Origin: a virus
Strand: one strand, 5' to 3'
DNA: 64,000 bases
Virus record (IMG/VR): IMGVR_UViG_3300029131_000181
Shown here: positions 1 through 64,000 of the stretch, one piece after another
Position numbering within the stretch: position 1 is the first letter of the stretch
Layout: the number at the start of each line of letters is the position of its first letter
Made by a program: the position numbers and the translations under genes
The notes under the pieces: generated by a model
Databases searched by the model: none
Seen by the model: only the letters and a program-made list of their open reading frames with translations
What the model was told of the DNA's origin: nothing

Positions 1-441
1 ACTGCTTCGAGACAAAAAGTATTTTTTGGCGATTTCCTTATCAGTCATTCCGGCTTTCGCATCTTCCAACATAGCCGCATTGCGAACTTTCGTGGCAGCA
101 GACTGCTTTTTCTTGTTCTTCTTAATCGTAGCTTGAGCGTATTCAGAAACAGTATAGTAGCACTGCTGATAGGTCACGCCATGCTTCTTTGCGATTTCAG
201 CAACCGTCATCCCGGCTTTCGCATCTTGAATCATAGCTTCGTCGAGAGGTGCTCTTTTTGCTTTCTTTGCAAGATTCTTTTCTTTTGCTAGGTCTCTCAC
301 CATGGCATAGCAATAAGAGCTTGAAAAATACGTTTCCTTGGCGATTTCCTTGACAGTTTTGCCAGAAAGATACATTTCCCGGACTTTTTCTCGGTCTTCT
401 TTGACCTGCTGCTTCGCAACATCTTTCTTTGATGCAGCCAT
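1..441 (-). CDS. multi-HTH repeat DNA-binding protein (3' end beyond window edge)
   Basis: ATG at 441 read by eye. Absent from the ORF track because no stop lies in the window. Translation MAASKKDVAKQQ..GKTVKEIAKETYFSSSYCYAMV..GMTVAEIAKKHGVTYQQCYYTV..GMTDKEIAKKYFLS shows repeated HTH-like units. Paralog of the next two genes. Confidence 0.6.
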   Translation of the reverse strand, partial: MAASKKDVAKQQVKEDREKVREMYLSGKTVKEIAKETYFSSSYCYAMVRDLAKEKNLAKKAKRAPLDEAMIQDAKAGMTVAEIAKKHGVTYQQCYYTVSEYAQATIKKNKKKQSAATKVRNAAMLEDAKAGMTDKEIAKKYFLSRSS

Positions 442-445
442 GCAA

Positions 446-964
446 TTATTCCTCACTTTGACAACTTTTACTTTTCCCTGGGCCTGGACTATACCGCTTC
501 ATGGCGCGATATACGCTTCCCTTTTTGAGCCCGTATTCTTCCGCAAGCTCTTTGACAGAAACGCCGTTTTTGTATTTCCTGACCATCTCGGCGTTTCTTT
601 TCTTGCCAGTCTCGATACGGTTTTGGCTGTGGATTTGTCGGCCATTCTTTCCGTGTGCATGAAGAATCCGATAAAAGAGCGTTCCACTGATGCCGTATTT
701 TTCCTGAAGCTCCGGAGATTTTGCGCCCATCTCATATTCATGAATCATCTGGGTTTGCCAGGCTTTCTTCTTTGCTTTTCTCTGCCGGGCCTGTTCTTCG
801 TAAAAGTCCTTCAGACTATATCGGACAGTAGAAACACAAATTTGATACTTTTCGGCCAGCTGTTCCTGGGACATACCGTTCTTGGCATCCTCCAGCATCT
901 TTTCATTTCGCGCCCTGACTTTGTCATGAGTTAGACACACGTGGGTAATCTTGTTAATCGGCAT
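446..964 (-). CDS. multi-HTH repeat DNA-binding protein
   Basis: 172-aa ORF with RBS AAGGAG 10 nt upstream. Three ~50-aa units such as MSQEQLAEKYQICVSTVRYSL, SPELQEKYGISGTLFYRIL and VSVKELAEEYGLKKGSVYRAM resemble resolvase/sigma-region-4 type HTH. Confidence 0.75.
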   Translation of the reverse strand: MPINKITHVCLTHDKVRARNEKMLEDAKNGMSQEQLAEKYQICVSTVRYSLKDFYEEQARQRKAKKKAWQTQMIHEYEMGAKSPELQEKYGISGTLFYRILHAHGKNGRQIHSQNRIETGKKRNAEMVRKYKNGVSVKELAEEYGLKKGSVYRAMKRYSPGPGKSKSCQSEE

Positions 965-1481
965 TTTCGCTATTCTCCTTAGCTCTGGCTTTTACGTTAT
1001 ACTGGTAAATCCCATTTTGATGAAGGATAAGATAACCTAGTGAAGGGCTGATATTTACCTCCCTGCTCAACTCGATAATCGATTTTCGAGGATTTTTCTT
1101 GTAAGCATCAAGAAAAGTTTGGTTCCGCATCTTTTTCTCTTTTTTGAGAGCTGTTTCAATATGATTGTATTTTTGGCTTTCGTACTCTCCGCTCGAATGC
1201 AAGATTGCATAAATACGCTGCATGGAAATGCCGTACATCTTGCCCAATTCTCTGGCCGTCATACCGCCTTTATACTGTTTAACAATTTGCTCATTTCGAG
1301 TGGTAAGTCTCTTCCTCTTTTTTTCAAAATAACGAGGCGGCTCCTGCGTACCTTTTAGAATCTTGTAGCACATCGTTTCTGAAAGATTATAGTCCCTCGC
1401 GATTTCTAAAATCGGCTTTCCATTTTTGTAATCTTCGATGATGCTTTTATTGCGGTTCATGCGTTCTTCTTTGTTTGACAT
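954..1481 (-). CDS. multi-HTH repeat DNA-binding protein
   Basis: ORF 954-1619 trimmed to the ATG at 1481 (GGAGG just upstream), giving MSNKEERMNRNKSIIEDYKNGKPILEIARDYNLSETMCYKIL... Same repeated HTH architecture. Confidence 0.7.
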   Translation of the reverse strand: MSNKEERMNRNKSIIEDYKNGKPILEIARDYNLSETMCYKILKGTQEPPRYFEKKRKRLTTRNEQIVKQYKGGMTARELGKMYGISMQRIYAILHSSGEYESQKYNHIETALKKEKKMRNQTFLDAYKKNPRKSIIELSREVNISPSLGYLILHQNGIYQYNVKARAKENSENAD

Positions 1482-1593
1482 AAAGCCTCCGATAAAAAGA
1501 AAGAGCAGGTTCAAAACTGAGCCCGCCCTAGCCTTTCGGTCGGATTTTGCCCGACCAACGATGTTTTTTGATGCCTTTCGTTCTATATTTTGT

Positions 1594-1621
1594 ATTATAT
1601 GCAATTCGCACAGATGCACAA
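1594..1621 (-). promoter_or_regulatory. motif-class promoter, copy 1
   Basis: Minus strand TTGTGC-ATCTGTGCGAATTGCA-TATAAT (16-nt spacer, GTGCGAA core). Upstream of gene start 1481. Confidence 0.6.
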
Positions 1622-1719
1622 TGTTTTTCTTTCTGGTAATTTATGGTAAGTGTTGTGCAAAAAAATAAGACCACCACCCTTTTTGGGGCAGTGGTCTTGA
1701 TTGCTATTGCTTTTGAAAA

Positions 1720-2169
1720 TCAATCCAGTAGTTTTCCGGCCTTGTATGAGTGGTACAAATAGCTCGGATTACAATAGTAAGTTGCAGTATTAAAATCTGA
1801 GATGTCATCGCTAATGAACGAGGAAAATACATCAATTACATCCTGGACACTAGGAGTGCTAGTACAGTCAAAGATGATGCGCTGGTACACTTTTCCGATA
1901 TCTGTATAAGATGGAACCTTGTAATGGCAGTTAGACACCGTATCATACGTTCCTTCCGGCACAGGAAAAAGCTCACAAATTTCATCGGCAGATTGCTCAA
2001 AGCTCTGGCAGTGAAACACATCCGCTGAGTCGAGAATTGCCTTGACTCCGTTTGTGCCAAGAGCAGAAACCACATCCTTGCGATGATTCCTCGTAACGCG
2101 GCCGATATATTCAATCAGGCTGCAGGTATAAAAGACATCGTTTTTGCTGTAGGTTGCAGTTTCAGTCAT
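1720..2169 (-). CDS. hypothetical protein, translationally coupled partner of the DUF3990-like gene
   Basis: 149-aa ORF whose start overlaps the upstream stop (ATGA at 2166-2169). No motif recognised. Confidence 0.65.
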   Translation of the reverse strand: MTETATYSKNDVFYTCSLIEYIGRVTRNHRKDVVSALGTNGVKAILDSADVFHCQSFEQSADEICELFPVPEGTYDTVSNCHYKVPSYTDIGKVYQRIIFDCTSTPSVQDVIDVFSSFISDDISDFNTATYYCNPSYLYHSYKAGKLLD

Positions 2170-2618
2170 ACTTCAATCGCCTCCTTAAAAGAGAGACATT
2201 TCAAAGCGACTTCCGTGTGAAAGCTGATTTGATGCGTGGGATGCTTGAATTTTGCCAACGCCCAAAAAGCTTCACGGCTAATATCACCGCTTAGAAAGTC
2301 GTTGACGTAGTTCCAAATGGTGTCATCCGCCATGGGTCCTTCCACAATATCATAGTCATGATGTTTGCCCGAACGACATATAGCAATAAAATCAAGCCAC
2401 TCATCACTCATTTCGGGGAATTTCTTAATATTTAGCATAGGAGATTCTGTATATTCAAACACGTTGACAATACCACGAGACCTGCCTTTTTTTGACCAGC
2501 GAGCGGCTTGTTCGTAGTTGCTAGTGCAATAGAATCCCCATGAAAAATCTTTGGCGTACCTTGTTTTTCTGACCTCAGGGTTGCGGACTATTACATCGCT
2601 GCCATGATACAGAACCAT
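2166..2618 (-). CDS. DUF3990-like protein, possible H-Y-E ADP-ribosyltransferase-type fold
   Basis: ORF trimmed to MVLYHGSDVIVRNPE. The N-terminal LYHGS, the FYCTSNYEQA tyrosine segment and VFEYTE fit the DUF3990 signature and an H-Y-E ART pattern. Called from memory, not searched. Confidence 0.6.
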   Translation of the reverse strand: MVLYHGSDVIVRNPEVRKTRYAKDFSWGFYCTSNYEQAARWSKKGRSRGIVNVFEYTESPMLNIKKFPEMSDEWLDFIAICRSGKHHDYDIVEGPMADDTIWNYVNDFLSGDISREAFWALAKFKHPTHQISFHTEVALKCLSFKEAIEV

Positions 2619-2739
2619 TATTATCACTTCCTTGCATATATTATACTTGTTTTTATGTGTTAACACAATCATTTCGTATGATTTTGGTTCCTACGCTTTT
2701 TGCTGAAAGAACCCGAATCAAAGTTTCGTTCTAGGAGTA

Positions 2740-4173
2740 TCAGCTGTTCGATTCACCCGGCAGCCACTGCTGAGGATAAGCGCGAAGCAGATTTTTCGGT
2801 ACGCAGTCATTCAGAGCGGAATTCTCAGCAAGAGCCATATCAATGATGTAGTAATCATTGCCGTTGCGCATTACATCGACGCTCCACTGCCCTGTCAACT
2901 CAATGCGAGGAATAACCTTCTTCAGCTCAGCCAGAACAGTTTGAACGCTTTCGTGGTAACGCTGGTTCAGAATGTCTTCATGCATCTTGTAGACAACATA
3001 ATCATGGCGTTCCTGTGGGCTGCTGACTTTTTTGAATTCGTTCTTCATAACATCGCTGCGCCAATAAGGACTTGCGCCAAGGATTTCCTTTGTATCAAAA
3101 TCCACAAACACGCGATATTCAGTGTGCAGCGGCAAACCGTTGTAGATGGTGGGGTTATTTTCTTTGTCCTTGATGTATTCTCTGACGACCCACTCGTTCG
3201 TGGTGTTCGCGCCGTAGAAGCAGCGATTGTTCAGAGGGGATGCCATCGAGCATGTCAGATGATTCAAAAACAAGAAATACTCGCCCATCTCATTGATTTC
3301 CTTCGGGTTATGGATATGAGCGTTGCGGAATTCGTATTTGGAAGAATACGTGCCCGTTTTGATAAAATAGTCTTCGTATCCATCAAGATGGAAGACTTTC
3401 TGGCAATAACGGTTCACGATTTCCTTTGTAACGGGATTCAACGTCTCGAAACCAAGGCGGGTAAGCTGCAGCATGGTGATAGGTACGCGAAGAATTTTTG
3501 TGTCCGGAACCTTGAAAAATGCGCTGCCGTACAATCCCTCTACCAGAGGAGGAAACCAGAAGCCCATAGAGTTGGGGTTCATCTCAAGCATCTGATAAGT
3601 GAAGTCATCAAGGTCGAGGATGTCAAGACCTTGACGGAACATGTTGTAGTAGAACATTTTTGTGCTGTCGTTCTTTGCATTCTTGTAGCCTGCGTAGTTT
3701 TGAAGCAATTCCTTGTACGACGGCTCAGAAATGTCAATCTTCATCAACTTTCCGGTGAGCTGCGGACGGAGTTCTTCGGGGTAGCGTTTCAACTCCTCGT
3801 TTGTAACCTCTGTCATAAAGTCGCGGTTGGCAGAGTATGTCACATAATAGCCACCGCGTTCCGCGTTGTAGATGTACAGACGCGTTTCAAGCACCAGTTC
3901 TGTGACGATGCGGTCAATGAGCGAATTGAGTTCCGGTGGGAAGTAGACCTTTTTGTCGAGAATTGCTTTGACTGTAGCTGTATCCCACTGGAGCATATTT
4001 TCATGCAGCTCTCCGCTTTCAAGAACCTGTGTCTTATAGACCTCATCAAAGGTTTTGAGGGCATCAGGGTCAGTTTTGAGCATTGCTGCAAGCTCCTCAT
4101 AAGAAAACGGCTTATCTTTCTTATCGGTTAAGATGGCGCTGATTTGTTCAAACATGTCTTTTGTTTCAGTCAT
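2740..4173 (-). CDS. ATP-grasp-fold protein (R2K/CDC123-like clade candidate)
   Basis: 477-aa ORF with RBS AAAAGGAG. Motifs HTEYRVFVDFDTKEILG and QWSVDVMRNGNDYYIIDMALAENS are typical of ATP-grasp C-terminal halves. Confidence 0.6.
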   Translation of the reverse strand: MTETKDMFEQISAILTDKKDKPFSYEELAAMLKTDPDALKTFDEVYKTQVLESGELHENMLQWDTATVKAILDKKVYFPPELNSLIDRIVTELVLETRLYIYNAERGGYYVTYSANRDFMTEVTNEELKRYPEELRPQLTGKLMKIDISEPSYKELLQNYAGYKNAKNDSTKMFYYNMFRQGLDILDLDDFTYQMLEMNPNSMGFWFPPLVEGLYGSAFFKVPDTKILRVPITMLQLTRLGFETLNPVTKEIVNRYCQKVFHLDGYEDYFIKTGTYSSKYEFRNAHIHNPKEINEMGEYFLFLNHLTCSMASPLNNRCFYGANTTNEWVVREYIKDKENNPTIYNGLPLHTEYRVFVDFDTKEILGASPYWRSDVMKNEFKKVSSPQERHDYVVYKMHEDILNQRYHESVQTVLAELKKVIPRIELTGQWSVDVMRNGNDYYIIDMALAENSALNDCVPKNLLRAYPQQWLPGESNS

Positions 4174-4243
4174 TTGTGGTCTCCTTTTCTAAAAAAGCCA
4201 CCGTTTCTGTAGGAAAACAGTGGCAATGTATAAGTGATATGGT

Positions 4244-4984
4244 TTAGCTTGCAATGTACAACTCGCTGTTGGAAATGTTTTCCAGCCAGTTTTTGTTCAT
4301 TACATTACCAAAACGATATTTCTTCTGCGACTTGTAGGACCAATCGCAGCCGGAAACGACATCACCGATGGCGTTCAAGTACAGCTCGCCGCTGTAAAAG
4401 TCGATATCGCCGGTTTTGTTGAATTCGTATTCGAGCTTGTCTACATGAGGTTCACGCTTCTTATAGATATTCGAATCGAGATTCTTAGCACGCCCTTCGT
4501 TCAGTAAATAAGCCAGATGGAAGTCCGTTACCTTATCGTTACGGTTATATTTCAAGCCACTAAGGATACTTTCACTTTCATATGGGATTGCTTCGTGGAA
4601 GTTATCACTGCTGATGCAAAGACCGCACATATAGTCATCTTTTTCATCGCAGTAGGCCCACCACTCCAGACTCGCCATAGCAAGGTCAGCCATCTTATCG
4701 ACAGCTTTTCCGTTAGCGACCATGTAAAAGCTTCCAACGGCGATACCGCGCTCTTTGACAGCTTTCAAGGTGTATCGAATTGCCGGTATATTCAGAGAGA
4801 TTTCCCCACCGGTAAAGGTAAGAGAGCTGATATAAGCTCCCTTCTCAAAGTTGTCGAGAAAAGCATCGATGTACTTCTCCTGAATATCGATGCTTTCGGC
4901 ATCTCCGCGCAGGCAGTGCGCACAGCACATATTGCATCGGCGCGTAACTTCTATGAATACGTTGTTTGCGCTATAAATACGCAT
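4244..4984 (-). CDS. radical SAM enzyme
   Basis: 246 aa. VTRRCNMCCAHCLRG contains CX3CX2C, followed by the TFTGGE glycine-rich SAM motif. Confidence 0.85.
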   Translation of the reverse strand: MRIYSANNVFIEVTRRCNMCCAHCLRGDAESIDIQEKYIDAFLDNFEKGAYISSLTFTGGEISLNIPAIRYTLKAVKERGIAVGSFYMVANGKAVDKMADLAMASLEWWAYCDEKDDYMCGLCISSDNFHEAIPYESESILSGLKYNRNDKVTDFHLAYLLNEGRAKNLDSNIYKKREPHVDKLEYEFNKTGDIDFYSGELYLNAIGDVVSGCDWSYKSQKKYRFGNVMNKNWLENISNSELYIAS

Positions 4985-5002
4985 TTTTTCATGCCCTTTC
5001 TG

Positions 5003-5329
5003 TTATTCTTCCTCGCAATCCTCGTAGTCGTCCATGAAGTTCTCGTTGCGGTCGACGACAACATTCACATCCGGCGGAGCGATTTTAGTCAGACCATAGT
5101 TCAAGAAGAACGAGCCGGGAATGTCATCGACATCGCCCCAGTTCCAGCAACCACAGTTGATTTCCAGCTGTCGTTTGCCTTCATCCGTCTTGAGATAGTC
5201 CTTGACAGCACTGCGCAGGACCGTTTCGGGGTCACGGATTTGCTCCGGATTGTAGCTAAACTGAATCAGTGTGCATTCCGTTGCGGATAAGCCAATGACC
5301 TCATTGGCGACGATAGTGAATACTTCCAC
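5003..5329 (-). CDS. hypothetical acidic protein
   Basis: 108-aa ORF with GTG start and GGAGGG RBS. Acidic C-terminus DDYEDCEEE. Confidence 0.6.
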   Translation of the reverse strand: MEVFTIVANEVIGLSATECTLIQFSYNPEQIRDPETVLRSAVKDYLKTDEGKRQLEINCGCWNWGDVDDIPGSFFLNYGLTKIAPPDVNVVVDRNENFMDDYEDCEEE

Positions 5330-5345
5330 CGTAAGTTCCCTCCCC

Positions 5346-5672
5346 TCACGCGTTGACGATACCGCCGTGCTTGGCCAGAACCGCGTCTACGGTTTCTACG
5401 GGCACATACCCGTAGACCGTAGCCAGCGGTGCCTCGTCGTCTTCAGCAAACGGCAGAAACTCTTCGACCTCCTCAGACAAGTAGCTGAGTTCGACCTTAG
5501 AGTAATTGCCGTCCGACAGGTCTTCGTTCGGTATGCAGTAGTGCATGCCACTTGCCTGAATCGACAGGGTGAAGCCGTCTGCACAAACTGCTTCCGGACG
5601 AAGTGCAGCAGTACCAAAGATGGTCTTGCTGAAGGTTTTGCGGAGAAATTCGTTGGTATTGAAAATAGCCAT
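5346..5672 (-). CDS. hypothetical protein
   Basis: 108-aa ORF with RBS AAAGGGAG. Confidence 0.6.
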   Translation of the reverse strand: MAIFNTNEFLRKTFSKTIFGTAALRPEAVCADGFTLSIQASGMHYCIPNEDLSDGNYSKVELSYLSEEVEEFLPFAEDDEAPLATVYGYVPVETVDAVLAKHGGIVNA

Positions 5673-5707
5673 AGTAATATGCTCCCTTTCTGTGTGTGAG
5701 ATGTTTC

Positions 5708-6448
5708 TTAGATGTACTTTTCCCAGAAGCGCTCGAACTCTTCGTCCGGCATCTGGGCTTCGGTTTCATCCATCACGCGGTCGTAAGTATCGCTGGAAAT
5801 GTCGGTCCCGACAAAATCAGCAACAGCCTCATGTCCGCGCTTCTGGATGGCATCCTTCAGGATAGCCCAACGACATTCGTGAATGGCATCATCCAGCGTT
5901 TTGTTGCCATCAGGCTGCCAATACTCGCCTGTCTGCTGAATTCTATAAAGCTCATCCAGCGCATCATCAACATTGTTTTCGAGAAGAATATCGTCAATAA
6001 AATTGATAGGATAATCCTTGCCGTTGATTTTCACTTCTGCATAACTGAACGAGTCATCATTATCGGGGCTTGCGCAGCATTCGACAGCAAAAACTTCATG
6101 GGTTTTGCGGTTGGCTTTGCATGGCAGATTGAACATTGCACCGGAATCAAAGCAGGACTCAATGCAGGCATTGACCACATCGCTTACGGGAGACTCTGCA
6201 GCCTCCTGATATTCCGGCATGTGCCAGATGTCGATGCTTGCCTTGTTGGTATCCTCAATGTTGCGGACCTTCAAGACACGGACACCCTTCTTCTCCATGT
6301 GAATGACGGCACGGCACAGGTCCACACGGATTTCGTGTGAATCCATAATGGTGCCACGGTCATCCTTAGGTAGGAAGATTTCGATAACTTTGTTGATATC
6401 GGGGGTTTCGGCGACGAAATAGACTTTGTCATCGTGAATTTTGAACAT
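5708..6448 (-). CDS. hypothetical protein
   Basis: ORF 5708-6472 trimmed to MFKIHDD (AAGGAG 9 nt upstream). Acidic, no motif recognised. Confidence 0.65.
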   Translation of the reverse strand: MFKIHDDKVYFVAETPDINKVIEIFLPKDDRGTIMDSHEIRVDLCRAVIHMEKKGVRVLKVRNIEDTNKASIDIWHMPEYQEAAESPVSDVVNACIESCFDSGAMFNLPCKANRKTHEVFAVECCASPDNDDSFSYAEVKINGKDYPINFIDDILLENNVDDALDELYRIQQTGEYWQPDGNKTLDDAIHECRWAILKDAIQKRGHEAVADFVGTDISSDTYDRVMDETEAQMPDEEFERFWEKYI

Positions 6449-6473
6449 TGCATTACGCTCCTTCTTGTTCATA

Positions 6474-6514
6474 CAAAAAGGGCGGGCTCCCTAAAAACAG
6501 GAAGTCCGCCCTTT
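6474..6514 (-). terminator. leader hairpin + U-run between promoter and RBS
   Basis: Minus strand AAGGGCGG-loop-CCCGCCCTTTTTGT, immediately before the AAGGAG RBS of gene 6448. Confidence 0.6.
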
Positions 6515-6585
6515 AAGCGAAATTGTGAATGTACGAAAGGCATAAAACCCTTTCGATATAGAATGTTATCTATCGTACAATTTTT

Positions 6586-6613
6586 ATTGTAGTCGGTTCG
6601 CACAGCTTGTCGA
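6586..6613 (-). promoter_or_regulatory. motif-class promoter, copy 2
   Basis: TCGACA-AGCTGTGCGAACCGAC-TACAAT on the minus strand. Confidence 0.55.
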
Positions 6614-6631
6614 GTAAATCAGGTGCAATTT

Positions 6632-7792
6632 TTATGGTTTGCAAATCCCACACGCCGAATACCCTTCCTGGATGAGCTCATCGCGGGGCCCCATATAGTC
6701 GATTCGATTCTTTTGACTCATCGATTCGACTGCAGAGCAATCGGGTTTGTGAAACTTCATAGTGCTCGTGTTCAGAACGTATGTCTCGTCTATGACAAGT
6801 GAAGCTTTGTCCTGTTCATCCTTGGAATCTGCAGCACTACCGGCTTCAATCCGATTTTCATCATGATATTCACCGGAAGTGAAACTTACCTCTTTGCCAT
6901 CCGAGGTGCAGTAAATATCACCCAGCAGGTCTGTGCGATAAACCTCGACACCTTTGTTTTGCAACTTGTCGAGTGTTTCCTGATGTGGATGACCGTAACT
7001 GTTCCCTGTGCCACAAGAAATCACAGCATATGTTGGATTTACCGCATCCAGAAAAGCCTCTGAGGTAGATGTACTTGAGCCATGATGCCCTACTTTCAGA
7101 ACTGTTGACTGAATGTCTTGTCCCGATGCAAGTATCACGTTTTCCGCTTCCTGTTCCGCATCTCCGGTAAAGAGGAACGAGGTGTCTCCATAGACAATAC
7201 GCAAAACAATCGAAGTATTGTTCGTGTCATCGGGAACAGAATTAACACCAACTATCGTGAATTCTGCTTTCCCTAGAGTATAAGTGTCTCCCACATCCGG
7301 TATCGTGATGCCTCCGCCTTTCTGTTCCGCGTGGCTTGCAAAGTCCCGAAATGCTTTGCTGTCGTATTCTGTCACAGGGCATAGAGTCATGTCCGCAGTG
7401 ACGGCCTCAAAGGCACCGGACAAGCCGCCGATGTGGTCTTCGTGCGCGTGAGTCCCAACGACATAATCCAGGTGCCCATCGGTTTCACGCTGCATAACAG
7501 AATATAAGAGGTTAGAATCATCGACATTACCGCCATCAATAAGCATTGAGTGGCCGTCGCAGGTGATAAGGGCGGAATCCGCCTGCCCTACGTCTATAAA
7601 GTGAATGGTAAAGCTGCCGTCCACCGAACCGCCAGCCGTCTGTTCACTGCTTGCAGTGCTTTCTGAGACGACCCCGGTGCTGGATGGACTTTCCGATATT
7701 ATCGGATTCTGACCGCAGCCGGTGAAGCTGAGTGCAAGGAGCGTAGCGATGATTGCCGCCGTGCTCCGGAATAGATTGTTTTTGAGTTTCAT
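6632..7792 (-). CDS. MBL-fold metallo-hydrolase lipoprotein (ComEC C-terminal-domain-like)
   Basis: Lipobox LALSFTGCGQ. HFIDVGQADSALI..GTHAHEDHIGG..GHHGS metallo-beta-lactamase motifs. C-terminal Cys/His cluster HKPDCSAV..CGICKP. Confidence 0.9.
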   Translation of the reverse strand: MKLKNNLFRSTAAIIATLLALSFTGCGQNPIISESPSSTGVVSESTASSEQTAGGSVDGSFTIHFIDVGQADSALITCDGHSMLIDGGNVDDSNLLYSVMQRETDGHLDYVVGTHAHEDHIGGLSGAFEAVTADMTLCPVTEYDSKAFRDFASHAEQKGGGITIPDVGDTYTLGKAEFTIVGVNSVPDDTNNTSIVLRIVYGDTSFLFTGDAEQEAENVILASGQDIQSTVLKVGHHGSSTSTSEAFLDAVNPTYAVISCGTGNSYGHPHQETLDKLQNKGVEVYRTDLLGDIYCTSDGKEVSFTSGEYHDENRIEAGSAADSKDEQDKASLVIDETYVLNTSTMKFHKPDCSAVESMSQKNRIDYMGPRDELIQEGYSACGICKP

Positions 7793-7809
7793 ACTTTTTC
7801 TCCTTTCAA

Positions 7810-7850
7810 CAAAAAAAGCGGACCTACCCCGCTATGGGATAAGTCCGCTT
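7810..7850 (-). terminator. leader hairpin + U-run between promoter and RBS
   Basis: Minus strand AAGCGGAC-loop-GTCCGCTTTTTTTGTTGAAAGGAG, followed by ATG 7792. Confidence 0.65.
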
Positions 7851-7901
7851 AAAATACAGATTGTGAATCCTACTGATTTTTAGTATCTGTTCACATTTTA
7901 T

Positions 7902-7929
7902 ATTGTACGGCGTTCGTATATTTTGGCAA
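7902..7929 (-). promoter_or_regulatory. motif-class promoter, copy 3 (degenerate core)
   Basis: TTGCCA-AAATATACGAACGCCG-TACAAT. Confidence 0.45.
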
Positions 7930-7932
7930 GCG

Positions 7933-8145
7933 CTATTTTTCCCCAAACTTGATGTCGATATATACAATCTCAAAGCACAGTGCAGCGCTCAAGGCAAATC
8001 CGAGAACGATATACGACGGGTGAGTTAAGGACCAGCCAGGATTCGCTAGATACCCATGCCAATATCTAATGTTAAGTACAAAAATAAACACCGGCAGAAT
8101 TAGATACCAGATGCTTTCCAGCACAATTTTGATGTCTTTTCGCAT
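7933..8145 (-). CDS. small membrane protein
   Basis: 70 aa with two hydrophobic segments. Confidence 0.5.
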   Translation of the reverse strand: MRKDIKIVLESIWYLILPVFIFVLNIRYWHGYLANPGWSLTHPSYIVLGFALSAALCFEIVYIDIKFGEK

Positions 8146-8146
8146 T

Positions 8147-8263
8147 TCACTCGCCTCGAAATTCGAGCGGAATCATGGTCCGGCGCTTTTGGCTTTCTGA
8201 ATACCAGATAACGCCAAATCCGACCAGGATAGCGAAAATGATGATTTTCAAAAGCTTCTTCAT
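8147..8263 (-). CDS. 38-aa single-pass membrane peptide
   Basis: Below the ORF-track cutoff, read by eye: MKKLLKIIIFAILVGFGVIWYSESQKRRTMIPLEFRGE. RBS AAAAGGAG. The stop abuts the next start. Confidence 0.45.
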   Translation of the reverse strand: MKKLLKIIIFAILVGFGVIWYSESQKRRTMIPLEFRGE

Positions 8264-8440
8264 TTATTTCTCCTTTTATGCTGCGGATGCAAAGATGTCA
8301 CCGCAAGGGCAGTTATAAAACATTTTATACCGACTTGTCACGGCCGATATATCCCAATTCTTAATATCTCTCTCCTTTTTTAGAAAATTTTTATCGCTGC
8401 GAATATCTTTATGGCATCGTGATATTCGCAGAATAATTGT

Positions 8441-9106
8441 TTATGCTTTGCTCATTTTTGTCAGTCGCTTAGCAACTGACATGATGAGCCATTTCTGGGT
8501 TTTCTCCGAGAGTTGGCGGGGCTTGCATTCGATTTTCTTGCGAATCCCGCAGGTATTTTCGCCGTTGTAATATAGCAGAACTCCTATACCATCAGGAATC
8601 TCATCTTTGACTTTCTTGTATAGTGCTAACGGCATCGCATAGTAGTTACAGTGCCCCACAAAGTTGTGGCCATGGTCAGAGTGAAAGTCACTCACGGAAA
8701 CCTTAATTTCCACGCAGGTGACGACGGTGTCGATGGTGTATGTATGTTTCGTTTTGTACAGCCTGCAGAACCGTTCCGTACAAGGTTCGTTTCGAAAATT
8801 CCAGTCAGAGATATCTTTGGGGCATGATACCTCCTGCGTCCACTGCCGGACGGACGGCATAACTAAGTCTCTGTCCTCATCCCTGTACATTGAGAGTTTG
8901 CAGGTCCCACATTTTGTTTCTGATGTGAAGCACTCTTGAACCCGAACGAAGTCAACAAGGCCGGATTTTATCGAGCCACACTCGACAGGTACTTCCAGAG
9001 CGTCGAAGCCTTGACGGAACGAATCAACCCGGTATCCACCATAGTTGGCAGGATGCCAAACCTTTAGCGCTGATTCGATTTTTTGAGTCAGAAGAGTTTT
9101 TGCCAT
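8441..9106 (-). CDS. PD-(D/E)XK nuclease-fold protein (MmcB-like) with Cys-rich insert
   Basis: Trimmed to MAKTLLTQK (GGAG RBS). GLVDFVRV...VTCVEIKVSVSDF fits a D...E-x-K motif. Confidence 0.5.
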   Translation of the reverse strand: MAKTLLTQKIESALKVWHPANYGGYRVDSFRQGFDALEVPVECGSIKSGLVDFVRVQECFTSETKCGTCKLSMYRDEDRDLVMPSVRQWTQEVSCPKDISDWNFRNEPCTERFCRLYKTKHTYTIDTVVTCVEIKVSVSDFHSDHGHNFVGHCNYYAMPLALYKKVKDEIPDGIGVLLYYNGENTCGIRKKIECKPRQLSEKTQKWLIMSVAKRLTKMSKA

Positions 9107-9120
9107 GGCTGCTCCAATCC

Positions 9121-9414
9121 TCATCGAATGATTTCGTGCGCAATAACGTCGGATTCCGTACAAAAGATATCGCTGTAATCGGCCTCATCATTGCCCGCAC
9201 AGACCTCATGCTGATATGGTGCCGTGCCCTTGCGTTCAATTTCAATGCGCCAGATACCGTTCGTATAGCGCACTACCAAAATCGTGTCATCATCCAAGAA
9301 CAGCCGGACTCCCTTGACATCGAAGCAACCAATTTCATCGACTCCATAGTTGGAATTTTCCAGGTAGACAAGGTCGTCACTGGACCCATAAATTTTGACC
9401 ACGTTGCACCTCAC
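9121..9414 (-). CDS. hypothetical protein
   Basis: 97-aa ORF with a GTG start overlapping the upstream stop (GTGA). Confidence 0.5.
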   Translation of the reverse strand: MRCNVVKIYGSSDDLVYLENSNYGVDEIGCFDVKGVRLFLDDDTILVVRYTNGIWRIEIERKGTAPYQHEVCAGNDEADYSDIFCTESDVIAHEIIR

Positions 9415-9686
9415 ACCGTTTTCTGTTCGCTGGTGACAATGCGCGGGATGAATAGAAATTCAGTTTTTCTTGTTTCAGCGTTGGTTCTCCGAATGACCGT
9501 GCCATCCCGAACGATTTTCACGCCATCCTTATTGATGACAGGCTTTTCTTTGCCGACGAAGTTCATCAGTTCCAGCTCTTCAACAGTGTAGTTATCCCGG
9601 TGCAGCCATTCCGTGAGCTCACCGTCATCGTCGAAAACCGGGACAGCCTCGCTCCCCAGCGTGCTCCTTGCTTCAAACTTATTCAT
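9411..9686 (-). CDS. hypothetical protein
   Basis: Trimmed to MNKFEARSTLG, AAGGAG RBS. Confidence 0.55.
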   Translation of the reverse strand: MNKFEARSTLGSEAVPVFDDDGELTEWLHRDNYTVEELELMNFVGKEKPVINKDGVKIVRDGTVIRRTNAETRKTEFLFIPRIVTSEQKTV

Positions 9687-9792
9687 AGTTTTTGTCTCCT
9701 TGCAACATTTTTTATGCGATTTATCGGAATTTTTGTGGCTATATCTTAGTTTTGCAACATCCATACAGCTGCAAAGACTCAAGTTGATGGCA

Positions 9793-10659
9793 TTACCCAG
9801 CTTTCTTGGTTTTCTTGGTTTCGGGCTTTACGATACCGCCGTTGGCATCGTAGACATTGTATGGGAAGTCACCGTTATTGACGCGCTTAGCAACGCGCTG
9901 CCCGGTGGCAGTCTTATAATACTGGTTCAGTCGGTTTGCAGTACGGAAAAAGGCAAACCTTGCATACTGTGTGCCGCGCTTGACACGGTTTTCGCGCAGC
10001 AGTTCGTCCCGCAGCGTGATAGCATAATGTTCGGCTTCATTGTTGGTGAACCCCGAATAGAACACGTCCATGAACTTCTCGATATAAATAGCGGGAACAT
10101 CGTTCATGGCAGCCACAATGATGGCCGCTGTTGTACCTGCGGAATTGAGTCCCGGCAGCGTAGCCTTCTTGATGCACTTGGTGGCGGATTCGATTTGCGT
10201 GCGGTATTTCATCAGCCATTCGCTCAAAGCTTCCTCGTGACTGAGGTTCGAGCCTGCGAACACGCGGCCGATGAGGTTTGCTGCGGAGAGAATCGTATTG
10301 TTCGTCCAGCTCATATCGTACTCGGACATCTGCACACGGTTCGCCATGGAGCGGATGTTTCCGGAATCGATGTGCTGAGACTTGGCGGCATTAAAGGTCA
10401 CGTTCATACGCACGGTCACACCGGACTCGACGATAGCGAGCAGCCGATGCTGTCCGTCAACCAGCGTGCCATCGGTGGCGATGGCAATACCCTGATGCGT
10501 AGTATCCCAATGTCCTTCTCTCATGTCCTTCGCCATCTTTTTGACTTTGGCGACGTTCACGTTCCGATTGTTATCGTTCCTCTCAAGCCATTTTGCTGCC
10601 TGTTCGGGCGAGATTTCGTAGCCATCCCGCGTTCTCTGATTGAAATTATAGCGTCCCAT
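9793..10659 (-). CDS. ParB-like nuclease-domain protein
   Basis: MGRYNFNQR..NRNVNVAKVKKMAKDMREGHW..LVDGQHRLLAI is the ParB/sulfiredoxin-type N-terminal domain signature. Confidence 0.8.
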   Translation of the reverse strand: MGRYNFNQRTRDGYEISPEQAAKWLERNDNNRNVNVAKVKKMAKDMREGHWDTTHQGIAIATDGTLVDGQHRLLAIVESGVTVRMNVTFNAAKSQHIDSGNIRSMANRVQMSEYDMSWTNNTILSAANLIGRVFAGSNLSHEEALSEWLMKYRTQIESATKCIKKATLPGLNSAGTTAAIIVAAMNDVPAIYIEKFMDVFYSGFTNNEAEHYAITLRDELLRENRVKRGTQYARFAFFRTANRLNQYYKTATGQRVAKRVNNGDFPYNVYDANGGIVKPETKKTKKAG

Positions 10660-10702
10660 TTGTGATTCCTTTCTGCCCAAGTAGGCGTGTGTTTGATATT
10701 TG

Positions 10703-11017
10703 TTATTGATATTCAGAAAAATTCCCTGATTTGTGATTATATTCGTGTTGGTCGAGTTGGCGTGGCTGCATCGAAACAGTGCGCAACGTTCTGAGTCTGT
10801 GCATAACGCCTCCTCTCACCAGCGGCGATAAGGTATCCCTGCCGCTGAGGTTATGAGTCCTAGCTCTGTCGTCTGAATCAGCCAGAATCGCCAGCAACTC
10901 ATCGAGGATGCCGATATAGTTGTCGTCATTGATATACTGGATGGTGTTAATCATGGCCGTTTTCAGTGCATTGATAGGTTCTCCGCGCATCGAGCCGGAA
11001 GTATCGACAACGAACAA
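10703..11017 (-). pseudogene. vWA gene fragment
   Basis: Bases 10907-11015 are ~90% identical to 44101-44209 inside the intact vWA gene and encode FVVDTSGSMRGEPINALKTAMINTIQYINDDNYIGI. The rest of the ORF is unrelated. Confidence 0.75.
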
Positions 11018-11026
11018 AGCTATTTC

Positions 11027-11800
11027 TTAGTCTGTGCGGGTGTATCCGTGGTCAGCTAACCATTTATGTACTTCATTCGTGACGTCCAATGTATCGATGG
11101 AATAGCTGTTAACTCCCAGTTTGCCATTGGAAAGATTCATGCCGATATTATAAATGAGCTTGTGGCCTTTCATTTTGCCGATGGTCGTTGTGCTTCCTGC
11201 GGCGAATGTTTTGACTCCGACGCCGAGTTCCGAGTTATTCTCGTAGTCCAGCTCTTTGTAAGTAAAATTGTCTTGTACAAGAATCAGTTTTTTGAAAATC
11301 TGATGACTCTGCAAGATGCCATTATAAATGGAAAGGCAGTTTTGCCAATCGGCTTCAAAATCAATCCAGTTCCCGAATGTGGAAGCTGTCAATGGAGCAT
11401 TAGGACTCTGGTTGATAGCCGCTGCCTCTTGAAGCAGCAGTTTCTTAGGTGTTTTGTATTCCGCTACCGGATAGTTAATTTCGCCCTTGCACAGTATTTT
11501 CGCAAATGCTTTGACGGCAAGCTTACCAAAGATAACGCAGAAGCATCCGCAGAAACCAAAAAATGCGCCAAGCAGATAGAATACAAGTGTTGCTGTATGG
11601 ATGCTTTCGGGGTCGTATCTCTGCGCTGATGCCTCCGAAATAGCAAGGCCAATTGGAATCAGCAGCAAGATAATGCCGAAAATTATAAAGGCGATTCCCA
11701 TTGTTACCCACATCTGACCCGTACCTGCCGGGGTCGCATATTTCAGTGCTCTTTTCCGTTCTTTCTCAGACGGAATCATCTTATCCTTTTTGGCTGCCAT
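11027..11800 (-). CDS. membrane protein
   Basis: 257 aa with RBS AAAAGGAGGAGG. Two or three TM segments in the N-terminal third. Confidence 0.7.
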   Translation of the reverse strand: MAAKKDKMIPSEKERKRALKYATPAGTGQMWVTMGIAFIIFGIILLLIPIGLAISEASAQRYDPESIHTATLVFYLLGAFFGFCGCFCVIFGKLAVKAFAKILCKGEINYPVAEYKTPKKLLLQEAAAINQSPNAPLTASTFGNWIDFEADWQNCLSIYNGILQSHQIFKKLILVQDNFTYKELDYENNSELGVGVKTFAAGSTTTIGKMKGHKLIYNIGMNLSNGKLGVNSYSIDTLDVTNEVHKWLADHGYTRTD

Positions 11801-11847
11801 GATTTCCTCCTCCTTTTAATCGTGAAATCTGTTGTTGATTTTCTGAA

Positions 11848-14568
11848 TCAGCCAAAGCTGAGCTGCTCTGAGTCAGTTGAAAAGAAAGCTGCCTTTTTCT
11901 TTGCCTGCTCTTTTGCACTCTTACTCATCGGTTTCTTCGTGCCGTCCAGATGATGCTTGCTCTTGTACGAATACCCTTTCCAGGCAGCCTGATAGGAAAG
12001 GTAGCCATATCCGTTAGCGTTGTCCAGGACCTTATCGGTAGCCGTCTCGACCACAACATAACGGGGCTGGTTGGGCTTTGAGAGCTCATCGCTTTTCACG
12101 ACACGGTAGCTCTTTTTCTCATCTACACCGTACTTGGAGAACGGCAATGCGGATTCCTTTTGGGGTTTGGCTTTTGCCTTGGTATTTTCGGTATTTCCTT
12201 CGACGGAATCCACCAGTTCAGAGTCAAAGAACGCCTCATCAAGCGGTACATTGGAGCTGTTCTGCTTCTTTGCTTCTTCGATTTTCTGATACATGGCATC
12301 TTCGACACGGCGCATCTTCCAGACCTTGATGAGGACCTTTTCCGGGAACGTGATGGTCAGTCCCTTTTCCGCCAGCATCTTTCGGACAGCAGGCGTAGCG
12401 AAAGACTTGTATTTTGCATACGGTCCTTCTTTGTGCTGCTCGATTTCATGGCTTACCTGAGTCATGTATTCCTCAAACGCCTTGTTCTGGTCGAGCCAGA
12501 AATCGACTTCGGAATAAGGAGAATCATGGTCCACGGTTTTTTGAAGTTCGCAACTCTTCGCATAAGCAAGACAAGCGTCTTTCACATCGGCAAAACCAAG
12601 CCCAAAATTATCGTTCAGAGTGTTTCGGCGTGCTCCATCCATCACGAAATAACGGCTTCCTTGCTTGATGATGGCGATACCATCTCCGGAAGTGATAGTG
12701 GTGGACTCTTCCGCATATCCGTCGTCAGTCCAGCGGTCGATAATCGATGCCGTATCCTGTACAAAGCCTTTTCGGCAGGTGTAATAATCCGCGCCGTTGT
12801 AAGCTCGTTTCGTGATGCACTTGAGGATTGCGTCAATCAGAGCGTCCTTATCCTTGATTTTTACGCTGTACATCAGGTTACTTTTCACGTTCCAGACAAC
12901 GCCATATGGAAGTCCCAGCGCAATCATAGAACACGCACACTGCAGAAAATGCTTGTGTGCCAGACTGCTGATGAACTTGATGCAGTAGACGGTGTTGTTC
13001 TTTACGACATCCGCAAGGCCCGAGGCATAAATCACTTTATGGTCATTAGTATGGATGTCGATATCTCCGCGTGCCTGAACATACTCATCGGGAGTGAACA
13101 CGGTGCCAAGCCGCATACTGAGCGACATTTTGGCTTTTGCGCTCACAAAAGGAGGCTTGACCTGTTTTACATACCGGCACTGATTCGTTTCAAGCGCCGT
13201 GAGCAGCAGAACCTTATCCTCGACCGTTGCGCCTTTCTTGATTTTCAAATACTGCATGTCCTTGTGTAGGTCCATGTAATAAGCGAGTGCGTCATCGATA
13301 TCATAGGAATTAAAGAAGCCTGCCTGCATGTAGATACTGATACAGGGGGACAAATCAATCATGGCATCCGCTGCCTGCACATCGATGGTCGTATTGTCGT
13401 TGTGCTCAATCGGTGTGACTTCCAGCAGCTTATAGCAAGCATCAACATCTTCGATGAATTTGTGGTCGAACATCTCGGAGAACGAAAACGGATGCCGGAA
13501 CACGCAATTCATTCCAGTCGGAGTCATCAGGGATTTATCGCTCAACGGATGGTCATAGTTCACGAAGATAATCCGCTGCTTTCCTCGGCTTGCTGCGACA
13601 CAAAACAGATTCCGAAGAATCTCATATCGTGACATCGGCTTGCTTGTGCGGGACGACCAGTATTCTTCAGTGAAATCGAACACGACACAGATAGGGCGCT
13701 CCATACCTTTACTGCCGTCAAATGTTGTGAAGATACCAACATCTGAGGAAGGTGCTACCGCCTTATCCCCGTCATTGTCCGCGATACTTGCATAGACGTG
13801 ATGCTTGTCATAGAGGTTTCCGGGGCGATTTTCCAGGTCATTGAGCACCTTTGTCATAGCTCCGATTCGAGCGCCCAGACACAAAACATCTTTCGGATTT
13901 TGTTTATTCAGAAACTCCGTCACCTCATCGACTGACATCTGTTCCACGATGCAGGAACCATTTACGCCGTTGATGGTCTTGCCCCAGATATTGCCGAGTC
14001 GTTCTGCCAAGTCATGAGAAATACGGAAGCATTTCGTGAAAACCACCTGTTCATGGCGGCCGAGAAAATCCTGCATGAACTCCCAGACATCCAGCGCTGT
14101 ATCATCGTAGATTTTCTGCTTCATATCGCCCACTGCGACGATTTGAAGGCCCGGATTCTGAGAACGGATATATTTGAGCAGTTCTGCAATCTCGTCATTG
14201 ATATCCTGATACTCGTCAATGATAAGAGTATCAATTGGCGGAATCGGAATTTTCTTTTCCAATACCATGGCAAGCTGTTCACCCTGCCCGCAATTCCGGA
14301 TTCCCTTTTTGTTCAGCAGCAGGCTTGCAAATCCATGATAGTTCTGAACCAAGACATTATGATTTTTGATTTTGTCTTTGGCGTCAAGTTTGAGTAATCG
14401 GTTATAGGTCAAGTACAGGATACGCCGTTCTGGAGGGTACGCATCACAGAGCACGTTGATGGTCGATGTTTTTCCGCTGCCAATGCAGGCATCACATAAT
14501 ACGTTTTTGCCCGACAATGCCAAATGTACGAATTCCTGTTGTTCGCTTGACAAGTTGTTCAGTGTCAT
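11848..14568 (-). CDS. UvrD/Rep-type SF1 helicase with long C-terminal extension
   Basis: Walker A CIGSGKTST and IIDEYQDIN motif. The ORF track starts at TTG 14574, but ATG 14568 is preferred. No good RBS remains because of the adjacent tnpB insertion. Confidence 0.85.
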   Translation of the reverse strand: MTLNNLSSEQQEFVHLALSGKNVLCDACIGSGKTSTINVLCDAYPPERRILYLTYNRLLKLDAKDKIKNHNVLVQNYHGFASLLLNKKGIRNCGQGEQLAMVLEKKIPIPPIDTLIIDEYQDINDEIAELLKYIRSQNPGLQIVAVGDMKQKIYDDTALDVWEFMQDFLGRHEQVVFTKCFRISHDLAERLGNIWGKTINGVNGSCIVEQMSVDEVTEFLNKQNPKDVLCLGARIGAMTKVLNDLENRPGNLYDKHHVYASIADNDGDKAVAPSSDVGIFTTFDGSKGMERPICVVFDFTEEYWSSRTSKPMSRYEILRNLFCVAASRGKQRIIFVNYDHPLSDKSLMTPTGMNCVFRHPFSFSEMFDHKFIEDVDACYKLLEVTPIEHNDNTTIDVQAADAMIDLSPCISIYMQAGFFNSYDIDDALAYYMDLHKDMQYLKIKKGATVEDKVLLLTALETNQCRYVKQVKPPFVSAKAKMSLSMRLGTVFTPDEYVQARGDIDIHTNDHKVIYASGLADVVKNNTVYCIKFISSLAHKHFLQCACSMIALGLPYGVVWNVKSNLMYSVKIKDKDALIDAILKCITKRAYNGADYYTCRKGFVQDTASIIDRWTDDGYAEESTTITSGDGIAIIKQGSRYFVMDGARRNTLNDNFGLGFADVKDACLAYAKSCELQKTVDHDSPYSEVDFWLDQNKAFEEYMTQVSHEIEQHKEGPYAKYKSFATPAVRKMLAEKGLTITFPEKVLIKVWKMRRVEDAMYQKIEEAKKQNSSNVPLDEAFFDSELVDSVEGNTENTKAKAKPQKESALPFSKYGVDEKKSYRVVKSDELSKPNQPRYVVVETATDKVLDNANGYGYLSYQAAWKGYSYKSKHHLDGTKKPMSKSAKEQAKKKAAFFSTDSEQLSFG

Positions 14569-14577
14569 AGCCAAATT

Positions 14578-14760
14578 CGGACTTCCAACTTTTCACGGGT
14601 TGCCCCGTTACTCAGTATGGATTTCTGCTTCATAGAGCGAGCTTACCGCAAGCCGCAGCTCTTGATAGAGGCTCGCTCTCCACAGACTTTAAGATTCGGT
14701 CGTCCTGACCGTACTGTTCGCCTGTGGTTATGAGGCGGCTGGCGTAGCCAGCATGTCCAT
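14578..14760 (-). ncRNA. TnpB omega RNA / right-end region (extent approximate)
   Basis: GC-rich nested hairpins overlapping and following the tnpB 3' end (GAGAGCGAGCC...GGCTCGCTCTA, CGGGGCAACCCG). By analogy to characterised TnpB loci. Confidence 0.5.
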
Positions 14761-15837
14761 TCCTTTCTTTAGAATGTTTTCTGCTGCATTTTTATCCCTA
14801 TCGTGTGATGTGTTACATTTCGGACAGACCCAATGCCGAACATTGAGGTTTTTTACCTCTTTGTTTTGGTAGCCGCAGCAAGAGCAGGTCTGGCTGCTTG
14901 GATAGAAGGTTGGTATTTTTACAACTACTCTTCCTGCCCAACTGGATTTATAATCAAGTTGTCGGAAGAACTCTCCCCAAGAAACATCGGAAATACTTTT
15001 AGCAAGGTTATGATTGCGAACCATACCATTTACATTGAGGTCTTCTACACAGATGATTTGGTTTTCTTTCACCAGTGTAGATGACAACTTGTGTAGGGCA
15101 TCTTTTCGCTTATTGGTCACTTTTTCGTGGCAGCAAGCCACCTTGATACGTTGCTTCTCCCAGTTGGCAGAACCTTTCTTTTTGCGTGACAGCTTTTTCT
15201 GCTCACGCTTTAGTTTAGCTTCCGCTTTCTGAAGATATTTATTGTTTGGATATTCTTTTCCATTGCTGTCAACAGCAAAAGATTTGATGCCAACATCTAA
15301 ACCGATGACGGTATCTTTAACCGGAAGCGGCATTACTTCTACTTTGCAAAGAATACTTACATAGTATTTGCCGCTTGCTGAGCGACGGATTGTTGCCTTA
15401 CAGATGCGTCCCTCAATGTTGCGACTCTTACGATAACGCATCTTCCCAAGTGTCGGAAGCTGAATGTACTTATCGTCAACTTTAATGCTTTTTGCTTTTG
15501 TAGTTGTATAGCTTTCTTCTCCCCGTTTTCGTTTGAATTGGGGGAACCCTTTACCGTCTTCGAAAAAGCCTTTATAGGCATTATTTAACTGACGACAGCT
15601 ATATTTGAGTGCTTGACTATCTACTTCAGCAAGCCAAGGAAGATAAGTTTTCATCTGAGGAAGCAGATTTTGTGTATCAATATAGCTCATACTTTCACCG
15701 CGCCGTTGATAAGCTTTTATACGCCTATCTAGCATAGAGTTATATACAAAACGGCAGCAGCCGAGCGTTTTATTGATTTTGACTTTCTGTTCTTCTGTTG
15801 GCTCTAGCCGAAATTTATAGCCTTTATGTACTTTCAA
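14728..15837 (-). CDS. tnpB: TnpB (OrfB) RNA-guided nuclease
   Basis: [18 protein letters not shown]-terminus, RuvC motifs ([26 protein letters not shown]) and zinc ribbon CSCCG..CPKCN. TTG start with AGGAGG RBS. Confidence 0.95.
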
Positions 15838-15921
15838 AGTGGCTCACCTCCTTTATGGACTTTTGTGCTCATGAGTTATTCAGACCCCCCGGAAAAAGTT
15901 GAATAGCCCCAAATTCTCCTT

Positions 15922-15969
15922 AACAAACAAAATGCCCCGGCAGCATCCAATTCAGAAGCCGCCAGGGCA
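15922..15969 (-). terminator. leader hairpin + U-run downstream of promoter copy 4
   Basis: Minus strand TGCCCTGGCGGC-loop-GCTGCCGGGGCATTTTGTTTGTTAAGGAG. Two G:U pairs are valid only in the minus-strand RNA. Confidence 0.55.
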
Positions 15970-15991
15970 CAATTCTTATCTTATTAGGGTT

Positions 15992-16019
15992 ATTATATCT
16001 GATTCGCACAGATGTGCAA
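15992..16019 (-). promoter_or_regulatory. motif-class promoter, copy 4
   Basis: TTGCAC-ATCTGTGCGAATCAGA-TATAAT. Now separated from the helicase gene by the tnpB element. Confidence 0.6.
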
Positions 16020-16078
16020 GCTTTATTTTACTATGTTTCATCTTGCTTCTGGGCAAAAAAAGAACGCCCACCAGCAAT

Positions 16079-16549
16079 TTACAGCTTCCAAATCTCGACA
16101 TTTACATTCCAGGCTTTAGCCGCATCGCTGATGATGTCCAGAACCGTGTTCCAATCGCCTCCGGCAAGGCCGCAGCCTAAACCATATGGCAGCCGGATAG
16201 TTACGTCCTGATTATTTCGAGCGCAGTCTCTAAAAAACGAGAACAGCGCAGTCGCCAATGCAGCATAATTCGTCTGTCTTTCACCACGGCCATAGCCATT
16301 TTGGCCGAACAGGTTCACGATGTACAGCTTCGGTTCTACCAGAACCTCCTGGTAAGTACCGAGCTTGTTGCCGTTGTTTCCATAGCAAAACTCCAGATAG
16401 CGCTGATATACCACCGGCCATTGGATGCAAATTTGCATGGCAAGTCCAGCTCCCATCACGCCTTTGCAATTTACTTGCTGGCAAATGTAAGTTGGCTTAC
16501 TCGCAGAAAGTCGTGAAAAAATATTGCCATCAACAAAATTTATGCTCAT
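16079..16549 (-). CDS. macro-domain protein (ADP-ribose binding/hydrolase)
   Basis: Trimmed to MSINFVDGNIF. QQVNCKGVMGAGLAMQI and GLGCGLAGGDW are macro-domain signatures. Confidence 0.85.
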   Translation of the reverse strand: MSINFVDGNIFSRLSASKPTYICQQVNCKGVMGAGLAMQICIQWPVVYQRYLEFCYGNNGNKLGTYQEVLVEPKLYIVNLFGQNGYGRGERQTNYAALATALFSFFRDCARNNQDVTIRLPYGLGCGLAGGDWNTVLDIISDAAKAWNVNVEIWKL

Positions 16550-16550
16550 C

Positions 16551-16958
16551 TCACTTACCACCTTTTCCAAATTTCGAGGCATTTCCCGGATAAATCGCAT
16601 AGCCCGTGCGATAATCAACGCTATCGTCTCGGTATACGAGCTCTACATTCGACATGCTGGTATAAAAGACTTTATCACGATAACGGCTATCGTTGATTTC
16701 AAACTTGATGTTTTGCCCGTTGTCCACGATTTCGTAGCTTACAAGAGCAGATACAGTCCAGATGTTATCATAGCGAAAATGAATGTAATTGTATTCCGGT
16801 TCCGTATCAGCGCTTTCCGGTGTAGCCAGCATCTGACTCGGAATGTCTTCGAGTTCAGACATTGTGGTACTTGTCACAGTGCTGATTGCGTCCTCACAGC
16901 CAGCCAAAGGTAGAGCCAGGCAGCACAGCACCAAAGCAGTTCCAATAAATTTTTTCAT
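16551..16958 (-). CDS. small lipoprotein
   Basis: MKKFIGTALVLCCLALPLAGCED lipobox. RBS GACGGAGAAAT. Confidence 0.75.
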   Translation of the reverse strand: MKKFIGTALVLCCLALPLAGCEDAISTVTSTTMSELEDIPSQMLATPESADTEPEYNYIHFRYDNIWTVSALVSYEIVDNGQNIKFEINDSRYRDKVFYTSMSNVELVYRDDSVDYRTGYAIYPGNASKFGKGGK

Positions 16959-16981
16959 AGTTATTTCTCCGTCTGATTTTT

Positions 16982-17009
16982 ATTGTACGCAGTTCGCACA
17001 AAAGAAAAA
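16982..17009 (-). promoter_or_regulatory. motif-class promoter, copy 5 (weak -35)
   Basis: TTTTTC-TTTTGTGCGAACTGCG-TACAAT. The -35 overlaps the U-run of terminator 17000-17041. Confidence 0.5.
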
Positions 17010-17041
17010 GCTACCCAACAGCCATAAGGCCACTGAGCAGC
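17000..17041 (-). terminator. terminator of short transcript
   Basis: Minus strand GCTGCTCAGTGG-loop-CTGTTGGGTAGCTTTTTCTTTT. G:U pairs occur only on the minus-strand RNA. Confidence 0.55.
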
Positions 17042-17087
17042 TTAGTGTGAATTCTATTGTGTGCATAGTATCTTTCGTACAAATTCG

Positions 17088-17115
17088 ATGGTATGAGATT
17101 CGCACGCCGGGTCAA
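17088..17115 (-). promoter_or_regulatory. motif-class promoter, copy 6
   Basis: TTGACC-CGGCGTGCGAATCTCA-TACCAT. Confidence 0.5.
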
Positions 17116-17283
17116 GACACATCGGCAGCTACGCATCCTGGCACCTACGGTTCCAACGGCAAAAAGCGCAGCTACGCAACAAATAAGCAAAAAGAAAAAG
17201 CCGCCCACCCGGTCAGGGGTGAACGGCAGGAAACGCTATCTATGTAAAAAAACGACTGAGTTCGTCAGAGGTCTTGTAATCTA

Positions 17284-18807
17284 TCAGGCAGCCATCTTCG
17301 CTGCGGTTTTGCCCTTCGGACCCTTCTTCCGTGCATTGGCTTCAAGCTCCTTCTTGTTGGTATCATACCAAACCTCGAACTCCTTGAAGTTGTTCAACGC
17401 CCAAATCTCAGGAGAAGCCTTGCGACCGTAAGTTTCTTCCAACAGGTGGATAACTTTGCGGCCAACTTCTTCCATGATTTCGGCATCGTATTTGCCGCCA
17501 CCGCAGTAAAACCCTTCAGGCATAATAATGTCGTATTTAGGGTCAAGAACTTCAAGCCCCGGCTCCAAAACGCGAATGCCTTTGTAGCCAGCTTTGCGTA
17601 CAGCTTCAAATTTGAAGCGGTCCTTTTCGGCAGCATCTGCGTGCGGATATTTTCCATTATACTCATAAATGAGTCTCTGGATATGGTCCACGAAGTCTAA
17701 TCCCAAAAGACTATTTTCGCCCAAGATGTTTCGAACATCAAAGAAGGGGTTGGCAATTCCGTTTTCACCGGCAAATGCCAACATGGGACGTGTGTAAAAC
17801 CACTCCGGCTTGGAAATGGCATTGATTCTTCGCATTTTGCAGTCGTAGCATCCAGTAAGACCGTTGTTCACAGAACGAACAATATTGTTAATTGCAGCTT
17901 CGAATTCTTGCCCGCAATCACGGCATTTGAAGAAGGCTTTTTTGTTGCTTTGAACAGTTACTTCTGAAGCAGAAAGCTTGTTTTTACTACTCCACATGGA
18001 GGCTGCTTTCGGACATTGCGACGCAAGGTCATTGATGCCGGGAACAACCCTCCGACCTACGCAAACTAGGCATCCAGTGTTGCCGTTTTTTACAGCACAA
18101 ACAACATCTCCAATTATGGCTTTGAACTCTTGCCCACAATCCGGGCACACAAAGAAAGCTTTTTTCCCGCTTTTAGCTGTGACTTCTGAAGCGGAAAGCT
18201 TATTTTTATTACTCCACATAGCGGCTGCTTCTGGGCACTGTGACGCAAGGTCATTGATGCCAGGGGCAACTCTTAGTCCTCTGCAAACAGGGCAACCTGT
18301 GTTTCCGTTACTTACAGAATAGACAACGTGTTCGATTTTGGCTTCAAATTCTTCCCCGCAGTCCGGGCATACGAATATCGCCTTTTTGTTGCATTTGACA
18401 GCAATTTCCGAGGCAGACTTTTTGTTTTTGTTACTCCACATAGCTGCAATTTCCGGGTATTTCGACGCAAGGTCGTTGATGCCGGGGATAATCTTTCTTC
18501 CTGCGCAAACAGAGCAACCCGTGAATCCCTTGTCTACAGAACGAACAACATTAAAGATTCTGCTTTCAAATTCCTGCCCGCAATCAGGACACACAAAAGT
18601 GAGTTTTTTATTGCTTCCAGTAGTAACTTCAAAGGCAAGTTTCTTATCTTTTTCGCTCAGCATTGCAGCTACTTTTGGGCAAGCAACAGCAAGGCAATTT
18701 TTCTTAACCACTTCATACGGCATCTCAATGCCAAGAGCCGGAATAGGAGCGCAAGAAGCGCAGTTGCAAGAGTTAGCGTGCATCATAATTTTCATGTTAG
18801 TATTCAT
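17284..18807 (-). CDS. zinc-ribbon repeat protein with C-terminal Vsr/DUF559-like domain
   Basis: Trimmed to MNTNMKIMMH (AAAGGAG RBS). Four 74-aa repeats of the form PGINDLAS..P..AAMWS.KNK.SASEV......FF.CPDCGQEF......V......GNTGC.VC. C-terminal LDFVDH..IYEYNG..H resembles the Vsr-like nuclease core. Confidence 0.75.
   Translation of the reverse strand: MNTNMKIMMHANSCNCASCAPIPALGIEMPYEVVKKNCLAVACPKVAAMLSEKDKKLAFEVTTGSNKKLTFVCPDCGQEFESRIFNVVRSVDKGFTGCSVCAGRKIIPGINDLASKYPEIAAMWSNKNKKSASEIAVKCNKKAIFVCPDCGEEFEAKIEHVVYSVSNGNTGCPVCRGLRVAPGINDLASQCPEAAAMWSNKNKLSASEVTAKSGKKAFFVCPDCGQEFKAIIGDVVCAVKNGNTGCLVCVGRRVVPGINDLASQCPKAASMWSSKNKLSASEVTVQSNKKAFFKCRDCGQEFEAAINNIVRSVNNGLTGCYDCKMRRINAISKPEWFYTRPMLAFAGENGIANPFFDVRNILGENSLLGLDFVDHIQRLIYEYNGKYPHADAAEKDRFKFEAVRKAGYKGIRVLEPGLEVLDPKYDIIMPEGFYCGGGKYDAEIMEEVGRKVIHLLEETYGRKASPEIWALNNFKEFEVWYDTNKKELEANARKKGPKGKTAAKMAA
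17790..18681 (-). repeat. 4 x 222-bp in-frame tandem repeat inside the CDS
   Basis: ACTCCACA landmark recurs at 17989, 18211 and 18433 (period 222). Limits approximate. Confidence 0.8.
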
Positions 18808-18927
18808 GATAGATTTCTCCTTTGTTATCAATAAAAATAAAAAAGCAGCCACCCTTCCCTCTTTTGAGGGCAAAAGCGACTGCTTTACGTTCAATGGGTA
18901 TTGAGTTGTTATTCATGAAGAATTGCT

Positions 18928-19113
18928 TCACTCGTCCAGCATAACCTGCAAACGGGCGTTGAATTCCTTCATGTCGGCGCTTTCCTCGGCTGCAGCAAGG
19001 ACACGCGGATAAATTTCCGGATTCATGCTCTTCAGCATGTTCAGAGTAGAAAGAAGCAGAGGGTTGGTGATAGTCATAGTAAGCATCTCCTTGTTATTCA
19101 TAGTAATGTTCAA
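18928..19113 (-). CDS. hypothetical small protein
   Basis: 61-aa ORF whose stop-proximal region is followed by the next gene. The upstream gene overlaps by 4 nt. Confidence 0.45.
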   Translation of the reverse strand: MNITMNNKEMLTMTITNPLLLSTLNMLKSMNPEIYPRVLAAAEESADMKEFNARLQVMLDE

Positions 19114-19952
19114 ACGTTGGTATTCGTGCGATGGCCTTTCAGCGTGCCCTTGTTGAACTGTGTCAAACGGGCGTGCTTCAGAACAAATCCGTCTTCGAAT
19201 TGAACGTCAACGGCGTTTGTGCTGATGATGCGAATGATGGTTGCTTTCGAGCCATCATTCATGGTCTTGGTCATAGGTCCGCTATACTCGACCTTAAAAT
19301 CGAAAGGAAGCGGCTTATGCTTGGTGCAGCAGGGACAAGAAGAACTGCCGTTATTGATGCAGTGGACAAGAGAATTCACGTGAGTGACGTATTCTTCTCC
19401 GCAATCCGGGCATACAATGACGACCTTCTTGCAGCTATTGGCACTTACTTCACGCGGGGAGAAAGCGTTTTTGCTGCTCCACATTTTTGCCACGGCAGGA
19501 GATGTGGTTGCCAAGTCATTGGTTCCGGGAACGACTTTCATGCCACGGCATACGGGGCAAGTGAAGGTTCCATTCTCGATGTCTTTGACCAAAGAGATGA
19601 TTTTTGTTGTGTACTCTGCATGACAATCAGGGCATACAACAATCACCTTTTCGGGACTGTCACAGCGAACTTCGTCGGGATGAATCGTGTTTTTAGGACT
19701 CCACATAGCTGCAATTTTGGGATACTTGGTAGCCAAATCATTGACTCCGGGAACAAGCTTTTCGCTATGGGTTTCTTCGGCTTTGAATGCCGTAGTTACC
19801 TTACGGTTTTTGACCGTTTTGAATCGGCAGACAGGGCAGGCAGTTACGCCACGCTGCTTAGCTCTAACAAGGTTTGCCTCGTAGGTTGTGTATTTGCAAC
19901 CGCAATCGGGGCAGATGGTGATGACTTTTTCGTTCATGTTAATGTTATTCAT
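19110..19952 (-). CDS. zinc-ribbon repeat protein (paralog of 17284-18807)
   Basis: Trimmed to MNNINMNEKVITICPDCG. Three CPDC..CPVC treble-clef-like units with VPG.NDLAT linkers. Weak RBS. Confidence 0.65.
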   Translation of the reverse strand: MNNINMNEKVITICPDCGCKYTTYEANLVRAKQRGVTACPVCRFKTVKNRKVTTAFKAEETHSEKLVPGVNDLATKYPKIAAMWSPKNTIHPDEVRCDSPEKVIVVCPDCHAEYTTKIISLVKDIENGTFTCPVCRGMKVVPGTNDLATTSPAVAKMWSSKNAFSPREVSANSCKKVVIVCPDCGEEYVTHVNSLVHCINNGSSSCPCCTKHKPLPFDFKVEYSGPMTKTMNDGSKATIIRIISTNAVDVQFEDGFVLKHARLTQFNKGTLKGHRTNTNV

Positions 19953-20008
19953 GATAGTTCCGGGTGCTGCTCTTGATGCAATCTCCACAGCGGGTCGGTC
20001 GCTTCTGC

Positions 20009-20044
20009 AAAACAAAAAGGACAACCTCAAAATGAGGCTGTCCT
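20009..20044 (-). terminator. leader hairpin + U-run between promoter copy 7 and gene
   Basis: Minus strand AGGACAGCC-loop-GGTTGTCCTTTTTGTTTT. Confidence 0.6.
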
Positions 20045-20100
20045 TGCAAAAGCGGAATGTTAAAAATAAATTGGTAAGTGGTATCTTTGATACAACATCT

Positions 20101-20128
20101 ATCATAGCCATCTCGCACACATTGTCAA
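20101..20128 (-). promoter_or_regulatory. motif-class promoter, copy 7
   Basis: TTGACA-ATGTGTGCGAGATGGC-TATGAT. Confidence 0.55.
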
Positions 20129-20129
20129 A

Positions 20130-20169
20130 CAAAAAAAGACCCTGCCCGCATTTTGCTGCGAGCAGGGTT
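20130..20169 (-). terminator. rho-independent terminator
   Basis: Minus strand AACCCTGCTCGCAGCAAAATGCGGGCAGGGTCTTTTTTT, after gene 20189-20509. Confidence 0.75.
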
Positions 20170-20188
20170 TGCTTTTGCACTGTTGTGC

Positions 20189-20509
20189 TTAGCCTTCAAG
20201 GTCGAAGGTGTAGCTGTCTTCTTTCATTGCAACAAGGCCCTTAAACGTCTGGCACTCGGCGTCGTCCAGGAATGCCTTGATGGTCAGGCTGGTATCCTCG
20301 TTATCCAGCCATTCGGGACGCATACGGACAACGAGGTCGTGCAGCTCTCCGACGACATAGGCCATCAGGTCCTGGTCGCCCAGGGCCTCACCAATTGCTT
20401 CATCATCGTATTCGACAGGGAAGCTGATGGAAGCGGCGAGGCCGTCGAGTTCGTCAAAATCTTTGGGACGGATTACAGTGGCTTCAAGTTTCAGAATGCT
20501 AGTGCTCAT
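20189..20509 (-). CDS. hypothetical acidic protein
   Basis: 106 aa, RBS AAAAGGAG. Confidence 0.65.
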   Translation of the reverse strand: MSTSILKLEATVIRPKDFDELDGLAASISFPVEYDDEAIGEALGDQDLMAYVVGELHDLVVRMRPEWLDNEDTSLTIKAFLDDAECQTFKGLVAMKEDSYTFDLEG

Positions 20510-20557
20510 GGTAAAATCTCCTTTTTGTGTGTTGTGGTTTGTCTTTCAACATTTTTA

Positions 20558-20585
20558 ATTGTACGCAATTCGCACGCTGTAGCAA
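20558..20585 (-). promoter_or_regulatory. motif-class promoter, copy 8
   Basis: TTGCTA-CAGCGTGCGAATTGCG-TACAAT, about 45 nt upstream of ATG 20509. Confidence 0.65.
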
Positions 20586-20639
20586 TACAAAATTTCTTAT
20601 ATTGGGTTCGCAATTTCTTGTATTTGCCTTGGGATTCTG

Positions 20640-20720
20640 CACAAATCAAGACCTATGAAAGGGTGAAATCCTACACAAATCAAGACCTTAACACACCCCA
20701 AAAACAACACAAATCAAGGA
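20640..20720. repeat. three direct repeats CACAAATCAAG(A/G)(C/A) spaced 34 bp
   Basis: Copies start at 20640, 20674 and 20708 (the third is shorter). Located just upstream of promoter copy 8. Confidence 0.7.
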
Positions 20721-20776
20721 TTTTGCTTCACCAATTCTTGCCGCCGTGTACACCGCACACCAGGCAAAACGCCTCA

Positions 20777-21070
20777 TCAATGCTCCTGCAGTTCATCGAC
20801 CTGAATCCGCGTGGGCCCATGAGCATGTTCCCGCACAAAATATAGGTTTCGCTCATGCCCCGGCCGCTGATACTTATGGTGTTCCCAAAGACATGAACGG
20901 TTGAGCCATCTCGACACATGGCAAACATTATATACGTCTCGCTTTCTGTTTTTGTTTCTTATCATTCTAGGCAAATCGCATAATGAGTCAATTTCAGACA
21001 TTCTGGAATAAGCATCCATTAGGCAGCGTTCCCTTTTGAGGTTGTTGGCTACATAATAACCACGTGGCAT
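20777..21070 (-). CDS. hypothetical protein (doubtful)
   Basis: The ATG directly follows the stop of the upstream gene. Atypical R/H/C-rich composition. Overlaps an alternative 66-aa ORF (20728-20928). Confidence 0.3.
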   Translation of the reverse strand: MPRGYYVANNLKRERCLMDAYSRMSEIDSLCDLPRMIRNKNRKRDVYNVCHVSRWLNRSCLWEHHKYQRPGHERNLYFVREHAHGPTRIQVDELQEH

Positions 21071-21886
21071 TTATTCTTCCGCACTAATCATCAGCCCATG
21101 AATGTAGTTTTTTGAATGGCTTTTCCCACTTTTTAACGCTTTTACATCAATAATAGCAGCTCTATAAATAGGCTGTTTCAACCTTCTAAAGCCATCGGAC
21201 AATTTGTCGTAATATTTATATGGTGCGTACCAAATCATGTAATCTGCATCACTATTTTTTATGATGCTTTGAAATTTTATATCATGTGCATAGAAGTGGA
21301 GCTGTGACGGAGAGACATAATTGATTTGACCTTTTTCAGGGATAATATAAGTTTGACCGGCGAAAAGTTGCGTATATGCAGTGGATTCGTCATAAACAAA
21401 AAATATAGTTTTGAAGTTTTCATGGTTTTGTTGGTAAAGTGGAATTTTGTTATTGTGACTCGAAACAACTCGCTCAAAGGAATCAAAATACCACTTGAAT
21501 TGATGGTCCTCCATTGTAGGCAAGTCCGTAACAGCGTTTATTACGACATCTTGTGTTTCGCTTGTAATGACGCCAGCATTTTTGAATTTTCTATACACTT
21601 GACTTTCTTTTTCTGCTTTTGGATTATATAATTTGCCTTTTTTCCCTTTCCTCGTATTATCCTCTATCTTCATAACATCCATCATAAGGCCATATTTATC
21701 CGAGTAAAAATCCGGTGGTGGTGCATTATGTGCAGAGGTATCTATCCATTCATTCCAGAAGTTTTTGCTTTGAATGATGGAACGCAGTTCCGCTTCTTCT
21801 TTTGTATTACATAATAAGCAAATTTCTTTTGTTGGCTCTGTTTGAAATTTACGAATTAACTGTTTTTCTGATTCAATCATAACCAT
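21071..21886 (-). CDS. hypothetical protein, AT-rich cargo gene
   Basis: Trimmed to MVMIESEKQ (AGAGGG RBS). Visibly AT-richer than its neighbours. PPPDFYSDKYGLMMDVMKIED could be a nuclease-type motif but is unproven. Confidence 0.65.
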   Translation of the reverse strand: MVMIESEKQLIRKFQTEPTKEICLLCNTKEEAELRSIIQSKNFWNEWIDTSAHNAPPPDFYSDKYGLMMDVMKIEDNTRKGKKGKLYNPKAEKESQVYRKFKNAGVITSETQDVVINAVTDLPTMEDHQFKWYFDSFERVVSSHNNKIPLYQQNHENFKTIFFVYDESTAYTQLFAGQTYIIPEKGQINYVSPSQLHFYAHDIKFQSIIKNSDADYMIWYAPYKYYDKLSDGFRRLKQPIYRAAIIDVKALKSGKSHSKNYIHGLMISAEE

Positions 21887-21904
21887 CGCCCTCTTTCTGC
21901 GAAA

Positions 21905-22018
21905 CAAAAAGCTTCCCACCGCAGTCAGTGTGATACTGATTACGATGGAGGATTAAACCTTTTGTGATAGTCTTATTATACCACGCTTCGTGAATTACTC
22001 GAATTACTCAAGGCCAAT
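21905..22018 (-). repeat. promoter + leader-hairpin cassette, copy A
   Basis: ~80% identical to 23285-23393. Contains TGGTATAAT (-10 at 21975-21980) and hairpin 21912-21951. Confidence 0.7.
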
Positions 22019-22052
22019 CTTAGTACACCCCTCCTTCAGGTGGGGTAGTTGA

Positions 22053-22080
22053 CTTGTATGAGGTTCGCATAATCGGTTAA
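22053..22080 (-). promoter_or_regulatory. motif-class promoter, copy 9 (degenerate)
   Basis: TTAACC-GATTATGCGAACCTCA-TACAAG. Confidence 0.3.
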
Positions 22081-22130
22081 CCGTCATACCTCATGAATCC
22101 GACCAGACCGGACTTTAAATTTCTTTGTAA

Positions 22131-22165
22131 ACAAAAAATAGTCCGCACAGAACTGAATCTGTACG
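22131..22165 (-). terminator. rho-independent terminator
   Basis: Minus strand CCGTACAGATTCAGTTCTGTGCGGACTATTTTTTG, after gene 22174-22638. Confidence 0.65.
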
Positions 22166-22173
22166 GGCTCGTA

Positions 22174-22638
22174 TTAGTCATGAGGATGTTCGTGGCATGG
22201 TTCAGGCGGCATACCATGCGGGTCAGGCTCTTGGAAGTGACCATGGTCCCCGATGATTTCCGAAGTACGGATACCGTTCGCTTTCCGGCAAGCCTCAATG
22301 GTTTTAGAAAGCACTTCCTTGACATCGCGCGGGTTCTTGATACGACGGATATCGATTTCCGGTGTCATAGCATCCGTGGAGCAGAGATGGATGCTGCCAA
22401 CACGGCACAGACGCTCATAGAAGTTCTGCTTGAATGCGATGTCCCGGACGCGGTACAGCTGAATCTCGTCCTCGCGCAAATTGAAGCAGCCACGCTGGAT
22501 GATGAGTTTGGTCTCGGTCAGGGTGTACTTCGTAAAGGATAGCGGCAGAGAAAAAATGGTGTGGCGTTTTCGGTCGGTCCAGAGAATTTTCTCCTTGTCC
22601 AAGTCGATGCCGAACTCGCCGTTTTTGAGGGTGGACAT
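22174..22638 (-). CDS. bacterial PH-domain (bPH_2/DUF304-like) protein
   Basis: 154 aa. The pattern KYTLTETKLIIQRGCFNLREDEIQLYRVRDIAFKQNFYERLCRVGSIHL resembles YdbS/YdbT-type PH domains. His/Pro-rich tail. Confidence 0.5.
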   Translation of the reverse strand: MSTLKNGEFGIDLDKEKILWTDRKRHTIFSLPLSFTKYTLTETKLIIQRGCFNLREDEIQLYRVRDIAFKQNFYERLCRVGSIHLCSTDAMTPEIDIRRIKNPRDVKEVLSKTIEACRKANGIRTSEIIGDHGHFQEPDPHGMPPEPCHEHPHD

Positions 22639-22730
22639 GGTATGGTTCCTTTCGTTATGTGATTGGTTTTGGTTATTGGTATTCTGCTTGATGGTGTGTG
22701 GAATGATGTTATAGTCTTTATATTGAGTAT

Positions 22731-22759
22731 ATTATACCATGCTGTGATGATTTTAGCAA
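22731..22759 (-). promoter_or_regulatory. consensus extended -10 promoter
   Basis: Minus strand TTGCTA-N17-TATAAT with TGG immediately upstream of the -10. Confidence 0.65.
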
Positions 22760-22815
22760 TTCCATTTAAAGTGTTAGTACGCAAACAAAGCCCGGTTCAC
22801 TATTGGTCTCCAATA

Positions 22816-23265
22816 TCAACCATTTTCTAGGTTCCCTGTGCTCTTGTTTGTTGCGGAAAGGACGTATTCTTTGCCGTATAGTGTTACCCAAAAATTGTTA
22901 CAACTACCATTAAAATAGCCACGATTTTTCAAGTCTTCGAAACGTAGGCGCGCTTTTCTTGTCGCTTCTTTTTGGTTTGCGTTGTTTTCTCGGTCTTTGT
23001 ATCCATTTCCCGTCATAAAAAGCATTCGCAATTCAGAGTTGTTATCAATCACTATAGGAACACTATCTTGACCATTTGCGAGTTCTAGTGCCTTTTTCAA
23101 TATTGTAATAGATTCCTTGCCATCAATCTTGGAAAGCCATTCTTCAGCGTCCTTAGTAGTCACTGTCACTTTTTCATTTCTCATAACAGCTTTTTTTCGC
23201 TTATTATGGTAATAAGTATAAATGTGCTGTGCCACAATTTTCTTGTCGTCATTTTCGCTTTTCAT
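22816..23265 (-). CDS. hypothetical protein, AT-rich cargo gene
   Basis: 149 aa, RBS AAGGAGG. Confidence 0.65.
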   Translation of the reverse strand: MKSENDDKKIVAQHIYTYYHNKRKKAVMRNEKVTVTTKDAEEWLSKIDGKESITILKKALELANGQDSVPIVIDNNSELRMLFMTGNGYKDRENNANQKEATRKARLRFEDLKNRGYFNGSCNNFWVTLYGKEYVLSATNKSTGNLENG

Positions 23266-23284
23266 ACAGAATCCTCCTTAAAAT

Positions 23285-23393
23285 AAACAGCCTCCCACCG
23301 CAGTCAGCATACTACTGATTACGATGGGAGGCTCAAAACCTTTTGTGATGGTTCTATTATATCACGCCTTGCGAAAAACTCAAGGCAAATTTC
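23285..23393 (-). repeat. promoter + leader-hairpin cassette, copy B
   Basis: TTGAGT-N16-TATAAT with a TGA extension (-10 at 23356-23361). An 18-bp imperfect hairpin at 23291-23331 is followed by CTGTTTATTTT and the RBS. Confidence 0.7.
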
Positions 23394-23399
23394 AATAAC

Positions 23400-23789
23400 T
23401 CAGTCAATATCTAAGTTACCAAAATCATCTGCAGGAGGCTCGTTGTACCAGTCATACTCCTCTGCTTTTTCATCATCCAAATCGTCATCAAAGAAGTCGT
23501 CATCAGTGACGGGAATGTCTTCCCTGATGTCCTGCTGTGGCACGAACGTGGCAGCGGTAGCGGTATAGTCGCCGTCTTCGAGCACAATCTGCACGGTTGC
23601 GATATCCCCTACTTTGGGGACAGAACCGTTCTGAACGGATGCATCGGGGTTACGCTGGACATCCACCTCGACATCGAGCGCCGGGATGAAGACCACGATG
23701 GTCTTGTGGGTGACGGTAGTCACGGTTCCGGAGTAAGCGGCTTCGTTTTCGTGAATGTCCTGGCGGACGGTTTTCTTAGTATTAAACAT
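23400..23789 (-). CDS. hypothetical protein with beta-rich N-terminal half and highly acidic tail
   Basis: 129 aa, RBS GAGG. Tail DDDFFDDDLDDEKAEEYDWYNEPPADDFGNLDID. A possible OB-fold/SSB-like organisation is speculative. Confidence 0.65.
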   Translation of the reverse strand: MFNTKKTVRQDIHENEAAYSGTVTTVTHKTIVVFIPALDVEVDVQRNPDASVQNGSVPKVGDIATVQIVLEDGDYTATAATFVPQQDIREDIPVTDDDFFDDDLDDEKAEEYDWYNEPPADDFGNLDID

Positions 23790-23799
23790 TAACTTCTAC

Positions 23800-24200
23800 C
23801 TCGCTGATTTTGTATGCTTCATCGTGGACCTCCCCACCTAAACCTTTCGGCTATAGTTGGGGCTTCTCCGTGGGTTGTAACCCCACGGTAAGTCTCTGCG
23901 TAACCCGAAGGTAGAGATACGACCCGAACTTAGCTAACAATGCCTGACGGCATTGGTCGCCACATAGGGGTTAGTCTCCCGCAAAGTTCTCGCAACACAG
24001 TGTAATCCCAACAGATGGGCCCGGGCTGTTGAGTCGCCACGGGGGGCTCAACAGTGAATGCAACTGTTTAAGGGAGTACAATGTGCATTGGGTTCTACGC
24101 TCAATGTCAGGAACTTTAGCCTTACACTGAGACCATGCCTTCTTTGACATGGGTTTTGTTACCTCGCGGATGAAATACCGGGCACCAATGTTATAATTGG
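23800..24200 (-). ncRNA. candidate large structured RNA or structured 5' leader (class unknown)
   Basis: ~400 nt with no ORF of 60 aa or more in any frame. Nested hairpins at 23832-23862, 23868-23888, 23893-23917, 23939-23954, 24026-24054 and 24132-24153. UUCG and GAAA tetraloops appear only in the minus-strand reading. Confidence 0.45.
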
Positions 24201-24353
24201 GAGCTAGAAAACCCGCAGGCTTTCCTGTGGTATGAACGGCTCCTGTTTTTGAATTTTTTTGTAAAATAACGACCTAGCAGCTTGGCCAACGGTATAGAAT
24301 GCATGTATAATATATGTATGAAATGATACTACATAACTGTCGGAGGAATCTTT

Positions 24354-24758
24354 ATGGCATTGCCCGGTATGCTTGAGCTTACGAAGGAACAAACGCAACG
24401 GCTTGTGAATATCATCGAGGATAAGCAAGGTTGTATTTGCAACGTATCTAATAGTATGCGCACAGTCTGGATTACTTCTGATGACGGTGAAAATGAACTT
24501 AGGGTTTCATTTCTTTGTAATTTTGCTTTGGTTATTTCACGTGTTAGGTTTTCTATAAAGCGTCATGGTACAATGTCTCTGTTGCTCGATGCGTTGAAAG
24601 AAATTTGCGAAGACTATGGTGTGCATCGTATCGTTATGCAATCTGTACTAACTCGTGAAATGGAAGTCTTTTGTCATAAAGCTGGGTTTCGAGCAGACCC
24701 GAACGCAACAATGGAGGTTGATGGGATTCTTACAGGGGATTATAAATTGGATTTTTGA
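24354..24758 (+). CDS. small GNAT-like acetyltransferase (tentative)
   Basis: 134 aa with GGAGG RBS 8 nt upstream and TATAAT at 24306-24311. KRHGTMSLLLDALKEICEDYGVHRIVMQS resembles GNAT motif A. Confidence 0.5.
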   Translation: MALPGMLELTKEQTQRLVNIIEDKQGCICNVSNSMRTVWITSDDGENELRVSFLCNFALVISRVRFSIKRHGTMSLLLDALKEICEDYGVHRIVMQSVLTREMEVFCHKAGFRADPNATMEVDGILTGDYKLDF

Positions 24759-24844
24759 AAAAATACGACATTTGTATTCCCATCTGTGCCGGTGAACATA
24801 CCGAACATGAAATAGCGATATTTTTTCATGATATGCTCCCACCA

Positions 24845-25981
24845 TTACATATCCGACTTCGCCGCATTACACTTCTTGCACAGCATCTGCAGATTGTCAT
24901 CAGTGGTATGTCCGCCCTTGCTCCAAGGAATGATGTGGTCGCCTTCCATATCCTCAAAGGCGTACTCGGTGTTGATGCCATTTGCAACGCACAAGGGGCA
25001 CTTGTGACCCTGCCGCTCATAGGCGCGGAGTTTCTGCGACTCAGTAAATGCACGAAGGGACAGATGCTTTTCGTCGCGCCAAGTGCGGTCAGAGAGGATG
25101 AACGGGACAATGCCTGCCTTCTTGGTCACGTCATCATCCAGCACGAGTTTCTTGATATCAGCGTCCAGAGCGTTGCTATTATACTGCTTTGCATGGTACT
25201 TGTTGTAGAGTAGTCCCCATGCCTGTGTATCCGTAATTCCCTTCCGCTTGGTCGGGAACAACATTTTAGCCCAGTTGATTACAGACTGGAAGTAAAGCCA
25301 GAGGTCATTGGCGTCCTCGTCATGCTGGTGAATCGCCATGTACATCTGCCCGGATTCCAGACCATCACGGTCAGCAATCCACGCCAGTGCCTTTTCCAGC
25401 AACTCCTGCCGAATCGGGTTACCTTTCAGGTATCCGTCAGCCATCTTCGCAGCAACACAGTTGCGTTTCGAGAAGTAGTTCTTGGCATCGGCCAGCCACG
25501 GTCCTGTATAAGTAGCGTTCAGCAGCTCCTGCGGAGTCAACACCTCACCGGCGATGTTGATGCGCTTGAACCATTCCAGTTTCTCGGCTTCGGAGCCTTC
25601 ACAGATATTCACGGTCAACTCGTAGTCCAGAATTTTCTGTTTTTCCTCATCTGTCAAGTTCTGGAAGAACTTGTCGTTGCCGTTGATTTTGACGGGGAAA
25701 TCCTTGTTGACATACTGTGCAATGGAAATTGTCCGCTGTTGTCCATCGAGAACCTCGTAGGTATCTGGACCGGTCTTGGACCAGTACATGAGGTTCAACG
25801 GGAATCCGTTCATTACCGAATCAATGACGGCTGCACGCTGTTTATCGGAGAAGCAAAAATTTCTTTGGTAGCTTGGCCTAATCGTGAGGCGATTGTTGTA
25901 CCCATATACGCCACTGTCTCCGTCATCCGAATAGTTCTCTACAAGGTCGGATACCTTGATTTTGGTTTCTGTGATTTTCAT
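24845..25981 (-). CDS. DUF262 (GmrSD N-terminal-like) + HNH endonuclease fusion
   Basis: IRPSYQRNF..EVLDGQQRTISI is the DUF262 hallmark. C-terminal HKCPLC..GDHIIPWSKGGHTTDDNLQMLCKKCNAAK is an HNH motif. ATGA overlap with the upstream gene. Confidence 0.85.
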   Translation of the reverse strand: MKITETKIKVSDLVENYSDDGDSGVYGYNNRLTIRPSYQRNFCFSDKQRAAVIDSVMNGFPLNLMYWSKTGPDTYEVLDGQQRTISIAQYVNKDFPVKINGNDKFFQNLTDEEKQKILDYELTVNICEGSEAEKLEWFKRINIAGEVLTPQELLNATYTGPWLADAKNYFSKRNCVAAKMADGYLKGNPIRQELLEKALAWIADRDGLESGQMYMAIHQHDEDANDLWLYFQSVINWAKMLFPTKRKGITDTQAWGLLYNKYHAKQYNSNALDADIKKLVLDDDVTKKAGIVPFILSDRTWRDEKHLSLRAFTESQKLRAYERQGHKCPLCVANGINTEYAFEDMEGDHIIPWSKGGHTTDDNLQMLCKKCNAAKSDM

Positions 25982-26862
25982 AACAATTTCCTTTCTCTGC
26001 CCACAATGTTAATATCGTCAGCACTTTTTATAATTGCTTTTATTATATTCTGCGTCAACTCATATTTAGAAATTACATGCTTTTTGGCAGATGCATAAGA
26101 AGCGGCATTCAGACGCATCACATCCTTTTCTTTCGCATTGCGAATCAATCTATTCTCCTTTTGCAACGAAGAGTTGCTGCCGCATGATGTAACGCAGTAA
26201 ATTTTTGGCGACAATATTGTGATAACCATATGATTTGATAAACTATATTCTGTGCCTGTGTTATTCAAACAGCCTGTACCCAGCACAAGCCCTATATCCG
26301 GAAGTAAAATGGCGCTATTGTTTGCTTTATAGATAACGGTTCCTGAACTGTAATATCCAATTTTTACTTTATAGTAGTTCCACTCATTATCAGATAACTT
26401 TGGATGGTTCCCCGTCTGTATAAATTTCATGAAATTGCAAAATGCTTCTTCTGTATCGAACAGTTTTTTTATTTCGTCTATATACGATGGTAGCCTGAAC
26501 AGCATACGCAAGGCATACTCTCCAAGCCAATGCGCAGATTCTTCGGATATTCTATTTTCCGAATTCAAATAAGTTGTTTTATCAATTTCATTAAGAATTT
26601 CGTTCAACTTTTTCGCATCAGAATTCTCAATATCATTGCTCAGGAGTCCTTTTTCAATCTTCCCACGATAGCATTCGTTCCATTTTTTGAGCTCTGGATA
26701 TTCATATAAATTGTTTTCCGCTGCAATACCTTTTACATTTGCCCCTACATGTATAATTTTTCCAGTTTCCTTGTTATATACAAAAAAATTTCCGTCTTTT
26801 CCAGCGAATTTTTTCAGTCGGTATTTTGGCAAATAATGTTGATTTTCATTTTGTACCTTCAT
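25978..26862 (-). CDS. DUF4238-like protein
   Basis: Trimmed to MKVQNENQHYLPKYRLKKFA (AAAGGAGG RBS). The N-terminal HYLPK..LK.F signature is recalled from DUF4238. AT-rich. Confidence 0.6.
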   Translation of the reverse strand: MKVQNENQHYLPKYRLKKFAGKDGNFFVYNKETGKIIHVGANVKGIAAENNLYEYPELKKWNECYRGKIEKGLLSNDIENSDAKKLNEILNEIDKTTYLNSENRISEESAHWLGEYALRMLFRLPSYIDEIKKLFDTEEAFCNFMKFIQTGNHPKLSDNEWNYYKVKIGYYSSGTVIYKANNSAILLPDIGLVLGTGCLNNTGTEYSLSNHMVITILSPKIYCVTSCGSNSSLQKENRLIRNAKEKDVMRLNAASYASAKKHVISKYELTQNIIKAIIKSADDINIVGRERKLL

Positions 26863-27910
26863 CGCCTTGCTTCCTCCTTTTTCTGATAAAAATTCTCTGA
26901 TAAACTGCAGAAAGCTGCACGCCATCAGGGCTTACCGAAAAGTCGCTCCTTCCTCTTTTAACAACTTTTGGTGACATCTTATCTCTTAATGCACCAGAGC
27001 CGGAGATTGTTACGCCATCCGCCTTGAAGAACTTAAAGCCAAGGCTTGTATAATCTTTATCGGCTCTGCAAGGCGTATCATCGAACATGGAACCACCAAC
27101 AATCTCAAACTGCTCCGGATTATACTTATCCAAAAAAGTGATAGGCACGCCCATAACGCCTTCATAGTCCACCGGAATATTCGCAACCCTATCCACATTG
27201 ATGGCCATGTAGTTATCATAGCGGGGGTAGCGCTCTTCCACGTCCGGCAGAGGGTTTCCGTCATCGTCATAGTACCGCTGCCAGAGAATCAGTTTCTCGT
27301 GGCGCTTCTGGATGTCGAGGTTAGTAAACCATCTTGTTAGACCGTTGATTTTCTTTGTTATTCCATTGGGGGTATCAAACTCGGATGGTGAGCTATAACC
27401 AATCCACACTTTGTTTTCTTTCAGAAGTGGAAAAAACTCTTTGTATGTAATGGCGTTCTTATTCCCGATAATCAGGAACTTTTTGCCGTGCTGCATCAGT
27501 GTGCCAACATACTCACGGAATAAGCTGAATGGCGGATTGGTCACCACGATATCACTTTCATCCAGCAAGTCAAGGCATTCCTTGCTCCGGAAATCGCCGT
27601 TGCCTTCCAGCAGGGTTTTTACACCGACTTCCACATCATTATCATCTCCGCCCTCGTACTCCATCTTGTAGGTTGGTTCGGTGTGGTCATAGTGCGTAGA
27701 AATCAGCTTCTTTAAGCCAAGTTCTGCAAAGTTCAGGTGAAAATACCGCCAGAAAGCGGACCATGTCGGGTCGTCACAGTTGCAGAATACAACCTTGCCT
27801 GCGAAATGCTTCTTGTAGTGCCGCAATTCCTCTGCGACATCCTCGATTCTGGTGTAGAACTCATCATTCTTCGCGTCCTTCGCCTTATGAAGGTTATCGT
27901 TCTTTGCCAT
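26846..27910 (-). CDS. N6-adenine DNA methyltransferase (EcoRI-methylase-like family)
   Basis: Trimmed to MAKNDNLHKAKDAKNDEFYTR..VVFCNCDDP..LGLKKLI. Catalytic VVTNPPFS. Confidence 0.85.
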   Translation of the reverse strand: MAKNDNLHKAKDAKNDEFYTRIEDVAEELRHYKKHFAGKVVFCNCDDPTWSAFWRYFHLNFAELGLKKLISTHYDHTEPTYKMEYEGGDDNDVEVGVKTLLEGNGDFRSKECLDLLDESDIVVTNPPFSLFREYVGTLMQHGKKFLIIGNKNAITYKEFFPLLKENKVWIGYSSPSEFDTPNGITKKINGLTRWFTNLDIQKRHEKLILWQRYYDDDGNPLPDVEERYPRYDNYMAINVDRVANIPVDYEGVMGVPITFLDKYNPEQFEIVGGSMFDDTPCRADKDYTSLGFKFFKADGVTISGSGALRDKMSPKVVKRGRSDFSVSPDGVQLSAVYQRIFIRKRRKQGDEGTK

Positions 27911-27923
27911 GTCTATATCTCCC

Positions 27924-27959
27924 AATAAAAAATCCAGCACCGAATTACTCAGCACTGGA
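27924..27959 (-). terminator. hairpin + U-run directly before the methyltransferase RBS
   Basis: Minus strand TCCAGTGC-loop-GCTGGATTTTTTATTGGGAG. Overlaps the stop of the upstream gene. Confidence 0.5.
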
Positions 27960-29813
27960 TGTATTTTCCGTATTACAATGACCGCATGATGTTTTCTTGT
28001 TTTCTACAAGACTTTGGGTTATCGCAAAGCATTCGTTTCCGCAATCACATTGACATTTCCATCGAGCATGACCGTTTTGGCTTCCTGCTCTCTCAATGAC
28101 CTTTAGCTTACCAAAGTGCATATTAGCTAAATCGTAAGTTCTTCCTTTTTTGACGAACTTATCGCGTGATGGATTTGCTTTCAAAAAGGCATCTGCTTCC
28201 TCTTCTGTCATGCTTTCGTATTCATTGGCAAATAACCAATGATATCCTCCGGCAACTGTACGTAGCTTGTTGCAGCAGTTCAAGATAGGCGAACCGCCGC
28301 TAATCCCGTATTTAAGAGAAGCCTCTTTTGCTGTAGAAAATCTCTCTTTTGTTTCAACGCAAATCACACTCTTGAAGTGTTTTTGTTTATAGCATTCAGG
28401 GCAGTTATGCCCGTATACTCTATCGGCTATTATCATCTTGTAGGAATGACCGTTTTTGCATTTCCACCAGCATTTTTCTGCAGACCCGGATGAGAAATAT
28501 TCGGGCTTCAAATTCTTGTTTTTTTCGTAATCCCATTCAGCAACAATTTCAGGATGTTCTGTAGCAAGGTTGTTCTTTTCGTTCCGTCTTCTTTTGCCTG
28601 TTGTACAAACAGGACATGTTGCGTTTTCTTTTGCTCTGCCATTGATGGGTGCTTCCCATTTATGCCCGCACTTAGAGCAAATCCAATGAACCATTTCTGA
28701 GCTAGATGATGACACCATCATCGGGTCAATGCCTACATTCAGTTCGTAGTCCCATTCTTTCAGGAGTTCCGGATGCCGTCCGCCCATACTTCGTTCAGCT
28801 TTGTAATCTTTGTATTGACGATAGATGTCTTTTGAATCCTTTTGTGTATCAATGTTAGGTTCAGAAACGCCAAGCATCTCTAAGCATTGGCGAATTGCTG
28901 CGTCGAGCGTTGCGTGCCCTCTATTGTTTTCTCTGATGATATTCTCGCTATTACGAATTTCCTGAAGCCCATGCTCGCGAATACGAATTATCCGAATTCC
29001 ATTCTGCTTGCATTTTTCGGACTTTTCTTCGTCATTTTTCACTCTTTTCTCATCAGAATGGTATCGAACACCATCGTATTCTACTGCAGTGCGAATGGAG
29101 GGGATGTAAATGTCCAGCTCTTTTCCAATAACTTTCTTGTTTCCAATAACAGCCTCTGAAAAATACTTTTTTGCATAATACGCTACTGCTTGTTCTTGGA
29201 ACGAGGTCTGTCCTTTATCGATAGTGCTGCATATCGGGCAACTCTTGATACGCTGGATGTAATGATATACGCTTGCCTGCCATTCCGTGCCACAAGCAGA
29301 GCATTTCCACCATACAACAATATTGCTTCCTTGTGTCAGCATACTGACATCTACGTCCTTATTTTTTGCAAAGTCATAGTCTTGCATAGCTTCTGCATTA
29401 TCTACAAGCATTTTCGAAGCTTCGGTAATGTGTTTGCAACAACCGCAAGACTTCACTTTTCCCCGCAGCAAAGAAGAGCGATAAGCAACAAATTCTTTTC
29501 CGCAGCTACACATACAGTTATAACGAATGTTTCTATGCCCCGTGCTTCCAATCGCATCTTCTGCCAAAGAAATAACTTTGATACCGTTGTGTTCTTCGCC
29601 AACCAAATCCTGGTATGTACGTTTACGGTCTTTACCTCGGCAGTCTTTACACTTTAACCCTTTCAAGAGCGCGTCGATACCAATTATCATTGTGTTTCCG
29701 CAGCAGTTACATTTCACCAAATAGGTATCTGCTTTTGAATTAGAGCCGGGGATAGTTTCGAAAACTGTTAAATCTCCGTATGTTTTGCCTGTTCTATTTA
29801 TTTTCGCCGCCAT
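27945..29813 (-). CDS. mosaic zinc-ribbon / Vsr-like endonuclease / NUMOD-like HTH protein (homing-endonuclease-like)
   Basis: 622 aa. CxxC ribbons throughout. KELDIYIPSIRTAVEYDGVRYH is a Vsr/DUF559-type core. HPELLKEWDY..WICSKCGHKW is a DUF4379-like ribbon. FSTAKEASLKYGISGGSPILNCC..GGYHW is a NUMOD/IENR-like HTH. Confidence 0.75.
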   Translation of the reverse strand: MAAKINRTGKTYGDLTVFETIPGSNSKADTYLVKCNCCGNTMIIGIDALLKGLKCKDCRGKDRKRTYQDLVGEEHNGIKVISLAEDAIGSTGHRNIRYNCMCSCGKEFVAYRSSLLRGKVKSCGCCKHITEASKMLVDNAEAMQDYDFAKNKDVDVSMLTQGSNIVVWWKCSACGTEWQASVYHYIQRIKSCPICSTIDKGQTSFQEQAVAYYAKKYFSEAVIGNKKVIGKELDIYIPSIRTAVEYDGVRYHSDEKRVKNDEEKSEKCKQNGIRIIRIREHGLQEIRNSENIIRENNRGHATLDAAIRQCLEMLGVSEPNIDTQKDSKDIYRQYKDYKAERSMGGRHPELLKEWDYELNVGIDPMMVSSSSSEMVHWICSKCGHKWEAPINGRAKENATCPVCTTGKRRRNEKNNLATEHPEIVAEWDYEKNKNLKPEYFSSGSAEKCWWKCKNGHSYKMIIADRVYGHNCPECYKQKHFKSVICVETKERFSTAKEASLKYGISGGSPILNCCNKLRTVAGGYHWLFANEYESMTEEEADAFLKANPSRDKFVKKGRTYDLANMHFGKLKVIERAGSQNGHARWKCQCDCGNECFAITQSLVENKKTSCGHCNTENTSSAE

Positions 29814-29832
29814 ATTGAATTTCCCTCTTTAA

Positions 29833-29868
29833 TAAAAAATCCTATGCAGAATCTCTCTGCATAGGATG
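29833..29868 (-). terminator. hairpin + U-run directly before RBS of gene 29813
   Basis: Minus strand ATCCTATGCAGAGAGATTCTGCATAGGATTTTTTATTAAAGAGGG. Confidence 0.65.
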
Positions 29869-30111
29869 CCTTTTTACTTATTTGAATAAGGCTGTTTATT
29901 TCTTCCGTCTGAATCTATTATGTCACGGGCTGGTCCCCACAAAAAAATGAGCGTTAAATGTGCGGAAACGCACAAAAAACGCACGCACACATTTTTTGAA
30001 TGATGCGTGCGTTTATGATAGCTTTTATTTAATGAAATGAGAGAATATATAGTGGCACTTCAGAGTAGGGCTTTCTGCTTTCCCCTGTACCCTGTCGTTG
30101 ATGGATGCTTT

Positions 30112-30246
30112 TCATTTGCGCCCGCACTTGGTGCAGACCCAGTAAACAGCATTTGTGCCGGAAGCTGTTACCTGCATCGGGTCGATGCGGGTGTTGAGCT
30201 TACGGTTCCAGTTGTCGCGCAGTTCCGGATGAAATTTAGAAAACAC
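30112..30246 (-). pseudogene. orphan single zinc-ribbon repeat fragment
   Basis: Read by eye: ..FSKFHPELRDNWNRKLNTRIDPMQVTASGTNAVYWVCTKCGRK*. Matches the HPEL..W..N...DP......S...V.W.C.KCG unit of the 622-aa protein. No ATG or RBS. Confidence 0.55.
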
Positions 30247-30278
30247 AAAAAGAAGCCGCAGAAACCTATCCTCTGCGG
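30247..30278 (-). terminator. rho-independent terminator just downstream of promoter copy 10
   Basis: Minus strand CCGCAGAGGATAGGTTTCTGCGGCTTCTTTTT. Confidence 0.65.
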
Positions 30279-30304
30279 CTACACTTATTTATCTTATATT
30301 TCCT

Positions 30305-30332
30305 ATCATATCCAATTCGCACGGATGCACAA
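30305..30332 (-). promoter_or_regulatory. motif-class promoter, copy 10
   Basis: TTGTGC-ATCCGTGCGAATTGGA-TATGAT. Confidence 0.5.
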
Positions 30333-30483
30333 GGCAAAATTGTGGCAAAACCGTAGCAAAACAGTGGCAAAGACAAGGTACATGGGACTTGTTCCGTTGC
30401 TGAACAGGAAATGCCAAAAAACAACTGCTTTGCTCAAATATGTCATCTCGTGTATTTTCTTGTCATTTATTGTAAATTCGCGC

Positions 30484-30512
30484 TTGCTTTTTGGTGCGGG
30501 ATGTGCTATTAT
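30484..30512 (+). promoter_or_regulatory. plus-strand promoter of the 466-aa gene
   Basis: TTGCTT-N17-TATTAT, with an overlapping TATAAT 3 nt downstream. Confidence 0.5.
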
Positions 30513-30568
30513 AATTACATAAGATGACAGCATTGTACAGCTAACGACATATTTGAAAGGAGTACACC

Positions 30569-31969
30569 ATGATTTATGTTAACCTCGCCATGCCCGTGAT
30601 TTTCTATAAGCAGCTGCCCGGCATCGCTAAGAAGCTGGATGTGGATGCTGATTTTTTGAAAGGCTTTCTCACCAACGCCAGGTGTTATGTCGAGGATGCC
30701 GGAAAAGGTGAAGTGCTTGAGCTGGACAACTCGGCCGACACGATAACGAAAGTTGTCGCAACCCATGAGAAGCGTTTCTATGGCGCGGAAGCCATTGTGG
30801 AATTCGCCAAGAGCAAAGGCGTGGATATTCCTGCACTGAACCATTTTGAACTTGGTGCAGATATCTCTGCCCATGCAACGGAAGACCAAGTTGCCAACAT
30901 CACTGCATTGGCCGCACGAGTCGAGCGCCTCAATAATCGGTACAAGAGTCTTGCCCGGCTTGAAGCCCCGGACGTCATCCTGATGAACGAAGCAAGGATG
31001 GTGCGTGACGCAGTAGAGCAGCTGGAAGATAACAGCGGTACATACTCCCCGGCTCTTGACCAGAACGGGGTTGCCTATCAATCCTTGAAGGATATTGGGT
31101 ATTCTCTTGTCACCGGTTGGGACAAGTCGGTACTTGAAAAGAACAGCAATAAGGATACGGAGGCCACCTTTCCCAAAGAGCCCGACTTTCAAAGGCTGGC
31201 ATCGCTGGTCAAAAAAGCCATCGGAACCCGCACACAGGGTAAGTTTGCGTTTCAAGCGGGGCTGACTCGTGGATATATCAGTAACCTTGCGAACGGCAAC
31301 GCGAAAGCTCAGCCGACCGAGAATACCATCAAGAAAATTGCAAGCGCAACAGATGCTGTCACGGAGAACGAGCTTCGTATCGCCTGTGGGTATGAGCCCT
31401 TGCCTGACGACGGGAAAGACAAGCTCTCTATGCAGCGTGCAAGCATGTCTGATGACGCATGGCAGAAAGACAACGTGGATGCATTCCTCTCTTTTCTGAA
31501 TGAAACGATTCCAATGTCCACTCCTCTTTCGTCCACTGAAATTCTTCAAGCTCTTTTCAAGGAAAAATACGGTGACAAGAACGACCAGATTCTGCTGGAA
31601 AAGGTCTCTGCCCCCGGCACCTATCGTACGGAAGGTACGGCTGCTAATGTCATTCTACCCATTCGTCTTTGTTGGTTCAGCTTCAAGCGGATGCTGATGC
31701 AGACTCTCTATGTAGGACTTATCGGGCATTACAGCAAAAACGATGAGCTGTACATTACCGGATACATTTCTTCTGTGAAAGAGCTGCATGACGCGGTTCC
31801 GGCGCTGCGAGGCGGCATTGATGCGGCCTATGACGCGAGTCTGCCGGAGGGAATCGACATCATGAAGTTCCCGGTATTTTACACGGCTTCCAATGTTCAG
31901 GAAGCATACAAGCGGGTCCAGCAGAAAATCGTCTCCAAAATTGACGAGTCAGCCGCCGTAAGCTTGTGA
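30569..31969 (+). CDS. XRE-type HTH-containing protein
   Basis: 466 aa with RBS AAAGGAG. Internal TRTQGKFAFQAGLTRGYISNLANGN is HTH_3-like. The 344-aa minus ORF opposite is a shadow. Confidence 0.75.
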   Translation: MIYVNLAMPVIFYKQLPGIAKKLDVDADFLKGFLTNARCYVEDAGKGEVLELDNSADTITKVVATHEKRFYGAEAIVEFAKSKGVDIPALNHFELGADISAHATEDQVANITALAARVERLNNRYKSLARLEAPDVILMNEARMVRDAVEQLEDNSGTYSPALDQNGVAYQSLKDIGYSLVTGWDKSVLEKNSNKDTEATFPKEPDFQRLASLVKKAIGTRTQGKFAFQAGLTRGYISNLANGNAKAQPTENTIKKIASATDAVTENELRIACGYEPLPDDGKDKLSMQRASMSDDAWQKDNVDAFLSFLNETIPMSTPLSSTEILQALFKEKYGDKNDQILLEKVSAPGTYRTEGTAANVILPIRLCWFSFKRMLMQTLYVGLIGHYSKNDELYITGYISSVKELHDAVPALRGGIDAAYDASLPEGIDIMKFPVFYTASNVQEAYKRVQQKIVSKIDESAAVSL

Positions 31970-32042
31970 CTTCAGTCATGAGTTAGGCGACTTTTCTCTT
32001 GATTTGTAATCTCACATATGGTATAATAATTATGGTGATATT

Positions 32043-32462
32043 ATGCAAATGTTCGTCAATAATAACCTGTCATATGGTAGAGGTTATGTTTACAATATTC
32101 AATATCATATTGTGTGGTGTACAAAGTACAGAAAACCAGTTTTGATAAACGAAACAGAACAATCGCTAAAAGAGTCTCTGCAGCAGACCGCCGAAACCAT
32201 AAAAATCAATATTGTAGAAATGGAATGCATGCCTGACCATATTCACCTGTTGGTGGAGTGTTCACCGCAGCATTTTATCCCGGATATGATAAAAGTGCTT
32301 AAAGGCAACAGTGCAAGAGCTATTTTTATCGCCAATCCGGACTTGAAGAAGCAACTTTGGGGCGGGCATCTTTGGAACCCAAGCTACTTTATTGCAACCG
32401 TCAGTGATAACACGCGCAAACAAGTACAAGAATACATTGCATCTCAAAAAATAAGAAACTGA
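32043..32462 (+). CDS. tnpA: IS200/IS605 Y1 (HUH) transposase TnpA
   Basis: YNIQYHIVWCTKYRKPVL, the PDHIHLLV HUH motif and C-terminal YIASQ tyrosine. Confidence 0.95.
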   Translation: MQMFVNNNLSYGRGYVYNIQYHIVWCTKYRKPVLINETEQSLKESLQQTAETIKINIVEMECMPDHIHLLVECSPQHFIPDMIKVLKGNSARAIFIANPDLKKQLWGGHLWNPSYFIATVSDNTRKQVQEYIASQKIRN

Positions 32463-32480
32463 TGAAAGGGGGGCTTCGCA

Positions 32481-33812
32481 GTGAAAATCACTTCCAGCTA
32501 TGCTGTGGAAATCAAAAAGCAGAAAATGTTCGACAATACTATAAAGATTTATCGCGAAGCCGTTTCTTTCTTGATTGGTTGTTTTAACAAAGAATGGGAT
32601 TCTATTCAAAAAGTAGAGGGTGCCAAATCTCGAAAGAGTTTTGCCGAGAAGTTAATTCATACTACAAAATACAGCACTGCTAAATATGATTTCGATGCCA
32701 AGTTTTATAAGTTCCCTAGTTACCTGCGCAGAGCGGCTATTCAAGCAGCACTCGGCTCTGTAAGCAGCTACTACAGTAGCCATAAGAACTGGGAAGCAAA
32801 CGGCAAGGTTGACAGGGAGCCAAAACTTCAATGCGATAGATTTTGCTTCCCGGCTTTTTATAAGACCGTTATGTATGAGGAAAGCAACAAACCAAACCAG
32901 TGCTATCTGAAGCTGTATAAAAACAATGACTGGGTTTGGGTTCCTATCGCAATGCGTGCCACCGATGTCAAATACATCACGAAATACTGGTCACATTGCG
33001 AAAAGAGTGCTCCTGCACTCGAAAAGAAGTACGGGAAGTATTTCCTACGCTTTGCCTTCGAGGAAGAGGTAAAACTCTCCGAAACTGAAATTCAAGACAG
33101 GCGTATCTGCGCTGTAGACCTTGGTCTCAATACTGACGCCGTGTGCAGCATCATGACTGCCGATGGAACTGTCCTTGCAAGAAAATTTATCAATTTTGCA
33201 AGTGAAAAAGACCATCTGTATCATGTGCTCAACCGTATTAAGCGTAAGCAAAGAGAACATGGACCTAAGAGTGCTGCTGCTATGTGGCGTTACGCCAAAG
33301 CCTTGAATAACGATATAGCGAAAAAGGTTGCTGCTGCGATTACTGAATTTGCTGTGCTTTATTCTGTAGATGTGATTGTTTTTGAACATTTGTCATTTAC
33401 AGGCAAAAAGCACGGTGGCAGTAAGGCACAGAAGCTGTCGATGTGGAAGCGTAATTCCATACAGGATTATGTGGAACACAAGGCGCACCGCTGCGGTATC
33501 CGGATTTCGCGTATCTGTGCTTGGGGGACAAGCAAACTCGCCTTTGATGGCAGTGGTGCTCTCAAGCGTGATGAAACCAATCGTGCCCTTGCAACGTTTG
33601 CAAGCGGCAAACAATACAACTGCGACCTAAGTGCGAGCTACAATATTGGCGCTCGCTACTTTGTCAGAGAGTTGCTAAAACCCTTGCCAGCGATGGTAAG
33701 GTCTCAGCTTTCGGCTAATGTTCCGGATGTTGAGCGTAGAATCCAAGTTACACTTGCCACGCTTAAAGTTCTGTATCCTGAGCTTAAAAAACTCAGTACA
33801 CAGGCAGCGTAA
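32481..33812 (+). CDS. tnpB: TnpB-like RuvC nuclease lacking the zinc-finger cysteines
   Basis: 443 aa with GTG start. RuvC triad candidates are CAVDLGLNTD, VIVFEHL and NCDLSASYNIGARYF. The usual CxxC..CxxC segment is replaced by WGTSKLAFDGSGALKRDETNRALATFASGKQY. Confidence 0.8.
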   Translation: MKITSSYAVEIKKQKMFDNTIKIYREAVSFLIGCFNKEWDSIQKVEGAKSRKSFAEKLIHTTKYSTAKYDFDAKFYKFPSYLRRAAIQAALGSVSSYYSSHKNWEANGKVDREPKLQCDRFCFPAFYKTVMYEESNKPNQCYLKLYKNNDWVWVPIAMRATDVKYITKYWSHCEKSAPALEKKYGKYFLRFAFEEEVKLSETEIQDRRICAVDLGLNTDAVCSIMTADGTVLARKFINFASEKDHLYHVLNRIKRKQREHGPKSAAAMWRYAKALNNDIAKKVAAAITEFAVLYSVDVIVFEHLSFTGKKHGGSKAQKLSMWKRNSIQDYVEHKAHRCGIRISRICAWGTSKLAFDGSGALKRDETNRALATFASGKQYNCDLSASYNIGARYFVRELLKPLPAMVRSQLSANVPDVERRIQVTLATLKVLYPELKKLSTQAA

Positions 33813-33985
33813 GATGTACAGATGCTAACTGAGTTATTAGTTTTCTTGCGGTGATGGCTCCCGTCTGGACGCCTGAGCTGAGGGATTACCGTATCTTTCG
33901 TTAGAACGCCGCTACCCATAAAAGGAGCGGGAAGCCCGCGACTTTAGTCGTGGGAGGATTCACTGTAAGGCTTCCGTTATCGCTT
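33813..33985 (+). ncRNA. TnpB omega RNA / right-end region (extent approximate)
   Basis: GC-rich hairpins, for example GGGAAGCCCGCGACTTTAGTCGTGGGAGG, immediately 3' of tnpB. Confidence 0.45.
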
Positions 33986-33990
33986 ATGCG

Positions 33991-34260
33991 ATGAACAATG
34001 AGACGGTTCTCTGTGCAGGACAGGACATCTTTGACGGGATGCTGGGCAGCAAAGAAACCGATGCAGAAAATTGCTCTTGCGTTTCTGTCTCTGACAAAGA
34101 GTTTGCCCGTCTGCATTCCAAGTTTGGCCTCAAGAAAGAGGACGTTCTGGAAGCTATCAAGGCATACGCGCAGGAGCTCGGTCTGGAGTACGGCCCCGTC
34201 AACTATTTCATGATGTGTGACCCGAAATACGCAAATGACCTTGGCGAAGTTGTTCAGTGA
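33991..34260 (+). CDS. hypothetical protein (possibly 5'-truncated by the IS)
   Basis: 89-aa ORF with ordinary composition but no RBS. The frame stays open into the IS right end. Confidence 0.4.
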   Translation: MNNETVLCAGQDIFDGMLGSKETDAENCSCVSVSDKEFARLHSKFGLKKEDVLEAIKAYAQELGLEYGPVNYFMMCDPKYANDLGEVVQ

Positions 34261-34314
34261 GTTGTTCTGAATGCGGCAAGGTGATTCGCTGCCATAATGG
34301 ATGAGGTGTTTCCT

Positions 34315-34749
34315 ATGACACAAACCGATACCAATACCCGTATTACCGGCCTTGGCTTTTACTTGGATGAAATCGAAAAGCCGATATTTTGCATTTTTCT
34401 TGAGAATCATCGTCAGACTATAGATGCCATGAGCGCATCTGCTTCTGTTCGTGCATTTCTTGACCGTATATGTCTCGATAACGGCCGCATTAACTACGAT
34501 GAGGCGGATAGGCTTTTGGCGAAAGATGAGGATTGTGCTTTGCTCGGTAAATGTCTTGCCTCCGCCCTTAATCACGAATTTGGAGAAGAGTTGCTCTCCT
34601 GCCACTATAGCAGCTCAACTGATATTAACCGTCCGTGCCTTATCCTTTTACCTGAAAAAGTCAAGGATGAACCGGCCATAGCATGTGTGCAAAAGGCAGC
34701 AAATGAGCTGCTCGTCGATTTCGAGCATGTGTGCCACGACACCCACTAA
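34315..34749 (+). CDS. hypothetical protein
   Basis: Trimmed to MTQTDTNTRITG (GAGGT RBS). Followed by the bidirectional terminator. Confidence 0.55.
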   Translation: MTQTDTNTRITGLGFYLDEIEKPIFCIFLENHRQTIDAMSASASVRAFLDRICLDNGRINYDEADRLLAKDEDCALLGKCLASALNHEFGEELLSCHYSSSTDINRPCLILLPEKVKDEPAIACVQKAANELLVDFEHVCHDTH

Positions 34750-34751
34750 AC

Positions 34752-34796
34752 AAAAAAAGAAGGCTGCTACCCGTGATGGGCGGCAGCCTTTTGTCT
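34752..34796. terminator. bidirectional rho-independent terminator
   Basis: AAAAAAAGAAGGCTGCTACCCGTGATGGGCGGCAGCCTTTTGT between convergent genes. Confidence 0.8.
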
Positions 34797-34821
34797 TAAA
34801 AAAGGAAATGACTCGCAAATA

Positions 34822-35274
34822 TTATTTACTCGTTTGTTTTTTTAGCTTGTCCCTCGTTTCCATCAGAATAATCCCAAGCCGGTTCTGACCCGGGATGTTC
34901 CGGCATTTCGGGCAATGGCAGTTTCCCCAGTAGTTATCGTGCCAACTGGTGGTATCTTCCTCGATTGGCTGCGTTCCCGTTTCGAGGAGACGCTGCTTGA
35001 GGTCTTTATTCTGTTCGAATTTAGCCATCACCACGCGGCGCATTACATCGTCCCGGGTTTCGTCCCAGTTGGCAGGGAAAGCCACATGACGGCCAAAATG
35101 CTTAGCCGTTGCCGGAGGCATGTCTGAAAATTGTTTGCGCTCTTCCAGCGGAACCTTGTGGCTCTGAAACGCTGCTTCGGCATTCTTGTAACGAATCCCA
35201 TTCATCACAAATTCGCAAGAATAATAGTTACTCATAAACCAGTAGCGAGGGGTATCTTTTCTAAATCGAATCAT
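34822..35274 (-). CDS. NADAR (YbiA/DUF1768) family protein
   Basis: RYWFMSNYYSCEFVMNGIRYKNAEAAFQSHK and WDETRDDVMRRVVMAKFEQNKDLKQRLLETG are NADAR signatures. Confidence 0.85.
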   Translation of the reverse strand: MIRFRKDTPRYWFMSNYYSCEFVMNGIRYKNAEAAFQSHKVPLEERKQFSDMPPATAKHFGRHVAFPANWDETRDDVMRRVVMAKFEQNKDLKQRLLETGTQPIEEDTTSWHDNYWGNCHCPKCRNIPGQNRLGIILMETRDKLKKQTSK

Positions 35275-35295
35275 ACGAATCTCCTATTCTCTATC

Positions 35296-35850
35296 TCATG
35301 CGGCGGTTTTATTGCCGCTGTTCTTTTTCTCTACTGCTGTACTCAAAAGACCATCAAACAACTCAACTGCCGTAGACACAAACAGCTGGCTCTGAACCGA
35401 GATTTTTCCCGGCTCCGGAGTCTGCTCTTTCATGTGCGCAGCAGCATTATAAATTGCCGCCAAAACCCCATGCTTCATCAAAACCACTTCTCTGATATCG
35501 GGACTTTCAGCGGCAAGGAAGCTGGCGAGGTTGTAGGCCCGCCCAAGCATCAGCTCATCGTACAGCGGAGCGTTGTGCTGGACCATGGTAGTGTAAACAG
35601 CAGGTTGTTCTCCGAAAGTGCTGAATCGGATGCCTCGGAATCCAGAATTCAGCTCATACAAAAGCGCGAGGCGTTCGGTTAGAAATACTGCCGTCTCAGC
35701 AGTCTTCTTTGCCGTTTTATCAGATAACGGAGCGGCATTGTTCTGCTGTGCCGCGTGCAGAATTTTTTTGGCTAAAAGCCGTTTCGCGTATTCCTGCACA
35801 TCGTGGTCAAGCTCATAGTAAATGTGGCTTGCCGTCTTGTTTGTACGCAT
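35296..35850 (-). CDS. hypothetical protein
   Basis: 184 aa, RBS AGGAGG. Confidence 0.65.
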   Translation of the reverse strand: MRTNKTASHIYYELDHDVQEYAKRLLAKKILHAAQQNNAAPLSDKTAKKTAETAVFLTERLALLYELNSGFRGIRFSTFGEQPAVYTTMVQHNAPLYDELMLGRAYNLASFLAAESPDIREVVLMKHGVLAAIYNAAAHMKEQTPEPGKISVQSQLFVSTAVELFDGLLSTAVEKKNSGNKTAA

Positions 35851-35854
35851 CTTG

Positions 35855-38050
35855 TTACCTCCTGGTTCTTGCCGCCTTCTGTTGTTCGACCCACGCTTCG
35901 GCTTCCTCTACTGTGGCATACACTGCCGTCTCACCGCGCCGGGCAATCTGCTTTCGGGCATTCTGAGCTGCCTGCTCACTCTTGTAAGTTTCATAGCCAA
36001 TGTAGGACCCATCCCATCGGGCAAGGCAGCAATAATATTCGTGGCTCTTAGCGGGAGCTGTCGGGACAAAGGGAGGAGGTACTGCGGGTGTTGCCTGAGT
36101 CGGCTGTGCGGCAGGAATCGGTGTTCCAGTCTTTCTGGCAATTAGATTCTGCTTTTCTGCCATCCAGGCATCAGCTTCCTTCGTATAATAGAAGTACTTT
36201 GCTTCGCAAGTATTGAACAGTGAATAATACAGATTCAACATTTCTTTTTCACTGTTGCAGACCTTCTTGCGAGCCAAATTGTAGCTTGCATCGTAGTAGC
36301 AGCAGATGAAAGCATCCCCACGCGGTGCTTTCTTCGTCTCGTCTTCCTTGTAGTCTGGATACAGCTTGGCGAGGTCTTCTGCCGTATTCTTTTCCGGGTC
36401 CAGCGTGGATGCGTCGAACCCATTCGGAAGTTTCCAGTCATGAGAACTGATGATGTCCAAAAAGCTGCTTGCATAGCGCAATGTCCAGCGCCCAACATGG
36501 ACGAACCCAAAACTTTCAAGACACCGAATCTGTTTCGGGGTAGCCATTCCGCTGGCTCTGCGAGCAATGAGTCGTTTGAGAATTGCAGCGGCAAGGCCCT
36601 GAGATTTGATGGCATCCCCTTTTACGCCGTAGCACGAAATACTATCGATGATGTCATCGGAAGGCTCCTGCCTCTCACTCTCAAACATCGGCTGATAATC
36701 GTTGAGTTCCGGCGCTTCGATGCTGAAAATGTACTGCAGCGGGTCAACCAATCCTCTCGGCTTTTGACGCTGTGCCTTGAGCTTGCGCTGAATCGTATCC
36801 TGCTTTTCGAGTTCACACAGTGCTTTCCGCTTTTCCTCGTCCAGCTCAGTCTGTGCTTCCTCGATTGCCTCAATCAGCCCCAATTCAGGACTCCCGAAAT
36901 TCTCCTGGCTATTCGAACCGGTGAGTGCCGCATCCGCCAGCATATCGGTGGTCTTTTGTGCCACTTCTTGGTCTTCACAGAAAATATCAGCAGGATGGCA
37001 AAGACTATGTTTCTTTGTCAGCCACAGGAAATCCAGCACGAGAAGATTCTTTTTCCCTTCACACAGACGTGTTCCGCGTCCCACAATCTGCGCATACAGG
37101 CTGCGGCTCCTGGTAGGACGCAGGCAAATGATGCAGTCAACGGTCGGGCAATCCCAGCCTTCCGTCAGAAGCATCGCGTTCGTGAGCGCCTTGTACTCGC
37201 CGTTGTCGAATCCTTTCAGAACGTCCTCGCGGTCCGCAGACGCGCCATTGACTTCTGCAGTCTTGAAGTTCCGCTTATTGAGGATATTGCACAGTCTTTT
37301 GCTGATTCGTACCAGAGGCGTAAAGATAACGGTCTTTCGGTTCTGGCATTCTCGTACAATGGCATCCGCAATCGTGTCCAGATACAGGTCAAGAACATTG
37401 CCGAGGTCCTGAGCACTGAAATCACCGGCGTTGATATGGACTTTGCTGATATCCACCTTGACAGGAATCGTCTTCGTGTTGATTTTGCAGAGATAACCTT
37501 CCCGAATTGCATCCGGAAGCTTATATTCAAATGCAAGACTATCAAAGATATCAGATAGGGATTTCATGTCGCTTCGGTCGGGTGTTGCGGTCACGCCCAA
37601 CACTTTGGCATCGATGAAATGCTCGAGAATTCCCTTGTAAGTTTTGGTTGCCGTGTGATGCGCTTCATCAATGATGATAGTCCCGAAATAATCACGCGGA
37701 TACTTCATTAACCGATTCTGCTTAGAGAGAGTCTGTACACTGGCAACCACGACCATCTTATCGGAATCGAGCGCCGAGCTTTGTGCTTTCTCTAACGCGG
37801 TCTCTAGCCCCGTCACCATCTTGAGCTTGTCGCTTGCCTGCTGTAAAAGCTCTTCCCGGTGCGCAAGAATCAAAACGTGTTCGCCCTTTGCCACCTGGTC
37901 GTTCACGATGCTTGCAAACACAATAGTTTTGCCGGTTCCGGTCGGCATCACAACCAGCGTTTTCTTATTCCCGGCATCCCACTCCCTGTGAATCGCTGCA
38001 GCAGCTTCCTGTTGGTAGGGCCGGGAGTCAATCTTCTTTGTCATTGTCAT
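35855..38050 (-). CDS. SF2 DEAD/DEAH-box helicase (type III restriction Res-like core) with C-terminal extension
   Basis: SRPYQQEA (Q motif), MPTGTGKT (motif I), IIIDEAHH (motif II), GVTATP (motif III). Confidence 0.9.
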   Translation of the reverse strand: MTMTKKIDSRPYQQEAAAAIHREWDAGNKKTLVVMPTGTGKTIVFASIVNDQVAKGEHVLILAHREELLQQASDKLKMVTGLETALEKAQSSALDSDKMVVVASVQTLSKQNRLMKYPRDYFGTIIIDEAHHTATKTYKGILEHFIDAKVLGVTATPDRSDMKSLSDIFDSLAFEYKLPDAIREGYLCKINTKTIPVKVDISKVHINAGDFSAQDLGNVLDLYLDTIADAIVRECQNRKTVIFTPLVRISKRLCNILNKRNFKTAEVNGASADREDVLKGFDNGEYKALTNAMLLTEGWDCPTVDCIICLRPTRSRSLYAQIVGRGTRLCEGKKNLLVLDFLWLTKKHSLCHPADIFCEDQEVAQKTTDMLADAALTGSNSQENFGSPELGLIEAIEEAQTELDEEKRKALCELEKQDTIQRKLKAQRQKPRGLVDPLQYIFSIEAPELNDYQPMFESERQEPSDDIIDSISCYGVKGDAIKSQGLAAAILKRLIARRASGMATPKQIRCLESFGFVHVGRWTLRYASSFLDIISSHDWKLPNGFDASTLDPEKNTAEDLAKLYPDYKEDETKKAPRGDAFICCYYDASYNLARKKVCNSEKEMLNLYYSLFNTCEAKYFYYTKEADAWMAEKQNLIARKTGTPIPAAQPTQATPAVPPPFVPTAPAKSHEYYCCLARWDGSYIGYETYKSEQAAQNARKQIARRGETAVYATVEEAEAWVEQQKAARTRR

Positions 38051-38059
38051 ATTTCACCT

Positions 38060-38093
38060 AAAAAAACAAGCAGGCCCGAAATGAGCCTGCCTT
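38060..38093 (-). terminator. hairpin + U-run directly before the helicase RBS
   Basis: Minus strand AAGGCAGGCTCATTTCGGGCCTGCTTGTTTTTTTAGGTG. Confidence 0.7.
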
Positions 38094-38106
38094 ACATTTT
38101 CCCAAT

Positions 38107-38307
38107 TTAGTTCATTGCCCGCTGCATCACAAATATGATGCCGGTTGCCAAAACCATAACGCCAATGTCTCTGACAACGGTTCCGACCCGTTTATCATTG
38201 GTAATGTCCTGATTCCATTCAAATCCCCAACCAATCATAGCGACACCAACCACAATCAAAATAACACCAACAATCGTTAAGCTCTCTTCTGATAAACCGT
38301 ACATCAT
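38107..38307 (-). CDS. small membrane protein
   Basis: ORF trimmed to MMYGLSEESLTIVGVILIVVGVAMIGWG (GGAAAGGAAA RBS). Two TM segments. Confidence 0.6.
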   Translation of the reverse strand: MMYGLSEESLTIVGVILIVVGVAMIGWGFEWNQDITNDKRVGTVVRDIGVMVLATGIIFVMQRAMN

Positions 38308-38322
38308 GCATTTCCTTTCCGC

Positions 38323-38358
38323 AAACAAAAAGCCCCGCACAAGCAATTCATGCGGGGC
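38323..38358 (-). terminator. leader hairpin + U-run between promoter copy 11 and RBS
   Basis: Minus strand GCCCCGCATGAATTGCTTGTGCGGGGCTTTTTGTTT. Confidence 0.7.
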
Positions 38359-38391
38359 AGCGATTCGATATACTTCTACTTTATATTTGCT

Positions 38392-38419
38392 ATTGTACGC
38401 AATTCGCACAGATTAGCAA
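38392..38419 (-). promoter_or_regulatory. motif-class promoter, copy 11 (consensus-like)
   Basis: TTGCTA-ATCTGTGCGAATTGCG-TACAAT. Confidence 0.65.
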
Positions 38420-38429
38420 TAGAAAATTA

Positions 38430-38469
38430 CAAAAAATTCCCGCATGAGCGCTATCACTCACGCGGGAAA
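38430..38469 (-). terminator. rho-independent terminator of gene 38477-39085
   Basis: Minus strand TTCCCGCGTGAGTGATAGCGCTCATGCGGGAATTTTTTGT. Confidence 0.75.
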
Positions 38470-38476
38470 ATGCTGC

Positions 38477-39085
38477 TTAGTACTCGGTGCAGAGAACCGT
38501 CAAAAGGCTGGAGAAGTAGTACATTGCGATGGTCGTGATTTTCACAGCATCGCTTCCCTGCCCGTTTGCAAGGCGTGTAAAAGTTCCGCCGTTCTTGAGT
38601 CGGGTCATGGTCAGGTACATGAGCATATAGGTGTTCACATAGACGTCTGTATATCGCTGACCGTCGTCCTCGTAGCGCTGCGGGATACATTCCTGACTCA
38701 ACATTTCAATGAGCTGATACCAGGATTTCAGGAACAGCGGGCTCTTCGGCTCATTCAGAGCATTCTGAGCCTGCTTCTGGTATTCCTTCAAAGTCTCCTC
38801 TTTCAGAGGCATAAACTCAACGTTCGCAAACTTATCGCGGTTGTAGTAGAGCCACAGCGTAGCGTTGGACAGGTCCATGCAGATACCGGCGAGCTTCTCC
38901 GCCTTTTCGTCTTCCAGCTGAGTCACCGGAACGCTCGGGTCATCGATTTCGGCATCTTCGGAAGTCATGTCCACAATCCGGTAGCTGTTCTCCTCTGCCC
39001 GAATTTCAGAACTGACGAAGCGCTTGAAATCGTCAACGAGAGTCCGATAAGCTTCGAGCTGAGCATTTTCTTTCTGTTCACTCAT
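38477..39085 (-). CDS. hypothetical protein
   Basis: 202 aa, RBS TAGGAG. Confidence 0.65.
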   Translation of the reverse strand: MSEQKENAQLEAYRTLVDDFKRFVSSEIRAEENSYRIVDMTSEDAEIDDPSVPVTQLEDEKAEKLAGICMDLSNATLWLYYNRDKFANVEFMPLKEETLKEYQKQAQNALNEPKSPLFLKSWYQLIEMLSQECIPQRYEDDGQRYTDVYVNTYMLMYLTMTRLKNGGTFTRLANGQGSDAVKITTIAMYYFSSLLTVLCTEY

Positions 39086-39124
39086 GTTTATATCTCCTAT
39101 TCGTTCTATCTTGGATTTTTATTT

Positions 39125-39152
39125 ATTGTATGCGTATCGCACGTTTTTGCAA
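39125..39152 (-). promoter_or_regulatory. motif-class promoter, copy 12
   Basis: TTGCAA-AAACGTGCGATACGCA-TACAAT. Confidence 0.55.
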
Positions 39153-39290
39153 GAGTTCTGGCCCTAAGCACATTTTTGGCAGTTTGTCAATGGCCGCAGA
39201 ATATCAAAGTGCTGTTAAAGTTCAGGCGGAAAAACGTTCTGGAACCAACAAACCCGGGCTCCCGCCTCTTGCATTTGTTTACCGCCTTTT

Positions 39291-39998
39291 TCAGCCTGTG
39301 TTCTGGCTGTTCTTCTTGACATCGGCTGCAACCTTCAAGCGGCGTATGTACTCTTCCAGTTCCTCCAGCGTATAGGTCTCTTCCATCTCAATCGGATTCT
39401 TAGCGTCTTTGGGCAGGTAGCTTTTCGTGCAGACGAATTCAGGAGTTGTCACGGGACAATCCAGAACCGTTTCATCGTACAGTTCCTTCTCAATGTTGCG
39501 GTAGAGAAAGAACGGGATATGCCGTCCGCAATCGTCATCCGATTCCGTCCATTCCGGGAGTTCCTGAATCTCGCGGCCATATGTTTCATACAATACCGTG
39601 TTTGCCCGAGCATTGCCAAGCAGGGTATTGTACAGCTTGAAGTTTTCCCTCACTTCACGGCGAAAGAACTTCGGGAGCGAGAACTCCTCGAATTCCAGCT
39701 TCGTATCAGAACGTAGATAGTAGCGGTACTGCGCCTCGACCGGCATGAATTCAGTCGTGTTGTTCAGTTCTTTCAAAGCGTTGAGTCGTTCACTCGTTTT
39801 TTTGACATTATGCCTTGCATAGCACAGATACGCTGAAACCAGAATCATCAGAAGAAGAGCTGCAAGGATAATGACAATGAGCCATTCCTCGCCTTCCATA
39901 TGCGGCAGGTGTTTCAGAATACTATCCTGGATAGCATAAGGAAGGTCATCGAACCATTCATAGAACCCAATCGGGTCCTGATAAGTATGGGGAGCCAT
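39291..39998 (-). CDS. single-pass membrane protein
   Basis: 235 aa. TM segment WLIVIILAALLLMILVSAYLCYA. Confidence 0.65.
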   Translation of the reverse strand: MAPHTYQDPIGFYEWFDDLPYAIQDSILKHLPHMEGEEWLIVIILAALLLMILVSAYLCYARHNVKKTSERLNALKELNNTTEFMPVEAQYRYYLRSDTKLEFEEFSLPKFFRREVRENFKLYNTLLGNARANTVLYETYGREIQELPEWTESDDDCGRHIPFFLYRNIEKELYDETVLDCPVTTPEFVCTKSYLPKDAKNPIEMEETYTLEELEEYIRRLKVAADVKKNSQNTG

Positions 39999-40016
39999 GA
40001 TTCACCCTCACCGCCA

Positions 40017-40904
40017 TCAGTAAATAAACTTGCATTCCCGGCGTTCCCGGCCATTGCCGCACCAGTAATGCCGCCAGCGGGGAGTTTTGCCTTCCCCATT
40101 CTTTTTGTATTCTTTGGCCGCATTCTCACCAACGGTATATGTCTTGACGTTGATTCGCTGTGCCTTTCCCTGAAACACGAATACCGGGCGGTCACGCTTT
40201 TTGGAAGTTTCCAAGCAGACATCAGGGTTCTTGCTGGCAAGATAGTTGGCGCACAGGATTGCCAGCCGGACATAAGGTGTGCCGCCGTCAAAGACCGAAG
40301 GGACTGCTTCCATCACAGCCGGTACGCTGATACCATTTACTTGCCGCTGCCCTGCTGCCTTTTCCAGGTATTCTTTCGTGCTCCGAGTTGCTTCCGTCAA
40401 ACTCTGATTTTCCTTGGCCCAGGCAGGCAGAGTCAGGAACGTGAAATCATCGTGGCTGCCCTTAGTGGGGCCGACAAGAACGATACCGAAAGCTGTGGTT
40501 TTCTCTTTTTCGTCGAATTCCACATGCACGAACATACCGTTGTAGTCGTAGCTGTCATACACCGGGATAAAGAAATCACGAACCGGGAGTCGCTGCAGGA
40601 TATCCTGATGAATTGCCACGTCATCCGTATCCATCAGCATTTTCTGAAACTCGTAGTCAAAATCATAGACCGTCTTCGTCTGATTCCAGCAGCCAATGGT
40701 AAAGCAGGGAAAAATCTGCGCAGCCAAAACACGCTCAAAACCCGGCGTGTTCATTCTCTGCGCCGCTGTCATGCAGCACAGCATCGCGGACTTGTTGTAT
40801 TCTTCCAGCGTTTTTCCACACGGGTCACTGAATCCAAAATGGTTTCGGGTTTGTTTGGTAACGGCATTCGCCGTCAATGCGATTCTCAGCTGTTCATTGG
40901 TCAT
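40017..40904 (-). CDS. hypothetical protein
   Basis: 295 aa. ATGA overlap with the upstream gene. Confidence 0.65.
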   Translation of the reverse strand: MTNEQLRIALTANAVTKQTRNHFGFSDPCGKTLEEYNKSAMLCCMTAAQRMNTPGFERVLAAQIFPCFTIGCWNQTKTVYDFDYEFQKMLMDTDDVAIHQDILQRLPVRDFFIPVYDSYDYNGMFVHVEFDEKEKTTAFGIVLVGPTKGSHDDFTFLTLPAWAKENQSLTEATRSTKEYLEKAAGQRQVNGISVPAVMEAVPSVFDGGTPYVRLAILCANYLASKNPDVCLETSKKRDRPVFVFQGKAQRINVKTYTVGENAAKEYKKNGEGKTPRWRHYWCGNGRERRECKFIY

Positions 40905-41500
40905 TTGTTATCCTCCAAATTATTTTTGATTTTTGCCATATGCAAACAGCGCTGGACCATCCCAATGGTGAATTTGCGAGTCGTCAGTACTGTCATGAGC
41001 TTGCCTTCATTACCCTTGATAGTTCGTTCCAAAATGTTCCAGGATTCGCTTTCGGGCTTGACATTGGTATATAAGTCCAGCGGAACATACAGCCACGCGA
41101 TTTCACTGTCCTGCATCACGGCATAGGATTGTAGGATTTTATCAATTGCCTCCACGCCGACCTTCCAGCTGGTGATTATGGTCCGGCTGATATCGTATAC
41201 AATCAGGTGCGGTGCTTCATTTGCTTCCGTATCAACTTCAATGACATGAGCAATATACGGTTTCCCGTCCACCAGCTTATACCGATAAATGATGGACGGG
41301 ATTTTCTCTCGAATCAATCTGTCATGTTCAAGCGCCAAGTCCGCGTACTCGCCCGTTGCATCAATGATGATGACTCGTCCCTGACAGGTCCTCAGTGTCG
41401 CTCTAATTTGCTTGCGGCACCAGGCAGAGCTGCTCTCTTTGTACTCCGTCGAGACAAGAAAGAAATTCCTGCCCGGTGTGATAATGGGTTCATAGCTCAT
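40901..41500 (-). CDS. hypothetical protein
   Basis: 199 aa, RBS AGAGGA. Confidence 0.65.
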   Translation of the reverse strand: MSYEPIITPGRNFFLVSTEYKESSSAWCRKQIRATLRTCQGRVIIIDATGEYADLALEHDRLIREKIPSIIYRYKLVDGKPYIAHVIEVDTEANEAPHLIVYDISRTIITSWKVGVEAIDKILQSYAVMQDSEIAWLYVPLDLYTNVKPESESWNILERTIKGNEGKLMTVLTTRKFTIGMVQRCLHMAKIKNNLEDNK

Positions 41501-41539
41501 TGTTTATCCTCTGTAGCTTTTGTAATTCATTCACTTTTA

Positions 41540-41567
41540 ATTGTCTGCAATTCGCACAGTTTCGCAA
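41540..41567 (-). promoter_or_regulatory. motif-class promoter, copy 13
   Basis: TTGCGA-AACTGTGCGAATTGCA-GACAAT. Confidence 0.6.
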
Positions 41568-41600
41568 CATGATATTGTCTGTGAATACCAGTTATCGGAG

Positions 41601-42239
41601 TCATAGTCCTTTGACAAAATTCGGGTCGTAGTGGGACAGGACTTCCTCGTTCAAGCTGTATTCGCAGTTGATAGTCGTTGCGTCATCCACATACATGCCT
41701 CGGTTTGCGTAGTATATTCCATCAATATAAATGGCGAACATGACGGACGGCATCAGTGCCTTTTCATTCACTGCGTAAATCAGGTATTCATCCAGATTAT
41801 CCTTGACCACCGCGCTCTTATTGATTTGGGCGATTTGCTGTCCGCCAAGAAATACAGGGCAGCATACTCCTTCTTTTCCAAAACCAATTTTGTAGCTCTG
41901 GTATTCCTCGCCATACAGCTGCATGGCGATAGAATTGTATCCTTGGAGGAATCCGGTTTTTGTATGGATGACGGAAATCTCGCCTACCCTGCGGTTGTTC
42001 TCACAGATAGCAAAAGGGTGTCTCAGAATATCTTTCGTGTTGATGCCGCGCATGTACGCCCTTGCGTCAGCAGCTGGCATGTATTGCAGCAGGAACTTGG
42101 AATCATTCAGCCGGATGCCATAACCTTGCCGCAGCACTTTCGGAATATAGTGTGCCTGCCCGATAACGGCCTTGCCTTTCACGATATCGAAGGTGAACTC
42201 ATATCCTTTCGATTTGGTTTGCTTCACAATCCATTGCAA
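41601..42239 (-). CDS. hypothetical protein
   Basis: 212 aa. TTG start 10 nt after GGAGG. Confidence 0.6.
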   Translation of the reverse strand: MQWIVKQTKSKGYEFTFDIVKGKAVIGQAHYIPKVLRQGYGIRLNDSKFLLQYMPAADARAYMRGINTKDILRHPFAICENNRRVGEISVIHTKTGFLQGYNSIAMQLYGEEYQSYKIGFGKEGVCCPVFLGGQQIAQINKSAVVKDNLDEYLIYAVNEKALMPSVMFAIYIDGIYYANRGMYVDDATTINCEYSLNEEVLSHYDPNFVKGL

Positions 42240-42667
42240 AACTCAATCGCCTCCTTTTGCCTTCTCACTCGCTGGATAACCTTGTAAATACCAGGAACCG
42301 AGAGCTGATATTTTTCGGATAGTTTCTGCACCGGCACGCCGCTCTCGTATTCTCGAAAGATATTCTCATTGCGCGGTCTTTGTCTAATTTTGATGCGCTC
42401 ATTTCTACGGTTTTCAGTCAGGCCCGCATCGTTGGCAACCATGCTGCAATATCCTTCTGCCACGTTGAATTTTGCAATCATTTCCTTGAGAGGGACACTG
42501 GCTTTGTACGCAGCAAGAATTTCGGCCTTTCTAGCATCCTCTACCTGCGCCAACTGAATTCTGGCCTCCTGTTTCGCGTCGTCTAACGCTCGATAGCATG
42601 TACGGACGCTCAACCTGTATTTTGCGGCAAGCTCCTCAATGGAATAGCCGTTGCCGTAGTCTTTCAT
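42224..42667 (-). CDS. multi-HTH repeat DNA-binding protein (fourth paralog)
   Basis: YSIEELAAKYRLSVRTCYRAL and VPVQKLSEKYQLSVPGIYKVI are the same unit type as genes 1-1481. The start is uncertain: ATG 42667 has no RBS, and an AAGGAG lies at about 42735. Confidence 0.6.
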   Translation of the reverse strand: MKDYGNGYSIEELAAKYRLSVRTCYRALDDAKQEARIQLAQVEDARKAEILAAYKASVPLKEMIAKFNVAEGYCSMVANDAGLTENRRNERIKIRQRPRNENIFREYESGVPVQKLSEKYQLSVPGIYKVIQRVRRQKEAIEFCNGL

Positions 42668-42750
42668 GATATTGCAATTTCGCTCAATCAACTTTTTGCT
42701 TGCAAATTTTGAGATGGTACTCAACTCCTTTGCTTTACGCTTTATTTCTG

Positions 42751-42778
42751 ATTGTCTGCAATTCGCACAAATGGGCAA
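42751..42778 (-). promoter_or_regulatory. motif-class promoter, copy 14
   Basis: TTGCCC-ATTTGTGCGAATTGCA-GACAAT. Confidence 0.55.
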
Positions 42779-42789
42779 CTATTTTTGCG

Positions 42790-42822
42790 AAATAAGAAGG
42801 CAGGCTCCGAAAAGAACCTGCC
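42790..42822 (-). terminator. rho-independent terminator
   Basis: Minus strand GGCAGGTTCTTTTCGGAGCCTGCCTTCTTATTT. Confidence 0.7.
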
Positions 42823-42829
42823 ATGCATA

Positions 42830-43175
42830 TTAGAGGTTAAAGATGCCCAGCCAGCGCCGAAACTTGATGCCGAACAATTCCTGTGCCTGCTCGTAGTTCA
42901 TGATAAGCTGGTTGCCGCCAGAAATCAACACTATGCCGTCCGGCGTATAAGCCGTTTCCGTAAGCTTTATTGACGGCCTTTTTGAGCTCCTCTTGAAACT
43001 CCTGCTCTTCCATTTCGTTCTTTCTGAATGCTTCCGCAAACGCCTTGTACAAGTCATAGGTCTCTTTGTCGGGGTTAAATGGTGCGGTTCTGTAGTATTC
43101 TGTTACGAACCACTTTTTGCCATCGATGCTGGTCAGATAAAATCTTGTATTCGGAATCGGAATGCTTCCCATCAT
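42830..43175 (-). pseudogene. frameshifted gene (or +1 recoding)
   Basis: The N-terminal part is in one frame (MMGSIPIPNTRFYLTSIDGKKWFVTEYY..EELKKAV). A protein-like C-terminus appears only in the +1 frame (..TETAYTPDGIVLISGGNQLIMNYEQAQELFGIKFRRWLGIFNL*). Confidence 0.5.
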
Positions 43176-43180
43176 GTCAA

Positions 43181-43570
43181 TCACCATCCTCCACGACCAA
43201 GGCGAACCCACTCGGTTTTCGTGGTGTGCGAAGTATGATGAGCATATACTTCATATTGCAGCTTGCGCTCATACTCTGCTCTTGACGCTTGTTCTTCCTT
43301 CAGCTCCTTGACTGTGGCGAGCAGCTTATCTTCTCGACCTTCCGCTTCACCCTTGGCAAAAGCTGCTTTTTCGGCTTCTTCGATGCGCTGGTATCTGCTC
43401 TTTCGCTCTTTCTCGATGTAGAGTAACCCGTTGGCTACTGCATCAAGGAACGCTTGCATCTCAGATTCCGGGATAGGTTCTTGGCTTTCTCTGCTTTTGG
43501 ATATACAGCAAAAGCCCTCATCGTCGTAATGGATGAAATAGGGTGAGTTCGGAACCTGTTGTACTCGCAT
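43181..43570 (-). CDS. hypothetical coiled-coil protein
   Basis: 129 aa with RBS GGAAGGAAG. Charged helical middle region. Confidence 0.6.
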   Translation of the reverse strand: MRVQQVPNSPYFIHYDDEGFCCISKSRESQEPIPESEMQAFLDAVANGLLYIEKERKSRYQRIEEAEKAAFAKGEAEGREDKLLATVKELKEEQASRAEYERKLQYEVYAHHTSHTTKTEWVRLGRGGW

Positions 43571-43689
43571 AGGGCACTTCTTCCTTCCGTCTCAAAGACA
43601 ATTTGCCGGGACTGTCTCCCGTTGCCCGCTGCTCGCCGCGTGGAGGCTGTCTTTTGGAGCAGCTGCGCGGACAAAACCGCGCTTTTGAG

Positions 43690-45384
43690 TTACATCTCTG
43701 CGTTAAACAGGTTGCGGAGCTTGTAGGTGATATCCTCGCTGTTGCCGACGATAGCTGCCGCTTCGTTGATGGAAGCGAGCTCCGAAAGACTATCCGCTGC
43801 GTAGTTGTAGCTGATGGTGTAAATGGGGATATCCATACCGGCAATGATGTTCTTCGTATCGGAGAAGCCATATCCGGTATTGTTGTCACCGTCCGTGAGC
43901 ACAAAGATGATGGGCGTGCAATTCCCACCCAGTTCCTGAGATTTCTGGTAGATGCGGTCCATAGCAACGCAAAGACCGTTGTACATTGCGGTGCTGCCGT
44001 TCGCATCGAGGGAGTTCACGGCACCCTTATACAGAGTTTTCTGGGTCAGAGAGAACTGGTTAATGGGCAGGTATTCCCTGACATCTGAATCAAAGCCAAT
44101 GATGCCGATATAGTTGTCGTCATTGATATACTGGATGGTGTTTATCATCGCGGTTTTCAGGGCATTCAGGGGTTCGCCGCGCATCGAGCCGGAAGTATCG
44201 ACAACGAACTCTGCCACAATAGGAATGCCTGAGTCCTTCTCTTCTTTCCAGACACTCTGAGCCTGTGCGATGGTGTTGCCATCGTATGCCTTGCCTGTAT
44301 AAGCATAGTCGTCAAGACCATTGAATCCGTCCTTGGTCGCCTCTGCCTGGTTCTGAGCGCAGAAGGAAACGAAGGCAGCAATAACTTCCTTCTTCTCCGC
44401 AGAGACATTCCCGATGGAATACAGAGGATTATCGTGCCGTACACCGAACGGGATGAACTCGTAGTTGCGCTGTAAGGTCGGGTCATTCTGATAAGACTGA
44501 TACTCCATGACAACGCCGTCCACGATGCCCTTGTCTGCCGACTGGACCATCTGCTGGGTCGTGAAGGATACGAGAGGGACGTTCGCTTGAAATTTCTGGA
44601 AATTCTCAACAGCAGCCGTATCGACAATCGTATCGCTGCCGCTGCTCGCAAGAGCCTCAAGCAGAAAATTAAGACCCGTAGCACTTGTGTAGGGGTTCGA
44701 GTATCCCATCATGAGTTTGCCATCGATGGTTGCGTTCAGAACGGAAGAAACAGACGCTTCACCGTATTCAGAGCGAAGCATATCCCCTGTCTTCTTTGAT
44801 ACGAGAATACCCGCCACATTGCCGACCAGACGGTCAGCCTCAACGGTCAATTCTACGCCCTCGTTCTTCACCAGCTCGCCAAAGAGCGTATTTGAGGGGG
44901 TATAGCACTCGGGCTGATACTTTCCCGTCGAGATGTACTCAGCCGCCGTACCGGACGGAATGGAGCGCAGGGAGACACTCATAGTCTTGTCTCCGGAAGT
45001 CTTGTTGTGCTGGGCGTTGAACTTCTTTGCCATTTCGGTCAGGAAAGAATCTGAGCCGGACTCTGCTGCTTTCTCGCCAGAGGAAAAGATTTCGATGTTC
45101 ACATCTCCGTTTCCTACGACCACGAATGGGTAGGAGGATTCAATGTCGGGCAGTTCATCCTTTGCATCAAGGAATTCAGAGACATCCAGCTGCTGAGGAT
45201 TGACCTTGACCTCCTGCACGCCGATGCGCTTCATCTTGCTGCTCAAGTTGGCATATGCCTGCTCGGACGTCATTGTACTAATGCTGACGTTTGAGTCCCT
45301 CATCACCGTCATCGAAAATACTCCGAGAACAACGCCTACCACAGCAATGGTTGCAACCACAGGGAAAATGTTCTTTTTTGTCAC
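43690..45384 (-). CDS. membrane-anchored vWA-domain protein
   Basis: GTG start after AAAGGAG. N-terminal TM IFPVVATIAVVGVVLGVF. C-terminal MIDAS VVDTSGSMRGEP..TAMYNGL..LTDGDNN. Confidence 0.85.
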   Translation of the reverse strand: MTKKNIFPVVATIAVVGVVLGVFSMTVMRDSNVSISTMTSEQAYANLSSKMKRIGVQEVKVNPQQLDVSEFLDAKDELPDIESSYPFVVVGNGDVNIEIFSSGEKAAESGSDSFLTEMAKKFNAQHNKTSGDKTMSVSLRSIPSGTAAEYISTGKYQPECYTPSNTLFGELVKNEGVELTVEADRLVGNVAGILVSKKTGDMLRSEYGEASVSSVLNATIDGKLMMGYSNPYTSATGLNFLLEALASSGSDTIVDTAAVENFQKFQANVPLVSFTTQQMVQSADKGIVDGVVMEYQSYQNDPTLQRNYEFIPFGVRHDNPLYSIGNVSAEKKEVIAAFVSFCAQNQAEATKDGFNGLDDYAYTGKAYDGNTIAQAQSVWKEEKDSGIPIVAEFVVDTSGSMRGEPLNALKTAMINTIQYINDDNYIGIIGFDSDVREYLPINQFSLTQKTLYKGAVNSLDANGSTAMYNGLCVAMDRIYQKSQELGGNCTPIIFVLTDGDNNTGYGFSDTKNIIAGMDIPIYTISYNYAADSLSELASINEAAAIVGNSEDITYKLRNLFNAEM

Positions 45385-45385
45385 G

Positions 45386-46189
45386 TTAAATTTCTCCTTT
45401 CAAGTTGTTATATCGTTTCATAGCCTCACGACTGATATCTTCATCCTGTTCAATATCCTGCGTCGTCTTGTTAATGACAGCATCGAGCTTTGACATTGCG
45501 AGCACAACCTCTGTATCCCACGGATTCTGGGCAGAACGTTGGTTCAGAGCGTATGCTAAAGAATCCAATCGGAGGATTAAGCGCTCATTGTCATGAACTA
45601 CCTTATCCACGGTACTTACGATACCATTGTAGATTTCTTTCTTTTTCTGCGCTTCTTCTTTGTTTCCAAACGAGATAGAGCCTTGACAGAAAGCCTTGTA
45701 TTCCGTTTCATCAAACATTGAAGCCGAGCGAATCGCGTCATCCAGTCGGTCATAGAAGATACGTTCTGCGGATTCCAATAACGTTAGGCACTTGGCTTGT
45801 TCCCCGGATGTCTTGCTATCCTGGGTCATGCTGTAGGCAACGGCCATTTTTTGCCCGAAGCGCCGTACCTGATACAGCATTTGGTCAGCCTGCTCTGAGA
45901 AGACGCTTTTTGTCTTTACTGCCGTTTGAATTTTGTTGGTATACAGCTCTTCTTTGCTTGTAGGCCGTTCAGATGCAGCAGAAGCCGCAGCTTTCTGCTT
46001 TTTGAGAAAATTGCGATATGCAATGTAGGCGCAGAGCAGCAGGAACAGGACTGGCGTGCCATATTTCGCAAGGAGGATAAGGAACAGCGATGTTCCGTGC
46101 ATGTATTCGATAGTGTAATAGGTGCTGATATAGGTTTCGACCATGTAGACTATAGCCGCTGCTATGATAATCAAACTCACGCCGAGCAT
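45386..46189 (-). CDS. membrane protein with helical cytoplasmic domain
   Basis: Trimmed to MLGVSLIIIAAAIVYMV (GGAGAGG RBS). Two N-terminal TM segments. The stop abuts the vWA start. Confidence 0.65.
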   Translation of the reverse strand: MLGVSLIIIAAAIVYMVETYISTYYTIEYMHGTSLFLILLAKYGTPVLFLLLCAYIAYRNFLKKQKAAASAASERPTSKEELYTNKIQTAVKTKSVFSEQADQMLYQVRRFGQKMAVAYSMTQDSKTSGEQAKCLTLLESAERIFYDRLDDAIRSASMFDETEYKAFCQGSISFGNKEEAQKKKEIYNGIVSTVDKVVHDNERLILRLDSLAYALNQRSAQNPWDTEVVLAMSKLDAVINKTTQDIEQDEDISREAMKRYNNLKGEI

Positions 46190-46259
46190 TAACTTCACCT
46201 CTCCGGTTTTACTCTATTTGCTATCAAGAGGGCTTGATACGAAGTATCTTTTGCTTCTA

Positions 46260-46287
46260 ATTATCTTCGATTCGCACGATTCAGCAA
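46260..46287 (-). promoter_or_regulatory. motif-class promoter, copy 15
   Basis: TTGCTG-AATCGTGCGAATCGAA-GATAAT. Confidence 0.55.
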
Positions 46288-46409
46288 CAAAGCCTTAACA
46301 TGCAAAAAAGACAGTCACCCTAATTGGATGGCTACCATGAACTTTTCGTTTGCGTCACAACAGAAAAAAGGATGGCTCTTTCGAGTCACCCTCTTTTTAT
46401 TCGTTGTCT

Positions 46410-48053
46410 TTAATCTTTGGCCTTTTTGTCTTTCATGATAGCCTTCTCTTCTTCGGTCACATCCGGTCGAAAATGAGTGACTTCCTCACCGTTGAGACTC
46501 TTCTCATGAATTAGATAGCCGCCTTCTACGCGTTCCATAGCATTGACACCTCCTTCCTTTTCACTATTCACAGGCTGTTCGCCTTGATTCATGATGTTGA
46601 TGTTGCGGTCGGTCTTTGCCTGGATGCTGTTGGCACGGACAATTTCGCCCATGTCGATTCCGGTCGCTTCTTTCACCGTCTGCATGGTTTGAGCCATCAG
46701 GATAGGAACGTTCCCGGAAACGCCGGATACGCCGGAGGCGTCACCGCCAATGATAGAAACCTTATCAATGCTGGACAAAGGCTGAGCCACGCTTTTGGCA
46801 ATGTCAGGAAGAACCTTGATGAGCATTTCAGCCACAGCCGCATCGTTATACTGCTTATATGCCTCTGCTTTCTGTTTCATGGCTTCCGCTTCAGCCAAGC
46901 CTTTCTGACGAATCGCTTCAGCTTCTGCCTTACCGACAAGTTCAATGCCTTCTGCTTCCTGCTGCTTGGAGAACTTCTGTGCCTCAGCTGCACGTTCCGC
47001 CTCATATTTCTTGGCTTCTGCCTCTTTCTGGCGGCGGTACAGGTCAGCATCTGCCTGTTTGCGGACTTCCGCATCCAGTTTGCGCTGCTGGACCTCGGCT
47101 TCCTGTGCGGCAAGGTCTACCATTTTCTTCTGCTTGGCGATTTCAGCATCCGCTTCCGCTTCTTTGATTTCTTTGGCGCGGAGATTCATCTGAATCTGAC
47201 CGGCAGCATCTGCGTCAGCCGCAGCTTTATCAGCTTCAGCTTTCAGCTTTGCCTTGGCGAGCTGCAATTCATTGTTGCGTTTTGCAATCGCAGTCTGCGC
47301 TTCAACTTCCTTGGCATTTGCAGCCATCTCAGCATCGGCCTTCGCGCAGGCTACATCACGGGCAGCCTGAGCACGGGCAATTTCAGCCTGTTTTTTCACA
47401 AGCTCTTCCTGTTCAATGCCGATAGCCTCAATGACGCCGTGGTTGTGGCCCTGAACATCCACCGCATCCCTGATATCCTGGACGTTAAAAGTCACGACCT
47501 CAAGTCCCATCTTAGCAAGGTCGGGGCGAGCATTCTCGATAACGCTCACAGCCATCTGCTTGCGGTTCGTCAGAATTTGGTCGACGGTCATGTCAGAGAC
47601 AATCTCACGCAAATTGCCCTGCAGAACGTCATTAACTTTCTCATTGATGCCCTGCTCGTTCATGCCCAGAAAGTTCGAGATGGCTGCCTGTTGGCGGGAC
47701 ATGATGTACGCCTTGGCGTCTTTCAGACCGGATGCCTTCACTTCTTCATCCAGAACGGTAGAGTTTTCGCTGTAGACTTGAATCGTGACAACAGAGTCAA
47801 TCCAGAGACTTACGCCGTTCTTCGTCTTAACACCTGTTTCAGGAGTTTTGACGTCAATTTTCAGAAGGCGCATATTTAGCCGGTCAGCCCGCTGAAGAAC
47901 GGGCAGAACAAATGTACCTTTTCCGCAAACTACTTTAGGCTTAGACAGACCAAAGCCGGTCACAACGATAGCCTCCGTGGGCGGAGCTTTCTTGTAGCAG
48001 AGAAATCCAAAGAGAATAATCAGGGCTGCCACAATCGCAATCACATATACCAT
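46410..48053 (-). CDS. flotillin-like SPFH/band-7 protein
   Basis: N-terminal TM, SPFH core (VVTGFG..VLPVLQRADRLNMRLLKIDV) and a long Ala/Glu/Lys-rich coiled-coil repeat region. Confidence 0.9.
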   Translation of the reverse strand: MVYVIAIVAALIILFGFLCYKKAPPTEAIVVTGFGLSKPKVVCGKGTFVLPVLQRADRLNMRLLKIDVKTPETGVKTKNGVSLWIDSVVTIQVYSENSTVLDEEVKASGLKDAKAYIMSRQQAAISNFLGMNEQGINEKVNDVLQGNLREIVSDMTVDQILTNRKQMAVSVIENARPDLAKMGLEVVTFNVQDIRDAVDVQGHNHGVIEAIGIEQEELVKKQAEIARAQAARDVACAKADAEMAANAKEVEAQTAIAKRNNELQLAKAKLKAEADKAAADADAAGQIQMNLRAKEIKEAEADAEIAKQKKMVDLAAQEAEVQQRKLDAEVRKQADADLYRRQKEAEAKKYEAERAAEAQKFSKQQEAEGIELVGKAEAEAIRQKGLAEAEAMKQKAEAYKQYNDAAVAEMLIKVLPDIAKSVAQPLSSIDKVSIIGGDASGVSGVSGNVPILMAQTMQTVKEATGIDMGEIVRANSIQAKTDRNINIMNQGEQPVNSEKEGGVNAMERVEGGYLIHEKSLNGEEVTHFRPDVTEEEKAIMKDKKAKD

Positions 48054-48146
48054 AATTTTTGTTTCTCCACATTCAGTTTTTTAGCTGCTAAGATTCTCAT
48101 CCCTACTGCATCGGTATCGCCCCATCTCACAATCGCTCTGTCTTTA

Positions 48147-48174
48147 ATTGTCTGCAATTCGCACGATTCCGCAA
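48147..48174 (-). promoter_or_regulatory. motif-class promoter, copy 16
   Basis: TTGCGG-AATCGTGCGAATTGCA-GACAAT, upstream of the flotillin gene. Confidence 0.6.
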
Positions 48175-48210
48175 TAAACAAAACCCACAGGTGAGAGAAT
48201 GACCTGTGGG
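48173..48210 (-). terminator. rho-independent terminator of mini-transcript
   Basis: Minus strand CCCACAGGTCATTCTCTCACCTGTGGGTTTTGTTTATT. Confidence 0.75.
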
Positions 48211-48307
48211 CTTCGAAAAGAGGTAATTATGCGCAAGCAGACACGGCATCGATTCGTGGCGACCAACTACAATCACTACAAATGTCTCTTGCCGTTTCTC
48301 TTGTACA
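48178..48307 (-). ncRNA. candidate sRNA (promoter copy 17 to terminator)
   Basis: ~125-nt unit bounded by a motif promoter and a strong terminator. No RBS-preceded ORF. Confidence 0.4.
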
Positions 48308-48313
48308 ATTCTT

Positions 48314-48341
48314 ATTGTACGAAGTTCGCACAGCAGCGCAA
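48314..48341 (-). promoter_or_regulatory. motif-class promoter, copy 17
   Basis: TTGCGC-TGCTGTGCGAACTTCG-TACAAT. Confidence 0.55.
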
Positions 48342-48374
48342 GAGCAAATTTGCTTGGTTCCAAATATTTTCAAG

Positions 48375-48415
48375 TTGCAAAATTAGCTAACTTTGTGTAT
48401 AATATAATTAGCTAA
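48375..48415 (+). promoter_or_regulatory. toxin-antitoxin promoter with two palindromic operators
   Basis: TTGCAA-N17-TATAAT (48375-48403). The TTAGCTAA palindrome occurs at 48383-48390 and 48408-48415. Confidence 0.65.
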
Positions 48416-48430
48416 AAGGAGGTGTCAGTT

Positions 48431-48673
48431 ATGATTACTGCTACTGCAACCGCAACTGAAATGCAGAATAATTTTGGAAGATACTTGAATCTCGTTATGT
48501 CTGGTCAGGAAATAATCGTAACAAAAAACGGCCGTGAAGTGGGTCGTTTCATTCCCAAAGATGCTGCCGTTTCCTATCTCACAGATTCCCTCACCGGCAT
48601 CCTTAAAGGAAATTACAACCTTGACGAAGTGAAAGAGGAAAGGCTGAGAGAAAAGTATGACCTTACTGATTGA
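48431..48673 (+). CDS. Phd/YefM-type antitoxin
   Basis: ATG 8 nt after GGAGG. MITATATATEMQNNFGRYLNLVMSGQEIIVTKNGREVGRFIP is the typical Phd/YefM N-terminus. Overlaps the toxin start. Confidence 0.8.
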   Translation: MITATATATEMQNNFGRYLNLVMSGQEIIVTKNGREVGRFIPKDAAVSYLTDSLTGILKGNYNLDEVKEERLREKYDLTD

Positions 48674-49064
48674 CGCTAACATCGTATTGGATGTATTGCA
48701 AAACCGAGAAAACTTTGTGAAGGAATCCGCGATGATATGGAAGCTATGCGAAACAGAGCAAGCAAAAGGCTATATTTCCACGCTATCCTTCGCAAATATT
48801 ATGTATATTCTCCGAAAAGAACTCACTTCCGATAAAATCGAAGAAGTATATCACAAACTGTGTTTGATTTTTGAATTTGCTGATTTCAGTTCTTCTATTC
48901 TTTCAAAAGCTGTTGAAATGAACTGGAAGGATTTTGAAGATGCAGTTCAAAGTGCTACTGCAGAACAAATTCATGCCGATTATATTATTACAAGAAACGT
49001 TCGTGATTTCACAAGAAGCAAAGTAGTCGCATTTACTCCGACAGAACTTCTAATGAGAATCTGA
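48657..49064 (+). CDS. PIN-domain (VapC-like) toxin
   Basis: LLIDANIVLD, DFEDAVQ and ITRNVRDF provide the PIN acidic residues. Confidence 0.85.
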   Translation: MTLLIDANIVLDVLQNRENFVKESAMIWKLCETEQAKGYISTLSFANIMYILRKELTSDKIEEVYHKLCLIFEFADFSSSILSKAVEMNWKDFEDAVQSATAEQIHADYIITRNVRDFTRSKVVAFTPTELLMRI

Positions 49065-49236
49065 CGTTCGAGCCTCACGCGACCCCCTTAGAAAGTGTTG
49101 CGTATCCGGACGCGCAGGTCGTTAACGCCAACACATTGCAAAAGTAAAGCATTCATGAACGATTTTGCGATTTAGCCCTGTAATCACCAAAATATGGTAT
49201 AATGCATTTGTAAAGAAATGTAGAAAGAAAAGAATT

Positions 49237-50634
49237 ATGACAATCGGAGATATCCTGATACAAATAAATCAAGCAAATCTCGACACGATGCTTCCCCTTA
49301 CAGCAGTGAAAACAAGCGCAGATATCGAACGGTACTACAAAGAAGGCTACAGTGTCGGCATAACGGCCGACGAATTTGCTAAGAAGTATCCGAGGCTTCC
49401 TGTCGCCAGAATCTATGCTACGCACAATATGCTTGCTCCTCTTTATTATTGCGAGCTCGATAGCACGACCGTTCCCATTGTTCTCTCTCTGAACATTTAC
49501 GGGGACAAGCGTCTGGCTGTGAACGGCGAATCGGACGAAAAGTTTCAGCAGAGAGTTCTGGATATGGCCGAGAAAATCTCATCGGGAAACGCCCCCTTCA
49601 TTCGCAGCTACCTCTTTTCCCTGGAAAACAGCCTTCGTGTGTCTGTTCTTTCCAGGTACATTGAGTTGTCTAACCCTGACGAGGACCTGTACTCACTCTT
49701 TCTGGACCTTTATCGTACCAGCGACTTTGGCTTCTCTGCTCTCAAGGAGGATGACCTCCAAAAAGTCTTTGCCGAAAAATCTCAGAAACAAAAGCAGGAT
49801 ACTATAAAGAGGCTATCCAGCCTGCCGGATACCGTGACTGTTTATCGTGGGGAAGGCAGCAAGTCTACTACATACAAAAAGTCCTTTTCCTGGACCACGA
49901 GCTACAAGGCAGCCTGTTTCTTCGCCTGCCGCATTCCGAGTCTCGAGAACAGCAGAATCATCACTGCCCATATCAACAAAAGTGATATTATCGAGTATTT
50001 TCCGGACGATGAGGAAAAAGAGGTCCTTGTCCCCACGGCTGCCGTAAAAGATGTAAAGGTCGATGTGCTTCTCGGTATCAACGCTCTGACAGACGAAATC
50101 CAGGCGTTCTACCCTCTCTACCAGCACTACCGGAGCCGCATTTCCACTCTGTATGATGCTTATGGCCGGGCTAATGATGAGGAGCACGACGCCGAGCATA
50201 CGCTGCGAGTTCTCTTTGATGCGCTGCTTTTGGTTCAGGTTCAGGGCATTGCCTTAACAAGAAAAGAATCCCACCAGCTATGTGATGCGATTCTTTACCA
50301 TGATATTGGGCGGACAAACGATGATGTCGATGACAGCCACGGAGCAAAGTCTAGGGACATTTATTATGACACAGTCTCCGACTGCAATCCGGCAACTGCT
50401 TTCCTCATCGAGTATCATTGCTTGGATGACCGCAAGGCTCTTGCAGACCTCAAAACATCCAATATTCGAAACAAAGAACGGGTGTGGCTGCTATATACGA
50501 TTCTCAAGGATGCAGATGCTTTAGACCGTGTGCGGTTCGGGATGCGGGCCGTGGACCCTAAGTATTTCCGCAACGAGATAACCCACAAACTACTGCCCAC
50601 TGCGCAGAGCTGTGTAGGGCAGCTGAAACTATGA
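49237..50634 (+). CDS. R-S-E ADP-ribosyltransferase fused to an HD-domain phosphohydrolase
   Basis: TVYRGEG (R), FSWTTS (S-T-S) and EEKEVLVP (E-x-E). C-terminal HDAEH..LYHDIGR..DD..HG is an HD motif. TGGTATAAT at 49195-49203. Confidence 0.75.
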   Translation: MTIGDILIQINQANLDTMLPLTAVKTSADIERYYKEGYSVGITADEFAKKYPRLPVARIYATHNMLAPLYYCELDSTTVPIVLSLNIYGDKRLAVNGESDEKFQQRVLDMAEKISSGNAPFIRSYLFSLENSLRVSVLSRYIELSNPDEDLYSLFLDLYRTSDFGFSALKEDDLQKVFAEKSQKQKQDTIKRLSSLPDTVTVYRGEGSKSTTYKKSFSWTTSYKAACFFACRIPSLENSRIITAHINKSDIIEYFPDDEEKEVLVPTAAVKDVKVDVLLGINALTDEIQAFYPLYQHYRSRISTLYDAYGRANDEEHDAEHTLRVLFDALLLVQVQGIALTRKESHQLCDAILYHDIGRTNDDVDDSHGAKSRDIYYDTVSDCNPATAFLIEYHCLDDRKALADLKTSNIRNKERVWLLYTILKDADALDRVRFGMRAVDPKYFRNEITHKLLPTAQSCVGQLKL

Positions 50635-50644
50635 GGAGGATACT

Positions 50645-52174
50645 GTGCAGAACGAAAATGGTGTTTTGGCAGTGCAGGAAGATTTCGGTAATGCCTTAGT
50701 CGATAAATACGCACCGGTATGGGATAAGAAGTATCGGAGCAAAGGCGAGTCTATCTGGGTATTTCAGAGAAGAACCCTGTCCAGCGCTTGCCAGGTTGCG
50801 ACGACATTGCATGACATAGATTTTGGGAAAGCATCTACTTTCCTCTTTCACCTGGCCCGTGGAGCTGAGGAGTGCAAACCCATCATTGATGCCGTCAGCT
50901 CTCAGGTAGAGCTTGCCATGGCAAACCCCGACAAGTTCATTAAAGGCTATCATCAGTTTTTGCAGGGGCTCACAAAGCCCATCAAGAAGAATAAGGACTA
51001 TGCTCTGTATTTCAAGGCTATTGCTTATGCGCAGGAATGTGTTTATTCAGGATTATCCATTGACGGAGTTATGGAACGTAATGATTCTGTCCTGTACGCG
51101 GTAATCGATATGCTGATGCAGGGGAGCGAATACCTCAAGCCTCAGGAATTCGATATTGTGAACAACATTGTCGGTATCTCAACTGAGAACGAGCCAATCA
51201 TCATCCGGGACCCCTATCCCCTCGCCGATGTTCCTGTCTATTATAGTGATGCTCTTTTCAACAATCGGCCATACGACAAATGTGAATCTCAGATTTCTGA
51301 AGACAGACGCTTGGATATGGTCTTTTCGTACTATAAGCGTTATGGTTATGAGGACGTTGCCGACTTCGACAGCATCAACAACCTCGCTTTGCTCTCACAT
51401 CTGTATACGAACACAGTCCTTTCGATGGCTACCTATGTGAACGAGTATACCGTGGACATGCTGCCGGACAAGCCGCTGATTGAGAATACTCCGAACATGT
51501 GGTCCTGGTGGCCAAAGCCCATCTCACCAAAATATACGACAGAGTTTCTGAAAGATACGCTGCACCATCGCCGCAGAACTCTTCCCGCCAACGGTGCATT
51601 GTTTCAGTTTGATGCCTGCCAACTGATACAGGAAATTAAGCTGAAAGAGACTTGCCGCGACAACGAGATTGTGTGTCTGTATAAAATCGTAACCAAGTTC
51701 GGTGACCTGGCCGGATACTATAACACAAGCACCGAGTGGTTTTATATTTTGACTGACCGAGCTCAATTTCCAGAGCTGGTTGACAGCGTCACGAATCTGA
51801 TTCTCTGGCTGTACACTTCTCTCGTCTGTGATTTGCCGGATGTCCTGCCCACTGATGCGTCGTTCCGGTCTTCGTTTGTGACACACGCGGATACTCCATT
51901 CGGGATTCGTTGTCTGATGATTGGCGGCAAGCCCCGCGATTATCGCAAGAAAGACAATGAAGACGATGAGCCGCTGCGAGTGTTCGACAAGTCCAAGTAT
52001 GATGCTTCGTCCAAGAACATCAATGGTTTTATTCGTCGCCTGCCTGCCGGGCAGAAAGCGAGTGAACGTGCTACCATGATAGCTGAAAGCTATGGCTATG
52101 AGCTGAAGAGTGATGAAACCTATGTAACGCCGTTCGTTAGAAGGCAGTGGCTGAAAAAGAAAACTGAAGAATAA
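50645..52174 (+). CDS. hypothetical 509-aa protein
   Basis: GTG start after GAGGAGG, 10 nt after the ART-HD stop. No motif recognised. Confidence 0.65.
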   Translation: MQNENGVLAVQEDFGNALVDKYAPVWDKKYRSKGESIWVFQRRTLSSACQVATTLHDIDFGKASTFLFHLARGAEECKPIIDAVSSQVELAMANPDKFIKGYHQFLQGLTKPIKKNKDYALYFKAIAYAQECVYSGLSIDGVMERNDSVLYAVIDMLMQGSEYLKPQEFDIVNNIVGISTENEPIIIRDPYPLADVPVYYSDALFNNRPYDKCESQISEDRRLDMVFSYYKRYGYEDVADFDSINNLALLSHLYTNTVLSMATYVNEYTVDMLPDKPLIENTPNMWSWWPKPISPKYTTEFLKDTLHHRRRTLPANGALFQFDACQLIQEIKLKETCRDNEIVCLYKIVTKFGDLAGYYNTSTEWFYILTDRAQFPELVDSVTNLILWLYTSLVCDLPDVLPTDASFRSSFVTHADTPFGIRCLMIGGKPRDYRKKDNEDDEPLRVFDKSKYDASSKNINGFIRRLPAGQKASERATMIAESYGYELKSDETYVTPFVRRQWLKKKTEE

Positions 52175-52180
52175 ACACGA

Positions 52181-52216
52181 AAGCGCCCACCGAAGATGGT
52201 GAGCGCTTTAATTTTT
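52181..52216 (+). terminator. rho-independent terminator
   Basis: AAGCGCCCACCGAAGATGGTGAGCGCTTTAATTTTT. Confidence 0.75.
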
Positions 52217-52320
52217 CCGTTCCAGAAAAATTTTCCCAAAAATACTAAAAGTTTTTTGAACTCAGAAAAGTTTTGCTGTTTTCCCAAGATTTTTTTTGGT
52301 TTTGGAAAATTATGCGGCTA

Positions 52321-53000
52321 TCATTGGGGATTCACTATCGGCGTTGCTGTTCTTGCTTGTGGGTCAATGGAATAAGTGGCGTCAATGCATACCGTATTGC
52401 TCCCTGTGTCTTTTCTCACAAAAACTGGCATTACAATTTCTGTGATGGATGTTGGGTCATTGCCATTCTCTGCATAGGTTTCGGCATATTCCTGCCAACG
52501 GATATCCACGTAGGCATTAGAATGTGGTTCCAGCAATGTTGTTCCTCCCGGGGTACACTCAAAGCCATTGATGGAGCCTTTATCCAGAATGACATCGATA
52601 CGGTCGTTGGTTTTGTTTTCGTAGTAGGCTTTTGCCGTATAGCCCATGAAACTATCAGAATAAAATCCGCAAACGACCATGCTGCAGGCATTATTGTCGA
52701 ACAGCACAATATCCGTGGGCTGAATCTCGTGTTTTGGTTCTGTCGCGTTCTCTTCACCTTTCGGATAAATCACAAAGTCATCATCGACAGGGTCATCACG
52801 ATTCGACACATCCCATTCTGCTTCATCATAGACATCGATGTGAAGTTTGACGGTATCGATGTCTTGCGGTTTCACTCCATAGATTTCCAGTCCTGCTTTA
52901 TCCCACGAAACGACCTCGGTGGTTTTCACTCCTGGTCCAATTTCCGGGAACCAACTGGTATCTGCCGGGATTCCATAAAATTTGTGCGTAGGGCACACCG
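52321..53000 (-). pseudogene. lipoprotein gene, C-terminal part (split by the iscB element)
   Basis: Aligns with residues ~175-393 of paralog 55365-56444 (VVYPKGEENATEPKHE.QPTD, GFECTPG/GFECFPE). Confidence 0.85.
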
Positions 53001-53106
53001 TCTACAGTCGTTTGCGACTTAGGCGGTGAGGAATGCGCTAACCAAGATTTGATTTGAGGTAAACTTAGTTAACGCAAATACCCTGCTACTCCTTTCTTTG
53101 AATGAT

Positions 53107-54504
53107 TTAAGATACTTTTTCCCATGCGGGATGTATGGAATCTGCTGCTTTTACAATTTTGAGTTTTTTAAGGCTCGCGGATTTTTGACCGTTTTTTGCG
53201 GGTGCTTTGAATTCTACATTTACGGCACCCTTTTTATTGGTATGAGTGCCATGCACAATGAGAACTTTTCCGTTGAGAGAGACTAAATCACCCGGATTAA
53301 GGTTTACCTTTTTGCGTAATAGAGCGCGATGCCCTGCGTATGTCCTCTTGCCACGATATTTGTGCAGGTTTTCCGAATCCTTTTTATGGCTGCGGCTGAT
53401 TCTACCGTTGAAGAGTTTTTTTCCGGTAGCTATTTCTCCTGTACGAATGTCAATGTAGCGAGAATCATAAAACTTTTCAAGGATGCGATTATTACGCCTT
53501 ACCTTTTCATAATGTTCAAACGTACAGCGGCAGTTTGGATGAAACTCGCCCATTGCATATGCATCATTATTATGACTCTTTTCAAGATGAAGCGCGATAC
53601 GTTTTTCTTTTGTCATTGCGCCATAAGTGACGGTGACAAAATCTTTTCCAAAAGCAGCATAGAGTTCATTGACAATTTGCCACCTAACGGTGTTCATAAA
53701 AGCCGCACCGGAAAGGTCGGCAAACTTTACATTTTCTCCGAAGCCATAAAGCTTACCGCTTTTTTGGTGATTGGCAGGCGTATGGCACTTTTCGCATACC
53801 GTTAGAAGTTCGTCCAGACTGTTGCCGTGACGACCTTTCCAGTAGAACATATGATGCATATGTAAAATCGCACCTTCTGTAGCTTTACGCCCACAAACCT
53901 TACAGACATAGTTATCGCGGTAAAATACCGCTTCCCGCAAGGTTGCCAAGTTGTAGCGGGGACCTTTCTGGTAGTCTACACCTTCCGGTTTTGATTCGCC
54001 TTTCTGGATGGCTTGCAGCAACATTGTGTCGAAAGAACCAACCTCAACCGTTGCATGAGTAATGGGCATTACCGCACAATACATCTTAACAACGTTGACA
54101 TTGAGTTCTTTCTTATGTCTCAAAGATGGAGCAAGCCAACTCTCGCCGCGTTTGCGATTATCGAAACGCGGTTTACGGTAGCGCAGTCTGTTTCTTCGGG
54201 AACGACGCATCTTGCGACAATCATCGTGATGTTCCTTCTCATCCTGTAATGTATCATACTGCGCAGATACATACTCGTGAGATTGACTTTTCACACTGAT
54301 GCCGATGTAGTTGTAGCCAACATCCTCACAGATTTCGATGGGTTGTGTGTTTGTTTTGCTGTCATACAGCAGCTGGATGGTAAAAGGATGATGCTTAACG
54401 ATTTTTGCTTTTCCGTCTTTCAAGAGGCGGCGTACCTTGCCAAGACGGAAGGTAGGCATTAAGCGTTCACCACTGTTGCTGAGAACGCAAACGCAAGTGC
54501 TCAT
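53107..54504 (-). CDS. iscB: IscB RNA-guided nuclease
   Basis: N-terminal PLMP-type motif (GERLMP), RuvC-I (EDVGYNYIGISV), arginine-rich bridge helix (RRSRRNRLRYRKPRFDNR), HNH (CKVCG..HMHH..N..CEKCH), RuvC-II/III (EKSHNNDAYAM) and a C-terminal beta-rich domain. Confidence 0.9.
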   Translation of the reverse strand: MSTCVCVLSNSGERLMPTFRLGKVRRLLKDGKAKIVKHHPFTIQLLYDSKTNTQPIEICEDVGYNYIGISVKSQSHEYVSAQYDTLQDEKEHHDDCRKMRRSRRNRLRYRKPRFDNRKRGESWLAPSLRHKKELNVNVVKMYCAVMPITHATVEVGSFDTMLLQAIQKGESKPEGVDYQKGPRYNLATLREAVFYRDNYVCKVCGRKATEGAILHMHHMFYWKGRHGNSLDELLTVCEKCHTPANHQKSGKLYGFGENVKFADLSGAAFMNTVRWQIVNELYAAFGKDFVTVTYGAMTKEKRIALHLEKSHNNDAYAMGEFHPNCRCTFEHYEKVRRNNRILEKFYDSRYIDIRTGEIATGKKLFNGRISRSHKKDSENLHKYRGKRTYAGHRALLRKKVNLNPGDLVSLNGKVLIVHGTHTNKKGAVNVEFKAPAKNGQKSASLKKLKIVKAADSIHPAWEKVS

Positions 54505-54853
54505 GCAAGATACTCCTTTCGTTAAATAGTAATGAAACTATAAGTCAGGGCTTGCGCCCCGTGGTCCACTTCGCCAATGTTATGCACTGTTTTAGCCTTT
54601 CGGCATGGCTTACGCACTTCTCCTACCCTTAGAGATGTTTAACGTAATATGTATCAACGGCTTGCACCATTGACACATACGCTGCCCGCAGAGCCCGACA
54701 CTTGTGGAGCATATCGGGGTGCCTATATTATTAGTACACAACGTAGTTTTCCCCACTGCCGGAGCAATGGGCTTAGGCTAATCAACTGGGCTTACAGGTT
54801 GCCCCGCAAGCCCCGTCTATAACCGGTGAACCGGTTTAGGCGGGGTTGTTGAC
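54505..54853 (-). ncRNA. IscB omega RNA (HEARO-type) upstream of iscB
   Basis: ~350 nt, ORF-free and GC-rich between the left end and the iscB RBS. Multiple stems with GCAA/GAAA loops (GGGGCGCAAGCCC, GCCGAAAGGC). Confidence 0.7.
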
Positions 54854-55220
54854 TCAAGGACGAGCTGCTTGTGATAGCGCAAAGAGTTTTGTCATCCGTT
54901 TTATTTTGGAAATCAACGGTCCAGTAGTAGCCATAGCTGTCATCATAACCCACGTTCTGCAAGATGATGGTACAGGTATCGTTGTCGGCAATCGTCTGTG
55001 GCTGGAAACTCTCATCGAACTGGATGTCGGGTTCAGCCGTTGCATTATCGGCAGCACTACTTGCAGTACTCGTTGAAGAGTCGCTGGTGCTTTCCTCGGG
55101 GGATGCAGCATCAGATGTAGCTGCACTGCTGGCAGCAGTACTGGTAGTGTTAGAGCTGCTACAGGCGGCCAGGGAAAGGGCAAGCAAAGCCGAAAGTGCT
55201 AATGATACAACCTTTTTCAT
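54854..55220 (-). pseudogene. lipoprotein gene, N-terminal part (split by the iscB element)
   Basis: MKKVVSLALSALLALSLAACSSS lipobox. Colinear with the paralog up to ..NKTDDKTL. Confidence 0.85.
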
Positions 55221-55364
55221 GATTTTCTCCTTTTTTCTTTGTATAAGGCTATTATACATCAAAAGCGCTTCGGCATTTTACTTTTCCAGAACGAAACCTT
55301 TATTTACAAAGTTGCAAACGAAGCCTGGGAAAGTTAATAATTTTAATCGCAGGAGGGCGTCAAA

Positions 55365-56444
55365 TTATTCCGATGTTGTCACGGAATTTGTCTGAGGGTT
55401 AATAGTGAAAGTCTCATCTACATAGATGTCCCGAGTGCTGGAATTGTTTATAACGATTGGCATCACCATTTTGGTGACAGAGGTGGGGTCTTTACCGTTG
55501 GCCTCATAAGTATCTAAATAATCGTAATAGTAGATGTCTACATAGGCATTAGTGTGCGCATCAATTCCCATTGTATCTGTTTCAGGGAAGCACTCAAAGC
55601 CATTTATGGAACCTCCACTTCTAAAGGCAAACATGATTTCTTTATCCGTCTTGTTTTCTATGTAAGCTTTGGCCGTATAACCGTGTAGGCCGTTGGGGTC
55701 AAATCCACAAATCATCAGGGCGCAAGCGTCATTGTCGGCCAGTACGAGGTCTGTGGGTTGGGTTTCATGCTTTGGCTCGGTTGCGTTTTCTTCCCCTTTT
55801 GGATAAACCACGAAATCGTCATCAACAAAGTCATGCCGTGGGATAACATCATAATCTAATTCGTTATAGACATCGAGATAAAAACTTACCGTATTGATAT
55901 CCTGCGGATTGATGTTATAAATTTTAAGCCCGGAACTTTCCCAATGATGAATCTCCGTTTCCTCTTGACCAGGTTCAACACTCGTAAGCCAAAGGCTCGC
56001 ACCCACGCCATTCAATGTGCAGTCATCAAACGAGTAACCGAGTTTTTTATCTGATGTCTTATTCTTGAAATAAAGCTTCCAATAATAGCCGTAATCATCA
56101 TCGTAACCAACGCTCTGCAAGATAATGGTGCATTCTTCATTATCAACAAGTGTCTGTGCCTGGAAATCATTATCGTATGTAATTTTGGGTTCGGGGGACG
56201 GCGTAGGTAAATCGCTGCCTGTGCCGTTCCACACCCTTTCATATGTTTTGCCGTCTTCTGTAGTATATGTCTCTCCTACTTTAATCCCGTCAGGGCTGTA
56301 ATCTTGCGTGCTATTGGAAGTGCTATTTGACGAAGCACTTGACTTGGATTCACTTGAGGCTGCAGCAGAACTATCTGCCTTGCCACAGGCAGCCAACGAG
56401 AGGACGAGCAAAGTCGAAAGTGCTAATGATACAACCTTTTTCAT
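55365..56444 (-). CDS. lipoprotein (intact paralog)
   Basis: Trimmed to MKKVVSLALSTLLVLSLAACGK (AAAAGGAG RBS). Ser-rich linker followed by two related beta-rich halves. Confidence 0.8.
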   Translation of the reverse strand: MKKVVSLALSTLLVLSLAACGKADSSAAASSESKSSASSNSTSNSTQDYSPDGIKVGETYTTEDGKTYERVWNGTGSDLPTPSPEPKITYDNDFQAQTLVDNEECTIILQSVGYDDDYGYYWKLYFKNKTSDKKLGYSFDDCTLNGVGASLWLTSVEPGQEETEIHHWESSGLKIYNINPQDINTVSFYLDVYNELDYDVIPRHDFVDDDFVVYPKGEENATEPKHETQPTDLVLADNDACALMICGFDPNGLHGYTAKAYIENKTDKEIMFAFRSGGSINGFECFPETDTMGIDAHTNAYVDIYYYDYLDTYEANGKDPTSVTKMVMPIVINNSSTRDIYVDETFTINPQTNSVTTSE

Positions 56445-56964
56445 AGTGTTCTCCTTTTTTCTGTTTGTCAGAGCCATTATACACCAAAAGCACTTTGACT
56501 TATTTATTTTGGGAATATTTATCGCCAATTTGAGCGGATTGCACAAATAGCAAGAAGAAAATCAGTGCATATATGCTTCGACATTTTCCTTTCCCCTCTG
56601 CATTTTCCAGAACGAAACTTTTAATGCAGGCTTTCCCAAACGAAACTTTTGGGAGTTGTGATTTGAACTTGACAGCATTTGCGGCAGCTGAGATTTTGCT
56701 ATTCGCCTGTTCCGATTGTCTCACCACAGATACGAAGCAGCGCATTTCGCTTTTGTGAGATACATCTCATATTTGGAAAGGCTGCGACAAAATTCTGAGG
56801 TTTCAGCGGCTCGCTTGCGACATTTTTCCAACTTTTTGGGCAGCAAAAAAGCCCTACCAGAATGGTAGAGTCTTTGCATGTTTTCTTTCGGTCATACGAG
56901 TAGGAAGCGTCATTTATCCGATATTCTTTCGCGCAAAAAAATGAACTTGCTTCGAGGTGAAGCG

Positions 56965-57027
56965 TAGCAAGTGCTTAGCAAGTTTTTAGCAAGTTCGTAG
57001 CAAGTATGCAACAAGCTCATGACAAGT
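56965..57027. repeat. 6 x 11-bp phased repeat TAGCAAGTnnn
   Basis: Units start at 56965, 56976, 56987, 56998, 57009 and 57020. The last two are degenerate (CAACAAGC, TGACAAGT). Confidence 0.8.
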
Positions 57028-57111
57028 ACAATGTCTACTTTTCCGTAGCAAAAAGAAAAGCCACCAAACGATTTTACTCGCTTGGCGGCTTAGCTATATT
57101 CCTATACTGTT

Positions 57112-60100
57112 TTATCCAAATAACTCATCCAGCTTTTCGCTCAACGTCCCATCCTTTGCATAAGGCAATGCATCGCACATACGAAAGTTATACTGCTTTC
57201 CGTTATGCTCCTCAGAGAACCCAAGAATATAGTTGGTTGCAATGCGATAAATAATTTCGGACGGAGCCAGACCGTAGACCTGCTTTTCAAAGATGTGTTC
57301 GAGCCGCTCCTTGGAGTTCGGGAACGCAGCTTTCATGCCTTCGCTCTGGTACAGACGCTTCACGATTTCGGTAATGTACAGGCCCGATTTCATGTACAGG
57401 TCAATAAAGGTCTTGTCCGGGTCATTAAAGCATCCGGGATTTTCTTCTTCCAAAAGCGATACCATCTTTGCCACGGTTGCTTTCGGGGTAAAGATTTGGT
57501 TCGTGCGCTGCGGCGGAATGTAGTCGAAGATGTCCTTTTCGTTCGCCGGGTCAAAATAGTTTGCCAGTTCACGCTTTAACCGCAGGAACTCTTTGATGGA
57601 ATCATCAAACACGACTTCATCAAACAGCTTCCCGTCAAAGTGCTTCGTTTCGCCTGTGGCGGTATCCTTGTAATCACCGCCATCGCGCAGGAAACGGAAC
57701 TGCTCCAGCGTGATGCTGGTGACTTCTTGGAAAACTTCATCGGGAACGATTTGGTCGAAGTTGGCAAGAGTGGTATCCTCTGTGCCATAGGCCATCAGAA
57801 ATGACGGTATCGTGCGGGCAAAACCGCGTAGATGGTCGCGGATGGTATCTTCCACATCGTTCTTTTTGCGTTCCTCGATTTGTGTCTCATAGCTGCGGAC
57901 AGTCTCTTTGGCGGCATCTTCCACGAAGCTGCTGACCGTATCATTCAAAGCTGTTTTCAGCTTTTCAGTAGCCTCTGCCTTTTTCTGGTCGAATTCCTGA
58001 TTGATTTTTGCCTGTTCGTGGGGCGCAGCAGCAGCCAACTGCTCATGGCGTTCTTTTTCGATTTGGTTGGTTTCGATACGATAGTCGCCGTAAGTCCGCG
58101 CCACCAAACGGTCCGCATCCTCGCCCAGCTTCTTCTCTACACGCTTGGCATCCGATGCCTTAATTTCCGAGTCATAATTGGAGGTGGCAGCAGCCACGAT
58201 GGGTTTAACAGCCTGCGCCTTGAAAGCCTCCTGCAACGCTTCCAGCGCCTTATCCTTGGGCTGGTTGTCAACGGCGACTTTATCAATAGCCTGCGTGACC
58301 TGCTCGCTGACAGTCTCATAGATTTTATCGCCAAAAATATCATCGGCCAAACCGATAACATAGCCCTCATCTACTTCGACATCGCCGTTTTCATCAACAT
58401 GGACGCGGTCCAAATCTTCTTTCTTGACTTCCTGCTTTTTCGGTTCGTCCACAGGGGTGAACTTTGTAATAATGTTCACAACCGCCTGCGGAGCACCGAA
58501 GATGTTGGAAATGTTCTGGAACAGATAATTGGACATAAATCCGCGATTCACAACTTCTGTGGAGCGAATCTTTCGCGGAATAGAAAGTACCTTTTCGGCA
58601 TCCAGTTCCACCATTTCGCCGTCTTCATCCTCGCCGATGACCGGGAAGAAGTTCAGCAGTTCCTTGATGTGCTTTTTGCGGGTTTCGGTATCACCGCGAC
58701 CATCGGAAGTGCTGGCATACAGGTCGTTCGCGAACTCCTCAAAAATCATAAGAGTTCGCGCAGGGTCGAAGTCGAAGATATAAGCATTCTCCTTGCGGTA
58801 GAACTTGCCTTTGTCGTGGAACAAGCACGGATTCTGCGCACGGAACGCCGCCTGCATATACAGGGATGCACTCTTGATGCTGCTCAGCATCAGCACAGCA
58901 GTCCATTCTGGAATCGTAACGCCCGTGGTGAGCTGTCCGACAGACAGTGTAATTGTCTTGTCGTTCTGGGCGATAGCCTCGGTCACGCTGTCAAACGCTT
59001 TCTTGGCAGAATCATCATCGTTCAATCTACCGTCACCCACTGCCGCGACGACCTTGTAATCCTTGAAAACAGGATGGTTGTTCAGCTTGCGGGCTAGAGC
59101 CTTGGCGCTGTCCACACGGTTCAGCAGCCAAAGCGTATGCTTTAATTCATCGCGTAATTCCGGTGTGGAGAACGGGAACTTAGTCTGTGTAGTCAGCGCA
59201 TCAAGGAACTTGTCCACAGCGCTGTCATGCACAAAGTTTCCGGCCTGATTGACTGCAAAAAACTCATTTAGGTCAAACGCCCATTCTTCTGTCTCGCCGT
59301 TGATTTCAATGCCCTGCTTCAGTTCATCCCGAACGACCTCGGACATCTGATAGGTGAACATATTGAGCTGCGGCAGATTCGCGTAGGGATTCTGCTCGCT
59401 CTGGTCACCCTGCCAATCGCGTTTTTTCTTCTGCTCGTCGGCATAGGTCCAGTTATAGATGGCGTCCTCTTTGAATTTTTCGCTGGCAATGGCCTTAAAC
59501 GGCGTGCCGGACAGATGCAGCGTAAAGTTGCGGTCAATATGGTCGAACGCCACATCCGTCTTGTAGGTATCTACGCCCTCGTGGGCTTCGTCAATAATCA
59601 GAACATCCCAATGAATGTCATTGACTTCTTTCAGCTTTTCAAATTCACCGCCAAAGTAAATGGAGCCTTTGAGGTCCTGCAAGCTGACGAACTCGATGCA
59701 CTTGTAGTCGTCGTTGTTCAGCATATCCAGATACTGATTGCGGCTCACAACAAAAGGCTTCCCCTGCAGGGAGCTGGTATCGCTCACAAACAGATACCCG
59801 GAATCGGGACCGAGGAACTTCTCGTAGTCGGAATACCACGAGTTTGCAATCGCAGGGCGGTTCGTCACGATAAGGACCGTGTCTGCGTCCATCTGTTTGC
59901 AAAGCTCATAGGCCGTAAGTGTTTTGCCGAAGCGCGGCTTTGCGTTCCAGAGGTATTCACCCTTGGTATGCAGGCGGCTGTAATTCAGCGTTTTCTCTAC
60001 CGCATCCTCCTGCTCCTCACGCAGATTATACGGGGTTGCGGCGGTCAGCGATTGCAAAATACCGCGATTCGCACGGAAATCATAGAAGTGGTTGCGGGAA

Positions 60101-60408
60101 ACAGGCCCCGTCACATGGAACCATTCGTTCTTGGGGTCGTTCTCAATGTTCAGCTTGCGCAGATAGCGGTGGAAATCTTTATCGGTAAATGTATCGCCGG
60201 AGCCATCCTCGAATGTAGCATTGCCGCGCCATTCTTCTTTGTATTCCACATCGGCAGTATGGGTCTGCTGGCTCAATCGCTTGTCTACATCCTGCTCGGT
60301 GTAGCCGATTTTCGTCCAACCGTTATGGCGGGCAATCTCAGGAGTGGTATAGGCATAAATCATCGGAACAACGCGGTCCGTTGTTTTGATGACGATTTTA
60401 GTGCTCAT
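57112..60408 (-). CDS. T5orf172/GIY-YIG-like + SF2 helicase + methyltransferase-N-terminal-like fusion protein
   Basis: N-terminal MIYAYTTPEIARHNGWTKIGYTEQDVDKRLSQQ. Helicase motifs PRFGKTLTAYE and LIIDEAHEG. C-terminal NQIFTPKATVAKMVSLL..FIDLYMKSGLYITEI resembles MTase motifs X/I with no NPPY. Confidence 0.8.
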   Translation of the reverse strand: MSTKIVIKTTDRVVPMIYAYTTPEIARHNGWTKIGYTEQDVDKRLSQQTHTADVEYKEEWRGNATFEDGSGDTFTDKDFHRYLRKLNIENDPKNEWFHVTGPVSRNHFYDFRANRGILQSLTAATPYNLREEQEDAVEKTLNYSRLHTKGEYLWNAKPRFGKTLTAYELCKQMDADTVLIVTNRPAIANSWYSDYEKFLGPDSGYLFVSDTSSLQGKPFVVSRNQYLDMLNNDDYKCIEFVSLQDLKGSIYFGGEFEKLKEVNDIHWDVLIIDEAHEGVDTYKTDVAFDHIDRNFTLHLSGTPFKAIASEKFKEDAIYNWTYADEQKKKRDWQGDQSEQNPYANLPQLNMFTYQMSEVVRDELKQGIEINGETEEWAFDLNEFFAVNQAGNFVHDSAVDKFLDALTTQTKFPFSTPELRDELKHTLWLLNRVDSAKALARKLNNHPVFKDYKVVAAVGDGRLNDDDSAKKAFDSVTEAIAQNDKTITLSVGQLTTGVTIPEWTAVLMLSSIKSASLYMQAAFRAQNPCLFHDKGKFYRKENAYIFDFDPARTLMIFEEFANDLYASTSDGRGDTETRKKHIKELLNFFPVIGEDEDGEMVELDAEKVLSIPRKIRSTEVVNRGFMSNYLFQNISNIFGAPQAVVNIITKFTPVDEPKKQEVKKEDLDRVHVDENGDVEVDEGYVIGLADDIFGDKIYETVSEQVTQAIDKVAVDNQPKDKALEALQEAFKAQAVKPIVAAATSNYDSEIKASDAKRVEKKLGEDADRLVARTYGDYRIETNQIEKERHEQLAAAAPHEQAKINQEFDQKKAEATEKLKTALNDTVSSFVEDAAKETVRSYETQIEERKKNDVEDTIRDHLRGFARTIPSFLMAYGTEDTTLANFDQIVPDEVFQEVTSITLEQFRFLRDGGDYKDTATGETKHFDGKLFDEVVFDDSIKEFLRLKRELANYFDPANEKDIFDYIPPQRTNQIFTPKATVAKMVSLLEEENPGCFNDPDKTFIDLYMKSGLYITEIVKRLYQSEGMKAAFPNSKERLEHIFEKQVYGLAPSEIIYRIATNYILGFSEEHNGKQYNFRMCDALPYAKDGTLSEKLDELFG

Positions 60409-60409
60409 A

Positions 60410-61438
60410 TTATGCCATCTCCTTTACATGAGATTCGATGAAGTCGATTTCCTGCTGTGAAAGACCATACTTCTTGTATAGTTGCTGGTCAATGTCGCGG
60501 ATGGAAGCCGACCAGTTAATGTCAGAGTTGGGGGTGAAATCTTGTAAAGGAACATTCTTCCATGCAGAAATCGATGTGTGCTGCGTAACTTTTAATGTCC
60601 CAAGCATTGCACGGCAAAACTTTGTCTTTATATATTTCACAACACGCTCTGCTTCATCAGAAGTTTCAAATCGTCCCATGCTGATGAATGTCTGTGTAAA
60701 TCCTACATTCGGGCCTTCAACATGAGGAGGATAAATTGCTTCACCAAATTTACCAATTCCGGTTGCTTCTGGCATGACCGCTTTGTAGTAATTCAAATTG
60801 GTTTTATTGTCTATATATTCTCGTTTAATGTACTTATAAACACGCGCATTATTTACTCGCCCAAGGATTGACACATATTCGCCATTAGCTGGTTTTTGAG
60901 AGTAGAACACTTCTGGAATAGAATCAAAGACATTGGTTTTTACTTCATATTCATTTCCCTTACTGAGTTTTGCCTTTAGTTGCGGATTTTCGTCATGCAT
61001 CAACTGTGTAAATTTATAAGCCACTGGCGAATACACTATTGTGCTAAAAGCAATAAAATCTTCCGCATGAAGTATCTTTTTTGCAATGCCGTTGAGTTCT
61101 GGTTCCTTAAAAAAGTGCTCTATAGGTCCGAAATCTTTTCGCTTGTCACGATAGGTAACTGCGACACCGCCTTTAATATCTGTGTTCGGGAAAATGCTTG
61201 CACTAAGCGGTCTATAGTACAAGACTTTATAATGTGGGTCAGAAAGCATTTTTCTATTCCACTTTTTATCGGTATCACCAGCATCGAACAAAAAACGTGC
61301 CGGATGAATCATTTCGACTACCGTTGCCACTTCGAAGCCAGATTCCAAGAAATAATTATAAACAGAAGGAGCCTTTGTATTATCACCAATACCCGTATCT
61401 TGATACGGAGGGTTGCCAATTGCATAATCGAACTTCAT
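60410..61438 (-). CDS. Eco57I-type N6-adenine methyltransferase catalytic/C-terminal half
   Basis: Begins MKFDYAIGNPPYQ (motif IV at the extreme N-terminus). Own RBS AAAGGAG 12 nt upstream. Confidence 0.8.
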   Translation of the reverse strand: MKFDYAIGNPPYQDTGIGDNTKAPSVYNYFLESGFEVATVVEMIHPARFLFDAGDTDKKWNRKMLSDPHYKVLYYRPLSASIFPNTDIKGGVAVTYRDKRKDFGPIEHFFKEPELNGIAKKILHAEDFIAFSTIVYSPVAYKFTQLMHDENPQLKAKLSKGNEYEVKTNVFDSIPEVFYSQKPANGEYVSILGRVNNARVYKYIKREYIDNKTNLNYYKAVMPEATGIGKFGEAIYPPHVEGPNVGFTQTFISMGRFETSDEAERVVKYIKTKFCRAMLGTLKVTQHTSISAWKNVPLQDFTPNSDINWSASIRDIDQQLYKKYGLSQQEIDFIESHVKEMA

Positions 61439-61442
61439 ATCG

Positions 61443-62438
61443 TCACTTTTCTCCTTTCATTTGGTTGTAAGAAATTGTCCGCATAGCACGCCAATCACGG
61501 ATTTTACATTCGTATTTCTTATTTTGCTTAGCCGCCTCATCGAACAGTGTTTCCTGTTCAAAATCACTTGCAAACAGGGATAGCTGCTCGTAGTCGTCTG
61601 ATATGTACAGTTCTTTGCCCGGAATCGTCCCTTTTAGGCCGTCCATCTGCCATATGTTCCAGCAGATTACATTGGCAATCTGGTTCAGTTCCTTGGCAGT
61701 CGGCTCCCGCTGCCATCGCTCCTGCATATAGTCCACGAAGGTCATCAGCAGGTTGATACGGGCAACAAGCAGGTTGTCACCCTGATATTCGTAGCCGTAG
61801 GTACTTTCAAAGGCTCGCCGCGTCCATTTCAGCCAGTCAGCCTCATTATTGGTATTCTCGTTTACGACCCGCAGCTTTCTGTCCAGAATCCCAATTCTGT
61901 TTTCAATCGGAAGTTCTTCGCCGGTAGCGGCATCATAGCGGGATACCAAATAAGGGGCCTCGCCGCAGGTGATTTCCAGCCGCCGAGAATCAACATACCG
62001 CTGCCAATCCCGTTCTTTCTCAAAGTAAACAGGCTCTTTCGTTGGCTCCCAGTGTTCACCGTTCAGCGTATTAAATACGTTCTCGCGTCCAAACCAATCG
62101 TCATCGCATTTATTGTTCATATAGCAGACGACCCAAGAGGGCGTAAAGACCTCGGCTTTGGATTTCGTTCTTGCCGCCTGTTCTTCTTCCGCTTTCAAAA
62201 TGCGCGGCTGGATAAGATTGGCATATACCCCGGAAATCAGCTCCGGCGTGATTTGATTATCCTGCCGATAGCCATCGCCGTATCGTTCATAAGTATTTGT
62301 TGCCCAGATTATATTTTCACCTGTCGTCTTATCTTCCAGCAGAAACCGCATTGCCGTTCTGACCGGATAAGAATACAGGTCAATCAGTTTGCCCAGATGT
62401 GCCACCCCCGCGCAGCGCAGGAAGCAGCCAGAACCCAT
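61443..62438 (-). CDS. methyltransferase N-terminal-half-like protein (degenerate motif I)
   Basis: AEVFTPSWVVCYMNN (motif X-like) and LEITCGEAPYLVSRYD in place of the usual D/EPxCGxGxFL. Start uncertain (62438 or 62351). Confidence 0.6.
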   Translation of the reverse strand: MGSGCFLRCAGVAHLGKLIDLYSYPVRTAMRFLLEDKTTGENIIWATNTYERYGDGYRQDNQITPELISGVYANLIQPRILKAEEEQAARTKSKAEVFTPSWVVCYMNNKCDDDWFGRENVFNTLNGEHWEPTKEPVYFEKERDWQRYVDSRRLEITCGEAPYLVSRYDAATGEELPIENRIGILDRKLRVVNENTNNEADWLKWTRRAFESTYGYEYQGDNLLVARINLLMTFVDYMQERWQREPTAKELNQIANVICWNIWQMDGLKGTIPGKELYISDDYEQLSLFASDFEQETLFDEAAKQNKKYECKIRDWRAMRTISYNQMKGEK

Positions 62439-62648
62439 CCTTACGGAGTTCTTCTCCGTAAGGAAAGGGACGTCCCTTTCGCGCTGATTGTTATTTTTGC
62501 AAACGTTTCTTGCTATTTTATATGGCAGCCTTTCTCTTTAAGCTGCATTTCTGTTATTTGATATTTGCTTTTTATTGCTGTGCAGTTTCAAGCAGGTATC
62601 AAGCTCTTCGTTGAGATTGTATCGGCTGTGGTTCTTGAACTTGAAAAT

Positions 62649-62677
62649 ATTATAGCATATAGCACCGTTTCTCTCAA
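62649..62677 (-). promoter_or_regulatory. extended -10 promoter of the methyltransferase/helicase operon
   Basis: Minus strand TTGAGA-N17-TATAAT preceded by TGC. Confidence 0.55.
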
Positions 62678-62695
62678 CGCTTGTTTTATCGGCAC

Positions 62696-63421
62696 TCATC
62701 CGCCTTTAACTGTCTCAAACTCCAAAGTAATGGTATCCACGATACAAAAAGCCTGTGACCCGTATGGGGTTCCATCACGATAAGTAGAAAACGTATCACA
62801 GGAAAGTACTCCGCCTTCCAGATACACTTCTTTGACCGGCGTATGTCCTACCACTTGCAGATATTCGCCGCCGCGATACAAACGTTTTGCATTCTGATTT
62901 GGAGACAGCTGCGGGCGATACCAGATAGGAGAATCTGTTGCCCACATTGTTTCACAGCTCATTTGGTTGATAGCTTTGACAGCCGCGAGAACATTTTTTC
63001 GGTTCTGTGGTGCTACCCGGAGCTGAACAAAGAGATTTGCAAGGCCGCCGTGCATGAAAAGTGTTTTGTCAATTTTGTGGATATATGCAAGCTGACTTTT
63101 CTTTGGCAAGGCATTTGTCAACTTTTTAATTTCTTGACACACGAGTCCTCTCTTTTCCGGATGGAATCCGGTTTCCGGCTCTCCCCAAATGTAGCTCAGG
63201 TCATGGTTCCCGTAGCACCAGAGAGTATCTGGATGTTCCTTGGCAAACGTGATTGCGGTTTCATAGGTCTCCAGATACTGCGCATCATCATGTACCCCGA
63301 AATCATCTGCCAGGTCCATAAGACAGATAGCTTTGTCTGCAATGCCTTTTTTCATGATGGTATTTGCCTGCGCAAACATCCAGGGTTTCAAATGGCAATC
63401 TGGAATGACTAAGACCTTCAT
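62696..63421 (-). CDS. calcineurin-like metallophosphoesterase
   Basis: MKVLVIPDCHLKPW (DxH), LMDLADDFG (GDxxD-like), GNHD and FMHGG motifs. Confidence 0.85.
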   Translation of the reverse strand: MKVLVIPDCHLKPWMFAQANTIMKKGIADKAICLMDLADDFGVHDDAQYLETYETAITFAKEHPDTLWCYGNHDLSYIWGEPETGFHPEKRGLVCQEIKKLTNALPKKSQLAYIHKIDKTLFMHGGLANLFVQLRVAPQNRKNVLAAVKAINQMSCETMWATDSPIWYRPQLSPNQNAKRLYRGGEYLQVVGHTPVKEVYLEGGVLSCDTFSTYRDGTPYGSQAFCIVDTITLEFETVKGG

Positions 63422-63457
63422 GGCTCTTCACCTCTCTTTTTTGTGTTTACTATTTAG

Positions 63458-63485
63458 ATTATATACGATTCGCACCGAACGTCGA
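63458..63485 (-). promoter_or_regulatory. motif-class promoter, copy 18
   Basis: TCGACG-TTCGGTGCGAATCGTA-TATAAT. Confidence 0.55.
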
Positions 63486-63703
63486 GAATTCCGTTCTGGA
63501 GAATCATTGTGTTCGGCCGCCATGGCATCGTGCTGCCGGGCCAAGCTGAGCCACGCCAAATAATGTTGAATCGGAATTCAGTGAAATTGAATTCAACGTT
63601 TTTGAGAATACAAGAAGAGCCCCCGCCAAAGAGCGGAGGCTTGTTTTTGTGCAGCAAAGCTCAAAGTCCTAGGGGTATTTTTCCAAATGCCAGGAAATCT
63701 CCC

Positions 63704-64000
63704 TCATATTTTGTGCGAAGACACTTCCTGTTCGTTCTTCCCAAGTGGCTGAGCCTGAAGCAAGGCGCTCACGTCGAAACTGGAAGCGTTATACACCGTT
63801 ACGCCATGTTCCAGAGCGTATTTTACCGTATATGCTGTGCCTCCAGTATTTCTAGTACAATAAGAGATGCAATAGGCAGAACAATCCACTAAATGCCGGT
63901 CTCTTAAAAGATATACTCCCCTGCTTGGCTCTTTCGCCGCATAGACAATCTTATCCACCTGTTTGTCTATCTTCTTTGCGTGCCGCTGCTGTTCCAAGCT
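63704..64000 (-). CDS. SLOG/DUF1273-like protein (5' end beyond window)
   Basis: The frame is open to the window edge. YCTRNTGGTAYTVKYALEHGVTVYN resembles the C-terminal SLOG (DprA/DUF1273-type) motif. Confidence 0.45.
   Translation of the reverse strand, partial: SLEQQRHAKKIDKQVDKIVYAAKEPSRGVYLLRDRHLVDCSAYCISYCTRNTGGTAYTVKYALEHGVTVYNASSFDVSALLQAQPLGKNEQEVSSHKI

Follow-up and report, generated by a model that had tools for sequence, protein, structure and literature searches.

Our best explanation for two genes, A and C, of a phage-like element from the human gut is that their products are probably homing-type endonucleases, free-standing and belonging to the Vsr-like (EDxHD, I-Bth0305I-like) branch of the PD-(D/E)xK superfamily. 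In this explanation, DNA cleavage would be the task of the Vsr-like domain, whose Mg2+-dependent active site would comprise D371/E382/N384/H389/D396 in A and D234/E245/D247/H252/D261 in C, and strings of DUF4379 zinc fingers would keep the enzyme on a long DNA target. Three Cys modules and one NUMOD-like segment may add to DNA holding in C. DNA is likely contacted by the short inter-knuckle helix, on its variable face. A travels with a second finger gene, B, and a small ORF as an intergenic cassette that is present or absent at the same site. Its finger array behaves as a coding minisatellite in which in-register recombination between 222-bp units adds or removes whole units, and such gain and loss probably alters the bound site in length or sequence. 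We infer homing by A and C, as well as DNA binding by the fingers, cleavage, the target site, and any role for B. The first-pass annotation had described an architecture of homing or selfish nucleases, and this description agrees with the phage homing endonucleases reached by PHROG matches, tblastn, structure search, and a 2025 report (PMC12350094).

Locus and Finger Units

The carrier of A and C is an element of roughly 260 kb that is filed as viral by IMG/VR, and the window analyzed here is a stretch of 64 kb in which no intron families were detected. An ORF check bore out the earlier coordinates of A, B, C, and a fragment at 30112-30246, all on the minus strand, and independent gene calls on other assemblies repeated the lengths of 507, 280, and 622 aa for the three proteins. 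The features are collected in Table 1.

Table 1. Features of the locus (positions in the 64-kb window)
Feature	Position	Strand	Description
Cassette (B, small ORF, A), 2.9 kb	17189..20125	-	Presence/absence polymorphism in sister contigs
Intrinsic-terminator-like hairpin	17200..17227	-	Downstream edge of cassette
Gene A, 507 aa	17284..18807	-	N-terminal CxCxxC cluster, four DUF4379 units, C-terminal Vsr-like nuclease domain
A nuclease domain, residues 333-507	17287..17811	-	Profile homology to DUF559/I-Bth0305I
A array, four 74-aa DUF4379 units	17818..18705	-	Exact 74-aa spacing
Unit A4	17818-18039	-	DUF4379 unit of A
Unit A3	18040-18261	-	DUF4379 unit of A, residues 183-256
Unit A2	18262-18483	-	DUF4379 unit of A
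Unit A1	18484-18705	-	DUF4379 unit of A
Small ORF between B and A	18928..19077	-	49 aa in other gene calls; 61 aa with a TTG start at 19113
Gene B, 280 aa	19110..19952	-	Three DUF4379 fingers, without nuclease
B C-terminal tail, 64 aa	19113-19304	-	Without family match
Unit B3	19305-19526	-	DUF4379
Unit B2	19527-19748	-	DUF4379
Unit B1	19818-19952	-	DUF4379, N-terminally truncated
Hairpin and T-run, B leader	20017..20045	-	Terminator-like; upstream of B
Sigma-70-like promoter, TTGACA-16-TATGAT, 11/12	20101..20128	-	Consensus scan; upstream edge of cassette
Gene C, 622 aa	27945..29813	-	Multi-module nuclease
C Cys modules (G.L.V...C.C.CG...CG.C), three	29637-29792, 29436-29606, 27975-28151	-
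C DUF4379 units, three	29214-29396, 28590-28778, 28380-28574	-
C Vsr-like (EDxHD-type) nuclease domain, ~residues 203-320	28854..29207	-
C NUMOD-like (I-HmuI-type HTH) segment, residues ~480-533	28215..28376	-	Via homolog P0193 only
Orphan, one decayed DUF4379 unit	~30055..30246	-	Pseudogene remnant between terminator-like hairpins

The ribbon unit that the first-pass annotation had recognized in all three genes and in the fragment is, by HMM, Pfam DUF4379 (PF14311), a treble-clef zinc finger with a gathering cut-off of 24.5 bits. A matches the Pfam HMM with 129.2 bits (E 6.4e-38) in four stretches, B with 51.2 bits (E 1.5e-13), C with 158.4 bits (E 4.7e-47) in three stretches, and the 44-aa fragment with 27.2 bits (E 4.5e-6) over profile positions 3-35 of 56, for unit counts of four, three, three, and one, respectively. 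Nine complete units carry two CxxC knuckles about 21 residues apart after a conserved Trp motif, a Cys pattern from which zinc binding is predicted. Exceptions to the pattern are A1, which lacks the Trp, B1, which lacks the N-terminal part, and the fragment, which has lost one Cys as well as the Trp after its first knuckle (now TGA).

That fragment was also recovered unaided, as an orphan repeat, in a six-frame scan of the 64 kb with a unit HMM from which it was absent (E 4.9e-9); the scan found no further unit copies in the 64 kb (next best match E 0.59). The orphan is a whole decayed unit with TGA at 30112-30114 in place of the conserved Trp and a degraded second zinc knuckle. It reads HPELRDNW...YWVCTKCGRK*KASINDRVQGKAESPTLKC, where unit 2 of C, its closest relative at 65% nucleotide identity over 165 nt, reads HPELLKEW...HWICSKCGHKWEAPINGRAKENATCPVC. 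The same TGA is found in two further contigs (L019 and L022). A recoded TGA was considered and rejected, as this codon ends 9 of the 23 confident genes and recoding is of no help to the ORF map. The stretch from 30055 to 30246 would then be a dead unit, kin of unit 2 of C.

The Nuclease Domains

By profile comparison, the C-terminal domain of A is homologous to the Vsr-like/DUF559 branch. Its profile matched I-Bth0305I (3r3p) with E 1.4e-5 and DUF559 (3hrl) with E 0.007, and hhalign against the nuclease domain of C returned 97.6% with E 3.8e-12. The alignment to 3r3p spans E-x-N-G-x-x-x-H...D..K, and the E-x-N-G-x-x-x-H pattern of A is that of I-Bth0305I, EVNGVYW[H]; A has Asn where the DUF559 relatives have Asp. 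The putative active site of A consists of D371, E382, N384, H389, D396, and K399, and no motif residue varies among 27 alleles. An exhaustive HMMER search retrieved only 46 relatives of this domain among 1.84e9 representatives, and the distant relatives P0230, P0234, and P0235 score 28.9, 33.1, and 29.8 bits against DUF559 (cut-off 20.6). The AlphaFold model of the nuclease part of A is poor (pLDDT 28-60).

For C, the predicted structure of the core shows a Vsr-like fold, that of Vsr, I-Bth0305I, and DUF559, with a putative active site of D234, E245, D247, H252, D261, and K264. In a viral structure library, the core model resembles a treble-clef protein of Listeria phage vB_Liva_VAfA18 (Foldseek E 2.7e-16) as well as many entries labeled homing endonuclease, and C also matches PHROG 559, 374, 681, and 3339 ("HNH/homing endonuclease"). 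A has no direct match to the Pfam nuclease families DUF559 (PF04480) and MTES_1575 (PF18741), and C reaches 20.3 bits for MTES_1575 (cut-off 38.2) and 18.3 bits for DUF2726 (cut-off 24.7). Because these scores lie below the curated cut-offs, we describe A and C as divergent relatives, not members, of DUF559 and MTES_1575. The Vsr/DUF559-like core proposed earlier for two of the proteins is upheld, for A through the profiles of 3r3p and of the C domain and for C through the fold, and the lack of a nuclease fold that had been named as grounds for abandoning the proposal is not what was found.

The same residues bear on the idea that the finger proteins act chiefly as regulators or scaffolds that bind nucleic acids, their nuclease domains being inactive, with B as the clearest case and DUF4379 binding RNA as in mitoribosomes. 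The Asn of A in place of the Asp of DUF559 relatives would suit such a role, as would B, which has no nuclease and yet lies beside A in 9/9 loci. The sole solved DUF4379 domains belong to ribosomal proteins and assembly factors, namely, the trypanosomatid mitoribosomal proteins mS66 and mt-SAF33 (PDB 6SGA, 7AOR, 6HIV), which are ribosome-associated, eukaryotic, and free of a nuclease domain, unlike A and C. However, the motif residues of A are all invariant across its alleles, its Asn is that of the active I-Bth0305I, and C retains the full D/E/D/H/D/K set. We consider a mainly regulatory or scaffolding role very unlikely; it may apply to B alone.

The Finger Array of Gene A

The first CxxC of each unit in A falls at residues 73, 147, 221, and 295, an exact spacing of 74 aa (222 bp). 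Tandem Repeats Finder reports a period of 222 with 2.1 copies and 77% matches at 17897-18369, and a separate repeat search found three copies of 222 nt in register, with identities of 76% and 69%. The period of the tandem repeat proposed earlier therefore stands, and its register moves to 17818-18705 from the 17790-18681 given before. Pairwise identity among the four units, which had been called nearly identical, is only 53-70% for protein and 60-73% for DNA. Since the units are this divergent, they are old, and the recent unit expansion suggested for A does not hold for this allele; fresh duplications occur in other alleles. The sole recent event seen in the lineage of this allele is the precise absence of unit A3 from a sister allele, L111, which otherwise matches A with 100% identity.

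Among 120 homologs the repeat number, whose invariance the first-pass annotation had offered as a reason to reject its reading, ranges from three to seven units: three in 60 (two proteins of three-unit length gave only two regex matches), four in 30, five in 22, six in 7, and seven in 1. Of 337 spacings between units, 325 measure 74 aa. Neighboring units share 93-99% identity in P0005, P0053, P0004, and P0067, and strings of unit types form series such as EAA/EAAA/EAAAA and BCA/BCCA/BCAAA. At the level of allele comparison, these data demonstrate unit gain and loss in A-type arrays. The hypervariable unit positions (49, 51, 52, 55, 58, and 61) map to the end of strand 45-49, helix 50-58, and the loop that follows, in a part of the model with pLDDT 83-92. 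At the variable helix codons pN/pS is 0.6 versus 0.19 elsewhere, a value below 1 at sites that were picked for their variability.

An extension of the homing explanation, which we put forward tentatively and regard as doubtful, is that the 74-aa units form a modular DNA-reading array whose units are added, deleted, and swapped to retarget the nuclease. In such an array, the hypervariable face of the inter-knuckle helix would bring each unit into contact with a set stretch of bases, and B might be a nuclease-free array guiding, regulating, or protecting against A.

The Cassette of Genes A and B

B is kept beside A in 9/9 loci, and the tail of B, for which no Pfam match was found, lies directly upstream of the nuclease domain of A in 9/9 related loci. 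The small ORF is 100% conserved in L008 and L016. Four contigs of the same ~260-kb element (L014, L015, L017, and L018) join window position 20126 straight to 17188 and lack the cassette. The junctions lie in terminator T-runs (TTTTTTGTTTG / ... TTATTTGTTG /, with slashes at the junctions), and the -35 hexamer of the promoter-like site spans the insertion junction. That site is a consensus match only; promoter-like sites in the region are no more numerous than expected from shuffling. The leader hairpin might act as an attenuator. Compared with L015, the left flank is 99.8% identical and the right flank 88.8%, falling to 76-81% in the 200 nt beside the cassette on the right.

The A-B cassette, free-standing and present or absent at a fixed site, behaves as a mobile unit is expected to. 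Its carriers among the 17 long contigs represented are only the L016 group (3), and in relatives the B-A pair appears in at least three different downstream contexts. Distant relatives also have B-A near the p106/p135 genes; therefore, the presence of the cassette may be ancestral, and the polymorphism could stem from deletion instead of invasion.

Gene C and Its Neighborhood

The NUMOD-like HTH modules first ascribed to C found little backing. A Pfam search of residues 476-550 gave no match even with the threshold relaxed to E 10. BLASTP (E 5e-7) pairs one segment, residues 471-533, with residues 260-330 of homolog P0193, where the match to I-HmuI_NUMOD-like is just below threshold (25.4 bits, cut-off 27) and that to NUMOD1 has E 0.004. 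The collection has the exact C protein indexed in 780 blocks, whose contigs measure 260-267 kb. Presence/absence polymorphism of C was not observed, as C is in every contig read with the exact methylase that follows it.

This methylase, an EcoRI-like adenine methyltransferase, raises the question of whether C is its restriction partner in a Type II restriction-modification pair. The two genes share a strand, with 34 nt from the end of C to the methylase start downstream at 27910, and every near-identical contig that carries the exact methylase has them side by side. Against a pair, 3.5 kb of other DNA separates them in L020 and L021, where C is 91% identical, C has eight DNA-binding or nuclease modules characteristic of phage homing enzymes, and the search that found its homologs in Listeria and Sporosarcina phages made no reference to a methylase. 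Orphan methylases are common in phages. We consider such a pair very unlikely.

The surroundings of C are also relevant to a proposal that A and/or C are competition or defense nucleases that cut rival phages, plasmids, or host DNA, with genes that would not be copied into the cut site and, for A, a fast-changing finger array that would track shifting targets. C lies in an island of defense or anti-defense-type genes (the EcoRI-like methylase, DUF4238, and GmrSD_N+HNH), with an AcrVA2-like gene about 10 kb away by synteny. C is fixed, with the identical sequence in hundreds of samples, and is therefore unlike an invading selfish gene, and arrays whose variation lies in unit number and on a single face of the helix suit an arms race. 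However, the A-B cassette is present or absent at one intergenic site with unequally diverged flanks, homing enzymes are the nearest characterized relatives in fold and motif, and the phage homologs are annotated as homing endonucleases. Defense and homing are compatible roles. On this evidence competition or defense strikes us as rather improbable, and we retain homing as the preferred explanation.

Comparison with Known Systems

DUF4379-type arrays fused to an EDxHD/Vsr-like nuclease were recognized in 2025 and are without biochemical characterization in the literature; none was found in the cited literature for the phage and giant-virus DUF4379 nucleases either. The locus offers a natural series of alleles one finger unit apart, freshly duplicated units, and sister genomes with and without the cassette, so that modular DNA reading by fingers and retargeting by unit gain or loss become testable. 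If both are false, this is an ordinary selfish nuclease family. If they are true, the locus would represent a zinc-finger-nuclease-like system of natural origin whose code can be read. Programmable nucleases could then be built on this family as a new scaffold, and it would contribute to explaining the mosaic boundaries of large gut phage genomes. Like the C2H2 arrays of PRDM9 and TALE repeats, the array of A is built of fixed-length head-to-tail units, changes unit number by in-register recombination, and varies at few positions of one helix. The analogy is functional only. The fold differs: the array of A is a treble clef/zinc ribbon with a 74-aa unit, in which the reading of a fixed number of base pairs per unit is hypothetical.

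Among Vsr-like nucleases, Hef is a free-standing intergenic phage gene that is present or absent among related genomes. The A cassette is alike in its free-standing intergenic presence or absence, a likeness by description only. To our knowledge, Hef has no zinc-finger array. Hef of T4-related phages has been named as a member of the EDxHD family (PMC3239194). I-Bth0305I (PDB 3R3P) comes from a recA group I intron and has two N-terminal NUMOD2 HTH motifs; its N208 has been equated with H64 of Vsr and its H213 with H69 (PMC3239194). The roles assigned above to the putative catalytic residues of A and C (Asp for Mg2+, Glu, the variable x position, His, and a second Asp) follow that paper. A shares the catalytic pattern, with Asn at the position of Vsr H64, and the fusion of a modular DNA-binding region to a nuclease in a phage setting. 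In contrast to I-Bth0305I, A and C are free-standing and use DUF4379 fingers (four and three), and C adds other Cys modules.

Fusions of DUF4379 to nucleases are found in other viruses as well. Proteins annotated as putative endonuclease in Listeria (A511/P100-like), Sporosarcina, and Campylobacter phages have one or more DUF4379 units fused to an ELDIYIP..EYDG..H nuclease, and tblastn of C residues 105-319 against them gives 31-39% identity; unlike A and C, they are mostly short, two-domain proteins. The giant viruses Lausannevirus and Insectomime have four DUF4379 domains with a restriction endonuclease domain (PMC5513546). The closest description is that of phage intron homing endonucleases with three to five CapR/DUF4379/DUF723-like domains and a C-terminal EDxHD/Vsr-like domain, which a report (NAR 2025, PMC12350094) presents as a large outgroup of the EDxHD/Vsr homing endonucleases. 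They share with A an array of finger-like domains (~60 aa each) ahead of a Vsr-like nuclease of ~100 aa; they reside inside group I/II introns of virion RNA polymerase genes, whereas the A-B cassette is intergenic, and the accessible text makes no mention of a 74-aa register, a 3-7 copy polymorphism, or a companion such as B. Since the architecture was described in 2025, A and C join a known kind of enzyme, with an unusually dynamic finger array.

Finger repeats and nuclease cores

The combination of zinc fingers with a Vsr-like core would make two proteins of this locus, A and C, selfish or homing-type nucleases, and in proposing that architecture the first-pass annotation was right in substance. 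A and C share their repeat unit with a third ORF, B, and with an orphan fragment that holds a single decayed unit. The ORF map places all four ORFs on the minus strand at the coordinates first given, and the lengths of A, B and C recur in gene calls on independent public assemblies. An assembly artefact was ruled out, as identical alleles were seen again in independent assemblies.

Positions of the repeat-bearing ORFs, the cassette and related features (window coordinates unless another contig or residues are named)
Feature	Position	Strand	Description
A	17284-18807	-	507 aa
B	19110-19952	-	280 aa
C	27945-29813	-	622 aa
Orphan ORF	30112-30246	-	ORF as named in the first-pass annotation
Orphan remnant	~30055-30246	-	between terminator-like hairpins, just upstream of C
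A-B cassette	17189-20125	-	B, a 49/61-aa ORF and A; discrete relative to sister contigs
Empty site, sister contig L015	19600-19800		...GGGCTTTTTTGTTTG/CGTAGCTGCATCC..., cassette-free junction (slash)
Cys-rich modules of C	residues 8-59, 70-126, 555-613		three copies of G.L.V...(Y/W).C.C.CG...L..G...SCG.C

The repeat family that had been described as common to the four ORFs is DUF4379, a "probable treble clef zinc finger" in Pfam, and the HMM search proposed at that time places every one of them above its cut-off of 24.5 bits: A with 129.2 bits (E 6.4e-38, four stretches), B with 51.2 bits (E 1.5e-13, two stretches), C with 158.4 bits (E 4.7e-47, three stretches), and the orphan with 27.2 bits (E 4.5e-6, one stretch, profile positions 3-35 of 56). 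Three units in B, the first without its N-terminal part, are recognized by an HMM trained on the units themselves. In a six-frame scan of the 64 kb, the unit HMM recovered the orphan at E 4.9e-9 with the orphan left out of the model and found no further DUF4379 units beyond A, B, C and the orphan. The repeat-protein observation is real and far beyond chance. Pfam gave no family match for the C-terminal tail of B or for the small ORF of the cassette. The units of A, with their first CxxC at residues 73, 147, 221 and 295, repeat exactly every 74 aa (222 bp), a period that Tandem Repeats Finder and a separate repeat search also detected. These four units had been called nearly identical, which they are not: they share 53-70% identity in protein and 60-73% in DNA, and in the window allele they are old copies.

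A Vsr/DUF559-like core in two members, A and C, was also part of the original description, and profile, fold-model and motif evidence now bears it out. Matches of C to MTES_1575 (E 5.7e-4) and DUF2726 (E 2.1e-3) fall below the Pfam cut-offs. An AlphaFold model of residues 140-345 of C, covering one finger and the putative nuclease (mean pLDDT 82.1, pTM 0.70), has a Listeria phage treble-clef protein as its best match in predicted viral structures (E 2.7e-16), followed by many "homing endonuclease" entries. The C-terminal 175 residues of A have no Pfam match, and in the AlphaFold model of the last finger and nuclease domain of A the finger is confident and the nuclease part poor (pLDDT 28-60), so sequence profiles were used for this domain. 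Phmmer with the domain against PDB sequences returned nothing useful, and an exhaustive HMMER search of 1.84 billion representatives found only 46 relatives. Distant relatives of the domain reach or exceed the Pfam DUF559 cut-off, and several of them carry DUF4379 fingers (seven in one). With a profile that combined the domain of A with distant DUF559-like bridging sequences (the bridges were required), the best PDB sequence was I-Bth0305I, the prototype EDxHD/Vsr-like homing endonuclease (E 1.4e-5), and the second was a DUF559 structure (E 0.007). The domains of A and C align with each other, profile to profile, at 97.6% probability (E 3.8e-12, 107 columns).

The motif of A reads LDFVD...E-Y-N-G-x-x-x-H...D-R-F-K. 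Asn208 of I-Bth0305I has been equated with Vsr His64, and His213 with Vsr His69 (PMC3239194); A has the Asn-to-His spacing of I-Bth0305I, and in C and the DUF559 relatives the Asn position is occupied by Asp. All 27 alleles of A keep the motif residues unchanged, which argues that the enzyme is active. By curated Pfam thresholds, A and C are divergent relatives of DUF559 and not members. The NUMOD-like HTH modules ascribed to C in the first-pass annotation survive in part: there is no direct NUMOD HMM match in C, but residues 471-533 align (E 5e-7) to the C-terminus of a homolog, P0193, and that segment of P0193 reaches 25.4 bits against the I-HmuI_NUMOD-like profile, whose cut-off is 27, and matches NUMOD1 at E 0.004, indirect evidence that C may hold one NUMOD-like segment. 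The last Cys-rich module of C is matched by PHROG 374 "HNH endonuclease."

Unit gain and loss

Repeat copy number, when compared among relatives, varies from three to seven units. The comparison used the 120 best homologs of A, which are 60-98% identical to it and all carry its C-terminal domain. Their lengths fall into classes 74 aa apart, with three units in 60 homologs, four in 30, five in 22, six in 7 and seven in 1 (two proteins of three-unit length gave only two regex matches each), and consecutive units lie exactly 74 aa apart in 325 of 337 cases. The related contig L111 encodes a version of A that lacks precisely unit 3 (residues 183-256) and otherwise matches A at 100% identity, and the B protein of L111 is identical to that of the window. 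Neighbouring units are 93-99% identical in homologs P0005, P0053, P0004 and P0067, which indicates fresh duplications. With unit types defined as clusters at 85% identity, alleles form series such as EAA/EAAA/EAAAA, BCA/BCCA/BCAAA and FDDA/FDDDHA; first-unit types are confined to the start of the array, and those types whose number varies are found internally as well. The missing unit of L111, the near-identical neighbours and the unit-type series together show that array changes are recent and repeated. The idea of an expanding family thus stands at the population level, but the reason first given for it, near-identity within A, does not.

Across 158 distinct internal units, positions 49, 51, 52, 55, 58 and 61 are the most variable, reaching 3.4 bits and 15 residue types. 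The confident part of the model (pLDDT 83-92) puts them between the two zinc knuckles, where strand 45-49 ends, along helix 50-58 and in the following loop. A crude pN/pS of 0.6 at the variable codons against 0.19 elsewhere, obtained at sites picked for their variability and from 26 non-independent pairs, is not above 1 and does not establish positive selection on the variable helix. A diversity-generating retroelement was considered for this variability, and no reverse-transcriptase domain was found among the subset of window ORFs scanned with Pfam. In a further, less probable reading, the units would constitute a modular, evolvable DNA-reading array.

The orphan unit

Read through its TGA, the orphan is a complete unit, HPELRDNW...YWVCTKCGRK*KASINDRVQGKAESPTLKC. 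The TGA stands at the place of a conserved Trp in unit 2 of C (CGHKWEAPING...ATCPVC), to which the orphan is closest (65% nucleotide identity over 165 nt), and the second knuckle is decayed. Stop-codon recoding was rejected as the source of the TGA, which is an ordinary stop at the end of 9 of 23 confident genes; the degraded second knuckle also speaks against it. Because the same TGA occurs in related contigs, TGA is an ordinary stop, and reading it as sense brings no meaningful gain to a gene map with 85% ORF coverage under the standard code, the orphan is most readily taken as the dead remnant of one unit. TAG ends none of the 23 confident genes across the window (14 TAA, 9 TGA), and ORFs read with TAG as sense are not merged into obviously better genes, so there is no sign of recoding.

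An 11-bp tandem repeat (GGCAAAACAGT, 3.5 copies) at 30333-30371, in the divergent intergenic region between the orphan and an HTH gene, could be an operator or iteron-like site. A strain-specific 2-kb IS200/IS605 insertion (31948-33958, with a Y1 transposase at 32043-32462 and a TnpB-like gene at 32481-33812), common to contigs L100 and L102, truncates the HTH gene to 466 aa, against 603-628 aa in L014-L018.

The A-B cassette

The cassette is absent in four sister contigs (L014, L015, L017 and L018), where window position 20126 is joined directly to 17188. It is present in L016 and others; among the 17 long contigs represented it is confined to the L016 group (3). Both junctions lie inside the T-runs of two terminators. 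A near-consensus promoter-like site (11/12) spans the upstream junction, a consensus match in a region whose promoter-like count is not above shuffled expectation, and the cassette has its own leader hairpin and terminator-like hairpin (consensus matches). Its left flank is 99.8% identical to L015 over 11.8 kb, and its right flank is 76-81% identical in the nearest 200 nt and ~87-98% across the next kilobase; farther right, the element is mosaic between strains. The C-terminal tail of B lies immediately upstream of the nuclease domain of A in 9 of 9 related loci, and the B-A pair has at least three downstream contexts (p135, a GH16 gene and a Y-family polymerase gene). No Rfam group I or II intron family was found within the window. 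A homing endonuclease cassette that is free-standing would be expected to show this pattern. Some strains could equally have arrived at it by deletion, and since distant relatives also carry B-A near the p106 and p135 genes, gain and loss of the cassette are indistinguishable.

A second, solo TnpB (OrfB_IS605 and Cas12f1-like TNB, 14728-15837) lies in window segment 14579-15908, an insertion relative to L014, and adjoins the cassette in several other contigs. Right of the cassette, the place taken in the window by a 179-aa ORF, TnpB and a UvrD-like helicase is occupied in some strains by RlaP and type I-C Cas genes (Cas5d, Csd1; L105 7814-8900), which marks this side as a mosaic hot spot. Judging from these genes, the element can encode CRISPR-Cas.

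The surrounding element

C is without presence/absence polymorphism: in all contigs compared it occurs together with the exact EcoRI-like methylase. The two could be read as a restriction-modification pair, a reading weakened by the 3.5 kb between their genes in L020 and L021. Directly downstream of C (24845-27910) lies a defence- or counter-defence-type cluster of an EcoRI-like adenine methylase (E 3.9e-109), DUF4238 and GmrSD_N+HNH.

In a public assembly collection, 780 blocks contain the exact C protein, on human-gut contigs of 260-267 kb. IMG/VR lists related contigs, 100-389 kb long, as viral, and the "jumbo phage" label rests on that listing, as no virion genes were seen within the window. 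GenBank phages and PLSDB plasmids contain no near-identical DNA, and one genome per GTDB species yielded no relatives of A, so the element was not seen as a prophage there.

Elsewhere in the window, a 295-aa ORF (40017-40904) carries a precomputed AcrVA2-like Pfam label by synteny with L014 and had no Pfam match at E 0.001 in a direct scan. An RRXRR+HNH protein (53107-54504) and a 1098-aa T5orf172+ResIII protein (57112-60408) are of nuclease or helicase type, the latter sharing 66% identity with a protein from a human-faecal "Bacteriophage sp." record. At 43594-43663 (minus strand), at the 5′ end of or inside a 564-aa VWA-domain ORF region, is a full-length match to the HDV-like self-cleaving ribozyme RF02682 (HDV-F-prausnitzii; Rfam, 60.4 bits, gathering score 44, E 1.2e-8), which may hint at a Faecalibacterium-related host.

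Comparison with known systems

Zinc-finger proteins with a Vsr-like nuclease are a kind already known. HEGs with a finger array and nuclease have been described as an outgroup of the EDxHD/Vsr family, large but unrecognised, for which databases give thousands of matches, and their repeated domains are proposed as auxiliary DNA-binding modules (PMC12350094). DUF4379-plus-endonuclease proteins are likewise annotated in Listeria, Sporosarcina and Campylobacter phages, and in giant viruses too (PMC5513546). Solved DUF4379 domains occur only in trypanosomatid mitoribosomal proteins. I-Bth0305I is intron-encoded and carries NUMOD2 motifs (PMC3239194), whereas the genes of the window have zinc fingers instead. 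To this known kind the locus contributes members that are free-standing and reside in a large gut element. It also contributes an array of strict periodicity in which gains and losses of single units are documented, a helix face that varies and, in B, a conserved partner gene with no nuclease.

Follow-up and report, generated by a model that had tools for sequence, protein, structure and literature searches.

A repeated cassette of putative promoter and hairpin marks a probable gene-swapping hotspot in one family of uncultured phage-like elements from the human gut

Introduction

The closest described counterparts of the locus analysed here are the PeSL cassettes of T4-type phages, in which a promoter and a stem-loop drive the shuffling of ORFans (Arbiol et al. 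2010, PMC2839356; Comeau et al. 2014, PMC4122927). PeSLs number about 50 per genome, and their stem-loop is placed upstream of the start site, inside it or immediately ahead of it. In the C. difficile prophage phi027, a sigma-A promoter and a short RNA with a Rho-independent terminator (RCd22) are located 5' of the toxic gene abiF, and deletion of RCd22 raises abiF expression 17-fold (PMC12373285). Accessory genes are also collected in the antiviral hotspots of P2/P4, which are defined by flanking core genes and carry cargo of proven defensive function (Rousset et al. 2022, PMC9122126).

Two further systems bear on the arrangement described below. Hendrix-type morons are autonomous prophage expression units that in their classical form lack a conserved flanking cassette. 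They are thought to arrive via illegitimate recombination. In lambda, the constitutive promoter PR' lies closely 5' of the terminator tR', and the late operon downstream needs read-through with Q.

Here we describe a cassette present twice in the window, by which we mean the whole 64-kb stretch of DNA that was analysed. The window belongs to a large, uncultured, phage-like element of human-gut Clostridia, with Faecalibacterium or Oscillospiraceae as the probable host. Like a PeSL, the cassette is a composite of roughly 100 bp that joins a strong sigma-70-type promoter, putative in this case, to a stable stem-loop. Both motifs lie directly 5' of ORFans or variable genes in hyperplastic (plastic) regions, and in both the endpoints of indels and replacements between close relatives fall within the motif. 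The PeSL lends expression and insulation to the gene it flanks, and the same is predicted for the cassette from its sequence. The two have no sequence relationship, however, and differ in host phylum and type of element. The cassette is also much sparser, with 1-2 copies per stretch examined (2 in 64 kb), and its stem-loop lies downstream of the start site within its own transcript, whereas a PeSL stem-loop terminates transcription from upstream and spares the transcripts of its own cassette.

Results

Copies A and B of the cassette both lie on the minus strand and are 80% identical in a global alignment of 21895-22025 with 23274-23395 (96 identities over 120 aligned non-gap columns), as the initial annotation had proposed for two regions at these places. 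The 35-nt hairpin core has two exact matches in the window against 0.00 expected from 100 shuffles, and the repeat of about 110 nt is confirmed as real and not a product of chance. Read along the minus strand, each copy runs from a -35 box through an extended -10 element (TGnTATAAT), a leader of about 15 nt, the hairpin and a U-tract to a Shine-Dalgarno site and an AT-rich gene. The order of promoter, hairpin, U-rich tract, RBS and AT-rich gene had been claimed at the outset and holds, as do the extended -10 promoter in each copy and the length of about 18 bp given for the imperfect hairpin. The parts are as follows.

23274..23395, minus strand: cassette B in slot 1, from promoter to Shine-Dalgarno site; abuts the stop codon of a 129-aa gene; scores 112 bits with model R1
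23356..23383, minus strand: cassette B promoter; -35 TTGAGT at 23378-23383, 16-nt spacer with TG, -10 TATAAT at 23356-23361
23289..23333, minus strand: cassette B hairpin GCCUCCCAUCGUAAUCAGUAG/UGCUGACUGCGGUGGGAGGC; contains one A.C mismatch along with 2-3 G.U pairs; folds at -31 kcal/mol when taken by itself
23278..23288, minus strand: cassette B U-tract UGUUUAUUUUA, followed by the Shine-Dalgarno site AAGGAGG
21896..22018, minus strand: cassette A in slot 2, 3' of the bPH gene; carries a 9-nt duplication, TAATTCGAG/TAATTC; scores 93.6 bits with model R1
21975..22002, minus strand: cassette A promoter; weak -35 TCGAGT at 21997-22002, extended -10 TGGTATAAT at 21975-21983
21915..21949, minus strand: cassette A hairpin core; lower stem degraded relative to the consensus, with an A-rich leader able to pair with the U-tract
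21902..21911, minus strand: cassette A U-tract CUUUUUGUUU

The putative cassette promoter is of a strong housekeeping type. The distance between its -35 and -10 boxes is 16-17 nt in 60 distinct promoter variants, some of them with unrelated upstream sequence, and TATAAT is nearly invariant across the copies; the boxes appear to be under selection. The -35 box of cassette A is weak because of the 9-nt duplication. A different promoter family, TTGC-N5-GTGCGAATTGCGTACAAT, is repeated about 20 times in the window.

Folded as sense RNA, the hairpin of cassette B reaches -38.5 kcal/mol (z -7.4) compared with -28.1 kcal/mol for the antisense, and that of cassette A reaches -26 kcal/mol (z -4.7) compared with -16.9 kcal/mol. 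The imperfect stem of 17-18 bp, which exceeds the length of most intrinsic terminators, starts 20-21 nt past the -10 box and about 13-15 nt from the predicted start. In cassette A the lower stem has lost one C, and GGGAGG has become GGGAAG. The preference for the sense strand is general among the copies: across 59 distinct copies the stem cells pair at 96.9% in the sense RNA (16.8% as G:U) and at 82.6% in the antisense, and the sense hairpin is the more stable in 56 of the 59. The initial annotation had tied the G:U pairs to the minus-strand RNA, and these values bear it out. One-sided changes in the stem exchange G-C with G-U or U-G with U-A, and an A.C mismatch and a U.G pair are both invariant. 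Covariation is not demonstrable because the copies are too similar (in about 40% of trials shuffled controls score as high as the real stem, leaving it without statistical support), and conservation therefore cannot separate structural selection from recent common ancestry. The tail that follows the stem contains at least four T in 8 nt in every one of the 120 copies measured (mean 6.2), with a sequence that varies by cargo class. Since the sense-strand RNA is the more stable and the T-rich tail is always present, hairpin and U-tract are best read as a predicted intrinsic terminator between promoter and gene. The length of the stem together with its invariant mismatch and wobble pair could instead mark a protein-binding site.

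Downstream of the two cassettes are cargo genes separated by a conserved gene with a bPH domain.

22816..23265, minus strand: cargo gene of 149 aa; GC 0.38; an ORFan restricted to the element family, cargo cluster K02
22731..22759, minus strand: the bPH gene's own promoter, TTGCTA-17-TATAAT with TG
22174..22638, minus strand: bPH-domain gene of 154 aa; conserved, with about 98% identity to its counterparts in relatives; bounds slot 1 as its fixed right flank
22143..22166, minus strand: predicted intrinsic terminator of the bPH gene; closes the unit of 149-aa gene and bPH gene
22004..22087, minus strand: truncated small ORF of 27 codons; relatives without cassette A have the intact form of 66 aa and a terminator belonging to it
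21071..21880, minus strand: cargo gene of 269 aa from the ATG at 21880; ORF open to GTG 21919 (282 aa); GC 0.35; no Pfam family

The product of the bPH gene matches PF03703 (E 2e-15), and both this gene and its separate promoter had been recognised in the initial annotation. The second cargo gene was there given as 282 aa; its ORF stands, although the most likely length is 269 aa, as in relatives (the gene is referred to below as the 282-aa gene). No terminator is seen 3' of it. The AT-richness reported for the cargo is evident from GC values of 0.35 and 0.38, where the window as a whole has 0.46 and neighbouring genes have 0.51-0.53, and by this measure the cargo looks foreign. A PD-(D/E)xK-like nuclease core is weakly suggested by the modelled fold of the 282-aa protein, homologues of which are located inside type I and type II R-M loci. 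For the 149-aa protein, only close homologues were found and the structure model is unusable (pLDDT 46). Neither of the window's cargo genes could be assigned with PADLOC, Pfam or PHROGs, PADLOC gave no match for 10 representative cargo proteins, and most cargo families carry no defence annotation. The window also encodes an IS200-type Y1 transposase and several TnpB/IscB genes.

The cassette also occurs away from these two sites, with 123 copies on related contigs from IMG/VR and human-gut metagenomes. A protein-anchored scan of GTDB reference genomes found one more on the Clostridiales MAG contig L215, and a loose promoter-leader pattern returned mainly chance matches and five real copies. 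INPHARED phages and PLSDB plasmids contain no match to the 10-kb region or to the 126-nt cassette, and covariance model R1 detected no diverged cassettes beside distant bPH homologues (34-51% identity) in 27 genomes. Nine stretches, this window among them, carry two cassettes, while most relatives are single-copy. Homology between copies ends within or just after the U-tract, and the cargo start codon follows at a median of 35 nt past the matched hairpin core. With at least 15 unrelated cargo families (clusters) downstream of the cassette and at least three upstream contexts, or slots, in which it is found, the cargo does not consist of conserved core genes. Single families also occur in different slots, as seen for the 282-aa family and for DUF4238.

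Cassette A and the 282-aa gene together form an insertion relative to the related contigs L001, L003 and L020.

21035..22004, minus strand: segment of cassette A and 282-aa gene; shared by the window and L099 but missing in L001, L003 and L020

The left junction of the insertion, at AAGATTGGCCTTGA, is a plain identity of 14-18 nt at the 5' edge of cassette A. Within 99 nt of the cassette, four gametes are present at 553 of 703 informative site pairs, a count that could be inflated by recurrent mutation and non-homologous tail columns, and which indicates mosaic cassettes and recombination inside the cassette. Mobility lies mostly with the cargo, which passes from one resident socket to another, and a socket is now and then duplicated; the cassette is not a mobile element in its own right.

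The number of cargo families, the sharing of families across slots and the insertion of cassette A all fit the portable module for moron-type genes that was originally suggested, and the spread of the cassette supports the same reading. For the accompanying suggestion of a defence role for the cargo, the evidence is circumstantial. As in morons, the genes are AT-rich and present or absent among relatives. Each has a putative promoter of its own, and a predicted terminator closes the unit of 149-aa gene and bPH gene; none is seen 3' of the 282-aa gene. Here, however, a conserved flanking cassette is shared and a predicted terminator precedes the gene. The fixed slots between conserved genes and the changing accessory repertoire also recall the P2/P4 hotspots, which differ in having no shared regulatory cassette to define them (PMC9122126).

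Discussion

Our results support a model in which the cassette is a resident socket, composed of promoter and attenuator, at the variable slots of an accessory-gene island, where it doubles as a recombination handle. We assign this model a probability of roughly 0.55. We infer promoter activity, termination and the efficiency of termination from the sequence. The promoter would start an RNA whose first 65 nt or so, comprising the short leader, the hairpin of 17-18 bp and the U-tract, would act as an intrinsic terminator. As no promoter fits between the hairpin and the Shine-Dalgarno site or start codon, the cargo would be transcribed only by read-through of the hairpin, and a gene plugged in here would consequently receive low, attenuated expression. 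The socket would also block transcription coming from upstream genes. Precedents for this reading are the PeSLs, with their union of promoter and stem-loop, and the AbiF/RCd22 leader, with its succession of promoter, terminator and gene. Because about 110 nt are conserved beside unrelated cargo, the socket could serve as a homology patch for recombination between related elements and between slots. Homologous recombination at this patch is the presumed mechanism by which cargo is swapped, duplicated or deleted while neighbouring genes stay unbroken.

One objection to this model is the waste of having a promoter run straight into its own terminator, unless there is regulation of read-through or a use for the RNA of about 65 nt itself. 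In the first case the hairpin would be a conditional antitermination switch, a tight terminator that RNA polymerase passes only once some factor has modified the enzyme. The factor might be encoded by the element within its lytic programme or be delivered by a superinfecting phage, and the cargo would be under an element-wide switch instead of a constant leak. We consider this unlikely, although the layout of the window lends it some weight. The same order of promoter, terminator-like hairpin and RBS recurs in at least six further units built on the TTGC-N5-GTGCGAATTGCGTACAAT promoters.

Promoter 38409, hairpin 38333-38357: TTGC-N5-GTGCGAATTGCGTACAAT unit
Promoter 17105, hairpin 17011-17040: TTGC-N5-GTGCGAATTGCGTACAAT unit
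Promoter 16009, hairpin 15934-15968: TTGC-N5-GTGCGAATTGCGTACAAT unit
Promoter 7919, hairpin 7819-7847: TTGC-N5-GTGCGAATTGCGTACAAT unit
Promoter 6603, hairpin 6481-6510: TTGC-N5-GTGCGAATTGCGTACAAT unit
Promoter 1611, hairpin 1506-1553: TTGC-N5-GTGCGAATTGCGTACAAT unit

Hairpin and T-tract units that lack a promoter are also present between same-strand genes (27934-27958 and 29841-29865). Terminator-strewn operons are a hallmark of lambdoid N/Q-type control, which this layout recalls. As at lambda PR'-tR', the promoter, here putative, lies closely 5' of a predicted terminator and the downstream gene would need read-through. In contrast to lambda, the window yielded neither a Q-like gene nor a Q-binding element nor a convincing sigma-dependent pause signal, and what lies downstream is in each case one accessory gene instead of a late operon. 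The terminator finder used is permissive, and the leader hairpins of the different promoter-hairpin units in the window share no common sequence motif. A scan of about 60 window proteins revealed none that resembles NusG/LoaP, Q or N; a regulator could be encoded outside the 64 kb. The only regulators seen among the scanned proteins are HTH/Mor-like. Neither the minimum-energy nor the centroid fold of the leader contains a competing structure, and only about 15 nt precede the stem. With no alternative fold to act as an intrinsic antiterminator, any control must act in trans. In its widest form the proposal has the entire element governed by promoter-proximal and intergenic terminators and dependent on a dedicated, unrecognised antitermination mechanism, with the cassette as a standard plug that connects newly captured genes to the switch, and in this form it is doubtful. 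If it were true and a competitor phage supplied or perturbed the read-through signal, infection would trigger the expression of toxic defence genes from the sockets, providing a generic, cargo-independent way of arming abortive-infection genes.

In the second case promoter and hairpin would constitute a gene for a small RNA of about 65 nt, acting as a trans-acting regulator, RNA antitoxin or decoy, with read-through into the cargo being secondary. The architecture is that of type III toxin-antitoxin loci and of AbiF/RCd22, where the terminated short RNA is plentiful and has a function (PMC12373285). The likeness extends to the succession, predicted for the cassette, of sigma-A promoter, short terminated RNA, RBS and gene, with no second promoter and read-through as the only route, and both AbiF/RCd22 and the cassette belong to prophage-type elements of Clostridia. 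The initially transcribed AUCACAA(A/C)AGG is nearly invariant in 59 distinct copies, even where the preceding -10-proximal sequence varies, which would suit a functional RNA, as would the fixed mismatch and wobble positions of the stem. RCd22, however, binds its cognate toxin and contains a motif specific to its family (Rfam RF03085), whereas the cassette leader looks generic, given that the same leader of only about 65 nt precedes at least 15 families and has no Rfam match. An identical RNA before so many unrelated protein families cannot be a cargo-specific antitoxin. When 20500-24400 was searched against Rfam at E up to 10, the cassette had no credible match, to the abiF motif or to any other family; at gathering thresholds the sole match in the whole window is an unrelated HDV-like ribozyme. 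The window contains no surplus of sites that are complementary or identical to the leader (14 against 9.4 expected), and internal repeats of the ToxI type are absent. Taken together, a small-RNA gene is improbable. A type III antitoxin in the strict sense is rejected, as toxin-specific repeats or motifs are missing, the RNA is common to 15 unrelated families, and Pfam and PADLOC find no ToxN/AbiF-type toxin among the cargo.

Instead of being a terminator, the hairpin might be an element of RNA processing or stability, such as an RNase III-type site or a 5' stabiliser. Phage RNase III sites lie between the early genes of T7 or SP82, and a long imperfect stem with a conserved internal mismatch between same-strand genes is reminiscent of them. 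A processing site needs no T-rich tail, and yet the tail is kept in 120/120 copies despite turnover of its sequence. The stem of 17-18 bp is in addition short for RNase III, and its start is too far from the predicted transcript start for a 5'-terminal stabiliser, so that we judge this explanation to be quite improbable.

Least plausible is a recombination site at the level of DNA, such as a folded single-strand site of the integron attC type or an IS200/IS605 end recognised by a Y1 transposase. Imperfect palindromes in direct orientation do flank a gene block, the window encodes the transposase and TnpB/IscB genes, and variable DNA starts about 10 nt beyond the hairpin foot. Conservation nevertheless reaches about 75 nt upstream across the apparently selected promoter boxes, the strand asymmetry is of the G.U type that fits RNA, and most relatives have a single copy and not a pair. 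No integron integrase is present among the proteins scanned, inspection by eye revealed neither an attC R-box (GTTRRRY) nor a similar hairpin beside the TnpA/TnpB genes of the window, and the left insertion junction is a plain identity of 14-18 nt. A site of this kind is thus highly improbable, and the attC and IS200/IS605-end readings are rejected on the usual single copies, the RNA-type asymmetry and the inclusion of the promoter in the conserved unit. A riboswitch or classical attenuator is likewise rejected, with about 15 nt before the stem, no competing fold and no Rfam family.

The resident socket of promoter and attenuator, if correct, would mean that PeSL-like shuffling cassettes are not peculiar to the T4-type phages of Gram-negative bacteria, but occur also, in a form whose promoter precedes the terminator, in large phage-like elements from Clostridia of the human gut. 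The 40-nt hairpin would then provide a practical bait, with a single pattern search leading from metagenomes to more than 120 slots and at least 15 AT-rich protein families. These families include two DUF4238 groups, a DUF3800 group and the nuclease-like family found elsewhere in R-M loci, and would constitute a candidate list for new defence and counter-defence genes in a poorly studied group of hosts.

Anatomy of the two cassettes

The two regions that the initial annotation had paired are copies of one unit, identical at 96 of 120 aligned non-gap positions (80%), with one 9-nt duplication and two 1-nt indels in copy A. The 64 kb hold exactly two occurrences of their 35-nt hairpin core, and shuffles none. 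The minus strand is the coding strand of every gene in this part of the window, and the claimed extended -10 promoter, imperfect hairpin of about 18 bp, U-rich tract and ribosome-binding site are present on it in both copies.

Features of the cassettes
21896-22018, minus strand: copy A, -35 box TCGAGT (original displaced by the duplication), ahead of the 282-aa ORF
23274-23395, minus strand: copy B, -35 box TTGAGT, ahead of the 149-aa gene
Both copies, minus strand: extended -10 TGATATAAT or TGGTATAAT, one per copy; about 20 nt from -10 to hairpin foot; hairpin of 17-18 bp with one A.C mismatch and 2-3 G.U pairs; then U-rich tract, Shine-Dalgarno site and ORF

On folding, the sense RNA of the hairpin reaches -38.5 kcal/mol in copy B (antisense -28.1) and -26 kcal/mol in copy A (antisense -16.9). 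The bPH gene (PF03703) does lie between the copies with its own promoter, and the cargo genes 3' of the cassettes are AT-rich as described, with GC contents of 0.35 and 0.38, compared with 0.46 across the window and 0.51-0.53 in the 129-aa and bPH genes that flank them. The 282-aa ORF exists, but its start is most likely the ATG at 21880, predicting a protein of 269 aa, because relatives begin at an equivalent MIESEKQL.

Spread and host element

A database search found many further copies beyond the two sites. The hairpin pattern matched 21 IMG/VR contigs, the promoter-leader pattern five more, and a slightly relaxed pattern 88 stretches on contigs from human-gut metagenomes; among GTDB genomes, a protein-anchored scan added one Clostridiales MAG contig with a full cassette. 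Window, IMG/VR and metagenome stretches together hold 123 copies, with 74 distinct 97-nt sequences among them. The cassette was absent from the annotated phage and plasmid records searched.

The contigs that carry it are viral by IMG/VR flag and reach about 190 kb. Their features suggest a large element of gut Clostridia, either a temperate phage or phage-like. Since no structural genes were seen within the 64-kb window, the phage label is one that we infer. One window protein matches hypothetical proteins of SPbeta-like phages, and the SNF2/ResIII helicase shares 52% identity with its counterpart in FP_Lugh and Aster, two phages of Faecalibacterium. At 43594-43663 (minus strand), between a VWA-domain gene and a 129-aa ORF, lies a self-cleaving, HDV-like ribozyme of the F. 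prausnitzii type (Rfam RF02682; it scores 60.4 bits, where the gathering score is 44).

The window has several further features. Three adjacent paralogous HTH/Mor-type activator ORFs (Pfam Mor, HTH_23, HTH_28) occupy 23-901 on the minus strand, and a 109-nt direct repeat, 93% identical, recurs 33 kb apart (10907-11015 and 44101-44209). Three DUF4379 treble-clef zinc-finger repeat proteins are encoded on the minus strand (17284-18894, 19110-20180 and 27945-29813), and three tandem 222-nt repeats at 17848-18513 fall inside this kind of coding sequence. The small ORFs scanned also include NADAR-domain, PIN-domain and DUF3990 proteins.

Cassettes as putative junctions for cargo exchange

In relatives, the cassette runs on without a break from a conserved gene on its upstream side; on the downstream side, homology ends in or just past the U-tract and differing genes follow, their start codons a median of 35 nt 3' of the matched hairpin core. 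These first downstream ORFs cluster into 15 families, among them two DUF4238 groups, one DUF3800 group and the 282-aa and 149-aa families; several are without a counterpart in Pfam or PADLOC. At least three contexts are seen: the cassette is preceded by the 129-aa gene in slot 1, by the bPH gene in slot 2, and by the GmrSD-HNH gene in stretches that lack the 129-aa gene. The commonest order is 129-aa gene, cassette, cargo, bPH gene, 106-aa gene. Eight stretches besides the window carry two cassettes, with varying cargo pairs, and the 282-aa family and one DUF4238 family are each found in more than one slot.

Segment 21035-22004, comprising cassette A and the 282-aa gene, is present in the window and one related contig (L099) and absent from three others (L001, L003 and L020), relative to which it reads as an insertion. 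In these three the same position holds a 66-aa ORF that is intact and carries a terminator of its own. The left junction shows 14-18 nt of identity (AAGATTGGCCTTGA...) between the 66-aa ORF and the cassette 5' edge, and is common to all slot-2 cassettes.

Within the cassette, variants of promoter, leader, loop and stem combine freely from copy to copy. All four allele combinations occur in 553 of 703 informative site pairs of a 99-column alignment, a count that may include recurrent mutation and non-homologous tail columns; given these caveats, frequent crossing-over within the cassette would produce such reassortment. Together with the sharp 3' break, the shared slot-2 5' junction and the recurrence of one cargo family across slots, this reassortment supports a putative role of the cassette as homology handle in cargo exchange.

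Two non-coding features lie nearby. Between the 282-aa cargo gene and the 106-aa gene promoter, ACACAAATCAAGNNY stands three times in direct orientation at an exact spacing of 34 nt (20639-20721, plus strand; 0.2 expected by chance), an arrangement that suggests iterons or operators. A GC-rich stretch of about 375 nt without coding sequence (23824-24199, minus strand), upstream of the 129-aa gene, resembles the 3' end and downstream region of a TnpB-like gene, with 97% identity to a copy adjoining a tnpB homologue in a related contig (L017) and, by way of relatives, 72% to 33639-33746. It matches no Rfam family and probably represents a solo right-end/omega-RNA remnant left by an IS605-type element. 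OMEGA-type genes stand at 14728-15837 (minus), 32481-33812 (plus) and 53107-54504 (minus); the set comprises a full TnpB (OrfB_IS605 plus Cas12f-like TNB), a second TnpB-like ORF and an IscB-like RRXRR + HNH protein. An IS200-type Y1 transposase is among the window ORFs scanned.

Predicted promoter and terminator

The 59 distinct copies show almost no variation in TATAAT and very little in the TG of the extended -10. A TTGxxx or TTTACA box lies 16-17 nt upstream in 60 promoter variants, including those with unrelated upstream sequences, and the distance from -10 box to hairpin is constant within 2 nt. This conservation indicates that a predicted promoter tied to the hairpin is under selection.

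In the sense strand 96.9% of stem cells form standard pairs, a share that falls to 82.6% on the antisense strand; of 59 copies, 56 are stabler as sense RNA. Stem changes are G-C/G-U or U-G/U-A switches and a few double changes; covariation has no statistical support, as shuffled controls score as high and the copies are too similar. All 120 tails have at least four T in their first 8 nt (mean 6.2), although the tail is a zone of decaying homology whose sequence varies with cargo class. This T-rich tail, kept despite sequence turnover, is the strongest argument for a predicted terminator. Only about 15 nt of leader precede the stem, folding found no competing structure for them, and the cassette matches no Rfam family. 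The Shine-Dalgarno site is the only content of the 20-40 nt between hairpin and start codon, and it follows directly from this anatomy that the cargo must be transcribed by read-through of the hairpin.

A second promoter family, TTGC-N5-GTGCGAATTGCGTACAAT, with about 20 repeats on the minus strand of the window, keeps a near-palindromic spacer across its members, possibly the operator of a shared regulator. In at least six cases a GC-rich terminator-like hairpin and T-tract come between the promoter and the next ribosome-binding site.

Promoter and hairpin units outside the cassette
TTGC-N5-GTGCGAATTGCGTACAAT sites, minus strand, examples: 1594-1611, 6586-6603, 7902-7919, 15992-16009, 16982-16999, 17088-17105, 20558-20575, 30305-30322, 38392-38409, 41540-41557, 42751-42768, 46260-46277, 48147-48164, 48314-48331
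1506-1553: hairpin of promoter 1611
6481-6510: hairpin of promoter 6603
7819-7847: hairpin of promoter 7919
15934-15968: hairpin of promoter 16009
17011-17040: hairpin of promoter 17105
38333-38357: hairpin of promoter 38409
27934-27958 and 29841-29865: promoterless hairpin and T-tract between same-strand genes
27924-27967 and 29831-29874, minus strand: repeated promoterless 44-nt unit, AATAAAAAATCC-hairpin-GGATG-TTTT, directly 5' of two same-strand genes

The 44-nt units look like intergenic attenuators. From the six promoter-hairpin units and the two promoterless ones, promoter-terminator-gene order would be a house style of the element and the cassette its variable-slot version. This recurrence beyond the cassette keeps alive the alternative that the element runs on an antitermination switch; against it, none of the window proteins scanned was recognisable as NusG-, Q- or N-like, the window being part of the element.

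Cargo proteins

For the 269-aa protein, Clostridia and Bacilli metagenomes yield about 100 homologues; it has no Pfam domain. In other genomes, homologues lie between hsdS and hsdR in a type I R-M locus and beside an Alw26I-type endonuclease and a methylase; in a few database entries methylase domains are attached, as fusions or through miscalling. Among 5.8 billion sequences the 149-aa protein has close relatives only, and modelling gave no usable structure. PADLOC matched none of the cargoes tested. At 24845-27955 (minus strand) a GmrSD_N-HNH protein (PADLOC REase_II, E 2e-129), a DUF4238 protein and an EcoRI-type adenine methylase are encoded in a row. The AT-rich DUF4238 gene (25978-26925, GC about 0.36) may be former cargo now fixed in an operon, because DUF4238 proteins serve as cassette cargo in relatives.

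Comparison with known systems

The closest concept is PeSL of T4-type phages, a motif of about 100 bp that combines a promoter with a stem-loop and precedes ORFans in hyperplastic regions; promoter activity, terminator activity and mini-circle recombination have been demonstrated for it (PMC2839356; PMC4122927). Like PeSL, the cassette is composite, holds the same position and sits at indel endpoints; it differs in sequence, host and copy number and, chiefly, in that its stem-loop falls inside its own transcript. For promoter-terminator-gene order the closest tested case is RCd22/AbiF of C. difficile prophage phi027, where a Rho-independent terminator stops most transcripts and deletion of the RCd22 RNA raises abiF expression 17-fold and slows growth (PMC12373285). 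RCd22 RNA is toxin-specific, whereas the cassette RNA is generic. Cassette-cargo units also fit part of what defines a moron, and the locus counts as a hotspot as the term is used for P2/P4 (PMC9122126).

The observation itself holds, and with these refinements the original reading of a portable module for moron-type genes is supported. The cassette would extend PeSL-like shuffling to gut Firmicute elements, offer its sequence as bait for accessory genes of unassigned function, and point to element-wide terminator-based control.

Follow-up and report, generated by a model that had tools for sequence, protein, structure and literature searches.

In an intact tnpB-bearing element of the IS200/IS605 family, the last ~190 nt of tnpB and a non-coding right end of ~190 nt are transcribed and fold into the scaffold of an omega RNA (reRNA), which includes a long-range pseudoknot-like pairing and binds TnpB. 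The guide is supplied by the flanking DNA, of which 16–20 nt are transcribed beyond the right end, and TnpB cuts TTGAT-flanked empty sites, whereupon the element is copied back in. Both the definition of the omega RNA and the TTGAT TAM have been described (PMC10097598), and in the omega RNA of ISDra2 from Deinococcus radiodurans the pseudoknot joins positions -5 to -3 to positions -103 to -105 (PMC10097598). Palindrome-associated transposable elements (PATEs) are IS200/IS605 derivatives that are not autonomous, and many of them encode omega RNAs, for which use in trans has been proposed (PMC10055086). In the case of TldR, the TnpB-derived RNA-guided transcription factors, promoter-repressing guide RNAs have this geometry, with the guide covering the RBS and 5' UTR of an adjacent gene (PMC10705468).

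Here we analyse a 64-kb stretch of viral DNA (64,000 nucleotides, hereafter the window), which comes from a large human-gut phage; junctions identical to those of the window occur in human-gut metagenome assemblies. On its minus strand, the segment running from 24195 to 23824 is almost certainly the omega RNA scaffold and right end of a TnpB element of the IS200/IS605 family. Taken as a whole, the locus is probably the fossil 3' end of a TnpB-only element of that family, and would now be an inert relic.

Like the ISDra2 omega RNA (PMC10097598), the remnant lies on the tnpB sense strand, ends at a transposon boundary, would draw its guide from the flank and goes with a TTGAT-type motif; in addition, its long-range pairing appears comparable in position to the ISDra2 pseudoknot. 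The family of the remnant comes from gut Firmicutes and their phages and is likened to ISDra2 by architecture. Unlike ISDra2, it has a longer conserved unit (~330–372 nt from the YNIGARYF motif), and the remnant itself has a truncated tnpB and no left end. PATEs similarly combine an omega RNA scaffold and a right end with a nuclease gene that is not adjacent, but they keep both ends, so that TnpA can mobilise them, whereas the remnant has lost its left end and its stump is fused to unrelated DNA. A PATE architecture was ruled out, as the left-end hairpin is absent at the left edge of the cassette described below. The resemblance to TldR (PMC10705468) lies in a would-be guide over the 5' UTR and RBS of the neighbouring gene; however, TldR needs an adjacent nuclease-dead TnpB homologue, and no TnpB-like ORF adjoins the remnant. 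Since the flank is polymorphic among carriers, a conserved guide of the TldR type against a promoter was not observed, and the relation between guide and target is that of an insertion-site flank, as in any IS605 copy.

Homology to the 3' ends of tnpB genes

The features of the locus, and of an intact element of the same kind in the window, are as follows.

23400–23789, minus: gene of a 129-aa acidic-tail protein, outside the element, present with or without the insert in L001–L022
23804–23823, minus: would-be guide GATGAAGCATACAAAATCAG, the flanking DNA immediately 3' of the right end, set by the right-end boundary
23824–24195, minus: whole IS remnant, made up of the omega RNA scaffold, the right end and what is left of the tnpB C-terminus, from nucleotide identity and nhmmer
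24010–24195, minus: tnpB coding remnant, in frame, from translation and alignment to TnpB C-termini
24196–24774: unrelated DNA at the truncation point, with a 7+7 bp hairpin and T-run (24199–24262), a divergent promoter region and ORF134
24354–24758, plus: ORF134
24775–24845, minus: 5' stub of gene X (MKKYRYFMFGMF.GTDGN..), from the left-boundary alignment
32043–33963, plus: intact paralogous IS605-type element (tnpA, tnpB and omega RNA/right end)
32043–32462, plus: tnpA (Y1_Tnp, E 4e-41)
32481–33812, plus: tnpB (NF033573 and NF040570 guided_TnpB, E 1.9e-20)

An earlier note on this DNA had described 23800–24200 as an ORF-free candidate for a large structured RNA of unknown class. It was right that no ORF of at least 60 aa occurs in any frame of 23790–24200, the longest being one of 59 aa (23971–24150, minus strand), which is the tail of the TnpB C-terminus remnant. 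The region is nevertheless partly coding in origin, as 24195 to ~24010 is a remnant of the tnpB C-terminus; the hidden coding explanation that the note had allowed for thus holds for the 5' half. The natural unit is 23824–24195 (372 nt), rather than 23800–24200.

The first clue came from a self-BLAST of the window, in which 24088–24195 on the minus strand is 72% identical over 108 nt to 33639–33746 on the plus strand, the 3' end of the intact tnpB of the window. In translation, the minus strand of the remnant reads NYNIGARYFIREVTKPMSKKAWSQCKAKVPDIERRTQCTL..., and the intact TnpB of the window SYNIGARYFVRELLKPLPAMVRSQLSANVPDVERRIQVTL.... A search of viral contigs with the remnant peptide led to full-length tnpB genes whose 3' ends match over exactly 372 nt (24195–23824). 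Nucleotide identity is 96–97% to L034/L035/L038, where the match (positions 3001–3373) covers the 3' end of a full-length tnpB and the region downstream of it, and 82% to a second group, L040–L057; the 3' half of the remnant aligns downstream of the full-length tnpB genes. These relatives have open frames of 497–531 codons with intact D/E/D motifs, match NCBIfam NF040570 ('RNA-guided endonuclease TnpB') along nearly their entire length with E from 1e-15 to 1e-20, and also match the solved TnpB chain 9nzp. Because the NF040570 scores lie below the curated cut-off, the TnpBs of the L034/L041 type appear to form a divergent subfamily.

The coding remnant opens right after the RuvC-III Asp motif (..YNADLNAC/YNIGARYF.., the slash marking the junction; YN[AC]DL[NS]A). 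A tblastn search with residues 437–488 of the L041 TnpB gave 88% identity at 24195–24040, and the remnant frame is 88–100% identical to the C-termini of L034/L041-type TnpBs and 56% identical to that of the TnpB of the window. The cognate stop codon lies near 24010 in L041-type copies; in the window copy the frame continues as far as the stop codon at 23971. A tnpB-only element of the L034/L041 type is the cognate of the remnant.

The 372-nt unit was judged by an nhmmer profile and by explicit pair counts. From bacterial genomes, mostly those of Blautia, Clostridium and other Lachnospiraceae/Oscillospiraceae, 80 relatives of the L034/L041-type TnpBs were fetched and trimmed to the span between the YNIGARYF motif and the ..TTCAC end, and 35 non-redundant sequences were aligned (alignment A4, 436 columns). 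A profile HMM made from 29 bacterial tnpB 3' ends alone, all with intact genes, found only two matches in the 64-kb window, namely 24195–23835 on the minus strand (E 5.5e-27, model positions 1–329 of 337) and 33639–33963 on the plus strand (E 4.8e-41), the 3' end of the intact tnpB. The assignment to an unknown class therefore fails on homology, boundary and profile, which point to an omega RNA (reRNA) scaffold and right end. The statement that the region resembles neither omega RNA in the window was mistaken, since it is 72% identical over 108 nt to the tnpB at 32481–33812 and one HMM matches both. By profile and alignment, the intact IS605-type element, whose omega RNA/right end finishes ...GGAGGATTCAC (33963), and the remnant belong to one omega RNA family and have the right-end terminus motif GGAGG.TTCAC in common; the intact element differs in being complete, with tnpA, and in its TnpB, which shares only ~50% identity with the TnpB cognate to the remnant.

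A cmscan of the whole window against Rfam 15 at the gathering threshold returned nothing at this region; an HDV-like ribozyme at 43594–43663 is the sole Rfam match of the window. None of the families that the earlier note had considered worth scanning, or that were added to them, was matched (ROOL, GOLLD, HEARO, raiA, RAGATH-18, riboswitches, tmRNA, RNase P, 6S and introns), and in 23300–24800 at E <= 10 only chance matches of the snoRNA and miRNA type appeared, at 13–18 bits. No similar DNA was found when the region was compared by BLAST with GenBank phages and PLSDB plasmids. The small acidic protein encoded downstream had suggested an ssDNA promoter (Frpo-like) or a retron ncRNA; both candidates were dropped on the tnpB homology, and neither a conjugation context, for the former, nor a reverse transcriptase, for the latter, was found nearby.

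Fold and covariation of the minus strand

The minus strand of 23824–24195 folds at -137.5 kcal/mol with z = -3.85, and none of 100 dinucleotide shuffles was as good; the plus strand, with z = -2.52, is weaker. The structure is assigned to the minus strand because conserved G-U pairs are strand-specific, and the choice of strand in the earlier note is upheld by these pairs and by the better z value. All six stems listed there map onto minus-strand helices in the minimum-energy fold, the consensus fold or both (23832–23862, 23868–23888, the UUCG stem at 23903–23912, 23938–23955, 24029–24051 and 24133–24152). The predicted elements are as follows.

24133–24152, minus: omega RNA helix 1 (CCAUGUC..GGCAUGG), in the coding remnant, from covariation; stem also seen in the minus-strand fold
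24100–24131, minus: omega RNA helix 2 (CUCAGUGUAAGG..CCUGACAUUGAG), with the strongest covariation of all helices
24090–24095, minus: 5' arm GAACCC of the long-range pseudoknot-like pairing, from covariation of helices 3 and 4
24029–24051, minus: stem seen in the minus-strand fold
23868–23986, minus: non-coding scaffold stems from RNAalifold, namely 23868–23888, the UUCG hairpin 23903–23912 and 23938–23955, all three seen in the minus-strand fold, with the larger, enclosing stem 23894–23986
23832–23862, minus: right-end subterminal imperfect hairpin (CCCCAACUAUAGCC-GAAA-GGUUUAGGUGGGG), from pair counts; stem also seen in the minus-strand fold
23826–23834, minus: 3' arm GGG..GGUCC of the long-range pairing, adjoining the guide, from pair counts

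The RNAalifold consensus of the 35 sequences contains 37 pairs, 28 of which show compensatory changes on both sides. Standard pairs fill 92.8% of the cells, versus 78.8% in column shuffles and 37–45% when the partners were slid by 1–3 columns, and the covariation score is 0.40 versus 0.05–0.12 in the controls. Covariation, which the earlier note had named as a check, is thus strongly supported by pair counts across 35 family members, and a structured RNA element is borne out by fold and covariation alike. The best-supported helices are those at 24133–24152 and 24100–24131, both within the coding remnant; in helix 1, five of the seven pairs changed on both sides and 94.5% of the cells pair (35 sequences), and in helix 2 compensatory changes occur in eight of the ten pairs (e.g., column 73–100, UA:18 CG:11 GC:6). 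Next come the long-range pairing 24090–24095/23826–23834, with 98% and 92% of the cells paired in helices 3 and 4, and the terminal hairpin. Among the nine closest sequences, RNAalifold gave compensatory changes in 25 of 110 predicted pairs, including the stems 23938–23955 and 24029–24051; columns 244–257, for example, are AU:7 CG:2. The window copy fits the 35-sequence consensus except for one A.C, at column 108–433.

A new class of large structured RNA, or a plus-strand RNA ending at the terminator-like hairpin 24199–24262, is extremely improbable given these data. Rfam has no match here, both strands fold better than shuffles, and a plus-strand hairpin is indeed followed by a T-run. However, the missing Rfam match is a gap in the library, because the omega RNA of the intact tnpB is also unmatched; homology to tnpB 3' ends accounts for all 372 nt, the conserved G-U pairs and the covariation fit the minus strand, and the plus-strand hairpin belongs to unrelated DNA beyond the conserved unit.

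Insertion site, truncation and the shared cassette

The homology ends at a single base, ...GGTGGGGAGGT(T/C)CAC (GGAGGTYCAC), after which six unrelated flanks follow (L034, L038, L040, L041, L055 and the window), and because this end base is common to all six contexts the shared stop marks the transposon right end. At the left ends of the full-length elements, homology begins after TTGAT, TTGAC or ATTAC and a subterminal hairpin is found (CCCCGTCTATAGCC-GTAA-GGCTTAGGCGGGG), which the right-end hairpin 23832–23862 mirrors. In the window the left end is absent: 24196–24950 contains no left-end-like sequence or hairpin, and a search for the hairpin motif returned the right end only. The DNA at 24196–24774 shows no similarity to the full-length elements or to their left ends.

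The would-be guide GATGAAGCATACAAAATC is simply the insertion-site flank, and the corresponding target would be TTGAT-GATGAAGCATAC.... It coincides with the 5' UTR of the acidic-protein gene and also with the 3' end of a disrupted gene, here called gene X. In the related phages L019/L020 the empty site TTGAT/GATGAAGCATACAAGATTAG (TTGAT/GATGAAGC...) is intact and matches the would-be guide over 20 nt with two distal mismatches; there, the small gene X comes after the DUF262-HNH gene, and its end, ...TATATTGAT/GATGAAGCATACAAGATTAGTGAG, lies immediately ahead of the acidic gene. Gene X is likewise intact in L015–L017. Its first ~70 nt (24845–24775) and last ~30 nt (after 23824) are left in the window, and it was interrupted by the IS insertion and then by rearrangement. 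These comparisons show that an ancestral copy inserted 3' of TTGAT in gene X, just upstream of the acidic-protein gene. The left end and all of tnpB as far as a point shortly after RuvC-III were subsequently lost in a rearrangement, which joined the stump to an unrelated module with ORF134. The scaffold and the right-end hairpin are left over, together with a would-be guide matching the 5' UTR of the acidic gene.

With the 129-aa acidic protein as query, 22 viral contigs were recovered from IMG/VR, the longest of 389 kb, and the region behaves as a present/absent insert among them. It is present in seven related contigs, 95–99.5% identical to the window, and missing at 15 of the 22 loci first fetched; these 15 share with the window just the last ~28 nt before the start of the acidic gene. 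In L011 the distance from the DUF262-HNH gene to the acidic gene is ~100 nt, versus ~1040 nt in the window. The region does lie directly upstream of the acidic-protein gene, as had been noticed earlier, but the idea of a conserved leader of this gene fails with the 15 loci that have no such element. The acidic-tail protein itself has no match in Pfam, PHROG or NCBIfam. Around the region are genes for an EcoRI-type methyltransferase, a DUF4238 protein, a DUF262(GmrSD_N)-HNH protein and several DUF4379 zinc-finger proteins; elsewhere in the window, an IscB gene lies at 53107–54504.

An exapted 5' leader or promoter region, is an unlikely reading; the remnant would then supply transcription signals or RNA stability to the acidic-protein operon, now separated from the operon upstream by ORF134, which runs the opposite way. 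The plus-strand ORF134 does break the ancestral co-directional arrangement, and the remnant lies on the strand of the acidic gene and its RBS, 35 nt upstream of the start, with its right-end-proximal ~34 nt and flank kept in all nested truncations. Yet the ~34-nt variant makes most of the structure dispensable, most relatives have a ~100-nt or unrelated region upstream of the acidic gene, and a promoter scan of 23790–24350 found no sigma-70-like promoter on the minus strand.

Together with the DNA at 24196–24774, the remnant forms a cassette of ~950 nt (roughly 23800–24800), with 0–1 differences per 100 nt (~99.5% identity) among the window and seven phage contigs. Its flanks differ by ~5–30 per 100 nt, a figure that exceeds 60 in L009, whose left flank is for the most part non-homologous; at the right end identity breaks abruptly, and polymorphism resumes 17–18 nt past the boundary. 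Because it is near-identical while its flanks diverge, the cassette is much younger than its surroundings, and more than one flank haplotype carries it. Such a pattern would be expected if TnpB cut empty sites under RNA guidance and repair drew on a cassette-bearing genome, but it could equally arise by ordinary recombination within a hypervariable phage island. ORF134 was considered as a partner of the RNA (GNAT toxin or homing nuclease) and rejected, having only a sub-threshold Acetyltransf_10 match (E 0.009) and none in PHROGs or NCBIfam; homologues of ORF134 elsewhere have unrelated upstream DNA, and 48657–49064, tried as a paralogue, is unrelated to it.

Present state of the remnant and its meaning

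The remnant in its present state is most likely an inert relic, carried at most as a 5' leader of the downstream gene. This reading is adopted because no cognate nuclease gene was found, the left end is missing and the pseudoknot-like arm is mutated. No intact TnpB gene is adjacent, tnpB being truncated just after the RuvC-III motif at 24195, and a cognate full-length TnpB was found neither in the window nor in any of the remnant-bearing viral contigs, those of 157 and 188 kb included. All carriers have GGTCCAC in place of the near-invariant GGTTCAC, and this T->C change turns a conserved A-U pair into the A.C mentioned above (column 108–433, AU:31 GU:2 GC:1 other:1, where 'other' is the window sequence). 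In L004, a 26-nt deletion (24104–24079) removes the GAACCC arm, and two point changes fall in stems. Shorter stumps with the same junction occur in gut metagenome contigs, of 223 nt in L177 and ~34 nt in L179, each fused to different upstream DNA; because they are nested, they indicate erosion from the left, with only the stretch adjoining the acidic gene always retained. A full-length ancestor with the same junction was not found in viral or metagenome contigs, in which every copy is truncated.

Against plain decay, the 372-nt form is the commonest (seven viral and six metagenome contigs); none of its predicted stems is lost, and its divergence from copies that have an intact tnpB is only ~3%, so that for this form loss of function is probable rather than shown by the sequence. 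Moreover, a cassette that is near-identical across diverged phages could reflect active spread rather than neutrality. Use in trans may be possible, through the ~50% identical (amino acid) TnpB 8 kb away or the closer ones in related phages. We nevertheless think it quite unlikely that the remnant is a functional orphan omega RNA, loaded in trans by a TnpB of the phage itself, a co-infecting phage or the host. With similarly low probability, such an RNA would direct cleavage of TTGAT/GATGAAGC... empty sites in rival phages, and repair would copy in the cassette of ORF134 and remnant, a form of homing. The scaffold is almost intact, and related phages do carry an empty site with TTGAT and the 20-nt match (two distal mismatches); the cassette is ~99.5% identical in seven contigs, with a sharp boundary at the right end and flanks that differ by roughly 5–30% or more; and sibling phage contigs, the empty-site carrier among them, have cognate TnpB genes 94–95% identical to that of L034. 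Trans-acting PATE omega RNAs, moreover, have been proposed (PMC10055086). These points are set against the absence of a cognate TnpB from every remnant-bearing contig and the mere ~50% identity of the TnpB in the window, against the T->C change in the arm adjoining the guide, and against the erosion seen in the 26-nt deletion of the other arm in L004 and in the 223-nt and 34-nt remnants; in addition, no upstream minus-strand promoter match was found, and a hairpin with a U-run lies just 5' of the scaffold. If it were true, an orphan RNA used in trans would extend RNA-guided homing to a nuclease-less cassette, and such a 'hitch-hiking homing cassette' in a hypervariable island would explain the ~99.5% identity and its break at the right end, but the evidence leans against it.

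On the preferred reading of an inert relic, the locus holds a known kind of RNA as a fossil and not a new RNA class, from an omega RNA family that is absent from Rfam. The remnant itself would matter little biologically, and it shows how a decayed IS605 element can pass for a large, ORF-free structured RNA. Its family is widespread in gut Lachnospiraceae/Oscillospiraceae and their large phages and has no model in Rfam 15; therefore, such sites will continue to turn up in scans for novel structured RNAs, and alignment A4 could yield a covariance model. In addition, the empty site and the 372-nt, 223-nt and 34-nt remnants form a natural series that may reveal which parts of an omega RNA locus outlast its nuclease.

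The truncation point and the disrupted small gene

The tnpB stump, a 372-nt remnant of an IS200/IS605-family tnpB 3' end with its omega RNA and right end (23824-24195, minus strand), is adjoined at its truncation point by a strong hairpin, and the 5' stub of a small gene lies further along.

24199-24262, plus strand: two-tier hairpin, GGGAGCU..CCCGCAGG-CUUU-CCUGUGG..GGCUCCU, then UGUUUUUGAAUUUUUUU
24775-24845, minus strand: small-gene 5' stub, MKKYRYFMFGMF.GTDGN...; counterpart at 5480-5960 of the related contig L019

The hairpin resembles an intrinsic terminator on the plus strand, yet the sequence upstream of it has no gene on that strand; it had no match in any fetched locus lacking the cassette, the ~950-nt unit joining the stump to the ORF134 module. 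The small gene is intact in L019, L020 and related contigs, and was destroyed in the window through IS insertion and later rearrangement. Two gut metagenome contigs, L177 (1-1015) and L179 (1-264), carry an identical right-end junction with stumps of only 223 nt and ~34 nt respectively, each joined to a different upstream coding sequence; these stumps are a nested rearrangement series at a single site.

In the phage contig L150 (IMGVR_UViG_3300045988_181707) the target site is still empty, reading TTGAT|GATGAAGC..., and another part of this contig encodes a full-length TnpB with 95% identity to the remnant's cognate type, the full-length proteins whose gene 3' ends match the remnant.

Further mobile-element, ribozyme and zinc-finger loci in the window

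32043-33963, plus strand: complete IS605-type element with IS200 Y1 tnpA, 443-aa tnpB and omega RNA/right end to GGAGGATTCAC
53107-54504, minus strand: IscB-type gene (RRXRR, E 5e-46, plus HNH)
43594-43663, minus strand: HDV-F-prausnitzii ribozyme (RF02682; score 60.4 bits, gathering threshold 44)
17284-18894, 19110-20180 and 27945-29813, all minus strand: three large multi-repeat DUF4379 treble-clef zinc-finger proteins

The omega RNA of the complete element belongs to the same family as that of the remnant and, like it, has no Rfam match; the omega RNA region upstream of the IscB-type gene (~54505-54790) likewise gave no match to HEARO or any other Rfam family at the gathering threshold. The ribozyme is the sole Rfam match within the window; directly upstream of it is a gene for a 564-aa VWA-domain protein (43690-45384, also on the minus strand). 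The three DUF4379 proteins, one of which has additional weak nuclease-like matches (MTES_1575, DUF2726), flank the methyltransferase/DUF4238/DUF262-HNH cluster.

The cassette and the surroundings of ORF134

24354-24758, plus strand: ORF134, a conserved phage protein without family assignment

Across seven phage contigs (L003-L009), the cassette (tnpB stump and ORF134, window 23800-24800) shows ~99.5% identity, whereas the adjoining genes diverge by 5-30% or more. Identity is lost abruptly at both edges, with polymorphism back 17-18 nt beyond the right end; homing and ordinary recombination are candidate routes for the spread of the cassette.

Other large phage contigs (L139-L145; those fetched span 211-251 kb) encode 75-77% homologues of ORF134, with either an IscB gene or a Y1 tnpA in the DNA directly upstream. 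IS200/IS605-family elements seem to land repeatedly in the surroundings of the ORF134 gene.
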